A stretch of DNA of 32,000 nt from Nitrosomonas europaea (GTDB lineage Bacteria > Pseudomonadota > Gammaproteobacteria > Burkholderiales > Nitrosomonadaceae). The position numbers and the translations under genes were made by a program. This document shows positions 1 to 32,000 of this stretch, piece after piece (the stretch's first letter is position 1; every line of letters begins with the position of its first letter). The notes beneath the pieces were generated by a model. It was not told where the DNA came from and did not search any database. It saw only the letters and a list, made by a program, of their open reading frames with translations. Where the stretch lies: the NCBI RefSeq assembly GCF_900167395.1, contig NZ_FUWK01000017.1, positions 15,411 through 47,410 of the forward strand. Direction: 5' to 3'.

Positions 1-185
1 CGTGGTACCCGCCTGGTTCTTCGATGCGGGTGCCGCCTGCTGTGCGTGTGCATGACTGGCCCAGCCGACACTGGCAGCGGCAATGCCGCCAGCCACCAGC
101 AGATGCGCCGCCAGTGCTAAGGGGCGTGGAGTGAAGTGCTGCAGAGGCGTAGCGGTGGAACGATGATGCGTTGGGTGACGTGACA
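1..185 (-). CDS. N-terminal fragment (signal peptide) of a probable FecA-like TonB-dependent receptor; runs off the window
   Basis: Reverse-strand ATG at 185-183 with AAGGA 6 nt upstream. Translation MSRHPTHHRSTATPLQHFTPRPLALAAHLLVAGGIAAASVGWASHAHAQQ looks like a Sec signal peptide with AHA-type cleavage. It lies downstream of fecI-fecR. Only about 61 codons are visible, so the family call is contextual. Confidence 0.35.
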
Positions 186-406
186 TGTTGATCCTTTTCC
201 TCGTTTTGATTGAATCCATCGGCGGATCGAGACTTGTCACCCTCCACGTCTTGCGACATGCCTGGACGTGGAATTGGCTGGTGCGGCAAGTGGCCTTGTC
301 CATGCAGAGAGCGCCGGTGCGGACAAAAAGGGCTTGCGAGTTGGCTATATGCGCCGCTTGCTTCCGGGAGCAGCGGCGGCCATGGCGACTTGTCCATCCT
401 CATTAA

Positions 407-577
407 GGAACCTCTGATCAAGTTCTCCATGAGCCGCAACCCTTTGGGGCACTGGTTTTGCAGACGAACTGCAGCGTTGAGCTCGTTGTGAAGGGGCCAC
501 CATTCACTGCCTCACTCGCCTTGCATTTCATCCGCAAAACACAGTGTGCGGCTATGTGGAACTTAATCAGAGGTTCC
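407..577. mobile_element. MITE-like element, copy A (171 bp, 19-bp terminal inverted repeats)
   Basis: Left end GGAACCTCTGATCAAGTTC; reverse complement of right end GGAACCTCTGATTAAGTTC (18/19). Sub-terminal sequence TCCATGAGCCGCA and the right sub-terminus are shared with copy B at 16106-16210. No ORF. Confidence 0.6.
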
Positions 578-658
578 ATATGTAAACCGGATGAGCGGGG
601 AAAAAGTGGAAATGGTTTTGGCGGATTTCGCAAAAAATTTTTGCGGCTGCCGGGGACC

Positions 659-1681
659 CTATTGTGCGCGTGCCTCGATGCTTGTCCACCAGGGCAGCGG
701 GCGGCGGATGTGGATGGGCAGTGCCTGTTGGAGCATGGCTAGCGCGCCGTCGATGTCGTCGAGTGGGTAGCTGCCGAGAACGGGCAATTGTGCTACGTCG
801 GGCGCCACCGCTATGTGGCCGTGGCGGTAGCGGGATAGTTCGGCGATGACTTCGCCCAGCGGGATGTCCTGTGCGAGGAGGATGCCGCGAGACCAGGCTT
901 CACGCGCCGGATCGGCTGGTGTGGGTGCTTCCAGGTGTTCGGCAGTGAAGCGCGTCTGCCGGCCGGCAGTGACTGTGGTGCTTGGTGCGCCAGCAGCCAG
1001 GGTGACTTCAACCGCGCCCTTGTAAACGGTCAGTTGCGTGCCGCCCTGTGCGTCCAGGCGCACGTTGAAGCGCGTGCCTAAGGCGCGCATACGGCCGTGA
1101 GCCGTATGGACGACAAAGGGGCGGCCACCCGTGTCGTGCTGGTTATCGGCAGTGGTCTGGATGAGGATTTCACCGGTGTACAGGCGCAGTCGGCGCAGGC
1201 GAGCGTCGTATTCCTGATTGAAAGCGCTGGCACTGCCGAGCCACACTTGAGTGCCGTCCGCCAGGCGGACTTCGCGCCGCTCGCCGGTGGCAGTGCGATA
1301 GTCTGCGCCCCAGGCCATAAGGGTGTCTATCGTGCCAGGCCGTTGTCAGACAGCCCAGCTGAGCATGCCGCCCGCACCGGCCATGACGGCCACGCCTAGT
1401 ACGATTCGGCGCCGGGCGAGCCGGCGATTGGCTACCTGCAGTGCGTCCGCGGCCAAGCGCGGGGAGGTATCGGTCTGCAGGGGCTGGAAGTGCTGGCTGA
1501 CTCGATCGACGAACGCCCAGGCGGCGCGATTATCCTCGGTGCGGGCCAGCCAGTCTTGCCAGCGCGCGCGGTCGGTATCGGTGGCCGTTCCGGATTGCAG
1601 CAGCGAAAACCACGCGGCGGCCTGCTCCATGGCTTCATGCGAGGGCATGGTCGGGCTCTGGCCTGTGGGTGAAATGTTCAT
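659..1681 (-). pseudogene. fecR: FecR-family anti-sigma factor / iron signal transducer interrupted by an in-frame TGA
   Basis: ORFs 1346-1732 (N-terminal anti-sigma domain, MEQAAAWFSLLQSG...RARWQDWL) and 659-1318 (periplasmic FecR domain, YRTATGERREVRLADGTQVWL) are in the same frame. They are separated only by TGA at 1348-1346 plus 9 sense codons (QRPGTIDTL). The likely start ATG at 1681 overlaps the fecI stop (ATGA). Confidence 0.75.
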
Positions 1682-2238
1682 GGAGCAATGGCGCCGGCCT
1701 GGCCCAGATTGCGTGCTTCGAGCTGCATACAATGGAGCATGGCTCGGGTGATGTAGTGTCCGACCATGCGCGAGGACACGCCCAGCTCACGCGCGACTTC
1801 CTGGTGCGTCATGCCGCAGGCCATCGCCAGGACGAAAGCCCGAGCGGCTTTGAGCGGCAGATGGCGCAGCATGCCATCGATTTCGTGCAGCGCCTGCAGT
1901 ACCGCTGTCTGTTCCTCGGCCGAGGGCGCGTACGCCTCGGGTTGTGTAGCCAGGGTCTCCAGCCAGGCACGTTCGATCTCGCGGTGGCGCCACAGGTCGA
2001 TGCACAGGCCGTTGGCGATGGTTCGCAGGTAGGCGCGGGCTTCCTGGCTGCTGTCGAAGCACCGGGGGCGGGCAATCAGGCGCACGAAGGTATCGTGCGC
2101 CAGGTCGGCCGCATCGCCCAGGCGAAAGCGCAACCAGCCGTACAGCCAGTTATGATGATCGCTGTAGAGAAAGTGAACCTGCTGCATTGCAGGGTTGGCG
2201 GCTGGTGCGACATCCTCCTGGTGATCACGCGAGTGCAT
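1678..2238 (-). CDS. fecI: ECF sigma factor, FecI-like (iron starvation group)
   Basis: 186 aa with sigma-70 region 2 (DLAHDTFVRLI) and region 4 HTH (MTHQEVARELGVSSRMVGHYITRA). Stop overlaps the fecR start. Confidence 0.85.
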   Translation of the reverse strand: MHSRDHQEDVAPAANPAMQQVHFLYSDHHNWLYGWLRFRLGDAADLAHDTFVRLIARPRCFDSSQEARAYLRTIANGLCIDLWRHREIERAWLETLATQPEAYAPSAEEQTAVLQALHEIDGMLRHLPLKAARAFVLAMACGMTHQEVARELGVSSRMVGHYITRAMLHCMQLEARNLGQAGAIAP

Positions 2239-2253
2239 ATGTTAATTCAATAA

Positions 2254-2272
2254 GTTAATGAGAACCATTCAC
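2254..2272. promoter_or_regulatory. Candidate Fur box in the fecI promoter region
   Basis: GTTAATGAGAACCATTCAC matches the 19-bp Fur consensus GATAATGATAATCATTATC at 14/19 by hand alignment. It lies 16 nt upstream of the fecI start, in an AT-rich divergent region. Confidence 0.4.
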
Positions 2273-2495
2273 ATTTTATAAGATGTAGTACGGACTGTGC
2301 AACCGGGTTTCGATGAGATAATGGCAGCTTGATTTCTTTCTTGTGGCAAATAGTCTGTATAGCATCAGGGTTTTTTCAGAAATAGCTTACAATCTTCCCC
2401 GGAGCCAGTGAAATTTTGCGATTATTATCGGCGGTGGGTTGGTGGCCGATTTTTTGTGCATTTATTTTTACGTTATTTACCGGGGGGGATAAAAA

Positions 2496-3839
2496 ATGAA
2501 ATACAACAGTATCGAGGAATTCAAGAATTATGTTTCCGAAAGGAATCCAGGGCAACCCGAATTCCTGCAGGCCGTTTCAGAAGTCATTGAAAGCTTGTGG
2601 CCTTTTATCGTCGATCATTCTCGTTACGCTGAGCAGGGGTTGCTGGATCGGCTGATCGAGCCGGAGCGCATGATCATATTCCGGGTGGCGTGGGTGGATG
2701 ATCGGGGTGAAGTCAAGGTCAATCGGGGGTACCGCATTCAATATAATTCGGCGATCGGCCCATACAAGGGGGGTACGCGCTTCCATCCGTCAGTCAACCT
2801 TTCCATTCTCAAATTCCTTGCATTTGAGCAGACTTTCAAGAATGCACTGACAACATTGCCGATGGGAGGAGGCAAGGGTGGATCGGATTTTGATCCCAAG
2901 GGTAAAAGTCCCGGTGAAATCATGCGCTTCTGCCAAGCGTATGCGGCCGAACTGTTCCGGCATGTCGGTGCGGATACGGATGTACCTGCCGGAGACATCG
3001 GTGTGGGCGGACGGGAAGTCGGCTACATGGCTGGTATGGTCAAGAAGCTGACCAACCGTTCGGACTGTGTATTTACCGGCAAAGGATTGACCTTCGGGGG
3101 ATCGCTGCTGCGGCCGGAAGCTACCGGGTACGGTCTGGTCTATTTTGCCGAAGAGATGCTGAATCACTCCGGTTGTTCATTGAAAGGCATGCGGGTATCC
3201 GTATCCGGTTCCGGGAACGTGGCACAGTTTGCCATTGACAAGGCCATGTCGCTGGGTGCCAAAGTAGTCACGGTTTCAGATTCGAGTGGTACGGTGGTGG
3301 ATGAAGCCGGTTTTACACCAGAAAAACTGGCAATTCTGGCCGAAGTCAAGAATCGTCTCTACGGGCGTGTCAATGAATTTGCTGAACGGGTGGAAGCACA
3401 GTTCCTTCCGGGTGAAAAACCGTGGCATGTGCCGGTGGATGTCGCTTTGCCCTGTGCGACCCAGAATGAACTGAACGAAAACGACGCCGCAATACTGATC
3501 AGGAATGGTGCGAATTGTGTGGCCGAGGGTGCCAATATGCCATGCACTGCAGGTGCCGTGGAACGATTCCATCATGCGAAAGTACTGTTTGCACCTGGCA
3601 AGGCGAGCAACGCAGGCGGAGTGGCTACCTCGGGTCTGGAAATGAGCCAGCAGGCCATGCGACTTTCCTGGACGAGCGGAGAAGTCGATATGCGGTTACA
3701 GGAAATCATGCGTGCCATTCATCATTCCTGCACCGAATACGGCAAGAAGCCTGACGGTACGGTCAACTATGTGGATGGTGCCAATGTTGCCGGATTTGTG
3801 AAAGTGGCCGAGGCAATGCTGGCGCAAGGGGTGATCTGA
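2496..3839 (+). CDS. gdhA: NADP-specific glutamate dehydrogenase
   Basis: 447 aa with the Glu/Leu/Phe/Val dehydrogenase active-site block KGGTRFHPSVNLSILKFLAFEQTFKNALTTLPMGGGKGGSDFDPKGKS. Rossmann GSGNVA. G-rich SD upstream of the ATG. Confidence 0.95.
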   Translation: MKYNSIEEFKNYVSERNPGQPEFLQAVSEVIESLWPFIVDHSRYAEQGLLDRLIEPERMIIFRVAWVDDRGEVKVNRGYRIQYNSAIGPYKGGTRFHPSVNLSILKFLAFEQTFKNALTTLPMGGGKGGSDFDPKGKSPGEIMRFCQAYAAELFRHVGADTDVPAGDIGVGGREVGYMAGMVKKLTNRSDCVFTGKGLTFGGSLLRPEATGYGLVYFAEEMLNHSGCSLKGMRVSVSGSGNVAQFAIDKAMSLGAKVVTVSDSSGTVVDEAGFTPEKLAILAEVKNRLYGRVNEFAERVEAQFLPGEKPWHVPVDVALPCATQNELNENDAAILIRNGANCVAEGANMPCTAGAVERFHHAKVLFAPGKASNAGGVATSGLEMSQQAMRLSWTSGEVDMRLQEIMRAIHHSCTEYGKKPDGTVNYVDGANVAGFVKVAEAMLAQGVI

Positions 3840-4036
3840 TAAGAGTTTGTAGTTTCTTGCAGCATTTCTCAGAAGATCCATAACAAAAAACGATTGGCTC
3901 TGACGGTAATAGATGAACGATATGCCCTCTTATTATGACATGAGTATGTTGTTTCCCCTGTAGGCTGGGTTGGTTGCAACCGGTCAGCCGCACGGCCGGA
4001 TTTGATTTTGATCATGGTATGAATAGACGGGTAGTC

Positions 4037-5944
4037 ATGAGTAAGATATTTATCGGGGTGTTACTGGCGTTCTGGTCACAGCTGCTCGTTGCCGGGGGGG
4101 ATGAAGATTACCTGGAAATACGGGAAGCATTCCGGGCGGGTAATGCAGCACGTGTTGCCGAATACGCCGAACGTATGAAGTACCATGTGCTGTCGCCTTA
4201 TGCCGAATACTTTCGGTTGCGCCTGTCGCTGGTAACCGCAGAGACCGGGGCAGTCAGGGCATTTCTGGCACGTCACGACGGCAGTTTCGTAGCAGACAGA
4301 CTGCGGGCGGACTGGTTGCAGATTCTCGGCAAACGCCAGCAGTGGGCGACGTTTGCCGAGGAATATCCGAAGCTGGTCAATCGGGAAGAGAGCCTGCAGT
4401 GTTATGCATTGCAACACCGGCTGGCCACGGGAGATAAAACTGCAAACGGGGAGGTTCGTTCACTCTGGTTCACCGGGCGTGATATGCCGGCCAGTTGTGT
4501 GACCGTATTCGATTCACTGGTCAGGATCGGTGCCATCTCGGTAGAGGATGTCTGGACCCGAATCAGGCTGGCCTTCGAAGCCGGCAATACAGGTGTGGCC
4601 AGAAACATAAACAAATATCTCCCGCGCCATCAGGCTCTCGATTTACAAAAACTGAATGCCGTGATCAAAGATGCCCGGCGTTTCCTCGATCGTCCGGTAT
4701 CCGTCCAGTCGCGTGCCGATCGTGAAATCGTATTGTTTGCGCTGTTGCGCCTGTTGCGCAGTGAAACCAATCAGGCACTGGCCCGCTGGCATAAAATCCG
4801 CGGGCAATTTCCTGAAGCGGATCGATCTTATTTCGCCGGGAATCTCGCTTACTGGGCGGCGATCAGACAGGATTCGCGCGCCATGAACTGGTTCATGGAT
4901 GCCACGACGGGCAGACATGTCTATCCGTTATCTGAAACCAAACAGGCATGGAAAGCACGGATAGCATTGCGTGAAGGCAACTGGAAAATGTTGCTGGACA
5001 CGCTTGGCCAGATGCCTGCCGCAATGCAGCAGGAGGATGTCTGGCGTTACTGGCGTGCACGCGCATTGAAAGTCAGCAGAAAGAATTCTGAAGCCAATAC
5101 GTTGCTCGTTTCCCTGAGCCGTGAACATAGTTTTTATGGACAGATGGCCCGGGAAGAACTGGGTGAGATGCTCAGTGTTCCGGCTGACGAGTATCAGGTC
5201 AGGCCGGAAGAAATCCGTCTCATGGAACAAAACCCGGGGATTCGCCGGGCGCTGGCGCTGTATCGGCTCGATCAGCGGATAGAGGCAAATCGTGAATGGA
5301 TCTGGACGATACAGCATTTCAGCGATGAACAACTGCTGGCAGCAGCCAGAGTGGCTCAGCGTCATGGCATTTATGACCGGGCGATCAATACGGCCATCAA
5401 AACCGTTGCGCGTCATGACTTCAGTCTGCGTTATCTGGCGCCTTATCGTGAGCAGGTGCATACAGTCCTGCAGCAGCATCAGCTGGATGAAGCGTTCGTA
5501 TACGGACTGATACGGCAGGAAAGCCGCTTTATCTCGGATATCAAGTCCAGTGCCGGAGCAACCGGCCTGATGCAGTTGATGCCGGCGACAGCCAAGTGGG
5601 TTGCCGGCAAACTGGGTTTACAGGATTTTCATACCAGCCTGGTGACCGATATCAATACCAATCTTCAGCTGGGCGCCTACTATCTGAAGCATGTATTGGG
5701 TCAGTTGGACGATCAGCCATTACTGGCAGCGGCTGCCTATAACGCTGGGCCCGGGCGGGCACGGCAATGGAGAGATATCCGGCCGCTGGAAGGGGCGATC
5801 TATGCCGAGACCATTCCGTTCAACGAAACACGTGACTACGTCAAAGTGGTGCTGAGTAATTCGATGTATTACGCCAATAATTTCGGTCATCCAAACAAGC
5901 CGACTCTGAAACAGCGGCTCGGGACGGTTGCCCCGAAGCGCTGA
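4037..5944 (+). CDS. slt: Soluble lytic murein transglycosylase (Slt70-like)
   Basis: Signal peptide MSKIFIGVLLAFWSQLLVAGG, a long helical N-terminal region, and a C-terminal SLT domain with ESRF...ATGLMQLMP...AAYNAGPGR. Alternative upstream starts at 4019 and 3974. Confidence 0.9.
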   Translation: MSKIFIGVLLAFWSQLLVAGGDEDYLEIREAFRAGNAARVAEYAERMKYHVLSPYAEYFRLRLSLVTAETGAVRAFLARHDGSFVADRLRADWLQILGKRQQWATFAEEYPKLVNREESLQCYALQHRLATGDKTANGEVRSLWFTGRDMPASCVTVFDSLVRIGAISVEDVWTRIRLAFEAGNTGVARNINKYLPRHQALDLQKLNAVIKDARRFLDRPVSVQSRADREIVLFALLRLLRSETNQALARWHKIRGQFPEADRSYFAGNLAYWAAIRQDSRAMNWFMDATTGRHVYPLSETKQAWKARIALREGNWKMLLDTLGQMPAAMQQEDVWRYWRARALKVSRKNSEANTLLVSLSREHSFYGQMAREELGEMLSVPADEYQVRPEEIRLMEQNPGIRRALALYRLDQRIEANREWIWTIQHFSDEQLLAAARVAQRHGIYDRAINTAIKTVARHDFSLRYLAPYREQVHTVLQQHQLDEAFVYGLIRQESRFISDIKSSAGATGLMQLMPATAKWVAGKLGLQDFHTSLVTDINTNLQLGAYYLKHVLGQLDDQPLLAAAAYNAGPGRARQWRDIRPLEGAIYAETIPFNETRDYVKVVLSNSMYYANNFGHPNKPTLKQRLGTVAPKR

Positions 5945-5952
5945 TCCTGGAT

Positions 5953-7191
5953 ATGAAAATTTACCGGGTAGGGGGCTCCGTACGTGATGAACTGCTGGGG
6001 TTGCCCGTCAAGGATCAGGATTACGTCGTGGTGGGAGCCACTCCGGAGGAGATGGTGCGGCTGGGCTACCGCCCGGTGGGCAAGGATTTCCCGGTATTTC
6101 TGCATCCTGAAACACATGAACAGTACGCATTGGCGCGGACCGAGCGGAAAATTGCCAGAGGTTACAAGGGGTTTGAAGTTTATGCGGCTCCCGGTGTGAC
6201 TCTGCAGGAGGATCTGGCGCGCCGCGACCTGACGATCAATGCCATGGCCAGAGATGAGGCAGGCGATATCGTCGATCCGTTCGGAGGAATTGCGGATCTG
6301 CAGGCGGGCATTCTGCGCCATATCGGTCCGGCGTTTGTCGAAGATCCCGTGAGAGTGTTACGGGTTGCACGATTTGCGGCACGCTTCGGTTTTCAGATTG
6401 CACCGGAAACGCTCGAACTGATGAAAGAGATCGTTCATACCGGTGAGACAGAGGCACTGGTGCCGGAGCGGGTCTGGCAGGAAATAGCTCACGGGTTGAT
6501 GGAATCTCATCCTTCACGCATGTTTTACGTTTTGCGGGAGTGTGGTGCGCTTGCCCGCATTCTGCCCGAAGTGGATGCTTTGTTCGGTGTGCCGCAGCCT
6601 GCGCACGCTCACCCCGAAATCGATACCGGTATTCACGTCATGATGGTCATCGACCATGCTGCTTCAAAACAGTATCCCCTCGAAGTGCGTTTTGCCGGGT
6701 TGACTCATGATCTGGGAAAAGGAACGACCTCTCCTGATGAATGGCCACGCCATATTGGCCATGAAGCGCGCAGTGTGGAACTGGTCATGGGGTTGTGCGA
6801 ACGTATTCGGGTTCCCGGAGAATCCAGGGATCTGGCGCTGCTGGTAGCGCGTTTTCACGGCGATGTTCACCGGGCGCTGGAATTACGCCCCGCAACCATT
6901 GCCGACATGTTGCAGGCAACGGATGCCTATCGCAAGAAAGCTCGTTTCCAGGCCTTTCTGCAGGCGTGTGCCAGCGATTTTCACGGGCGACCGGGTTTCG
7001 CAGACAAACCCTATCCCCAGAAGGAACATTTGAGCAGGGCATTACAGGTTGCGGTTGACGTGGATGCAGGTGCCATTGCCATGCAGCTCAACCAGTCACA
7101 CGCCGGTAAAGCCGATCTGCCTATGCGAATCAACCGCCAGGTATATGCTGCACGAGTCGAGCGGATCAGTTCCCTTCTTTCGCACCTGTAA
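5953..7191 (+). CDS. cca: Multifunctional CCA-adding tRNA nucleotidyltransferase with HD phosphohydrolase domain
   Basis: MKIYRVGGSVRDELLG...DQDYVVVG head domain; RRDLTINAMA; HD motif LTHDLGK. 412 aa. Confidence 0.93.
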   Translation: MKIYRVGGSVRDELLGLPVKDQDYVVVGATPEEMVRLGYRPVGKDFPVFLHPETHEQYALARTERKIARGYKGFEVYAAPGVTLQEDLARRDLTINAMARDEAGDIVDPFGGIADLQAGILRHIGPAFVEDPVRVLRVARFAARFGFQIAPETLELMKEIVHTGETEALVPERVWQEIAHGLMESHPSRMFYVLRECGALARILPEVDALFGVPQPAHAHPEIDTGIHVMMVIDHAASKQYPLEVRFAGLTHDLGKGTTSPDEWPRHIGHEARSVELVMGLCERIRVPGESRDLALLVARFHGDVHRALELRPATIADMLQATDAYRKKARFQAFLQACASDFHGRPGFADKPYPQKEHLSRALQVAVDVDAGAIAMQLNQSHAGKADLPMRINRQVYAARVERISSLLSHL

Positions 7192-8896
7192 TATCAGGCA
7201 GGTGGGCAGCAGCATCGGACAGTAACTCTGCTTTGCCATTGGAAACGATGAATACCTGGCTTGCCGCGTTGATGACGGCGGGTTGATGGGAAACGGCGAT
7301 GATCGTGAATTCCTTTGCCAGATTCTGCAGCGTTGCACAGATGATGCGTTCACTTTCCGGATCCAGCGCACTGGTAGGTTCATCCAGCAGTAACAGCTTC
7401 GGCTGGTGAGCCAATGCCCTGGCAATGGCGATGCGTTGCCGTTGTCCTCCTGAAAGCATGCCGCCCCGCTCGCCAACGACAGTATGGATTCCGTCGGGGA
7501 ATGAACTGACAAAATCCCATGCGCCGGCTTGTCTGAGTGCGCGTTCCGCATCTTCGACGCTGATCGCAGGCTCACCCACAAGGATATTGTTCAGGATGGT
7601 ATCGTGCAGCAGCACGGTATCCTGAGAAACGTAGCCAATCATGTGCCGCCAGCGGCGCAGATCGATATGATGCAAGGATACCCCGTCGATCAGGATTTCA
7701 CCGGATTTCGGTTCAGCCAGCCCGCAGAGTAAATCGAGCAGTGTACTTTTGCCGGCACCTGAGGAACCAATGAGCGCGGTGAACGAGTGAACCGGAATTT
7801 CAAGATTCAAATCGCTGAAAATCGTTTTTCGTTCATAACCGAAAACGATGTGGCGCAGGTTCAACCCCTGTTCCAGAGTCGGTACCAGCGTACCAGTCGA
7901 TCTTTCTGCCTCCATGCGCGCTTCTTCAGCGGCATTGCGCAAGGCCCAGTAGGCACTTTCCTGGGCCACGAGCTGCTGATAACGGCGCTGCGTTTTATTC
8001 AGCAATCCCAGAATCCGGGTCAGTAGAAAGACCATGACCATGACTTCCGGCAATGACAGTTTCCAGACCACCAGTGCCAGATACAGGCCGCTTGCTGTCA
8101 GGGCTGCCAGGATAGGCTCCTGCAGGGCAAGTAGGGCTGCCCGGTTGGTGACTTCCTTGCGTGTCGCTTTTTCCAGCATCCGGGTCTGTTCGTGCAGTAT
8201 GGCATCGGCCACGTTATCGCGTGCCATGGCTTTCAGGGATTTGACCGAGCCGAGTACATCGGACAGGTACGTCAGCAGATGACGCAGTAAATGGGTTTGT
8301 TTGTTACCGGCGCGTTTGGCTGCTCTGACCAGGCGATTGAGTACCACAAACAGGATAGTGCCGATCAACAGTGACGCCAGCGTGGCTTCCCACGAAATGA
8401 ACAGAGCTACGATGCCGTATACCAGTGCTTCGATTGCCAGTGCCAGCACATTGACACTATGTTCAAAACCCATGGCGGCACGATAAGCCTCGGTGGCGAT
8501 TGAATTTGCCAGCGCACCGGCAGGCTGGCGCAGATAGTATTGCCACCGGCTGGCAAGCAGCGCCTTGATCAGGTCCAGCCGCAGCGCAGTGGCGACATGC
8601 GCAACCGTATGGCCCACCTGCTGGTTGGTCAGCAATAGAATCGCACCTTTGAGAAACATGCCGCCGACGATGACCAGCAGAATGATTTCCAGTGTGGGTG
8701 ACAGCCCGACCTGATGCAGCGTATCGACTACCAGTTTGCCCATGCTGGAATCGATCGATTCACCTACTGCGATGGATAACAGGGGAAGCAGTGCAGTCAG
8801 GCTGAGTGCTTCGGCAATGCCGGCCAGCAGCAGCGCAACCAGTACGAATGCGCTGCGCTTCGGAAAAACCATGATATAGGTGATCAGTGTGCGCAT
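7166..8896 (-). CDS. Fused ABC exporter (permease + ATPase, MsbA-like architecture), substrate unknown
   Basis: 576 aa. Hydrophobic N-terminal half with multiple TM helices. Walker A GSSGAGKST, signature LSGGQRQRIAIARAL, Walker B LLLLDEPTSALD. Confidence 0.9.
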   Translation of the reverse strand: MRTLITYIMVFPKRSAFVLVALLLAGIAEALSLTALLPLLSIAVGESIDSSMGKLVVDTLHQVGLSPTLEIILLVIVGGMFLKGAILLLTNQQVGHTVAHVATALRLDLIKALLASRWQYYLRQPAGALANSIATEAYRAAMGFEHSVNVLALAIEALVYGIVALFISWEATLASLLIGTILFVVLNRLVRAAKRAGNKQTHLLRHLLTYLSDVLGSVKSLKAMARDNVADAILHEQTRMLEKATRKEVTNRAALLALQEPILAALTASGLYLALVVWKLSLPEVMVMVFLLTRILGLLNKTQRRYQQLVAQESAYWALRNAAEEARMEAERSTGTLVPTLEQGLNLRHIVFGYERKTIFSDLNLEIPVHSFTALIGSSGAGKSTLLDLLCGLAEPKSGEILIDGVSLHHIDLRRWRHMIGYVSQDTVLLHDTILNNILVGEPAISVEDAERALRQAGAWDFVSSFPDGIHTVVGERGGMLSGGQRQRIAIARALAHQPKLLLLDEPTSALDPESERIICATLQNLAKEFTIIAVSHQPAVINAASQVFIVSNGKAELLSDAAAHLPDITGAKEGN

Positions 8897-8964
8897 GATG
8901 GGGCAGGTGAGTTGATCCGGGCTGGAAAAATGCGGGCGGGTTGGCAGTGACGCAAAATCAATCG

Positions 8965-9007
8965 GACAGGCAGCTTCCGGCCGTGATAATCCTCCTGGCT
9001 GCCTGTC
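8965..9007 (-). terminator. Hairpin downstream of dapF (possible terminator)
   Basis: Perfect 10-bp stem GACAGGCAGC / GCTGCCTGTC with a 23-nt loop, 16 nt after the dapF stop. On the minus strand it is followed by CGATTGATTTTG. The large loop and weak U-tract lower confidence. Confidence 0.3.
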
Positions 9008-9022
9008 ATGTTTGTATGGTGT

Positions 9023-9850
9023 TTACAGATCAATCGTACCCTCAAACACCGAAACGGCCGGCCCGGTCATCCAGACCGGCTGATCTTCTCCCTCCCAGCG
9101 GATACGAAGATTGCCGCCACGCATGGTTACCTGTACTTCGGAATCCAGCAGCCCGCGAGAAATACCGCTGACGACCGCGGCGCAGGCGCCGGTCCCGCAA
9201 GCCAGTGTTTCGCCGGTTCCGCGTTCGAAAACACGTAACCGGATATGGGTGCGATCCACGATCTGCATGTAACCGGCATTTACTTTCTCAGGGAAAAACG
9301 GGTGTGATTCGATTGCAGGTCCTTCGCTCGTGACGGGTGCCAGATCGATGTCCGGCACAATTTGTACGGCATGCGGGTTACCCATCGAGACGGCAGAAAT
9401 CTCGATTTCCCGGTCATTGACATTCAGCGGGTAGGTGAGGGCACGTTCCTGCGTGATGAAAGGAATCCGGGCCGGATCGAATCGGGGAATGCCCATATCG
9501 ACCGAGACTTCACCATTCTCCTCTACAGTTGGCATGATGATGCCGCATGCGGTTTCGACGCGGATAGTGTTTTTACGGGTCAGATCGTGGTCACGTACGA
9601 AGCGGGCGAAGCAGCGGGCACCGTTACCGCATTGTTCCACTTCTCCACCATCGGCATTGAAGATGCGATAACGGAAATCCCCACTTTCTCCGGGTTTTTC
9701 CACCACCAGCAATTGATCGAATCCGATACCGAAATGACGATCTGCCCACCGGCGGATCGTGGCAGGATCGAGAGAAACGGACTGATTGATCGCATCGATC
9801 ACGATGAAATCGTTACCCAATCCATGCATTTTCGTAAACTTCAACTTCAT
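9023..9850 (-). CDS. dapF: Diaminopimelate epimerase
   Basis: 275 aa; [12 protein letters not shown]; catalytic Cys motifs QCGNGARC and ACGTGACA. Confidence 0.95.
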
Positions 9851-9896
9851 CTGCAGAATCTTTGAGGTTGATCAGGATGTGCATACTTGTTCCAAG

Positions 9897-10241
9897 TTAC
9901 CGGGCGGTGAACAGGGCTTGATCCCGGAAATAGATGTCATATTTTCCCGCTTGACCGGGATGGAACGCAACTCTACTATACCGGGGTTGAAATATGTCAA
10001 AACTTGGCCGTGGTGGGGAGTAGTTCTCCTTCCATTTCGGGCCACCGATGATATGGGGATGGGAACGAGTTGCAAAGGCAATGTATGATGCGTATGTCAT
10101 CGCTCTGTAACAGACGATCTTCTGCCTGCATGTCAACAAACCTGCCGAACTGGCCATATCCCCGGTTTCCAGATCATATTCCTTTTGCTCATCTGCACTC
10201 TTCCCGGGAGCTTTCCGGAAAAATCTAAATTCAAGGATCAC
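9897..10241 (-). CDS. Hypothetical protein (unsupported ORF between dapF and the pseudopilin cluster)
   Basis: 114-codon ORF with a GTG start. No recognisable motif, signal peptide or clear RBS. It occupies most of the 397-nt divergent intergenic region. Confidence 0.2.
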   Translation of the reverse strand: MILEFRFFRKAPGKSADEQKEYDLETGDMASSAGLLTCRQKIVCYRAMTYASYIAFATRSHPHIIGGPKWKENYSPPRPSFDIFQPRYSRVAFHPGQAGKYDIYFRDQALFTAR

Positions 10242-10247
10242 CTAAAT

Positions 10248-10685
10248 ATGAAGTATGCGTCAAACATCCGGCCGTGTATGGTTTATGAACGCGGGTTCAC
10301 TTTGCTCGAATTGCTGGTCGTCATGGTCATCATCGGTTTGCTGGCGGCTTATGTCGGGCCCAAGTATTTTTCACAAGTGGGTAAATCCGAAGTCAAAATG
10401 GCGCAGGCTCAGATAGATTCCCTGGAAAAAGCACTGCATCAGTACCGGTTGGATGTTGGAACTTATCCCACGACCGAGCAGGGGCTGAATGCATTGCTCA
10501 CCGCCCCTGCCAATGAGCCGAGATGGCAGGGACCTTATTTGAGCAAGCGTCTGCCGGCCGATCCGTGGGGCAGGCCCTATCAATACAAATATCCGGGTGC
10601 GCAGAACGATTTCGATTTGTTCTCATTCGGCAAGGATGGCCAGCCCGGAGGGAGTGGTGAGGATGCGGATATCACCAACTGGTAA
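10248..10685 (+). CDS. gspG: GspG-family major pseudopilin
   Basis: Prepilin motif ERG|FTLLELLVVMVIIGLLAA with Glu at +5. C-terminal GspG signature DPWGRPYQYKYPG...FDLFSFGKDGQPGGSGEDADITNW. AAGGA upstream of ATG 10248. Internal ATG 10278 would give a typical 6-aa leader (MVYERG). Confidence 0.9.
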   Translation: MKYASNIRPCMVYERGFTLLELLVVMVIIGLLAAYVGPKYFSQVGKSEVKMAQAQIDSLEKALHQYRLDVGTYPTTEQGLNALLTAPANEPRWQGPYLSKRLPADPWGRPYQYKYPGAQNDFDLFSFGKDGQPGGSGEDADITNW

Positions 10686-10703
10686 CCGTATTCGATACCG
10701 CTG

Positions 10704-11888
10704 ATGCGTTACACGGTAAGAGCCTTGCTGGCCGGAAAAGGCGCTGTGCTGCTCGAACTCGATGCGGCCAGTGAAGCCGAGGTACGCAACCGGATCAGTG
10801 CTCAAGGGGGGGTGATCCTGAGTATACGGCGGAATTTTTCCGGTTTTCTGCCCAGATCGGGTTCCCGTTTTCCGCTGTCTGATTTTTCCCAGGAACTGCT
10901 TGCCTTGCTGACAGCCGGCTTGAGTCTGGTAGAGGGTATCGAAACACTGGTCGAGAAGGAAGAGGACAGTGTGACACGCGAGTTACTCCAGCAGATACTG
11001 GCGCGCTTGCGTGAAGGAGTAACGTTTTCGCGTGCGCTGGAATTCTATCCGCAGGTATTTCCGTCACTGTATGTCGCTACCATTCGTGCCAGCGAACAGA
11101 CGGGGGATCTGGGCGAAGCACTATCACGTTATCTCGTCTATCAGTCGCAAATGGATCTGGTGCGCAAAAAGCTGGTGGGGGCATCCATCTATCCGGTTCT
11201 GCTGCTGGTGCTGGGAGGCTTGGTAGCCATCTTCCTGCTGGTGTTCGTCGTTCCTAAATTCAGCGCCATTTATGAAGATATGGGTACGGATCTGCCCTGG
11301 ATGTCCATGCTGCTGATCGAGTGGGGGCATCTGGTGCAGAAGAATGGCTGGATGCTGGCAGGAATGGCAGCGCTCTTTCTGACAGCAGCGTTTTATACCT
11401 TTTCCCGGCCGCAGATCCGGGCTCATCTGTTGCGCGCGGTATGGCGCATTCCAACAATCGGCGAGAGGATGCGGGTCTATCAGCTTGCCCGTTTCTACAA
11501 AACGCTGGGGATGCTGCTGCGCGGCGGGATTCCCGTGACCCAGGCGCTGGAAATGGTCAGCGACCTGTTGCAGCCGCACTTTCGTCCACGGGTGAAAACA
11601 GCTGCTGCACTCATCCGTGAAGGCAAGGCTATTTCCAGTGCAATGCAGAGCGCAGAGCTGACCACTGCAGTGGGAAGCCGTATGCTGCGTGTGGGGGAGC
11701 GCACCGGGATGATGGGTGACATGATGGAACGCATCGGTAATTTTCACGATGAGGAAATCGGACGCTGGGTCGAATGGATGACCAAGCTGATCGAGCCATT
11801 GTTGATGGCAGTGATCGGAACCGTCATCGGCGGCATCATCATTCTCATGTACCTGCCGATTTTCGAACTGGCGGGGAGTATCAACTGA
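10704..11888 (+). CDS. gspF: Type IV filament inner-membrane platform protein (GspF/PilC family)
   Basis: 394 aa with the duplicated GspF-type domain organisation and three hydrophobic segments. Stop overlaps the ATPase start (TGATG). Confidence 0.9.
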   Translation: MRYTVRALLAGKGAVLLELDAASEAEVRNRISAQGGVILSIRRNFSGFLPRSGSRFPLSDFSQELLALLTAGLSLVEGIETLVEKEEDSVTRELLQQILARLREGVTFSRALEFYPQVFPSLYVATIRASEQTGDLGEALSRYLVYQSQMDLVRKKLVGASIYPVLLLVLGGLVAIFLLVFVVPKFSAIYEDMGTDLPWMSMLLIEWGHLVQKNGWMLAGMAALFLTAAFYTFSRPQIRAHLLRAVWRIPTIGERMRVYQLARFYKTLGMLLRGGIPVTQALEMVSDLLQPHFRPRVKTAAALIREGKAISSAMQSAELTTAVGSRMLRVGERTGMMGDMMERIGNFHDEEIGRWVEWMTKLIEPLLMAVIGTVIGGIIILMYLPIFELAGSIN

Positions 11889-13579
11889 TGCAGACCAACG
11901 TCGCCCTGCCGGATAAACCGGCGATCGATCCGGTTATGCTCAGCCAGGCGCGTGAACAGGCCATCGCTCGCAGCACCTCACTGATCAGAGTACTGGAAGA
12001 AACTTATCAGGGCACGCCAGATGAACTGGTGACTGTACTGGGAGAAGTGCTGCGCATGCCGGTACTGACCATGAATGATCTGTATGCATTGCATCCGGCT
12101 TTTGACAGACTGCCTTTTGCACTGGCTGCCAAACGTGAATGCATGTTGCTGCAGAAACAGGATCAATCGTATCTGCTGGCGGTGAGTGATCCTTTCCGGA
12201 CGGGCCTGCGCGACTGGGTGGAGGAATATGTACCGGTGGATGCATTGTGGCATCTGGTGCATCCGGCAGATCTGGCGGCCTTTTTCGTGCAGCAGGAACA
12301 GACCATGCGTGCGATGGACAATGTGCTGTCTTCTGTTCAGGAAAATCTGATCCAGAGTGGTATCGAGGAGTTATCACTCAAAACGATTCACGAAGGGACC
12401 AGTCAGGTGGTGCGTCTGGTTCATTCGACCCTGTACGATGCGCATAAATCGCAGGCAAGCGACATTCATCTGGAGACCACGCCGGGCGCATTGTCCATCA
12501 AATACCGGATCGACGGTGTGCTGACCAGTATAGGCACCATGCAGGAGGCGAATCTGGCCGAGCAGGTGATTTCCCGGATCAAGGTCATGTCGGATCTGGA
12601 TATTGCCGAGCGCCGCATTCCGCAGGATGGCCGTTTCAAGGTTTCCATCCAGGGGCGGGAAATCGATTTCCGCGTATCGGTCATGCCGAGCATTTTTGGG
12701 GAAGATGCCGTGTTGCGGATCCTGGATCGTCAGGCGCTGACCGATCATGTCGAAGGATTGACACTGAACCAATTGGGATTCAACGCAACTTCCATTGCCA
12801 GCGTACGCCGGCTCAGCGCGGAGCCGTATGGCATGCTGCTGGTGACCGGGCCGACCGGCAGCGGCAAGACGACTTCGCTGTATGCCGCCATTTCGGAAGT
12901 CAATCACGGCCATGACAAAATCATTACGATCGAGGATCCAATCGAATATCAGTTGCCTGGTGTATTGCAGATACCGGTCAACGAGAAAAAGGGGCTGACT
13001 TTCGCCCGCGGATTGCGTTCGATTCTGCGGCACGATCCTGACAAAATCATGGTGGGTGAAATTCGCGATGCCGAAACGGCACAGATTGCAATTCAGGCTG
13101 CACTCACGGGGCATCTGGTCTTTACCACGGTTCATGCCAACAACGTGTTTGACGTGATTGGCCGGTTTGCACACATGGGTGTTGACCCTTACAGTTTTGT
13201 TTCGGCACTGAATGGCATCGTGGCGCAGCGGCTGGTGCGCCTGCTGTGCCCGAATTGCATGGTTGCAGAACAGCCGGATCAGCAGATGATCGCAGATTCG
13301 GGGATTACCCCGGAACAGGCAGAGCAGTTCGATTTTCGCTCTGCCAAAGGGTGCGGCCATTGCCGGGGTAGCGGTTATCGCGGGCGCAGCGCAATTGCTG
13401 AGATTTTGCTGCTGAATGATGAAATCCGTGAGCTGATCATTGCGCAGGCACCAATTCGTCGCATCAAGGAGGCAGCCCGGCTCAACGGCACCCGTTTCTT
13501 GCGTGAAGCGGCGCTGGATATGGTTAAAACCGGACAGACCAGCTTACAGGAGGCCAATCGTGTCACTGTCGTGGCGTAA
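11888..13579 (+). CDS. gspE: Assembly ATPase (GspE/PilB family)
   Basis: Walker A GPTGSGKTT, Asp box ITIEDPIEY, Walker B DPDKIMVGEIRD, His box TGHLVFTTVHAN. Tetracysteine zinc motif CPNC...CGHC, typical of extension ATPases rather than PilT. T2SSE_N-like N-terminus. ATG 11888 chosen over ORF start 11774, which overlaps gspF. Confidence 0.92.
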   Translation: MQTNVALPDKPAIDPVMLSQAREQAIARSTSLIRVLEETYQGTPDELVTVLGEVLRMPVLTMNDLYALHPAFDRLPFALAAKRECMLLQKQDQSYLLAVSDPFRTGLRDWVEEYVPVDALWHLVHPADLAAFFVQQEQTMRAMDNVLSSVQENLIQSGIEELSLKTIHEGTSQVVRLVHSTLYDAHKSQASDIHLETTPGALSIKYRIDGVLTSIGTMQEANLAEQVISRIKVMSDLDIAERRIPQDGRFKVSIQGREIDFRVSVMPSIFGEDAVLRILDRQALTDHVEGLTLNQLGFNATSIASVRRLSAEPYGMLLVTGPTGSGKTTSLYAAISEVNHGHDKIITIEDPIEYQLPGVLQIPVNEKKGLTFARGLRSILRHDPDKIMVGEIRDAETAQIAIQAALTGHLVFTTVHANNVFDVIGRFAHMGVDPYSFVSALNGIVAQRLVRLLCPNCMVAEQPDQQMIADSGITPEQAEQFDFRSAKGCGHCRGSGYRGRSAIAEILLLNDEIRELIIAQAPIRRIKEAARLNGTRFLREAALDMVKTGQTSLQEANRVTVVA

Positions 13580-14405
13580 TCGGATTCAGATTTTTCTGGC
13601 TCCGGATCGGGTCGATCTGACGGGGATTGCACGCGGTATCAGGCCTGTGCAGCAGTTCAGGCAATCAGGCGTGTGTGTTCAGGAAAATGATTCAAGACAG
13701 CAGTGGAAAGCGCCTCTGCGATTGCTGGAACAGATGATCGGACAGATGGATGATCGTTTCAGGCGGGGTAGCGAGTTGCATATCACGCTATCCAATCACT
13801 TCGTTCGCTATGGTGTCATCGCACCGCAGCCTTCCCTGGCGAATCCGGATGAATTGATGGCTTATGCCGGTTTCCAGATGCGCGAAATTTACGGTGAACG
13901 TATCGATGACTGGGAACTCAGCCTGAGTACCTGGGACCCTTATGGCGGCGCATTGTGTGCGGCCATCGCACGCGATTTGCAGTCAGAGCTGATAATGTTC
14001 GCCCGGCAATACGATACCCGGTTTGCGTGCATAGAACCTTATCTTGCTGCGGCGCTGGATCACTGGTCGAAGCGGCTGGTTGAAAAGCAGGTGTGGTTTG
14101 TTCTGGTGGAAACAGGGCGGTTCTGCCTGGTTGTGCTGTCCGAGGGCGCCTGGCGTTGTGCACGCAACCAGAGAGTCGTGGAGAATCTGCAGGAAGAACT
14201 GTTGGCAGCACTGGAACAGGAATCGATCATTCTCAGCCCGGATCGGTCGGTAGAGCGGGTGTATGTGTTCGCTCCCGAATTGACCGGACAGTTACCGGTG
14301 CATGATCTCCGCTGGCAGTTCGTACGCCTGCCAGATGAAAAACATCCCGCACCTTCGTATTTTCCCGGGGTAACAGGAATGGATGACAGCCAGAATCATG
14401 CGTAG
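13560..14405 (+). CDS. PilM/GspL-like cytoplasmic assembly protein (tentative)
   Basis: About 281 aa from GTG 13560, a 20-nt overlap with the ATPase gene. No TM segment. Assignment rests on position directly before PilN/O-like genes and on size; no nucleotide-binding motif recognised. Confidence 0.5.
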   Translation: MSLSWRNRIQIFLAPDRVDLTGIARGIRPVQQFRQSGVCVQENDSRQQWKAPLRLLEQMIGQMDDRFRRGSELHITLSNHFVRYGVIAPQPSLANPDELMAYAGFQMREIYGERIDDWELSLSTWDPYGGALCAAIARDLQSELIMFARQYDTRFACIEPYLAAALDHWSKRLVEKQVWFVLVETGRFCLVVLSEGAWRCARNQRVVENLQEELLAALEQESIILSPDRSVERVYVFAPELTGQLPVHDLRWQFVRLPDEKHPAPSYFPGVTGMDDSQNHA

Positions 14406-14934
14406 TCTGAAACTGAATTTCCCCTACCGCAGGCAGCAGATTCCACTGGTGGATTATCTGCTGCTGTTTCTGGGAATGGTGCTGCTGCTTGCAGTGATGT
14501 ATACGCTCAAGCAGACCATGTCGAAAATCACGTACTGGGAAGCACGCGAGGCGCGCATCGTTCAGCAGCAGAAACACACCAGGCAGCCCCGAACGCCGAT
14601 GGCGCGCATCAATAAAGCCACACAGCAGGAGCTTAAACAGGCGGATGATATTCTGCGCCAGCTCAATCTACCCTGGGAAGCGTTGTTCGATGCGCTGGAA
14701 CTGGCTGCCAGCGAGCAGATTGCACTGCTGTCGCTGCAGCCCAGTGTTACCGGTCAGACCATCCGTATTACGGGTGAAGCGCGAGATCTTGCCGCTCTGG
14801 TGGAGTATGTCCAGGCACTCGAACTGGAGCCGGTACTGAAAAATGCGCATTTGGCCAGCTATAAAGCCCGGCAGGATCATCTACGCCGTCCCATTGTTTT
14901 TTCAATCATTGCAACGTGGCACGAATCGCTTTAG
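14398..14934 (+). CDS. PilN-like bitopic inner-membrane assembly protein
   Basis: N-terminal KLNFPYRRQQ resembles the PilN NLLPxR motif. It is followed by one TM helix (LVDYLLLFLGMVLLLAVMY) and a periplasmic coiled-coil plus alpha/beta region. ATG overlaps the upstream stop. Confidence 0.55.
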   Translation: MRSLKLNFPYRRQQIPLVDYLLLFLGMVLLLAVMYTLKQTMSKITYWEAREARIVQQQKHTRQPRTPMARINKATQQELKQADDILRQLNLPWEALFDALELAASEQIALLSLQPSVTGQTIRITGEARDLAALVEYVQALELEPVLKNAHLASYKARQDHLRRPIVFSIIATWHESL

Positions 14935-15470
14935 AAAACTGGCTGGTCAGGGCACGTTGGCAGGTTACCCGTCTGGGGACCGTCGGCCGGGCAGGGGCGG
15001 GATTGCTCGTGTTGACGCTGGTATTTTTTATAGCGGCAGTCATGCCCCAGAAGGAGCGCCTGAAAGAGCTGAAAAGCAAAGTACAGGTAATGCAGCAGGC
15101 ACAGCCTGATTCTGCCGGGCAGACAAAGCTGAACAATAATCAGGCATTGCAGGTTTTTTATGATTTCCTTCCGCGCAGTGATTCTTCCCCTTACTGGATC
15201 AGTGAACTCGACAGGATCGCCAAAGACAGTGGTGTGGAGCTGAATAGCAGTGATTGCCGGCTGAAGGTGGAAAAAGAATCGAAACTGGTACGTTATGAGA
15301 TTCAATTGCCGTTGCGCGGGACCTATCCCCAGATTCGCGCATTCATTGCAAGCGCATTGCAGGCCGTGCCGGCACTCGCGCTGGCTGATATCATCATCAG
15401 GCGCGAAACCATACAGGCTGGCAGAGTGGATGCGCGCCTGAACATGCACCTTTATCTGAATGACTACTAA
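14916..15470 (+). CDS. PilO/GspM-like bitopic inner-membrane assembly protein
   Basis: 184 aa with a GTG start overlapping the upstream gene by 19 nt. One TM helix (GAGLLVLTLVFFIAAV), a coiled-coil (KERLKELKSKVQVMQQ) and a C-terminal ferredoxin-like-sized domain. Confidence 0.5.
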   Translation: MARIALENWLVRARWQVTRLGTVGRAGAGLLVLTLVFFIAAVMPQKERLKELKSKVQVMQQAQPDSAGQTKLNNNQALQVFYDFLPRSDSSPYWISELDRIAKDSGVELNSSDCRLKVEKESKLVRYEIQLPLRGTYPQIRAFIASALQAVPALALADIIIRRETIQAGRVDARLNMHLYLNDY

Positions 15471-15561
15471 GCATTTATCTTCGTTATCCAAATCACTTCT
15501 GGCAGTCCTGGCGGCCGTGTTCTCCAACCTGCTTCATTGCCGGGTTTTCAGTGGAATCTGA
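15460..15561 (+). CDS. Unannotated 33-codon small ORF encoding a hydrophobic peptide (speculative)
   Basis: ATG 15460 overlaps the PilO-like stop by 11 nt. TGA 15559-15561 lies 1 nt before ATG 15563 of the next gene. Peptide MTTKHLSSLSKSLLAVLAAVFSNLLHCRVFSGI has one TM or signal-like segment. It is below the ORF-track cutoff. Confidence 0.25.
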   Translation: MTTKHLSSLSKSLLAVLAAVFSNLLHCRVFSGI

Positions 15562-15562
15562 C

Positions 15563-16120
15563 ATGGCCGGCACACTTTACCGGAAACTGATTCTCTGGGG
15601 TGCTCTGGCGGCTACCGTACTGGCTGCGTTGCTGGTCGATGAGGGGACTGAGTTATCCGTGGATGATGTGGTGCAGCCGGCAGTGGATATTTCCGCTGAC
15701 AGGCGTACTGCCGGACAAACCCGACAAATACGGCAAACACACGAAACATTACCGGTCGATCAGCTGGGAAAACGGAAATTCAGCGCCAAGGCGGACGATA
15801 TATTCGCTGTGACGTCCTGGGAGCCCAAACGTACTGCATCTACTGATTTTAACCCGCAGATCTTCCAGCCTCGGAAGGAGGAGGTGGTAAGGCGGCCATC
15901 CGCGCCACCATTGCAGTTCGAATATCTGGGCCGGGTCGTTTCCGAAGGGAAGATCCGGGTCTTTCTCGCCCAGGCAGATCAGAATTATGTTGCCGGTGCG
16001 GGGGAGCGGATCGGCACTGAATACCGGATCGACCGGATCCGGGAAGATACGATCGAACTGACTTATCTTCCGCTGGGTATCAGACAGACATTGACTATCG
16101 ATCAGGGAACCTTTGATTAA
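15563..16120 (+). CDS. PilP/GspC-like periplasmic protein, membrane-anchored (tentative)
   Basis: N-terminal anchor LILWGALAATVLAALLV, then a linker and a C-terminal beta-rich region (LQFEYLGRVVSEGKIRVFLAQADQNYVAGAGERIGTEYRIDRIREDTIELTYL) like PilP/GspC HR domains. It sits immediately before the secretin. The last 5 codons and the stop lie inside MITE copy B. Confidence 0.45.
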   Translation: MAGTLYRKLILWGALAATVLAALLVDEGTELSVDDVVQPAVDISADRRTAGQTRQIRQTHETLPVDQLGKRKFSAKADDIFAVTSWEPKRTASTDFNPQIFQPRKEEVVRRPSAPPLQFEYLGRVVSEGKIRVFLAQADQNYVAGAGERIGTEYRIDRIREDTIELTYLPLGIRQTLTIDQGTFD

Positions 16121-16210
16121 GTCCTCCATGAGCCGCATTGCAGGCAAAATCGTGATGATCGCAAGAAGCGCGACAAAGGTTGTAGCTATTGGGACTTGAT
16201 CAGAGGTTCC
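16106..16210. mobile_element. MITE-like element, copy B (105 bp)
   Basis: Left end GGAACCTTTGATTAAGTCC; reverse complement of right end GGAACCTCTGATCAAGTCC (17/19). Shares TCCATGAGCCGCA and right sub-terminal sequence with copy A at 407-577. Confidence 0.6.
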
Positions 16211-16226
16211 TTAAATATCTGGAAAA

Positions 16227-18524
16227 GTGGGGATGAATACAACAAAAAGAATCTTGATATTGCTGCTGCTCGCATTGATCACCGGTTGTGCGATGCATAC
16301 GACGCGAAATCCATCTTTTCTGGAAGGAAAACGGTTGATTGCAGAAGGGCGGCTGGAAGAGGGTCTGGGCAAGCTGGAACAGGCCGCTCGTGAGGAACCG
16401 GATGATAGAGAAGTCGGTGCGACGCTGGCCAGGGAACGTGACACCATCATCGGCCAGATTCTGTTCGAGGCGGATAACGCCCGGCTGGCTGGCAATCTGG
16501 ATCAGGCCGAGCAGAATTATCAGCGTGTACTGAATATCAGGGCCAGTAGTGAACGTGCCCGGGAAGGATTGGATGCGGTTGATCTGGAGCGCCGCCATAT
16601 CGTTCTGGTCAATCAGGCAAAAGAGGCACTTGCGCATGGTGATGTGGACGGAGCGGAAAAAATCGTAAGGGGGGTACTGGCCGATAATCCGATGCAATCT
16701 GAAGCGAGACAACTGATCAAGGCGCTCAGTGAACAGATTGCACGAGCCGAGATGTCTGAATTGTCTCTGATAACCGAATTCAGCAAGCCCATTACCATGG
16801 AGTTCCGCGATACATCGCTGAAAACCATGTTTGAGTTGATCTCGCGCACGGCCGGCATCAATTTCGTATTCGATCGTAATGTTCAGCAGGAAGCAACGGC
16901 TTCAATCTTCGTCCGTGACAATTCGATTGAAGATGTGCTGAAACTGATGCTCCTGACCAATCAGCTCGCGTACAAGGTACTCAACAGCAACACGCTGCTG
17001 ATCTATCCGGATACACCCGCCAAGCAGAAGGATTATCAGGAGCTGGTCGTGCGCAGCTTTCACGTTGCCAATACGGATGTCAAACAGATGGTGGCCATGA
17101 TTCGTGGACTGGTCAAGGCACGTGACATTTACGTCAATGAGAAACTCAACCTGTTCGTGATACGGGATACGCTGGAGATGATCCGATTGGTGGAACGTCT
17201 GGTTGCCATCAACGATTTTCCCGATCCGGAAGTGATGCTGGATGTGGTAGTACTGGAAGTGAAACGTGACAGCACGCTCGATCTGGGGCCAAATATGCCT
17301 ACTTCGGTGACATTCAGTGCCGTTCCCGGTATAGGTACACCCGCTCAGGCAGCAGCGGATTCCGTGGTTAAAATGAGCATGATCAAGAATACCGGCTTCG
17401 AAGGGTTGCGGAGTTTCACTATCAGCAATCAGGCCAGAATCGATTTCGGCAGGACCCTGACCAACGCGGATGTGCTGGCCAACCCCCGCATTCGTGTCAA
17501 AAGCCGGGAGAAGGCAAAAATCCATATCGGTAACAAGGAGCCGGTGTTCACGGTCACGAATACAGCCAATGTCGGATCGGCTGCTTCAGCAACTTATATC
17601 GATGTCGGGCTGAAATTCGAAGTCGAACCGGTGGTCAGAACCAATAATGAGGTCACCTTGAAAGCGCTGCTGGAAGTCAGCAGTAATCTCGGTGAAAAAA
17701 GATCCGGGAGCGGAGAAAATGCAGCCACGGCCATCGTCATCGGCACACGTACGGCGGAAACGGTTCTGGAGCTGCGGGACGGAGAGACACAGGTGCTGGC
17801 CGGACTGATTCAGGATGATCTGAGCAGAGTAAGATCGGGTATCGCCGGGTTGACCGATATACCGGTACTGGGTGATATTTTCTCCAAGCAGGTCAGAAAA
17901 CATAACAAAACCGAAATAATTCTGCTGATCACACCGCATATCGTCCGCAATGTCATTCAGCCCAACCACTTTGAAAGCGAGTTTTATTCCGGTACGGCCA
18001 GCGCCGCCGGGAAACTGCCTGTAACCATACGGAAAACGGCACCGCGTTCACTGGCGATGGAATCCTCGAACAGTGCGTCAGATGGAGGATATATGTCATT
18101 AGGACGGGCACGATCTGCCGGGTTATTCGGAGCGGCACCCGATCTGTTTGAGGAAGCGGTTACGCAGGCAAGAGAGGCTTCTCCCTCATTGACGTTGCGT
18201 GTGCCGGAAAGTGTGGCGGGAGGCCGGGAATTTACCGCTACTGTCAGGCTGGTGACCCAGGATCCCATGCTATCCGGCGAATTGAACCTGACCTATGACC
18301 CGGATACTTTGGAACTGGTGGATGGCGGGGAAAAATCCGGAATGCGCAGCCTGAAGCTCGGCCGGGATCAATCCACCGGAATGACAGCGGTGCTGCGTTT
18401 CAAGGTGATCAGCACAAATGCAACTTCAACTGAAATTGCTTTACAGAATTTACAGGTGCGGGATGAGACAGGGCAGCCGGTTGAAGTGAATCTGCCACCG
18501 GCAGCGAGTATCAGGATTCAGTGA
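16227..18524 (+). CDS. Secretin-family outer-membrane channel with N-terminal lipoprotein signal + TPR region and C-terminal cohesin-like domain
   Basis: Lipobox LLALITGC. TPR-like helical repeats over roughly aa 30-170. Secretin_N-like repeats. Canonical secretin core (ANPRIRVKSREKAKIHIG, YIDVGLKFEVEPVV, RDGETQVLAGLIQDD, GIAGLTDIPVLGDIFS, EIILLITPHIV). A low-complexity linker precedes a 114-aa tail with the cohesin-like pattern GGREFTATVRL...LNLTYDPDTLELV. Confidence 0.9.
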   Translation: MGMNTTKRILILLLLALITGCAMHTTRNPSFLEGKRLIAEGRLEEGLGKLEQAAREEPDDREVGATLARERDTIIGQILFEADNARLAGNLDQAEQNYQRVLNIRASSERAREGLDAVDLERRHIVLVNQAKEALAHGDVDGAEKIVRGVLADNPMQSEARQLIKALSEQIARAEMSELSLITEFSKPITMEFRDTSLKTMFELISRTAGINFVFDRNVQQEATASIFVRDNSIEDVLKLMLLTNQLAYKVLNSNTLLIYPDTPAKQKDYQELVVRSFHVANTDVKQMVAMIRGLVKARDIYVNEKLNLFVIRDTLEMIRLVERLVAINDFPDPEVMLDVVVLEVKRDSTLDLGPNMPTSVTFSAVPGIGTPAQAAADSVVKMSMIKNTGFEGLRSFTISNQARIDFGRTLTNADVLANPRIRVKSREKAKIHIGNKEPVFTVTNTANVGSAASATYIDVGLKFEVEPVVRTNNEVTLKALLEVSSNLGEKRSGSGENAATAIVIGTRTAETVLELRDGETQVLAGLIQDDLSRVRSGIAGLTDIPVLGDIFSKQVRKHNKTEIILLITPHIVRNVIQPNHFESEFYSGTASAAGKLPVTIRKTAPRSLAMESSNSASDGGYMSLGRARSAGLFGAAPDLFEEAVTQAREASPSLTLRVPESVAGGREFTATVRLVTQDPMLSGELNLTYDPDTLELVDGGEKSGMRSLKLGRDQSTGMTAVLRFKVISTNATSTEIALQNLQVRDETGQPVEVNLPPAASIRIQ

Positions 18525-18553
18525 TGACATTTCTTCGTCTTTTCTGAGCGGAT

Positions 18554-19036
18554 ATGTTGCAGACAGCATCTTGCCGCGGATTTACCCTGATCGAGCTGAT
18601 GATCGTAGTGGCAGTCATGGGAATCCTGGCTTCCGCGGCGATGCCATTAGGTGAAATGGTCGTCAAACGTGAAAAGGAGCGAGAGTTGCGTATAGCACTG
18701 CGCCAGATCCGCACGGCGATCGATGCCTATAAGCAGGCGGCGGATGAGGGATTGGTCGAAAAAAAGGCTGATGAAACCGGCTATCCTCATCGGCTGGAAG
18801 ATCTGGATACGGGCATGGACGACGTAAAAGACCCTGACAGCAAGAAAATCTTTTTCATGCGCCGTTTGCCGCGCGATCCAATGTTTCCGGATACTGAGGT
18901 ACCTGCTGCCGAAACCTGGGGAAAACGCAGTTATGCCAGCCCGCCCGACAGTCCGGAGGAGGGAGATGACATTTACGATGTTTATTCCCTTTCCGAAAAA
19001 GCGGGGTTGAACGGGATTCCCTACAATCAATGGTAA
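18554..19036 (+). CDS. Prepilin-type (GspG-like) pseudopilin 2
   Basis: MLQTASCRG|FTLIELMIVVAVMGILA class III signal with Glu+5. N-terminal helix followed by VKREKERELRIALRQIRTAIDAYK, as in GspG-type pseudopilins. Confidence 0.8.
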   Translation: MLQTASCRGFTLIELMIVVAVMGILASAAMPLGEMVVKREKERELRIALRQIRTAIDAYKQAADEGLVEKKADETGYPHRLEDLDTGMDDVKDPDSKKIFFMRRLPRDPMFPDTEVPAAETWGKRSYASPPDSPEEGDDIYDVYSLSEKAGLNGIPYNQW

Positions 19037-19467
19037 AGCTCGCTGATCAGACTGTGATCCAATCGGTATCAAACCGATTGAAGCGGCCCGGTGGCCATTG
19101 GCGTGAACGGGGGTTCACGCTGATCGAATTACTGGTGGTGATGGTCGTTATTGCTATCCTCCTCACGATTGTGACGCCGCGTTACTTCAATTCTGTCGAC
19201 CGGGCGAAGGAAACGGTACTCAAGCAGAATCTCAGTATTCTGCGCGACGCGATCGACAAATATTTTGCCGATACCGGCAAATATCCGACCGATCTGCATC
19301 AACTGGTCGAGGATCGTTATATTCGCGCGATACCTGTCGATCCGATTACCGAGGAAAACGTCTGGGTGGAAATTCCGCCGCCCGATCCTGAAATGGAAGG
19401 CGTGTTCGATGTGCATACGACTTCCGACCGGCAGGCGCTGGACGGGACATTTTATGAGAAATGGTGA
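19030..19467 (+). CDS. Prepilin-type (GspG-like) pseudopilin 3 with an unusually long leader
   Basis: RERG|FTLIELLVVMVVIAILL, then RAKETVLKQNLSILRDAIDKYFADTGKYPTDL (GspG-like). ATG 19030 overlaps the upstream stop (ATGGTAA) and gives a 28-aa leader. TTG 19078 would give 12 aa. Confidence 0.8.
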   Translation: MVKLADQTVIQSVSNRLKRPGGHWRERGFTLIELLVVMVVIAILLTIVTPRYFNSVDRAKETVLKQNLSILRDAIDKYFADTGKYPTDLHQLVEDRYIRAIPVDPITEENVWVEIPPPDPEMEGVFDVHTTSDRQALDGTFYEKW

Positions 19468-19469
19468 CA

Positions 19470-20105
19470 ATGTCATGCCGGCAAGAACGGGGATATATTT
19501 ATATCTGGATGCTGTTTGCTGTTATGCTTGCGGGCGTGATGCTGGCTGCTGCCGGGTTGATCTGGCAGACAGAAGTCAAACGGGAAAAGGAGCTGGAACT
19601 GCTGTTCGCCGGTGACCAGTTCCGGCGGGCGATCGAGTCCTACTATAACGATTCTCAAGTGTCGGGGAGAGCGGGGGAGGCGGGTGCCAGCCGCTACCCG
19701 GCATCTCTTGAACAGTTGCTCAAGGATGAGCGTTCTCTGGTAGTGAAACGGCATCTCAGAAGAGTTTACCCCGATCCGATGACGAACAGCTACAACTGGG
19801 GGCTGGTCAGGCAGCAGGACGGCGGGATTACCGGTGTCTACAGTCTTTCGACTGGCGTGCCGATCAAGCGTGCCAATTTTCCGGCAGATTACATTGCTTT
19901 TGAAAAGGCCGGGAATTATCAGGGTTGGAAATTTGTCCATGCTGCCAGTACTGCAGGAGGGCAGGAAAAACAGCAGGCGGAAGGTCGGGGAAACATACAG
20001 GGCGATACGTCGATGCCGGGATTGCCGGGTACTGGATTTAATCCGCTTCCACAAAACCAGCCTGCTCCGAATCTATCTCCGCCAACCGGCAATGATGCGT
20101 TTTAA
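19470..20105 (+). CDS. Atypical pseudopilin-like protein (degenerate class III signal, Pro/Gln-rich tail)
   Basis: MSCRQERG|YIYIWMLFAVMLAGVMLAAAG is hydrophobic like a pilin helix but has Tyr at +1 and no Glu at +5. It shares VKREKELELLF...FRRAIESYY with pseudopilin 2. C-terminus MPGLPGTGFNPLPQNQPAPNLSPPTG. Alternative ATG at 19461. Confidence 0.55.
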   Translation: MSCRQERGYIYIWMLFAVMLAGVMLAAAGLIWQTEVKREKELELLFAGDQFRRAIESYYNDSQVSGRAGEAGASRYPASLEQLLKDERSLVVKRHLRRVYPDPMTNSYNWGLVRQQDGGITGVYSLSTGVPIKRANFPADYIAFEKAGNYQGWKFVHAASTAGGQEKQQAEGRGNIQGDTSMPGLPGTGFNPLPQNQPAPNLSPPTGNDAF

Positions 20106-20278
20106 AGGAAATCTGGAAAGAGGAAAGAATAGCGAATGAGTGCAGAGGTTTTTCCGGACTTACTCGAGTGAAATATCTTGAAATCAGTGGATATGCCGTA
20201 ATTAGTAACTAACATAAGAACCGGATTTGTTGTTTGGAAGTCTCAGTACAGATAAAAGGTTGCCGAAGGCCATACGAA

Positions 20279-21988
20279 ATGAAAGTTATTTTGACGATAC
20301 AGTTAGCATTATTGCTGAGCATGGCGGGATGTACCCAACTCCCCAGAACGGGGGATGCCATTGCTCATGGTTCCGCAGCTTCCGCCGGTGCAGCACCCGC
20401 CACGGAACTGACTGCTGATTCCCTCTTTGATTTTCTGATGGGAGAAACGGCCCTGCAGCGAAATATGCCAGACGTTGCAGTGGAAAGTTTCATCCGGCTG
20501 GCAAGAGAAACACGCAACCCGAGGATCGCAGAACATGCGACTGATATCGCACTGCGGACGCGTCATTTCGGGGAGGCAAAAGAGGCCATCGATTTATGGG
20601 TAGCACTGGAACCTGATTCCATGCATGCGCGCCAGGCGGCAGTAGCGCTGTTCGTTGCGAACGGTCAGCTCGATAATGTCCGTCCCCACGTTGAACAGTT
20701 GTTGAAGCTGGAGCCGGAAACCGTCGATAAAGCGTTCATGCAGATCAACAAACTCCTGTCTCATCATTCAGACAGAGAAGCCGTGCTGAAACTGGTGCAG
20801 CAGCTTGCAGCATCCTACCCTGATTTGCCGGAAGCCCATTTTGCTGTATCCCAGGCTGCATGGTCTGCCAATGAATTCAAACTCGCGGCAAAAGCCATGA
20901 ATCAAGCGCTCGAATTACGGCCGGAATGGGAAATGGCCGCCGTGCATCAGGGGCAGATTCTGCAGAAAATTGATAAAGACAAGGCATTGTCTTTTTACGA
21001 TCAGTATCTCGACCGATTTCCCAGAGCCAATGATATACGGATTGCCTATATCCGCATGCTCATGGAGGAGAGAGAATTTGACCGGGGGCGTGAGCAGTTC
21101 CAGAAACTGGAGCAGGTAAACCCCTCCAACCCTGATATTGCGCTGGCGATCGGCCTTTTATCTGCCGAGCTGGATGACCTGGGGAGTGCAGAAAAGTATT
21201 TCAAACGTGCACTGCAACTCGGGTTTGAGGACACCAACACAATTCATTTCAATCTGGGGCGTATCCATGAAATTGCACAGCACAATGCTGAAGCAATGGA
21301 TGCCTACCTCAGGGTGACGGGTGGGGAACGTTATATTGCTGCCCGGGTGCGCTATGCTTTCTTGCTGGCAAAGCGGGATGGAATAGCCGCTGCCAGAAGA
21401 TATCTGAAAACCGTTCAGGTTGAAAATGAACAGCAGCGTACACAGTTGCTGATTTCTGAAGCACAGCTGCTGCGGGATAGTGGCGAGTTTCGTGGCGCGT
21501 ATGATCTGCTGGATGCTTATCTCAGAAAGTATCCGGATCAGGTCGAACTGCTGTACGACCGGGCACTGATGGCTGACAAGATCGGCAAGCTGGATGTACT
21601 GGAACAGGATTTGCGCAAACTGATTGAGTTGAGACCGGATAACGCCCATGCCTATAATGCGTTGGGCTACAGCCTGGCTGAGCGTGGTCTGCAACTGCCG
21701 GAAGCATTGGCACTGATCCAGAAAGCCATCGAACTTTCTCCCGATGATCCCTACATCATGGACAGCCTTGGTTGGGTTTATTACCGTATGGGTGATCTGA
21801 AAAAAGGGGTCAATTACCTGAAGCTTGCCTTCGACACTCGCTCCGATCCTGAAATTGCAGCACACTACGGCGAATTGCTCTGGATGAACGGTGCAAAGGA
21901 AGATGCCGAAAAAATCTGGCAGTCGGCGCTGGAAGAACATCCTGAAAATGAACTGCTGCTGGATACCGTCAAGCGGTTCATGAAATAG
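20279..21988 (+). CDS. TPR-repeat lipoprotein
   Basis: MKVILTIQLALLLSMAGC lipobox, followed by about 550 aa of recognisable TPR units (e.g. AHAYNALGYSLAERGLQLPEALALIQKAIELSPDDPYIMDSLGWVYYRMGDLKKGVNYLKLAF). Last gene on the cluster strand. Confidence 0.8.
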   Translation: MKVILTIQLALLLSMAGCTQLPRTGDAIAHGSAASAGAAPATELTADSLFDFLMGETALQRNMPDVAVESFIRLARETRNPRIAEHATDIALRTRHFGEAKEAIDLWVALEPDSMHARQAAVALFVANGQLDNVRPHVEQLLKLEPETVDKAFMQINKLLSHHSDREAVLKLVQQLAASYPDLPEAHFAVSQAAWSANEFKLAAKAMNQALELRPEWEMAAVHQGQILQKIDKDKALSFYDQYLDRFPRANDIRIAYIRMLMEEREFDRGREQFQKLEQVNPSNPDIALAIGLLSAELDDLGSAEKYFKRALQLGFEDTNTIHFNLGRIHEIAQHNAEAMDAYLRVTGGERYIAARVRYAFLLAKRDGIAAARRYLKTVQVENEQQRTQLLISEAQLLRDSGEFRGAYDLLDAYLRKYPDQVELLYDRALMADKIGKLDVLEQDLRKLIELRPDNAHAYNALGYSLAERGLQLPEALALIQKAIELSPDDPYIMDSLGWVYYRMGDLKKGVNYLKLAFDTRSDPEIAAHYGELLWMNGAKEDAEKIWQSALEEHPENELLLDTVKRFMK

Positions 21989-22306
21989 GCAGCAGTTAGG
22001 GAACTTCTGAAAAACGCAGTGATGGCAATGTTTTGCAGAGGTTTCTTAGCCGCTCGATTGCTGATATAACCAACCGCACCGCTACTGCCGTTTTTGTGAA
22101 CGTCGCCAGGTGTTTTTCAGGATCAGGGTAAAAACCGGATAGCGGCCACAACCAGTCCCCTTACCATCAGCGTGGCGGCAAATGAGCAGACCATAAAGCG
22201 ATCGATCGAGTGGCTAACGATTCTAACCGCTTATCTATTTGTTCAAACCATTAACAAAAGAATGATTCAGGTCTCTCGGAAATTACCGGGCCATCTCATT
22301 CGCAAG

Positions 22307-22582
22307 TTAATAAACAACATCGTGGCTTCCAATATTGATCGGGATAATTTGCTTATCCTCGATCAGGAATTCCAGCGTAATCCGATAAGAAAGATTAATT
22401 GAAATTGCATATATCCCCTGAAGTTTGCCGCTTAATACATGTAATCGCAGGGAAGGATGATAGGGATTAGTTTGGAGAATTTGCAGCGTTCTCAGATATT
22501 GTGTACGCAAATCAGGGTGACGCCTCAACCAGCGTGCCGCCCGCTGGTTATAAGCATCCGTAAAGATCAGCGAATAGCCCAT
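22307..22582 (-). CDS. RelE/ParE-superfamily toxin
   Basis: 91 aa; NPYHPSLRLHVLSGKLQGIYAISINLSYRITLEF...INIGSHDVVY matches the RelE/StbE-type pattern (HxLxGxLxG...S..YRI...GSHDxVY). Begins 3 nt after the antitoxin gene. Confidence 0.8.
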   Translation of the reverse strand: MGYSLIFTDAYNQRAARWLRRHPDLRTQYLRTLQILQTNPYHPSLRLHVLSGKLQGIYAISINLSYRITLEFLIEDKQIIPINIGSHDVVY

Positions 22583-22585
22583 TTT

Positions 22586-22843
22586 TTACTTCAGCGTATC
22601 CAGCCGTGCAAGATGCGCTTCCGGCGATTCCTGCTCACAACGTCCGGCAGCAAGATCTGCCCGTGTTTCTGCCAGTGCGGCAGTCAGTTCACACTCTCGT
22701 AAATAATAGTAATGTTCCAGCTGCATGACGACATAGCGATCCTTGCCTCGCACAGCAATAATCGCTTCCGGTTGTTCCTCCAGTTGCGCTTCAATCGCCG
22801 CAATTCCTCTGGTCTTGAGGTCGTTTGCATTAATAGTATTCAT
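22586..22843 (-). CDS. Phd/YefM-family antitoxin
   Basis: 85 aa; N-terminal INANDLKTRGIAAIEAQLEEQPEAIIAVRGKDRYVVMQLEHY is typical of Phd/YefM. Lies upstream of the toxin. Confidence 0.8.
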   Translation of the reverse strand: MNTINANDLKTRGIAAIEAQLEEQPEAIIAVRGKDRYVVMQLEHYYYLRECELTAALAETRADLAAGRCEQESPEAHLARLDTLK

Positions 22844-22925
22844 TTATAACCTTTTAATCGTCTGTTACAAGCTGCTATTATACGTATTATTAATCACACT
22901 ATATTGAATGCTGTTAACCGTATGA

Positions 22926-23110
22926 ATTCTATTTTCCCGGTTTGGGGCAGGTGATGTGCTTGATGTTGAAATAGTTGATTACCATTGAGGGATGACGATT
23001 CGTATCGAAGATGCTGGAGCATATAGATTTCAGTGATATTGCTGAAGGTAGAAAATTACCTTCTGTTCATCCTGTGAAATTCTGCAAGAAGAATTCCTTG
23101 TTCTGACTCC
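22926..23110 (+). pseudogene. Decayed higB-higA (killer protein / VapI-type antitoxin) remnant
   Basis: 22926-22988 encodes only ILFSRFGAGDVLDVEIVDYH*, the conserved C-terminus of HigB killer proteins. Downstream RKLPSVHP then (after restoring 1 nt) GEILQEEFLVLTP matches the HigA/VapI N-terminus. Premature stops and a frameshift are present. Weaker traces may extend to about 23260. Confidence 0.5.
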
Positions 23111-23387
23111 CCATGCGCTTCCCTGGCTCTATAAATTTTCGCTTATGATATTCGTGCCGGGACGCCGCGCAACTCTTCTGAATCGCTACGGCCCCGGGGG
23201 CTCGTGATGAACTGTCCATTCATGGTCAGACTGGAAAAGGGTGATCCACATTGCGAACAGCCTCAATAGTCAAAGATGGAACCGGCTTCTATCCCTTCTC
23301 TTCCTCGACTAAAATATGTTTATTCAGATGAGTGTTCAGGCATAGAGTGACAGTGAGCGCTGTGTTGCGAAACGTGGTGATCCGGTT

Positions 23388-23759
23388 TTACGAATCAGTT
23401 TGATAAGTCTGTCCCAGTTTTCGTTTGTGGCCGTAGCTGGTCAGTTTGTTTTGCAGTTGTGCCATCCAGGGTTCGGTAATGGCACGGATTTCGGCATCAC
23501 GTTCCAGTATGCCGTGGATGAGGCTGATCTTTTTTTTCTTCTGTTCTTCGCTCAACTGCTCGTAAGTGTGCTGTTCCATCAGCCAGGTGGTCAGGCGTTT
23601 ACAATCCTGTTCCAATGCTACCAGCTTGTCCCAGTCGCTGTTTTTTGCCGCTTGCAGCATCTGGTCAGTGATTGCCAGTATGGCTTCATATGTGGTGATG
23701 ATCTGCATACCGTTTTTATTGTCTTCGGGTGAATATCCGGATGAGGTGTCGGGCTTCAT
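23388..23759 (-). CDS. fliT: Flagellar export chaperone FliT-like
   Basis: Small, helical and acidic (ILAITDQMLQAAKNSDWDKLVALEQDCKRL...), directly after fliS. ATG 23759 overlaps the fliS stop (ATGA). Alternative ATG 23708 gives 106 aa. Assigned mainly by position and character. Confidence 0.55.
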   Translation of the reverse strand: MKPDTSSGYSPEDNKNGMQIITTYEAILAITDQMLQAAKNSDWDKLVALEQDCKRLTTWLMEQHTYEQLSEEQKKKKISLIHGILERDAEIRAITEPWMAQLQNKLTSYGHKRKLGQTYQTDS

Positions 23760-24226
23760 GCCATTGCACCTGTACCGGCCGTGTCCTCGATCGTATTTCT
23801 GGTTGCTGTCTGTACATCTGTTTTTCCGGCAGGCTGATTTCCAATCGATGCCCACGCTTCATGCAGCTCGCCCAGCAGGCAGCTGATTTCCTCGATGATC
23901 ACGGCATCGTTCTGCAGATTGGCCGTAAGCAGCCGGGCGGTCATGTAGTCATACAGCTGCTCCAGCCGGTTGGCCAGTTCTCCGCCGGCTGTTTTGTCGA
24001 GACTGGCTTTGAGGCCATGGTCGATGATCATGATCGCTTTGGAAATCATTTCCCCTTTGGCGGCAATCCTGTTCTGCTGTATATACAGCAGGCTGCAGTC
24101 CAATGCCTGGCGCGCGCCTTCGAACAGCATCAGGATCAGCTTGTGCGGATCGGCGGATACCACGCCGGATTCGACGCCCACTCGCTGATAACTGCTGATC
24201 GCGCGGCTGGGGGATTCAGTAAACAT
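23756..24226 (-). CDS. fliS: Flagellar export chaperone FliS
   Basis: 156 aa; YQRVGVESGVVSADPHKLILMLFEGA...KGEMISKAIMIIDHGLKASLD...LANRLEQLYDYM is the typical FliS four-helix pattern. Confidence 0.92.
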   Translation of the reverse strand: MFTESPSRAISSYQRVGVESGVVSADPHKLILMLFEGARQALDCSLLYIQQNRIAAKGEMISKAIMIIDHGLKASLDKTAGGELANRLEQLYDYMTARLLTANLQNDAVIIEEISCLLGELHEAWASIGNQPAGKTDVQTATRNTIEDTAGTGAMA

Positions 24227-24272
24227 GAGTTCTCCTTTTCAGAAATGAGTGTGCAGTTACGCTATCGGCTAT

Positions 24273-25718
24273 TTATTCACCGATCTTTGGCAGATTCGCC
24301 AGTTGTTGCTGCAAATAGTTACTGGTCTGGTTCATGCTGGCAATCATCGTATCCAGCGCGGTGAACTGCGCGCGCAGGCGTTTTTCCACACTTTCCAGCC
24401 GGAATTCCAACGCTTCACGCTGTTTGCCGATTCCTTTGATCGTACTGTTGATGCCATCCATGCGGCTGCTGATCAAGCCATCGCTGCGAGTCATGCCATC
24501 GATCAGCTCACTCAATCGGGAAGCGAAACCTTCGACAGAGGTTGTGTCATCTCCTCCCTGGGTAGTGAAAAACGCCGCAATATTCTTGTCCGGATTATTC
24601 AGCACGGCGCTCAGTTTGTTGTTATCCAGCGCCAGTGTGCCATCCTTCTGAAAGCTGATACCCAGCTCGGACAGCGAGTTGATTCCGCCGGCAGCGGATT
24701 GATTGCCGCCCAGCATGGCGCGCATCCGGTTTTGTATCATGCGCATGGTGGAATCCCCGGTCAGCACCGATGCCTGCTTGTTGGCCGCATCGTAACGGGA
24801 AAGATTGCCGATCGTTTTTTCCAGATCGTTATACGCTTTTACAAACGCATTGACTGCTGCCTCAACGTTGCTTTTGTCCTTCTCCACTGTCAGCGTGGTC
24901 GTTGTGCCAGGGTTGGCCTTGAGCAGGTTGAACGTCACCCCTTCCAGCGCATCGTTGATGGTATTGGATGACTTCGTCACTGGAATGCCGTCGATCACCA
25001 TGACTGCATTTCTGGCTGCTACGGTTTCGGTCATGTTGCTGACGCCGCCAGTCGAAGCATCAAATGCCAGCTTCGATAACCCGGCGTTATCCGTGTGGTT
25101 GCCATCGGTATCGTTCACGCTGATCTTCAGCGCATTGGCCAGCCCGCTATCTTTGGAAGAAATCACCAGCCGGTTGCCGCTGCCATCGTTGACGATACTG
25201 GCTGTCACCCCCGCATTCGCTTCGTTGATGGCACTGCGAATATCTGCCAGGGTCGATTTGGCCGGGTCGATCGTGATGGTTTTGGCTGTTTTCTCTGCAT
25301 TGGCGGTAAACGTGCCATCTTCGTTATATGTGCCGAATTCGATTGTCAGTGTGCCGCTGCCGATCACGGTATCGGTGGTAGCAAATGCTTCTGACTTGAT
25401 TTTCTGCGCTTGCGCCAGTGATTGCACTTCGATGTCATGCGTGCCGGCCGAAGCACTGGATGAAGTGCTTACCGTGGCTGCAGTCGTATCTGCCAGTGTG
25501 GCTTTGTAGCCATTGAACAGCGCAGGTTTGGCCAGCGCCTTCACACTGTCCTGAAACGTTGAGAGCACGCTTTTCAGGCTGCCAAAGGCAGAGAGCTGCG
25601 CCTGCTGTTTTGCTTCCTTGGTGTTGAGCTGCGTCAGTGGCTGCTGCTCGATCTCCATCAGTTTACTGATGATTCCGCTGACATCCAGTCCTGAGCCGAT
25701 TCCCGGTGCTGAAATCAT
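24273..25718 (-). CDS. fliD: Flagellar filament capping protein FliD (HAP2)
   Basis: 481 aa; N-terminal SAPGIGSGLDVSGIISKLMEIEQQPL and C-terminal coiled-coil RLRAQFTALDTMIASMNQTSNYLQQQL. Confidence 0.92.
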   Translation of the reverse strand: MISAPGIGSGLDVSGIISKLMEIEQQPLTQLNTKEAKQQAQLSAFGSLKSVLSTFQDSVKALAKPALFNGYKATLADTTAATVSTSSSASAGTHDIEVQSLAQAQKIKSEAFATTDTVIGSGTLTIEFGTYNEDGTFTANAEKTAKTITIDPAKSTLADIRSAINEANAGVTASIVNDGSGNRLVISSKDSGLANALKISVNDTDGNHTDNAGLSKLAFDASTGGVSNMTETVAARNAVMVIDGIPVTKSSNTINDALEGVTFNLLKANPGTTTTLTVEKDKSNVEAAVNAFVKAYNDLEKTIGNLSRYDAANKQASVLTGDSTMRMIQNRMRAMLGGNQSAAGGINSLSELGISFQKDGTLALDNNKLSAVLNNPDKNIAAFFTTQGGDDTTSVEGFASRLSELIDGMTRSDGLISSRMDGINSTIKGIGKQREALEFRLESVEKRLRAQFTALDTMIASMNQTSNYLQQQLANLPKIGE

Positions 25719-25774
25719 GATGTGTTTCCTCTTCCCTGTCTGTGGGTGAAATTATTTATTACCTGTTGTTTCTG

Positions 25775-25801
25775 TTTACGGCTGGACAGCGGTGAACTTT
25801 G
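25775..25801 (-). promoter_or_regulatory. Candidate sigma-28 (FliA) promoter for fliD
   Basis: Minus strand reads CAAA-N15-GCCGTAAA, versus consensus TAAA-N15-GCCGATAA, about 55 nt upstream of the fliD ATG. Confidence 0.4.
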
Positions 25802-25880
25802 AGAAATAGTGTGAAAATAATCAAATAACCGGAAAGGCTCTGGAGAGCGGCGTGAGTTGCAACAATTTTGCAGCATTTTC

Positions 25881-26237
25881 TCAGGCCTGGCCGTTGAACA
25901 GCAATCCCTGTATCTTTCCCAGCGCGCTGGCAATCTTGATTGCTTCTTCCGAAGGCATCTGCCGAATGACTTCCTGTGTTTGCGCATCAACAATCTTGAC
26001 CACGGTTTTGCCGGTATCTTCGTCGATCGAAAATTTCAGGTTCTGCGTTAATGCTTGTGTGAACTGCTGAATCTGATTTACCGCCTCTTTCACCTGTTCC
26101 GGTTTGATGTCGCTGGTTTCAGCCGGAGGCTGGGCAGCAGGCGCCATCTCGCGCTCTCCTGTCCGGGCGGCAGGCATTGCCGGCTGAACGGGTGCTGTAG
26201 CCTGAAATAGTTCAGCAGTTACTGCGTTGATATTCAT
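25881..26237 (-). CDS. flaG: Flagellar protein FlaG
   Basis: 118 aa; C-terminal LKFSIDEDTGKTVVKIVDAQTQEVIRQMPSEEAI is the FlaG signature. Lies between fliC and fliD. Confidence 0.85.
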   Translation of the reverse strand: MNINAVTAELFQATAPVQPAMPAARTGEREMAPAAQPPAETSDIKPEQVKEAVNQIQQFTQALTQNLKFSIDEDTGKTVVKIVDAQTQEVIRQMPSEEAIKIASALGKIQGLLFNGQA

Positions 26238-26285
26238 GTCAATCTCCTTTTAATCTACCTGATCAGTTTTTGCCTGGCTGACTTA

Positions 26286-26400
26286 TCATCGCGATGACGA
26301 GGGGTACTGTCTTGCGAGGCGGTTGTAAACCGCCGTGGCAATCCAGTCAGTTACCAGAGTGCTGGATTGCCACGTCATGTTGTTCCTCGCGATGACGAAC
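26286..26400. repeat. Compound palindromic (REP-like) element in the fliC-flaG spacer
   Basis: 12-bp palindrome TCATCGCGATGA (26286-26297). 7-bp stem GGCGGTT/AACCGCC (26318-26334). Perfect 12-bp stem GTGGCAATCCAG/CTGGATTGCCAC (26335-26373, 15-nt loop). Flanking direct repeat TCGCGATGACGA (26289-26300 and 26387-26398). Confidence 0.55.
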
Positions 26401-26407
26401 GCAGTGC

Positions 26408-27235
26408 TTATCTCAACAGCGACAACACATTGTTCGGCAATGCATTGGCTTGTGACAGCATGGCCACCCCGGCTTGCTGCAGGATCTGCGCACGAGTCAG
26501 TGCAGCGGTTTCAGCAGCGAAGTCTGCGTCCTGAATCCGGCTGCGGGAAGCAGACAGATTTTCAGCTGAAGTTTGCAGATTGGCTATTGCAGAACTAAAA
26601 CGATTCTGGATAGCACCCAAATCTGCACGAGTGCTATTGACGATTTTGAGGGCGTCATCTATGGTTGTAATTACACTCGCAGCAGCAGTACCATCAGTAC
26701 CAGTAATATCAACGCTATCGACACTTAATCCGCTCGCTGTAACATCAGCTATATCGGTAAAATCGATAGTTTCACCTTCATTGGCTCCCACTTGGAATAT
26801 CTGACTTGCGAAGGAGCCATCCAGCAGCTTGGTACCGTTAAAACTGGTCTGCTCACCCACGCGTTGAATTTCATCAATCAACTGGGTGACTTCTTTTTGT
26901 AGCGCTTCACGATCATCTTCTGAATTGGTGGCATTAGCCGATTGCACTGCCAGCTCGCGAATACGCTGTAAGTTATTGCCAATTTCGACCAGTGCGCCTT
27001 CAGCCGTTTGTGCTAGTGAAATACCATCATTGGCATTACGCGCAGCCTGGTTCATACCCCGGATTTGTGAGGTCATGCGCTCGGAAATCGCGAGCCCGGC
27101 AGCATCATCCTTGGCGCTGTTGATGCGCAAGCCGCTGGATAAACGCTGCAAGGCGGTGCTCAATGAGTTCTGGGATACATTCAGGTTACGTTGTGCATTG
27201 AGTGACGCAATGTTGGTATTGATAACTTGTGGCAT
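26408..27235 (-). CDS. fliC: Flagellin (short form, 275 aa)
   Basis: [19 protein letters not shown]...[24 protein letters not shown]-terminus and ...[36 protein letters not shown]-terminus. Central region is only about 60-70 aa. Confidence 0.95.
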
Positions 27236-27356
27236 TTCAGTTTCTCCTTCAGAGTGGTACTACTTTTTAAAGTGTTGTGGCGCCTGTGCCACCGACGTTT
27301 TCCGGCTCTGATCTGCTTTCAGTGTTTGCAGAATTTTCAACCGCCGTTGAGAGCAG

Positions 27357-27383
27357 TAAACGGACAACCCGGGGAAAGGTTTA
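27357..27383 (-). promoter_or_regulatory. Candidate sigma-28 promoter for fliC
   Basis: Minus strand TAAA-N15-TCCGTTTA (5/8 match to GCCGATAA in the -10 element), about 120 nt upstream of the fliC ATG. Confidence 0.3.
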
Positions 27384-27780
27384 GCAAAATAAGCAGGGAA
27401 AACAGGTTTTCTTTTTTAAACAATGAAGGCGGGAACTGAAAGGGAAATTGGCGGTTGTTTGAGCGTTTGACTGAAAGCCACGTCTTTGCGAACGCGCAGC
27501 GCGAAGTAAACTGCGCCATGAACCGGTCGGTGAACAAGCCCGGCTCCGGGTTCTCTGGAAACAGCTTTTTGTGATTTTCCCTGAATCGGGCGGAAAGTCC
27601 GGTGTCTTTACCGGGAAATGCTGACGTCGGTGGACGTGCTGCTTTGTCAGTGGATTGGGTTTACACGATTATATCTTCGTTGCCAGTCCCATCTTCGTTG
27701 TCTGACTACTATCGTATAAATTTACGTTATGCGCTATTCTGCATTTCTTTATGAAAGTATTACAGTCGGATAAAGCAATC

Positions 27781-27993
27781 ATGATGAATAGAAAGCTCAC
27801 CGAATTGCCAATTGACGAGCGCATACAGCTTGTTGAGGATTTATGGGATAGCATCGCGTCTGATCAAAAGATGCTGCGACTTACCACTGAACAAAAGGCT
27901 GAACTCGATAGACGTCTAAACGCCTATGAAGTCGATAAAAACCCAGGCCGATCAGCGTTGGAGGCTATCGCAGAAATTCGGCGTAATTTGTGA
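27781..27993 (+). CDS. Antitoxin, 'putative addiction module component' type, partner of ParE
   Basis: LTELPIDERIQLVEDLWDSIASD...LTTEQKAELDRRLNAYEVDKNPGRS is the characteristic pattern of this antitoxin family. Stop overlaps the toxin GTG (GTGA). ORF could also start at 27751. Confidence 0.8.
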   Translation: MMNRKLTELPIDERIQLVEDLWDSIASDQKMLRLTTEQKAELDRRLNAYEVDKNPGRSALEAIAEIRRNL

Positions 27994-28286
27994 CCTGTGA
28001 AGTTCGACTCCGGCCGGAAGCAGAGCAGGATCTGGCAGATGCGGCGGCTTGGTATGAAGAGCAGCGGCAAGGACTGGGTCACAAATTTCTCGATGAAGTG
28101 ACGACAACGTTATCGAATATTGCAGAAACCCCGCTGGCATACCCGAATGTTCATCGCGGTACAAGACGCGCAGTTATCAGACGGTTTCCTTTTGGTATCT
28201 ATTTTCAAGTAAAGAAAGCAACAATCATCGTGGTTGCGGTAATGCATGGCAGCCGAAATCCGCATCAGTGGAAAAGTCGAACATAA
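27990..28286 (+). CDS. parE: ParE/RelE-family toxin
   Basis: 98 aa; RLRPEAEQDLADAAAWYEEQRQGLGHKFLDEV...RRFPFGIYFQVKKATIIVVAVMHGSRNP is the typical ParE plasmid-stabilisation toxin layout. Confidence 0.85.
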   Translation: MTCEVRLRPEAEQDLADAAAWYEEQRQGLGHKFLDEVTTTLSNIAETPLAYPNVHRGTRRAVIRRFPFGIYFQVKKATIIVVAVMHGSRNPHQWKSRT

Positions 28287-28354
28287 CGTTAAGGCTATGT
28301 CGTGACTGCAAAGCAAACCACGCTATGAGCCGGTTGTTGAATGCACATAGTTGG

Positions 28355-28430
28355 GGTCAGGTCTGGTATCAAGAAAATAAGTACAGCAAGCGTTATTGAT
28401 TCTGGATCTGCCCCTTTGATTGCTTGATTT
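28355..28430. repeat. Island repeat, copy 1 (40-nt core 28368-28407)
   Basis: Core ATCAAGAAAATAAGTACAGCAAGCGTTATTGATTCTGGAT is 36/40 identical to 30638-30677, with weaker flanking similarity. Confidence 0.6.
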
Positions 28431-28583
28431 GAGCGAAGTGATCACAACCCCATGCAATTTTCTGAAGCGCCAAACCACCGGACTGAACCACAAAGCCCAT
28501 CCTGTTTGGTGTTTTAGCCGGAATACGATGCACCTAGACGGGGATTTTATGTATGACCCCAACTATGTGAAGCGCCGTGGTAC

Positions 28584-28772
28584 GTGATCCGTATGCCCGT
28601 GGTGTGGGAGGAGAAAATTCAAGGTGCCTTCCTATCCCGATTAGGCGCGCGGTTTCTGGATGAAATCGAGCAGTCATTTGACCGCATTGCGCTTGATCCA
28701 TACTTGTACGGTATGAGTATCGCCAGAATCTTCGCCAGATCATTGGGCAACCGCTTTTCCACTATTACCTGA
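28584..28772 (+). pseudogene. Probable ParE-toxin relic
   Basis: RFLDEIEQSFDRIALDPYLY parallels KFLDEVTTTLSNIAETPLAY of the intact ParE at 27990-28286. N- and C-terminal toxin motifs are absent and there is no antitoxin partner. Confidence 0.35.
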
Positions 28773-28821
28773 TTTCATCGGTTTAGCCTATAACTTGCCC
28801 GGCCAGGAGGTTGACTATACA

Positions 28822-28842
28822 ATGGAACCATTATGGTTCCAT
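28822..28842. promoter_or_regulatory. Perfect palindrome, probable VapB operator
   Basis: ATGGAACCAT-T-ATGGTTCCAT (10-bp arms, 1-nt centre), 26 nt upstream of the vapB ATG and next to TTGACT / TATACAAT-like promoter hexamers. Confidence 0.5.
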
Positions 28843-28867
28843 TTCAATTGGAAAACTTAGAAACGCC

Positions 28868-29113
28868 ATGCCTACAACCTTAACACTGAAAAATATTCCG
28901 GATGATGTGTACGAACGGCTCAAAGTTGCCGCAGAAATGCACCGCCGCAGCCTCAACAGTGAAATCATTGTGTGCCTTGAGACCGTGCTCATGCCAACCA
29001 GAATCTCCCCCGGCGAACGACTGGAGCGCGCCCGTCAGTTACGGGCTGGGCTGAACTCCGAAAAATTTCAGGCATGCGATATTGACGTTATGAAAAGACA
29101 GGGGCGCCCATGA
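28868..29113 (+). CDS. vapB: VapB-type antitoxin (ribbon-helix-helix, FitA/Arc-like)
   Basis: MPTTLTLKNIPDDVYERLKVAAEMHRRSLNSEIIVCLE is a typical RHH antitoxin N-terminus. Stop overlaps the vapC ATG (ATGA). Confidence 0.8.
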   Translation: MPTTLTLKNIPDDVYERLKVAAEMHRRSLNSEIIVCLETVLMPTRISPGERLERARQLRAGLNSEKFQACDIDVMKRQGRP

Positions 29114-29517
29114 TTGTCGTGGATTCAAATGTACTGGCTTATTTTTATCTGCCCGGCGAATACACCGCCGCTGCAGAAGCCTTGTTTGAACATGATCCTG
29201 ATTGGGTAGCACCAGTTTTGTGGCGAAGTGAGTTTCGAAACATTCTGGCCGGGTATCTCAGGCGCGGAAGCCTGACATTCTTGCAGGCATATAATCTCCA
29301 GTGTGAGGCAGAGGATTTACTCGCTGGCGCTGAGTATGAAGTGAATTCATTCAGTATTCTGGAGTTGGTGCGTGACAGCGAATGCTCAGCTCATGACTGC
29401 GAATTTGTTGCACTGGCAATAAAGCTGGGTGCGAAGCTGGTAACGATGGACGGTAAATTGCTAAGGATGTTTCCAGATATCGCATTCGCACTCTCTGCGA
29501 GTCAACGTAGCAGCTAA
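29110..29517 (+). CDS. vapC: VapC PIN-domain toxin
   Basis: MIVVDSNVLAYFYL (first acidic PIN residue), internal E and D residues, and C-terminal LVTMDGKLL. 135 aa. Confidence 0.88.
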   Translation: MIVVDSNVLAYFYLPGEYTAAAEALFEHDPDWVAPVLWRSEFRNILAGYLRRGSLTFLQAYNLQCEAEDLLAGAEYEVNSFSILELVRDSECSAHDCEFVALAIKLGAKLVTMDGKLLRMFPDIAFALSASQRSS

Positions 29518-29680
29518 AAAACCGGTTTATCACCTCGATATCGTTGAAAATAATGGGAGATATCCGTCAAGATCAAGCAAGCGGCGATGACTCCGCCTGT
29601 CGCCCTGGAAGAACGTTGGATGAGGTGCTCAAGGTCCATGCCGAGGCACACTGGATATCGAAACTCTGGAGGTTGAGGTC

Positions 29681-29902
29681 ATGAAAGTCCATTCACTCTC
29701 TGAGGCCCGGCAAAACTTTGCTGCAGTGCTCGACAATGCTCAGAAGGAGGGTGCGGTTCGGATCATGCGTCGTGATGGGAGAATCTTTATTATCCAGCCG
29801 GTGGGGGATAGCTCTTCGCCGTTGGCGGTAGAAGCTGTACCGCTCGATCTGAGTCAGCGTGAGATCGTTTCTGCGGTTCGTGAGGGACGAGAAAGAGATT
29901 GA
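29681..29902 (+). CDS. Phd/YefM-like antitoxin without an intact adjacent toxin
   Basis: MKVHSLSEARQNFAAVLDNAQKEGAVRIMRRDGRIFIIQPV is a Phd/YefM-like N-terminus. Good SD (GGAGG). No ORF of toxin size follows. Confidence 0.7.
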   Translation: MKVHSLSEARQNFAAVLDNAQKEGAVRIMRRDGRIFIIQPVGDSSSPLAVEAVPLDLSQREIVSAVREGRERD

Positions 29903-30113
29903 GTAATAATAGGGGGCACCCGTTAGCCGGCTGGAGTCAGGTGAGTAAAGGAATCCATGGCGGTGCGAGCCGCCCGGTTTTGGAACATGCTCTCCGTTTG
30001 CAGTAGCCGATTACACCCGTTTCTTCAAATCATGGCTGCGATGAATCGCGCCAAGACACCTATTGGGATCAACCCACCAGAATTAAGCGAGCGGTGATGA
30101 TGACGAAGGCATT

Positions 30114-30197
30114 GGATTGCTTCACCAGCTTCGCCGTTTCGTAATGACAGTGAGAGACTAGGTTGCTGCGTCGGTCTGCAGCCTCCTCACAAGGACA
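30114..30197. repeat. Two tandem degenerate half-units related to the arms of the 26286-26400 palindromic element
   Basis: GGATTGCTTCACCAGCTTCGCCGTTTCGTAATGACA (30114-30149) and GGTTGCTGCGTCGGTCTGCAGCCTCCTCACAAGGACA (30161-30197) share the GGATTGC...TCGYRATGAC / CCTCRCAAGACA pattern of both arms at 26311-26398. Similarity is modest. Confidence 0.35.
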
Positions 30198-30297
30198 GCC
30201 ATTTTGTCATCATGATATGCCAAAAGCACAAAGCAATCTAACCCCTGGATTCAATCTTTCTACATTTGTAGTAATTCCATTCCCAAATCAAAAATGA

Positions 30298-30526
30298 CAC
30301 GATAATGTAGCGCGGGATGTCGATGCTGCGATTGAGGTTGTGGCAGCCAGGCCGGCAATAGGTGAGCGCAAAAAAGGAGATCTGGCGGAGGCTCCTGGTC
30401 TATAAATTCCACAGCCAGGATCAATTATATCTGCTCAGCTACAGTATCGATGAGGCTGTGTATCTGGTGTATCTCGAAGCAATCGGATCGCACGAAAATT
30501 TCTATCGCGATCTCAAGCATTCGTAA
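30298..30526 (+). pseudogene. Truncated, frameshifted RelE/ParE-family toxin
   Basis: Frame 1 gives ...AIEVVAARPAIGERKKGDLAEAPGL* (stop 30403). The shifted frame continues YKFHSQDQLYLLSYSIDEAVYLVYLEAIGSHENFYRDLKHS*, together a RelE-type toxin lacking about 15 N-terminal residues. An in-frame TGA lies at 30295. Confidence 0.5.
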
Positions 30527-30624
30527 GGAAAGCGGGAAACAATAGGAGAGAGACCACGGTTTCCTGACTGGCTTGCCGCTTTATTCTGACGAGAACAGTT
30601 ATGCTGCGCTGCCCGCATGATCGA

Positions 30625-30700
30625 GGTCAAGTCGTGAATCAAGAAAATAAGTATAACAAGCGTCATCGATTCTGGATTTTTGACTTGTTGATTTGCTGAT
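30625..30700. repeat. Island repeat, copy 2 (40-nt core 30638-30677)
   Basis: See copy 1; 36/40 identity in the core. Confidence 0.6.
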
Positions 30701-30871
30701 AATTCGGGTTGTCGTCATCAAATGATTCTGGAGTAACGGGTGGCGAGCGAAGACATAAGCCTGAAAAGTCAGCGCTCCCTTTGGATCACTCAGTAGATGG
30801 GACATAAAGATTGGAGGCAGATCTGAGAAATCTATGAGTGTGGGATTCCTTTATCGAATTAATAGTCAAAA

Positions 30872-30884
30872 TCCCATAATGGGA
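30872..30884. promoter_or_regulatory. Palindrome upstream of higB (possible HigA operator)
   Basis: TCCCAT-A-ATGGGA ends 13 nt before the higB ATG. Flanked by a direct repeat ATTCCTTTAT (30845-30854 and 30889-30898). Confidence 0.35.
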
Positions 30885-30897
30885 CTAATATTCCTTT

Positions 30898-31200
30898 ATG
30901 AGAGTAATTGCTTTGTCTACGTTGAAGGTGTTTTGGGAAAACGACTCGTCTCGTGCAGATGCAATTCAACCAACGCTTGCATGGCACAGACATGCACTGA
31001 AGGCTGACTGGTCATTACCTGCGGAGGTCAAAGCAGACTTCAAGAATGCCAGTATCCTTAAAGATGGCAGGGCGGTATTCAATATTGCCGGAAACAAATA
31101 TCGGTTGGTGGTATGGATTAATTACCCTTATAAAATTGTGTATATCCGATTTATAGGCACCCATGCCCAATATGATCGGATCGATGCGCAAACTATCTGA
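30898..31200 (+). CDS. higB: HigB-family mRNA interferase toxin
   Basis: 100 aa; WHRHALKADWSLPAEVKADFKNASILKDGRAVFNIAGNKYRLVVWINYPYKIVYIRFIGTHAQYDRIDA is the HigB_toxin family pattern. Toxin-first order as in higBA. Confidence 0.85.
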   Translation: MRVIALSTLKVFWENDSSRADAIQPTLAWHRHALKADWSLPAEVKADFKNASILKDGRAVFNIAGNKYRLVVWINYPYKIVYIRFIGTHAQYDRIDAQTI

Positions 31201-31204
31201 TTCA

Positions 31205-31588
31205 ATGGAGAAGACCATGGATATCAAACCAATCAGAACAGACACCGACTACCGCACAGCACTAAAGGAAGTCGAAATGCTTATGACTGCAGAACCCAAC
31301 ACACCCGAAGGTGACAAACTGGATATTCTGGTAACACTGATCGAAGCCTACGAACAAAAACATTTCCCACTTGATCTGCCTGATCCTGTTGAAGCCATCA
31401 AATTTGAAATGGAACAGAAAGGCCTGACTGTAAAAGATCTGGAACCCATGATTGGAAAAAGTAATCGCGTATACGAAGTTCTAAACCGCAAACGTTCCCT
31501 GACACTCAGAATGATTCAGAGACTTCACCATGAGCTGGGTATCCCTGCTGAATCTTTAATAAAACGATCTTCATATACACACATTTAG
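31205..31588 (+). CDS. higA: HigA-family antitoxin (HTH, XRE-type)
   Basis: IKPIRTDTDYRTALKEVEMLMTAEPNTPEGDKLDILVTLIEAYE N-terminal domain and C-terminal HTH (GKSNRVYEVLNRKRSLTLRMIQRLHHELGIPAESL). Start at ATG 31205 or 31217, just after the higB stop. Confidence 0.85.
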   Translation: MEKTMDIKPIRTDTDYRTALKEVEMLMTAEPNTPEGDKLDILVTLIEAYEQKHFPLDLPDPVEAIKFEMEQKGLTVKDLEPMIGKSNRVYEVLNRKRSLTLRMIQRLHHELGIPAESLIKRSSYTHI

Positions 31589-31762
31589 TTTTTTATGGTG
31601 CTCTGACCAATAGGTTAAATAAATAAGAATTTTAATTTCTGTTTTTGTTATCACGTTCTTTGCTATCTTAAGAATTATTAAGGCAAATCGACATTTACGG
31701 ATTTCCAACATCTATAATTTTTGCTTTACTGAAAGAGGTTTAACATTTTCAGTGAGGAATGT

Positions 31763-32000
31763 ATGAAACGCTATGAATTGAACAGGGAGCAATGGCGTCG
31801 AATAGAGCCGTTTATACCGGGTAAAATTGGGGATCGTGGCCGACATGGCGCGGATAATCTATTGTTTATAAATGGTGTTTTATGGGTTTTACGCTCTGGT
31901 GCGCACTGGCATGACCTGCCGGAGCGGTATGGCAAATGGAAAACTGCTCACAAACGCTTTACGCGGTGGGCACAGGCCGGTATTTGGGAAAAGATATTCG
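31763..32000 (+). mobile_element. IS5-family (IS427/IS1031-like) transposase, N-terminal part; runs off the window
   Basis: MKRYELNREQWRRIEPFIPGK...GADNLLFINGVLWVLRSGAHWHDLPERYGKWKTAHKRFTRWAQAGIWEKIF is the conserved N-terminal (DUF4096-type) domain of this IS group. The left IS terminus was not determined; it lies somewhere in AT-rich 31590-31760. Confidence 0.85.

Follow-up and report, generated by a model that had tools for sequence, protein, structure and literature searches.

The question raised by this locus is what kind of machine is encoded at 10248-21988 of the window, the whole 32,000-nucleotide stretch of Nitrosomonas europaea DNA that was analysed, and whether this machine secretes proteins or builds a fibre. 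The region holds 12 ORFs, all on the + strand and closely spaced. A reading made earlier from the letters and translations only (the sequence-only reading) had described this tight packing with overlaps and short gaps, and its spacing agrees with ours. It had listed as exceptions the 106-nt gap before the secretin gene, which is measured with the GTG at 16227 as the start, and the 173-nt gap before a gene for a TPR lipoprotein; both are there but a gap of 80-92 nt between the PilO-like gene and orf7 had been missed. The core cassette consists of 11 genes in the order G, F, E, PilM-like, PilN, PilO/GspM, PilP-like, secretin, and three pseudopilins. When synteny was checked in relatives this order was unchanged in 80 of 80 Nitrosomonas and Nitrosospira loci, a count that takes in the loci long enough to show the order. 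Thus, the arrangement is not due to chance. Across Nitrosomonadaceae loci the identity of G, F, and E is 70-98% (74-98% for G).

The first gene, G (10248-10685), codes for the major pseudopilin GspG. It passes the GspG equivalog model TIGR01710 with 185.6 bits against a cut-off of 88.85 and matches Pfam T2SSG with 153 bits, which confirms the GspG signature noticed earlier. It has the class III signal ...ERG↓FTLLELL and a GKDGQPGGSGEDADI loop at the C-terminus. Since the mature part, as read from the sequence, has no Cys, G does not have the pilin disulfide loop. F (10704-11888) is an inner-membrane platform protein of the GspF/PilC family in which Pfam T2SSF matches two stretches (180 bits). 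Its scores of 256 bits with the GspF model (cut-off 424) and 250 bits with HofC make it a member of the superfamily outside the GspF equivalog. E (11888-13579), whose start overlaps the stop of F by 1 nt, is an assembly ATPase of the GspE/PilB superfamily with an N-terminal T2SSE_N/MshEN-type domain and a CPNC...CGHC tetracysteine motif. It scores 493.4 bits with PilB and 492.9 bits with GspE, both under the cut-offs, and is equidistant from PilB (369 bits) and GspE (354 bits) sequences in the PDB. F, E, and the secretin all score under the curated T2SS equivalog cut-offs and are matched equally well by T4aP models, and this counts against reading the cluster as a T2SS.

The gene after E is orf4 (13560-14405), which has a GTG start 6 nt after AGGAGG and is overlapped by E by 20 nt. 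It is annotated as hypothetical everywhere and had no sequence match in Pfam, NCBIfam, or the PDB. Its AF2 model (pLDDT 87.9, pTM 0.87) gave PilM as the best Foldseek matches (3jc8_Ma, E = 8e-12; 2ych_A, TM 0.64), together with the cytoplasmic domains of PulL/EpsL (E = 1e-9 to 1e-7). Going by this model, orf4 is predicted to be a soluble protein with the actin-like fold of PilM and cytoplasmic GspL, an assignment that is new here, and it corresponds to 'PulM' in the Geobacteraceae naming. Two bitopic proteins follow. The PilN-like protein (14383-14934; Pfam PilN, 30.8 bits against a gathering score of 22.8) has an N-terminal L-x-L-x-F-P peptide that stands out in the conservation pattern. The PilO/GspM-like protein (14916-15470) matches Pfam PilO with 23.6 bits against 22, T2SSM_b with 17.4 bits, and NCBIfam GspM_XpsM at E = 6e-5, which is under the cut-off. 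Homologues of orf4 and PilN are fused into one GspL-like protein in a Burkholderia plasmid homologue (L087), and orf4 and the PilN-like protein together are a split GspL of which the PilN-like protein is the periplasmic half. The last protein of the module, orf7 (15551-16120), is anchored by an N-terminal transmembrane helix, has neither a lipobox Cys nor a PDZ domain, and had no match in Pfam or NCBIfam. A profile of 22 orthologues matched the beta-domain of Neisseria PilP marginally (4av2_M, E = 0.0094; 2ivw_A, E = 0.015), and the match with the Ralstonia orthologue was at E = 2e-26. By its profile orf7 looks like a membrane-anchored PilP/GspC-HR-like protein, that is, a minimal GspC/PilP, which is also new here; that its PilP match is only at E ~0.01 counts against the T2SS reading.

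These results support the PilM-like, PilN-like, and PilO-like calls of the sequence-only reading and, by the marginal match, the PilP-like call. GspC and GspL are not simply missing, for orf7 resembles a minimal form of the first and the orf4/PilN pair makes up a split form of the second. Family profile searches agreed with the absences that had been claimed, in that no PDZ-containing GspC or GspH/I/J/K was found in the cluster and no prepilin peptidase or PilT in the whole 32 kb. A PilY1-like adhesin was likewise not found in the cluster or the window.

The secretin (16227/16233-18524) is a lipoprotein with the lipobox LITGC and matches Pfam Secretin (117 bits), STN (28.9 bits), Secretin_N (27.9 bits), and TPR_19. 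The TPR region lies at ~16299-16766, STN/N0 at 16857-17009, N1 at 17049-17222, and the secretin domain at 17460-17948, and these are followed by a disordered linker and a cohesin-fold domain at ~18186-18518. It scores 128.8 bits with GspD and 122.9 bits with PilQ, both far under the cut-offs, and its periplasmic part has N0 and N1 only, as in PilQ. The AF2 model of the C-terminal part has a pLDDT >90 in a beta-sandwich, the top 11 Foldseek matches of this domain are cohesins (2jh2_C, E = 5.7e-7), and Pfam Cohesin is found in relatives. Therefore the fusion that had been noticed is real: this lipoprotein secretin carries a TPR region at the N-terminus and a cohesin-fold domain at the C-terminus, which is new here. 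Secretins with the TPR-STN-secretin-cohesin arrangement are present in thousands of clusters that are mostly betaproteobacterial.

Downstream of the secretin are three more pilin-like genes, which had been taken as extra GspG paralogues. This is true of two of them. The GspG-derived p1 (18554-19036; N_methyl, 35.4 bits) has the signal RG↓FTLIELM, and over positions 13-121 its profile aligns with 5wda_A, a chain of the GspG filament (E = 1e-7). The short p2 (19030-19467) has the signal RG↓FTLIELL, a partial Pfam T2SSG match, and 63.8 bits with TIGR01710 against the cut-off of 88.85. In contrast, p3 (19461-20105) belongs to a separate family and is pseudopilin-like. The signal is non-canonical, G↓(Y/F)x(Y)x(W/G...), and Glu5 is missing in 22 of 22 aligned orthologues. 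A globular core of ~150 aa is followed by a tail of low complexity in which P, S, G, and Q are frequent. Profile searches gave no family match; every homologous cluster has an orthologue (E = 2e-39 to 3e-65). This putative third pseudopilin without Glu5 is new here.

The system is real but not unprecedented and has already been called 'unorthodox' in Ralstonia and 'atypical' in Geobacter. The 'unorthodox T2SS' on the Ralstonia solanacearum megaplasmid has one-to-one orthologues of all 11 genes in identical order; the identities are 61% for G, 44% for F, 53% for E, 36% for the secretin, 53% for p1 and p2, and 40% for p3, and the four hypothetical proteins match their orthologues by profile at E = 3e-15 to 2e-26. 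It has been described as seven core genes with four hypothetical genes between gspE and gspD (PMC5080846, PMC6428702). The 11-gene cassette is also present in a Burkholderiales MAG, in metagenome contigs, and on a Burkholderia plasmid. The gene order of the 'Pul/Oxp' atypical T2SS of Geobacteraceae agrees as well, a likeness drawn from the published order. The only functional data on this kind of system reportedly come from a Geobacter pseudopilin mutant, according to citing papers. The Pul clusters run pulF-E-M-N-O-P-Q (secretin lipoprotein)-pulG-oxpG (PMC3543383, text and Table S4), and that paper states that Pul/Oxp is needed for secretion of the OmpB multicopper oxidase. In Table 2 of Haft 2006 the N. 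europaea protein NE1609 ('T2SS protein E') matches RSp0148 (4e-149), GSU1783 (3e-132), and Pcar_0131, which is pulE-2 (1e-128), with the next match far weaker (1e-91); E of the window is probably NE1609. The sequence-only reading had named a described subtype with the same gene order as what would refute it, and the Ralstonia and Geobacteraceae systems are in part just that. Because a described variant with this order exists, the novelty that it implied was too high, while its anatomy as a whole is supported and in several parts better founded.

It is probable that the cluster represents, in Nitrosomonas, a T2SS-like subtype that is widespread and mostly betaproteobacterial. The machine would be a T2SS on the PilMNOP-style layout that it shares with T4aP, PilO being GspM, and its most likely function is secretion by means of a GspG pseudopilus, with a split equivalent of GspL and a minimal one of GspC. 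G, p1, and p2 would be cut behind their conserved Gly by a prepilin peptidase whose gene lies elsewhere. The platform protein F would carry the hexameric ATPase E beneath it, and orf4, given the fold indicated by structure prediction and fold search, may hold E in place and clamp the PilN-like protein by its conserved N-terminal peptide. This protein and the PilO/GspM-like one would form the periplasmic alignment module, which orf7 would connect to the secretin at its N0 (STN) domain. The TPR region of the secretin probably substitutes for a separate pilotin, and ~15 cohesin-fold domains would hang in the periplasm on flexible linkers and could be docking sites. A short ATP-driven GspG pseudopilus, primed or capped by p1, p2, and p3, would then drive folded periplasmic cargo through the secretin. 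In model T2SSs cargo is selected by the PDZ domain of GspC and by a tip complex of GspH/I/J/K; both are absent from the Nitrosomonas cluster and this, like the PilQ-like N0 and N1 of the secretin, counts against the T2SS reading.

The same features could belong to a true surface fibre that does not retract and serves adhesion or biofilm formation, with G as the fibre subunit and p1-p3 as minor pilins. The alignment module is PilM/N/O/P-like and split as in T4aP, the periplasmic part of the secretin is short, the ATPase and the secretin match PilB and PilQ as well as GspE and GspD, there are four pilin-like genes, and the long disordered tail of p3 is like an exposed tip. However, the major subunit passes the GspG cut-off widely, a retraction ATPase, a PilY1/PilC adhesin, and large minor pilins are all absent, and the one characterised relative has a secretion phenotype (PMC3543383). 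Since G is a bona fide GspG without Cys in its mature part and there is no PilT or PilY1-like adhesin, secretion is favoured over a pilus, and we consider a fibre unlikely.

The gene that follows p3 codes for a TPR lipoprotein (20279-21988) with many TPR matches in Pfam, and its best NCBIfam match is PrsT (134 bits against a cut-off of 312). It had been counted as part of the machine, but it adjoins the cassette only in 21 loci, of the europaea, eutropha, mobilis, communis, and nitrosa types, and is not found within 10 kb in the remaining loci. Therefore it is not a core gene, and it is uncertain whether it belongs to the system. In locus L082 an unrelated TPR gene lies upstream of the cluster. 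Other lineages have other neighbours. In 5 of 5 Nitrosospira loci that reach that far, p3 is immediately followed by EpsA (TIGR03020, 315.7 bits with a cut-off of 170) and a PEP-CTERM protein. In four N. oligotropha-type loci PEP-CTERM proteins begin 0.3-0.8 kb past p3, and L011 has another one 2 kb downstream.

These neighbours, the sub-threshold PrsT match, and the rank of NE1609 as 34th in Haft's PEP-CTERM phylogenetic profile would fit a route by which PEP-CTERM/exosortase substrates or other matrix proteins are exported across the outer membrane or tethered there; this would be secretion in a special form, with a defined class of cargo. But about 40 of 68 loci have no PEP-CTERM-type neighbour, the adjacency may stem from one or two events, and Ralstonia, P. 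putida, P. fluorescens, and Pelobacter have the system and are PEP-CTERM-negative in Haft's table. In addition, the PrsT of N. europaea appears, on our reading of Haft's Table 1, to be a different gene, NE1444. This route is therefore rather improbable for the Nitrosomonadaceae machine as such. The cassette itself encodes no cargo. Leads to a cargo are the PEP-CTERM genes that some lineages have beside the cluster, an NPF motif that is shared, and RHS genes that adjoin distant homologues.

Export of a non-protein polymer (exopolysaccharide or 'slime') or DNA uptake, which has been proposed for some T2SS/T4P-like secretin systems, is very improbable. Slime secretion by cyanobacteria and myxobacteria has reportedly been tied to T2SS-type secretins (PMC12475490) and pul genes lie near DNA-uptake genes according to the Pelobacter paper (PMC3543383), but the weak matches of p2 to Hps pseudopilins (E ~1e-4) span the generic N-terminal helix only, and neither the window nor the conserved flanks were found to contain genes for polysaccharide synthesis or of the ComEA/ComEC type.

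The gap between orf7 and the secretin gene, absent in most related loci, is filled by a MITE-like insertion (16101-16213, no strand assigned). The MITE proposed here earlier is real, for both termini are common, by alignment, to a copy at 402-580 that has 27-nt inverted ends. As RNA the element has a 22-bp terminal stem (-48.7 kcal/mol, z = -4.1), and the final codons of orf7, with its stop, come from the insertion. Although a strong hairpin in this position might suggest a decaying or silent remnant, this is the least credible explanation. All 12 ORFs are intact, as are the 11 core genes, which keep their synteny in 80 loci that span 46-94% secretin identity, and the secretin is 100% identical in several independent Nitrosomonas assemblies.

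By ORF calling, the segment 10248-21988 holds 12 ORFs, all on the + strand. The first three, G (10248-10685), F (10704-11888) and E (11888-13579), code for a GspG major pseudopilin, a GspF/PilC-type platform protein and a GspE/PilB-type ATPase, respectively. G matched Pfam T2SSG and scored 185.6 bits with the GspG model TIGR01710 (cut-off 88.85), and its mature part has no Cys. F matched Pfam T2SSF twice and scored 256.1 bits with the GspF model (cut-off 424), while E, which carries the GspE-type tetracysteine motif, scored 493.4 bits with PilB and 492.9 bits with GspE (cut-off 630.25), both below cut-off. These are followed by orf4 (13560-14405), whose GTG start at 13560 is preceded by AGGAGG and lies in a 20-nt overlap with E, by a PilN-like gene (14383-14934; Pfam PilN 30.8 bits, gathering 22.8), by a PilO/GspM-like gene (14916-15470; Pfam PilO 23.6 bits, gathering 22; GspM_XpsM 22.7 bits, E = 6e-5, against a cut-off of 60), and by orf7 (15551-16120). 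The secretin gene D (from 16227 or 16233 to 18524) scored 117 bits with Pfam Secretin and was far below cut-off with both GspD (128.8 against 351.35) and PilQ (122.9 against 284.35). In profile and PDB comparisons the ATPase was equidistant from PilB and GspE, and the secretin from PilQ and GspD. Three small genes, p1 (18554-19036), p2 (19030-19467) and p3 (19461-20105), complete the 11-gene cassette, and the twelfth ORF is a lipoprotein with many TPR matches (20279-21988). No Pfam or NCBIfam match was found for orf4, orf7, and p3. The sequence-only reading had described these genes as packed with short overlaps or gaps, with exceptions only in front of the secretin and TPR genes; the coordinates agree with the overlaps and gaps that it gave, but it missed a gap of 80-92 nt 5' of orf7. 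Neither a prepilin peptidase nor PilT was found within the 32-kb window. Both flanks consist of housekeeping and motility genes unrelated to the cluster, with dapF, cca, slt, gdhA, an ABC exporter gene, and a FecI/FecR pair upstream and with fliT-fliS-fliD-flaG-fliC and two toxin-antitoxin pairs downstream. Since scans for sigma-70 promoters, terminators, and the sigma-54 promoter pattern gave counts equal to the shuffle expectation, no regulatory element is claimed.

A profile of orf4 orthologues found only about 228 database proteins, all of them annotated as hypothetical and without Pfam domains, and those with an organism name were nearly all from Nitrosomonas. Comparison of orf4 with the PDB by sequence gave no useful match. 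An AlphaFold2 model of orf4 built from 34 sequences (pLDDT 87.9, pTM 0.87) was matched by Foldseek to PilM (3jc8_Ma, E = 8e-12; Thermus 2ych_A, TM 0.64) and to the cytoplasmic domains of PulL, EpsL, and GspL (E = 1e-9 to 1e-7). On a conjugative Burkholderia plasmid the homologues of orf4 and the PilN-like gene are a single 423-aa protein (positions 6468-7739 of locus L087), with the orf4 profile on residues 64-175 and the PilN profile on residues 288-443; judged by this domain order the fused protein has a GspL-like architecture. We infer that orf4 and the PilN-like protein together are a split equivalent of GspL. The orf7 protein has an N-terminal transmembrane helix, no lipobox and no PDZ domain, and the profile of its C-terminal beta-domain matched Neisseria PilP marginally (E = 0.009 and 0.015). 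The beta-domain fold of PilP is common to the HR domain of GspC. The PilO-like protein would then be the GspM equivalent and orf7 a minimal GspC/PilP.

The secretin has a lipobox (LITGC), a TPR region (TPR_19/TPR_2), an STN/N0 domain, a single N1 domain, and the secretin domain, as assigned with Pfam. The secretin domain is followed by about 60 disordered residues that form a linker, and then by a beta-sandwich, which in the model has a pLDDT above 90. The best eleven structural matches of this beta-sandwich in Foldseek are all cohesins (2jh2_C, E = 5.7e-7). Pfam Cohesin is weak on the window secretin itself (E = 0.0016) and matched four of the 21 secretin C-termini scanned (best 3.8e-14), and it is present in nearly all of the top database relatives. 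A literature search for cohesin together with secretin found nothing relevant, and comparison of the TPR region with the PDB by sequence gave nothing useful. An exact-sequence look-up found the version of the secretin with an ATG start in databases and no match for the version with a GTG start. Being lipidated and carrying TPRs, the secretin is probably its own pilotin. Among the pseudopilins, p1 and p2 have canonical G↓FTLIEL signals and profile comparison showed that they are derived from GspG. In p3 the signal is G↓(Y/F)-x-Y-x-(W/G/T/V) in place of G↓F-T-L-x-E, and Glu5 is missing from all 22 aligned orthologues. Loss of Glu5 is the hallmark of GspK among T2SS pseudopilins. No family or PDB match was found for p3 by sequence; in the proposed mechanism it would be a GspK-like cap.

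One of the closest described systems is on the Ralstonia solanacearum megaplasmid (L086), where BLASTP and profiles found one-to-one orthologues of all 11 genes in identical order and orientation. This Ralstonia cluster has been described as an unorthodox T2SS, with GspG-F-E, four hypothetical genes, GspD, and GspG-like genes, and without an assigned function (PMC5080846, PMC6428702). The window cassette has the same composition of G-F-E, four small genes, a secretin that is a lipoprotein with N-terminal TPR and STN, and pseudopilins. The two also share the TPR, STN, N1, and secretin layout and a third pseudopilin without Glu5. They differ in that identity to the window proteins is only 29-61%, the alignment of the Ralstonia secretin is limited to residues 1-696 of the window secretin and so does not show a cohesin domain in it, the Ralstonia p3 has no low-complexity tail, and the Ralstonia locus adjoins an Rhs gene and has no TPR lipoprotein as a neighbour.

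A second relative is the 'Pul' system of the Geobacteraceae, for which Table S4 of PMC3543383 gives the order pulF-pulE-pulM-pulN-pulO-pulP-pulQ (a secretin lipoprotein)-pulG-oxpG. [quoted passage not shown] (2006) and is needed for secretion of the multicopper oxidase OmpB, and OxpG is needed for OmpB secretion in Geobacter. By gene order, which was the only basis of this comparison, both systems have platform, ATPase, M, N, O, P, secretin lipoprotein, and pseudopilins in succession. They are unlike in that a GspG gene comes first in Nitrosomonas, and in that three pseudopilin genes follow the secretin gene there whereas two do so in Pul/Oxp, the third (tklG) being elsewhere. Haft et al. (2006) list as close BLAST relatives of N. 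europaea NE1609 proteins of Nitrosospira, Thiobacillus, Pseudomonas fluorescens, P. putida (PP3483), Dechloromonas, and Azoarcus, and further RSp0148 and the PulE homologues GSU1783 and Pcar_0131 (pulE-2), all at 1e-128 or better, with the next match at 1e-91. NE1609 is probably the E gene of the window because of its lineage, because its neighbours in that list are megaplasmid and pul genes, and because of its similarity to Nitrosospira. The TFF-superfamily survey by Denise et al. does not treat this subtype separately.

In common with the canonical T2SS (Gsp/Pul/Eps/Xcp), the cluster has a full-equivalog GspG, an ATPase of GspE type that includes the tetracysteine motif, a platform protein of GspF type, a secretin, a minor pseudopilin without Glu5 as in GspK, and no retraction ATPase. 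On the other hand, E, F, and D are below the curated cut-offs, the order is G-F-E...D, and no single-protein GspL and no GspM at its cut-off were found in the cluster. The GspL equivalent is split over two genes, and the GspC equivalent is a transmembrane helix with an HR-like domain and has neither PDZ nor coiled coil. Homologues of GspH, GspI, GspJ, and GspK are lacking from the cluster, where only N-terminal-helix matches to the GspH and GspJ models were seen, below cut-off. Also unlike the canonical form, the secretin has only N0 and N1 and in addition a TPR region, a cohesin domain, and its own lipobox. The cluster resembles the PilMNOPQ alignment subcomplex of the type IVa pilus (T4aP) in the separate genes for a PilM-fold protein, PilN, PilO, and a PilP-like protein immediately 5' of the secretin gene and in the short N0 and N1 periplasmic part of the secretin; of these the PilM fold was found in orf4, PilN and PilO are above Pfam gathering, the PilP match is marginal, and the PilQ subfamily score is below cut-off. 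Against a T4aP, PilM is longer than orf4 by about 80 residues, orf7 has a transmembrane helix as its anchor in place of a lipid, AMIN domains are absent, and the platform, ATPase, and pilin genes are all within one operon. Moreover, no PilA-type major pilin, PilT/PilU, or PilY1 was found within the 32-kb window, and G is a GspG. The MSH pilus is similar in that one locus encodes PilMNOP-like proteins together with a secretin, an ATPase, a platform protein, several pilins, and the TPR protein MshN, but MshL scored only 88.5 bits (cut-off 250.2), an MshM-type ATPase is lacking, and the major subunit is GspG and not MshA. Pfam MshEN matched E with 28.1 bits, and this model also covers ordinary T2SSE_N domains. 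The c-di-GMP-binding motif of the MSH system is RLGxx(L/V/I)(L/V/I)xxG, and inspection of the E N-terminus did not find it. The P. putida Xcm system for Mn-oxidase export, reportedly described by de Vrind in 2003, is reported to have a Gsp-related cluster without XcpP/Y/Z homologues. It is considered here because PP3483 is among the nearest BLAST relatives of NE1609, and literature searches for Xcm/PP3483 and the NE16xx locus tags found nothing relevant.

A scan of a genome collection with one genome per species gave 157 loci, of which the best 80, all from Nitrosomonas and Nitrosospira, were compared. Conserved synteny in related genomes, which had been named as a check on the cluster, was borne out, because every sufficiently long locus among these 80 keeps the order G-F-E-orf4-N-O-orf7-D-p1-p2-p3. 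The lowest identities to the window proteins in the 80 loci were 74% for G, 65-69% for F, 73% for E, and 33-40% for orf4, N, and orf7. Conserved order and identities in these two genera indicate that all of the cassette genes are real and under selection. The TPR lipoprotein, which had been counted as part of the machine, does adjoin p3 in 21 loci of the europaea, eutropha, mobilis, communis, and nitrosa types, and in several of these it is retained while the upstream flank is altered, so that some degree of linkage to the cluster is possible. In the other loci variable genes are found downstream, and by this synteny the TPR lipoprotein is not a core component. A role as core pilotin was ruled out since most lineages do not have it beside the cluster, and a TPR gene that adjoins a Burkholderiales homologue is unrelated, which is further evidence against it. 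In Nitrosospira, all five loci long enough to include this region (L074, L075, L077, L078, L080) have an EpsA regulator (TIGR03020, 315.7 bits) and a PEP-CTERM protein about 0.3-0.5 kb 3' of p3. One to three PEP-CTERM proteins are 3' of p3 in N. oligotropha-type loci (L035, L042, L049, L051), and another is 2 kb downstream of the cluster in L011.

Distribution beyond the Nitrosomonadaceae was assembled from a search of representative proteins, plasmid records, and papers. An exhaustive secretin search of 50%-identity representatives gave 879 clusters at E <= 1e-30, of which at least 150 align from about residue 5 to residue 600, that is, over TPR, STN, N1, and secretin, with the C-terminal domain optional. 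Four of these were traced to contigs, and the same cassette was present; on one homologous contig a TPR gene is upstream of it. A variant on another of these contigs (L084/L085, 2738-4210 and 12155-13582) has the three minor pseudopilin genes in front of gspG and a secretin without the cohesin domain; an OmpA-family peptidoglycan-binding protein directly follows. A profile of the most distant secretin representatives found more than 6,700 90%-identity clusters, the top ones almost all with Pfam Cohesin, so that the TPR-STN-secretin-cohesin layout is present in thousands of clusters. Named relatives include Gallionella, Denitratisoma, Jeongeupia, Variovorax, Rhodocyclaceae, and Paucimonas, and 138 plasmid records matched, including Ralstonia (110), Paraburkholderia, Burkholderia, Cupriavidus, Variovorax, and Janthinobacterium. 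Genes of the RHS-repeat/Tc-toxin type adjoin homologous clusters in Ralstonia (L086, 1-2629) and on a metagenome contig (L081, 11701-16986), and PMC3543383 places the RHS gene Pcar_0129 beside Pelobacter Pul-2. A general link to RHS toxins in the Nitrosomonadaceae is ruled out because none of the 80 loci has a YD-repeat ORF.

The anatomy proposed by the sequence-only reading thus held up against curated models, fold search, and orthology, and the parts correspond to those of a T2SS whose platform is of T4aP style. The novelty that it implied did not, because the cluster is a typical, not an exceptional, copy of a described and barely studied T2SS subtype that is common in environmental Betaproteobacteria. 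A literature search found no structural or mechanistic study of this variant and none of any sort in ammonia oxidizers, and one for Nitrosomonas and T2SS gave nothing relevant. What is new is at the level of annotation, where three or four of the eleven cassette proteins have no family model and are called hypothetical: the fold of PilM/GspL predicted for orf4, the likeness of orf7 to PilP/GspC, the modelled cohesin fold of the secretin, the p3 without Glu5, and a link drawn explicitly from the Nitrosomonas system to those of Ralstonia and Geobacter. With GspL split here but fused in one relative, and with GspC minimal, the system seems to fall between the assembly platforms of the T4aP and the T2SS, and these two features could shed light on the evolution of cargo selection.

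Secretion by a short pseudopilus seems a better explanation than a surface pilus because the major subunit is GspG, there is no pilin disulfide loop, no retraction ATPase or tip adhesin is present, and the Geobacter relative has a secretion phenotype. No cargo is encoded near the cluster and the function therefore stays inferred; identification of the exported proteins, whether redox enzymes of the cell surface or components of the biofilm matrix, would help to understand how Nitrosomonas biofilms form in wastewater nitrification. A further idea comes from an [ND]PF motif that in Nitrosomonas loci (L001-L072) lies in the disordered secretin linker (window 17950-18190), just 5' of the cohesin domain. 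Of 70 loci, 55 have it there (62 motifs, where shuffles predict 1.4), and it is present in the p3 tail (window 19930-20105) in 27 of 78 loci (44 against 2.1), within the last 12 residues in 23 of them; these counts, about 20-40 times the shuffle expectation, come from sequences related by descent and hence show conservation and not independent events. Since the motif is conserved in the linker and in the disordered p3 tail, where several copies are possible, and since PEP-CTERM and EpsA genes adjoin the cluster in Nitrosospira and PEP-CTERM genes in some Nitrosomonas, the cohesin ring and/or the TPR region might be a device that recognizes short linear motifs, and the machine might supply, in ammonia oxidizers, the outer-membrane step that is missing for matrix proteins sorted by exosortase. 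Such recognition could tie the opening of the gate, or cargo hand-over, to the moment at which the pseudopilus tip arrives. We consider this proposal quite unlikely. The motif is degenerate in the window's own sequences and was not seen in the Nitrosospira linkers and p3 tails inspected, and a tail is lacking from the Ralstonia p3. No PEP-CTERM-type neighbour is present in about 40 of 68 loci, and several carriers of the system are PEP-CTERM-negative according to Haft et al. (2006).

An MITE-like element is present in two copies (16101-16213 and 402-580) with terminal inverted repeats of about 25 nt (TAAGGAACCTCTGATCAAGT...). The copy at 16101-16213 lies between orf7 and the secretin gene and provides the final codons and stop of orf7; as RNA it would form a 22-bp stem (-48.7 kcal/mol, z = -4.1), and the gap at this position is absent from most related loci. 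The second copy is at the edge of a region (1-2300) whose - strand encodes an ECF sigma factor paired with a FecR-type anti-sigma factor, and the G+C content is 0.60-0.66 in the first 2 kb against 0.42-0.57 elsewhere. Neither the Rfam nor the tRNA scan gave a hit in the window, including the 1.4 kb or so that separates the TPR gene from fliT (22000-23400; low G+C, 0.45), which has no ORF of 100 aa or more. The two toxin-antitoxin pairs are a FitA-like RHH protein with a PIN toxin (28811-29517) and a HigB toxin with an HTH antitoxin (30898-31588), and a 62-nt direct repeat, 81% identical, is found a few hundred bases 5' of each pair (28346-28407 and 30616-30677).

Follow-up and report, generated by a model that had tools for sequence, protein, structure and literature searches.

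Secretins normally require pilotins that are proteins of their own, and in T2SS an S-domain as well. The secretin of the Pseudomonas aeruginosa Hxc T2SS, HxcQ, is itself a lipoprotein and therefore needs no separate pilotin for outer-membrane targeting; its lipid anchor is followed by a short linker and, to our knowledge, it has neither a TPR-like arm nor a C-terminal cohesin module. The cohesin family, to which such a module belongs, is best known from Gram-positive cellulosomes. HxcQ has been described as a self-piloted liposecretin (Viarre 2009, as cited in PMC12475490), and elsewhere the pilotin is a TPR lipoprotein in its own right, as in the case of TadD, which binds C-terminal residues of its secretin RcpA (PMC10499894).

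Here we describe a secretin encoded in a window of 32,000 nucleotides from Nitrosomonas europaea (the whole stretch of DNA that was analysed, with positions counted from its first letter). Like HxcQ it is a T2SS-type secretin with its own lipobox, although lipidation is in this case predicted. It also resembles PilF/PilW (T4aP), Tgl (Myxococcus), TadD (Tad) and MshN in being an outer-membrane lipoprotein, again by prediction, with TPR-type helices, but each of these secretin-associated pilotins is a polypeptide of its own whose five or six canonical TPRs are arranged in a crescent, whereas here about three TPR-like hairpins are fused ahead of the N0 domain. The functions of both the pilotin and the S-domain appear to have been replaced by fused modules. 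We found no description of this architecture in the literature on cohesins together with secretins, GspD or Nitrosomonas, or on secretin–pilotin fusions, and such secretins currently go by the names 'FecR domain-containing protein' or 'GspD'.

Architecture of the secretin

The ORF at 16227–18524 (+) encodes a secretin of 765 aa with a GTG start codon according to the ORF list and the sequence. The start is GTG 16227 or, following public annotations, ATG 16233, which is the start of a 763 aa Nitrosomonas protein (P0003) with 100% identity to the ORF. The protein consists of a lipobox, a TPR-like arm, an N0–N1–secretin core, a linker rich in A/P/G/S and an all-beta tail of 114 aa, in this order. 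A three-part layout with a lipo-TPR N-terminus, a secretin core and a cohesin-like end had been proposed in the initial annotation, and this is borne out by domain, profile and fold evidence; the tail was found to be neither unlike cohesins nor disordered, and the arm was not found to be devoid of TPR geometry.

The signal peptide and lipobox (16227–16289, +) end in the motif LITGC, with the cysteine at position 21 and alanine at +2 when read off the sequence. All of the aligned homologs have a cysteine directly behind the hydrophobic stretch of the signal. The secretin has, as TPR lipoprotein pilotins do, a lipoprotein signal peptide from which lipidation is predicted. Independence from a separate pilotin, as in liposecretins of the HxcQ type, is putative: the lipobox is present and conserved, and a TPR lipoprotein gene is located downstream in 17 of 41 loci.

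The lipobox is followed by the TPR-like helical arm (16290–16784, +), in which the AF2 model places seven helices between aa 29 and 186 (pLDDT 91.5). These form about three repeats of 48 aa, each made of a hairpin and a long connector helix, and the arm meets N0 with almost no linker. Pfam matches in this region are weak (TPR_19, TPR_14 and TPR_2), and while the top Foldseek matches are all TPR proteins (best E 1e-3), the TM-scores of only 0.24–0.44 suggest that the arm is an extended, non-canonical array. The TPR N-terminus of the initial annotation is retained as a lipoprotein with TPR-like hairpins, probably of non-canonical geometry. The NCBIfam models for PilW, Tgl and other pilotins do not match the secretin, and the sole NCBIfam match in the N-terminal region is to a TraC lipoprotein model, far under the cut-off.

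The core, which is short and PilQ-like, begins with an N0 domain (STN / FecR_C-like; 16797–17009, +; aa 191–261), which scores 28.9 bits with Pfam STN (cut-off 28.4) and 29.4 bits with FecR_C. The N1 domain (Secretin_N; 17049–17222, +; aa 275–332) is borderline, with 27.9 bits where the cut-off is 28.2, and scores above it in homologs. The Pfam-matched part of the secretin beta-barrel domain (17460–17948, +; aa 412–574) reaches 117 bits with PF00263 (E 8.4e-34, cut-off 27.5), and we set the start of this domain near aa 343 by eye. With the barrel domain above the cut-off, an N0 domain and a borderline N1 domain, the protein belongs to the secretin superfamily PF00263. It falls short of both the GspD equivalog TIGR02517 (128.8 bits, cut-off 351) and PilQ TIGR02515 (122.9 bits, cut-off 284), and the nearest solved cores, PulD (6hcg) and Neisseria PilQ (9sh1/4av2), match about equally well (E ~1e-18) within aa 186–587. 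No N domains beyond N0 and N1 were detected with Pfam and there is no recognisable S-domain; nor was an AMIN domain detected with Pfam or NCBIfam, and it is the lipo-TPR arm that stands at the N-terminus.

The linker (17958–18179, +; aa 578–651 under the domain boundaries used in this analysis) consists of a conserved ExxFxSGTxxxxG motif followed by a spacer rich in A/P/G/S. Across the family it is 55–92 aa long and of low complexity (51% A/P/G/S), and it is less conserved than the regions on either side. Together, the linker and the cohesin-like module take the position of the GspD S-domain.

The C-terminal tail as a cohesin

The tail (18180–18521, +; aa 652–765) is a divergent, shortened member of the cohesin family, with evidence coming from Pfam, hhalign, AF2 and Foldseek. 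The AF2 model of this 114 aa beta-sandwich is all-beta with eight strands (pLDDT 94.4), and its best four PDB matches in Foldseek are all type II cohesins (TM 0.71–0.76, with the next at ~0.56), so that structure prediction and fold search both favour the cohesin-like module that had been suggested. This relationship was confirmed by hhalign, in which the tail aligned with Pfam-certified cohesins over 97 columns (probability 98.0%, E 2.3e-13), and by five longer tails found on the secretins of related operons, which score 26.3–49.6 bits and pass the Pfam Cohesin (PF00963) cut-off of 24.1 (three of these five loci are shown with full gene order). The tail in the window scores 21.0 bits (E 4e-4), and 15 of 25 homolog tails match the same model (best E 1.7e-5); the Pfam match of aa 652–765 to Cohesin itself remains under the cut-off. 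The lesson for annotation is that a short-type cohesin tail slips under the Pfam threshold.

An exhaustive search with the tail profile retrieves Pfam-certified cohesins, including P0129 (own Cohesin E 9.5e-38), as well as multi-cohesin proteins, one of which (P0134) bears a Dockerin_1 domain. The YDPxxLE motif of the tail lies inside the segment aligned to the Cohesin profile, and hhalign shows that ~25 residues from the middle of the canonical cohesin fold are missing, a deletion which may have altered the face that binds dockerin. It should be noted that the tail sequence profile had no match in the PDB and the link to cohesins came from the fold search and hhalign, and that a word-index search for homologs of the tail by itself returned one fragment only.

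The tail is 42–100% identical in 119 homologs and is therefore not a chance pattern. It is kept in 119 of the 120 Burkholderiales-type relatives among the matches listed, BLAST matches extend to the end of the tail in 119/119 cases among the 120 Nitrosomonas-type homologs listed, and it is present in 21 of 22 operons sampled via PilP, and hence independently of the tail itself. At least one lineage can do without the module, since one ortholog (locus L139) has no tail while its lipobox and TPR arm are still in place. The overall layout is conserved in named betaproteobacterial relatives and, being near-universal in a family with over 7000 protein matches at E <= 1e-20, is not unusual inside its own clade.

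Gene neighbourhood and PilP-like proteins

The secretin gene is part of a cluster in the order GspG–GspF–GspE, PilM/N/O/P-like genes, secretin and three minor pseudopilins. The GspG major pseudopilin, GspF, the GspE ATPase, a gene in the PilM position, PilN and a PilO/GspM-like gene (10185–15470, +) were assigned using NCBIfam, Pfam and synteny. They are followed by a PilP / GspC-HR-like protein (15551–16120, +) with profile matches to Neisseria PilP (2ivw, E 1.9e-4) and 4av2_M; Pfam T2SSC matches three of 20 members of this family, and the N0 domain of the secretin is where the protein would be expected to bind. Downstream of the secretin are the minor pseudopilins (18554–19036, 19030–19467 and 19461–20105, all +), the first two with N_methyl motifs and the third, which has no family match, assigned by position and conserved synteny. 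An accessory gene encodes a TPR lipoprotein (20279–21988, +) with the lipobox SMAGC and profile matches that make it weakly PrsT/PilW-like. The upstream genes keep their synteny across 41 Nitrosomonadaceae loci as well as in distant ones, and on the explanation we prefer the secretin is the outer-membrane channel of a T2SS-like pseudopilus machine conserved in the Nitrosomonadaceae, Burkholderiales and metagenomic lineages.

A cohesin module of the tail type was also found at the C-terminus of PilP-like paralogs, in 31 protein entries (~20 distinct representatives at 50% identity plus close relatives of two of these), in some of which the linker ahead of the module is only ~10 aa. These paralogs are mostly orphan genes with no T2SS neighbours, and their tie to the secretin machine is consequently one of homology; the contexts at loci L072–L076 and L080–L099 are for the most part either short contigs or lack conserved neighbours. 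The fusion to PilP-like proteins argues that the module works in the periplasm.

The three partners that had been proposed for the tail in the initial annotation do not find support in these data. The downstream TPR lipoprotein is present in 17 of the 41 full-flank Nitrosomonadaceae loci and in none of three distant tail-bearing loci, and as it is not co-conserved with the tail we reject it as an obligate partner on synteny. No ORF with paired dockerin-like Ca-loops was found in the window or in ~160 related loci with flanks of up to 10 kb, which speaks against a dockerin-like cargo encoded nearby. A cell-surface component is unlikely, since the C-terminus is periplasmic in solved secretins and the module also occurs on periplasmic PilP-like proteins. 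Separately, the PrsT-like TPR protein in the window and a PEP-CTERM gene in L071 had raised the idea of a link to PEP-CTERM/exosortase sorting; this was dropped, as there is no co-conservation of the genes, and a terminal PEP-CTERM motif is absent from all 148 tail-profile matches that were checked.

Possible roles of the tail and comparison with known systems

The explanation we prefer, though as a whole we hold it at a little below even, is that of a self-piloting liposecretin with a tethered periplasmic cohesin docking module in a T2SS-like machine. The predicted lipid anchor and the TPR arm would make the secretin self-piloting, and would stand in for two elements of model systems, the S-domain and a pilotin that is a TPR lipoprotein of its own. 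One cohesin module per subunit would be suspended in the periplasm by a flexible tether, within reach of the N0/PilP ring at the channel entrance, where it would most likely provide a protein-docking site for cargo, the pseudopilus tip or an accessory protein, by analogy with the PDZ domain behind the HR domain of GspC, and probably without the use of a canonical calcium-dependent dockerin. The more specific proposal that the module serves as a dockerin-independent receptor for periplasmic cargo selection or assembly, both on the secretin and on free PilP-like paralogs, is possible but doubtful.

An unlikely alternative is that the tail binds the lipo-TPR arm of its own or a neighbouring subunit, forming a collar on the outside which clamps the ring together and keeps it beneath the outer membrane in place of the S-domain/pilotin pair. 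Nearly every full-length homolog keeps both the arm and the tail, and as the arm spans the distance from the lipid anchor to N0 without a linker, it should lie alongside the barrel and within reach of the tethered tail; TPR pilotins are moreover known to bind secretin C-termini (TadD–RcpA, PMC10499894). However, the L139 ortholog has the arm without the tail, and the PilP-like proteins which bear the module have no TPR of their own.

We consider it quite unlikely that the tail is a CBM-like domain which ties the secretin to peptidoglycan, in the role that AMIN domains have in PilQ, or else handles an exopolysaccharide substrate. Cohesins and CBMs share the jelly-roll fold, and the core is PilQ-like yet without a detectable AMIN domain, but no CBM family is found among the tail matches and cohesins, not CBMs, head the fold search. 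Slime export is a process in which secretins have been implicated (PMC12475490), and there is weak context in the PrsT-like protein downstream, the PEP-CTERM protein near L071 and a Bac_transf gene near L076; these contextual genes are not conserved, however, and the absence of PEP-CTERM endings from the tail-profile matches checked also counts against this role.

Next in order, and again quite improbable, is a canonical cohesin–dockerin interaction, with the dockerin on a cargo or scaffold protein whose gene lies elsewhere in the genome. The tail does belong to the cohesin family and its profile retrieves a multi-cohesin protein with Dockerin_1, but the lack of paired Ca-loop ORFs in the window and related loci, and the internal deletion, both weigh against this. 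The least probable explanation is a passive ring in which the modules bind only each other, surrounding and stabilising the secretin like a collar with no external partner, since, although there is one strongly conserved copy per subunit, the flexible linker better fits a mobile capture module than a fixed collar and the fact that PilP-like paralogs also carry the module points to a portable binding role.

If the more specific receptor proposal is correct, then cohesin docking without a dockerin would be an integral step of a T2SS-like machine in nitrifiers and other Betaproteobacteria, and would control the loading of the channel. A cohesin in the periplasm of ammonia oxidisers would widen the known uses of the fold, and the tail would provide a handle for finding the cargo of a T2SS-like system widespread in Burkholderiales and in nitrifiers of environmental importance.

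The secretin shares the N0–N1–secretin core with PilQ (4av2/9sh1) and PulD/GspD (6hcg), and as in T4aP operons a PilP-like gene lies immediately upstream. PilQ differs in having AMIN domains, none of which were detected here, and the operon in the window includes a GspG-type major pseudopilin; GspD differs in having four N-domains and an S-domain, compared with two N-domains and no recognisable S-domain. The type II cohesins of scaffoldins and anchoring proteins in cellulosomes (5k39, 3l8q and 4fl4) have the same beta-sandwich fold as the tail and detectable sequence homology with it, but at ~140–170 aa are longer than the 114 aa tail with its internal deletion, which is fused to a secretin and, unlike them, would be located in the periplasm of a Gram-negative nitrifier with no dockerin partner found nearby. 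In GspC, the HR domain is followed by a PDZ domain or coiled-coil, and the PilP-like paralogs hold the cohesin-like module at the same position; the PDZ domain is likewise a periplasmic binding module beside the secretin N0 ring, although its fold is unrelated to that of the cohesin module, and in the window the module sits on the secretin rather than on the PilP-like protein.

Domain organisation of the secretin

The open reading frame at 16227–18524 (+) is present and gives 765 aa when translated from GTG, while public proteins from the Nitrosomonas europaea/eutropha group are 763 aa long with an ATG start at 16233, are 100% identical to it, and are named 'FecR domain-containing protein', 'GspD' or 'secretin and TonB N-terminal domain-containing protein'. 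Pfam places the Secretin domain at aa 412–574 (E 8e-34), STN/FecR_C (N0) at aa 191–261 and Secretin_N (N1) at aa 275–332, with weak TPR matches at aa 35–161. The core stands at roughly the same distance from PulD as from Neisseria PilQ (E ~1e-18, with matches spanning aa 222–587 for PulD and aa 186–575 for the best PilQ hits) and scores far under the NCBIfam cut-offs of GspD, PilQ and MshL.

The N-terminal sequence, MNTTKRILILLLLALITGC followed by Ala at +2, reads as a standard lipoprotein signal peptide, and a Cys directly after the hydrophobic segment is common to every aligned secretin homolog. The initial annotation had described a TPR N-terminus here, and this holds in part. Residues 21–186 gave a confident AF2 model (pLDDT 91.5) with seven helices, predicted to form about three 48-aa repeats in which a TPR-type hairpin is followed by a long connector helix. 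The top Foldseek matches were TPR proteins throughout (SPINDLY, designed CTPRs, P58IPK, YbgF, BamD and MamA) and were weak (best E 1e-3, TM 0.24–0.44); the modelled arm would be aptly described as TPR-like and extended, and not as a canonical TPR superhelix. As the arm ends a few residues ahead of N0, we infer that it must extend from the outer membrane, where the lipid anchor sits, down to the base of the secretin's periplasmic part.

Identity and distribution of the C-terminal tail

The Nitrosomonas tail (aa 652–765, nt 18180–18521) derives from a true cohesin domain and is shorter than it; the initial annotation had noted a cohesin-like pattern here, and six lines of evidence lead to the assignment. 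Pfam Cohesin was matched by 15 of 25 diverse tails scanned singly (best E 1.7e-5), with the isolated Nitrosomonas tail at E 4e-4 (21 bits vs a cut-off of 24.1). The AF2 model made from the tail alignment was confident (pLDDT 94.4, eight strands), and its best four Foldseek matches in the PDB were the type II cohesins 5k39_A, 3l8q_D, 3l8q_A and 4fl4_K (query TM 0.71–0.76), followed by complement MG and Ig V domains (TM ≤0.56, mostly near 0.5); a profile search relying on PDB sequences only gave no match. An exhaustive HMMER search of the tail profile over 1.84 billion representatives returned at least 150 matches, and those listed include the Pfam-certified cohesins P0129 (E 9.5e-38), P0130, P0144, P0171 and P0134, the last also having a Dockerin_1 domain; Cohesin was matched by 20 of the 74 short proteins among the matches listed. 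Aligned by hhalign with five certified cohesin domains, the tail alignment gave 98.0% probability (E 2.3e-13, 97 columns), with ~25 residues from the middle of the canonical domain absent. Finally, long-type tails of ~140 aa on five related-operon secretins (loci L133, L137, L141, L144 and L158) pass the Pfam cut-off on their own (49.6, 42.0, 37.7, 31.5 and 26.3 bits, respectively), with the full gene order visible in L137, L158 and L133. The short type of Nitrosomonas and Burkholderiales looks like a derivative that has undergone a ~25-aa internal deletion.

Among 120 listed Nitrosomonas-type homologs, the 114-aa tail was 42–100% identical in all 119 tail-to-end matches. Across the homolog family it follows a linker of 55–92 aa (51% Ala/Pro/Gly/Ser), and it ends the typical full-length protein (the median number of residues beyond it is zero). 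A search with P0211, a Burkholderiales-type secretin, recovered >7000 proteins at E ≤ 1e-20, with family members in Ramlibacter, Aquincola and Roseateles, and the tail was present in 119/120 of the listed relatives. In a second sample of operons found through the PilP-like gene, and so independent of the tail, 21 of 22 C-terminally complete secretins had a cohesin-like domain 180–208 residues past the secretin-domain end. Within a large betaproteobacterial family this layout is the rule and not an isolated case, and is therefore less exceptional than the initial annotation had held. One ortholog (L139:616–2976, about 591 aa) retains the lipobox and TPR-like arm and stops 52 residues past the secretin domain, with the next pseudopilin gene beginning 11 nt later, and the module is therefore not indispensable everywhere.

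Operon context and surrounding genes

The secretin gene belongs to an 11-gene cluster in the order GspG, GspF, GspE, a gene in the PilM position, PilN, a PilO/GspM-like gene, ORF15551 (15551–16120, +), the secretin and three minor pseudopilins. The GspG matches TIGR01710 over cut-off (185 bits). The C-terminal-domain profile of ORF15551 matches Neisseria PilP (2ivw, E 1.9e-4; 4av2_M, 5e-4) and 3/20 of its members match Pfam T2SSC, making ORF15551 a PilP/GspC-HR-type protein expected to bind N0. The 41 Nitrosomonadaceae loci with full flanks share this 11-gene order, as do distant metagenomic loci.

We note that the PilM-position gene (13440–14405) has no Pfam or NCBIfam match and is the least conserved member of the operon (tblastn matches in only 10/41 loci); the listed ORF begins upstream of the GspE stop, and its true start is probably near 13560–13600. 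In two distant operons (L071:14116–15637 and L079:5178–8103) a gene for an unannotated 224–263-aa protein comes after the third pseudopilin gene and is itself followed by a GerE/LuxR-type regulator gene, directly in L071 and past one opposite-strand gene in L079; the Nitrosomonas window showed neither gene.

Elsewhere, the window has a flagellar filament cluster at 23388–27235 (-), comprising flagellin (26408–27235), FlaG (25881–26237), FliD (24273–25718), FliS (23756–24226) and FliT (23388–23855). Several toxin-antitoxin-type ORFs lie close together, within a stretch of lower G+C (0.42–0.52), at 22307–22843 (-; weak HigB-like and Phd-like matches) and 27990–31588 (+; ParE at 27990–28286, a FitA-like RHH plus PIN at 28811–29517, and HigB plus an HTH protein at 30898–31588). 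Positions 1–2000, with a FecR-domain protein at 659–1318 (-), have a G+C of 0.60–0.66 vs ~0.53 elsewhere, and long ORFs overlap on both strands at 1323–2253.

Location, partners and possible role of the cohesin module

The same module is also found C-terminally on 31 protein entries homologous to ORF15551 (tail-profile matches and cluster relatives), which reduce to ~20 distinct representatives at 50% identity, together with close relatives of two of these (e.g. P0141, P0152, P0161, P0172, P0201, P0213, P0235 and P0269; loci L080–L099 and L138). These proteins match the model of the operon's PilP-like protein with E down to 2e-45, and in some cases the linker is only ~10 aa. Their genes are mostly orphans without T2SS neighbours, and one (L087:5238–6308) lies ~6 kb from a tail-bearing secretin operon. 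Proteins of the PilP type reside in the periplasm, where they bind the N0 domain of secretins (4av2 is a PilQ–PilP assembly), and so these fusions argue that the module acts periplasmically, close to the N0/PilP ring. The periplasm is also the side to which the C-terminus and S-domain point in solved secretins, making surface exposure of the tail, and the tethering of a cell-surface component suggested initially, unlikely.

Of the other partners first suggested, the downstream TPR lipoprotein (20279–21988, lipobox SMAGC) is ruled out as an obligate one, as its gene is present in only 17/41 Nitrosomonadaceae loci and absent from all three distant loci with a downstream flank. The tail might instead bind the protein's own TPR arm as a built-in pilotin and docking pair, for which TadD gripping the C-terminus of RcpA (PMC10499894) is a precedent. 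Other rival explanations are that the tail binds a glycan or forms a passive collar. A further rival, binding of a canonical dockerin or a dockerin-like cargo, finds no support in the loci covered: regular-expression scans found no dockerin-type Ca-loops in the window and loci L001–L079, where there is only one cohesin-like domain per locus, and, among the 4565 ORFs of L080–L159, one isolated loop but no pair.

Precedents exist for lipoprotein secretins (HxcQ), for TPR lipoprotein pilotins and, in general, for cohesins outside cellulosomes. The long-type fusions pass the Pfam cut-off and should therefore already be annotated by standard pipelines; our literature search found no paper describing or studying a cohesin on a secretin or PilP-like protein. 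Our confidence in the domain assignments is far greater than in the proposed function, which is the best supported of the readings and is offered tentatively, at somewhat less than even odds. The secretin would be a probable self-piloting liposecretin, its fused lipo-TPR arm taking the place of a separate pilotin, and the cohesin modules, one per subunit on a flexible periplasmic tether, would provide docking sites. The role we favour is that the module captures a protein partner at the entrance of the channel, in analogy to GspC, in which a PDZ domain follows the HR domain.
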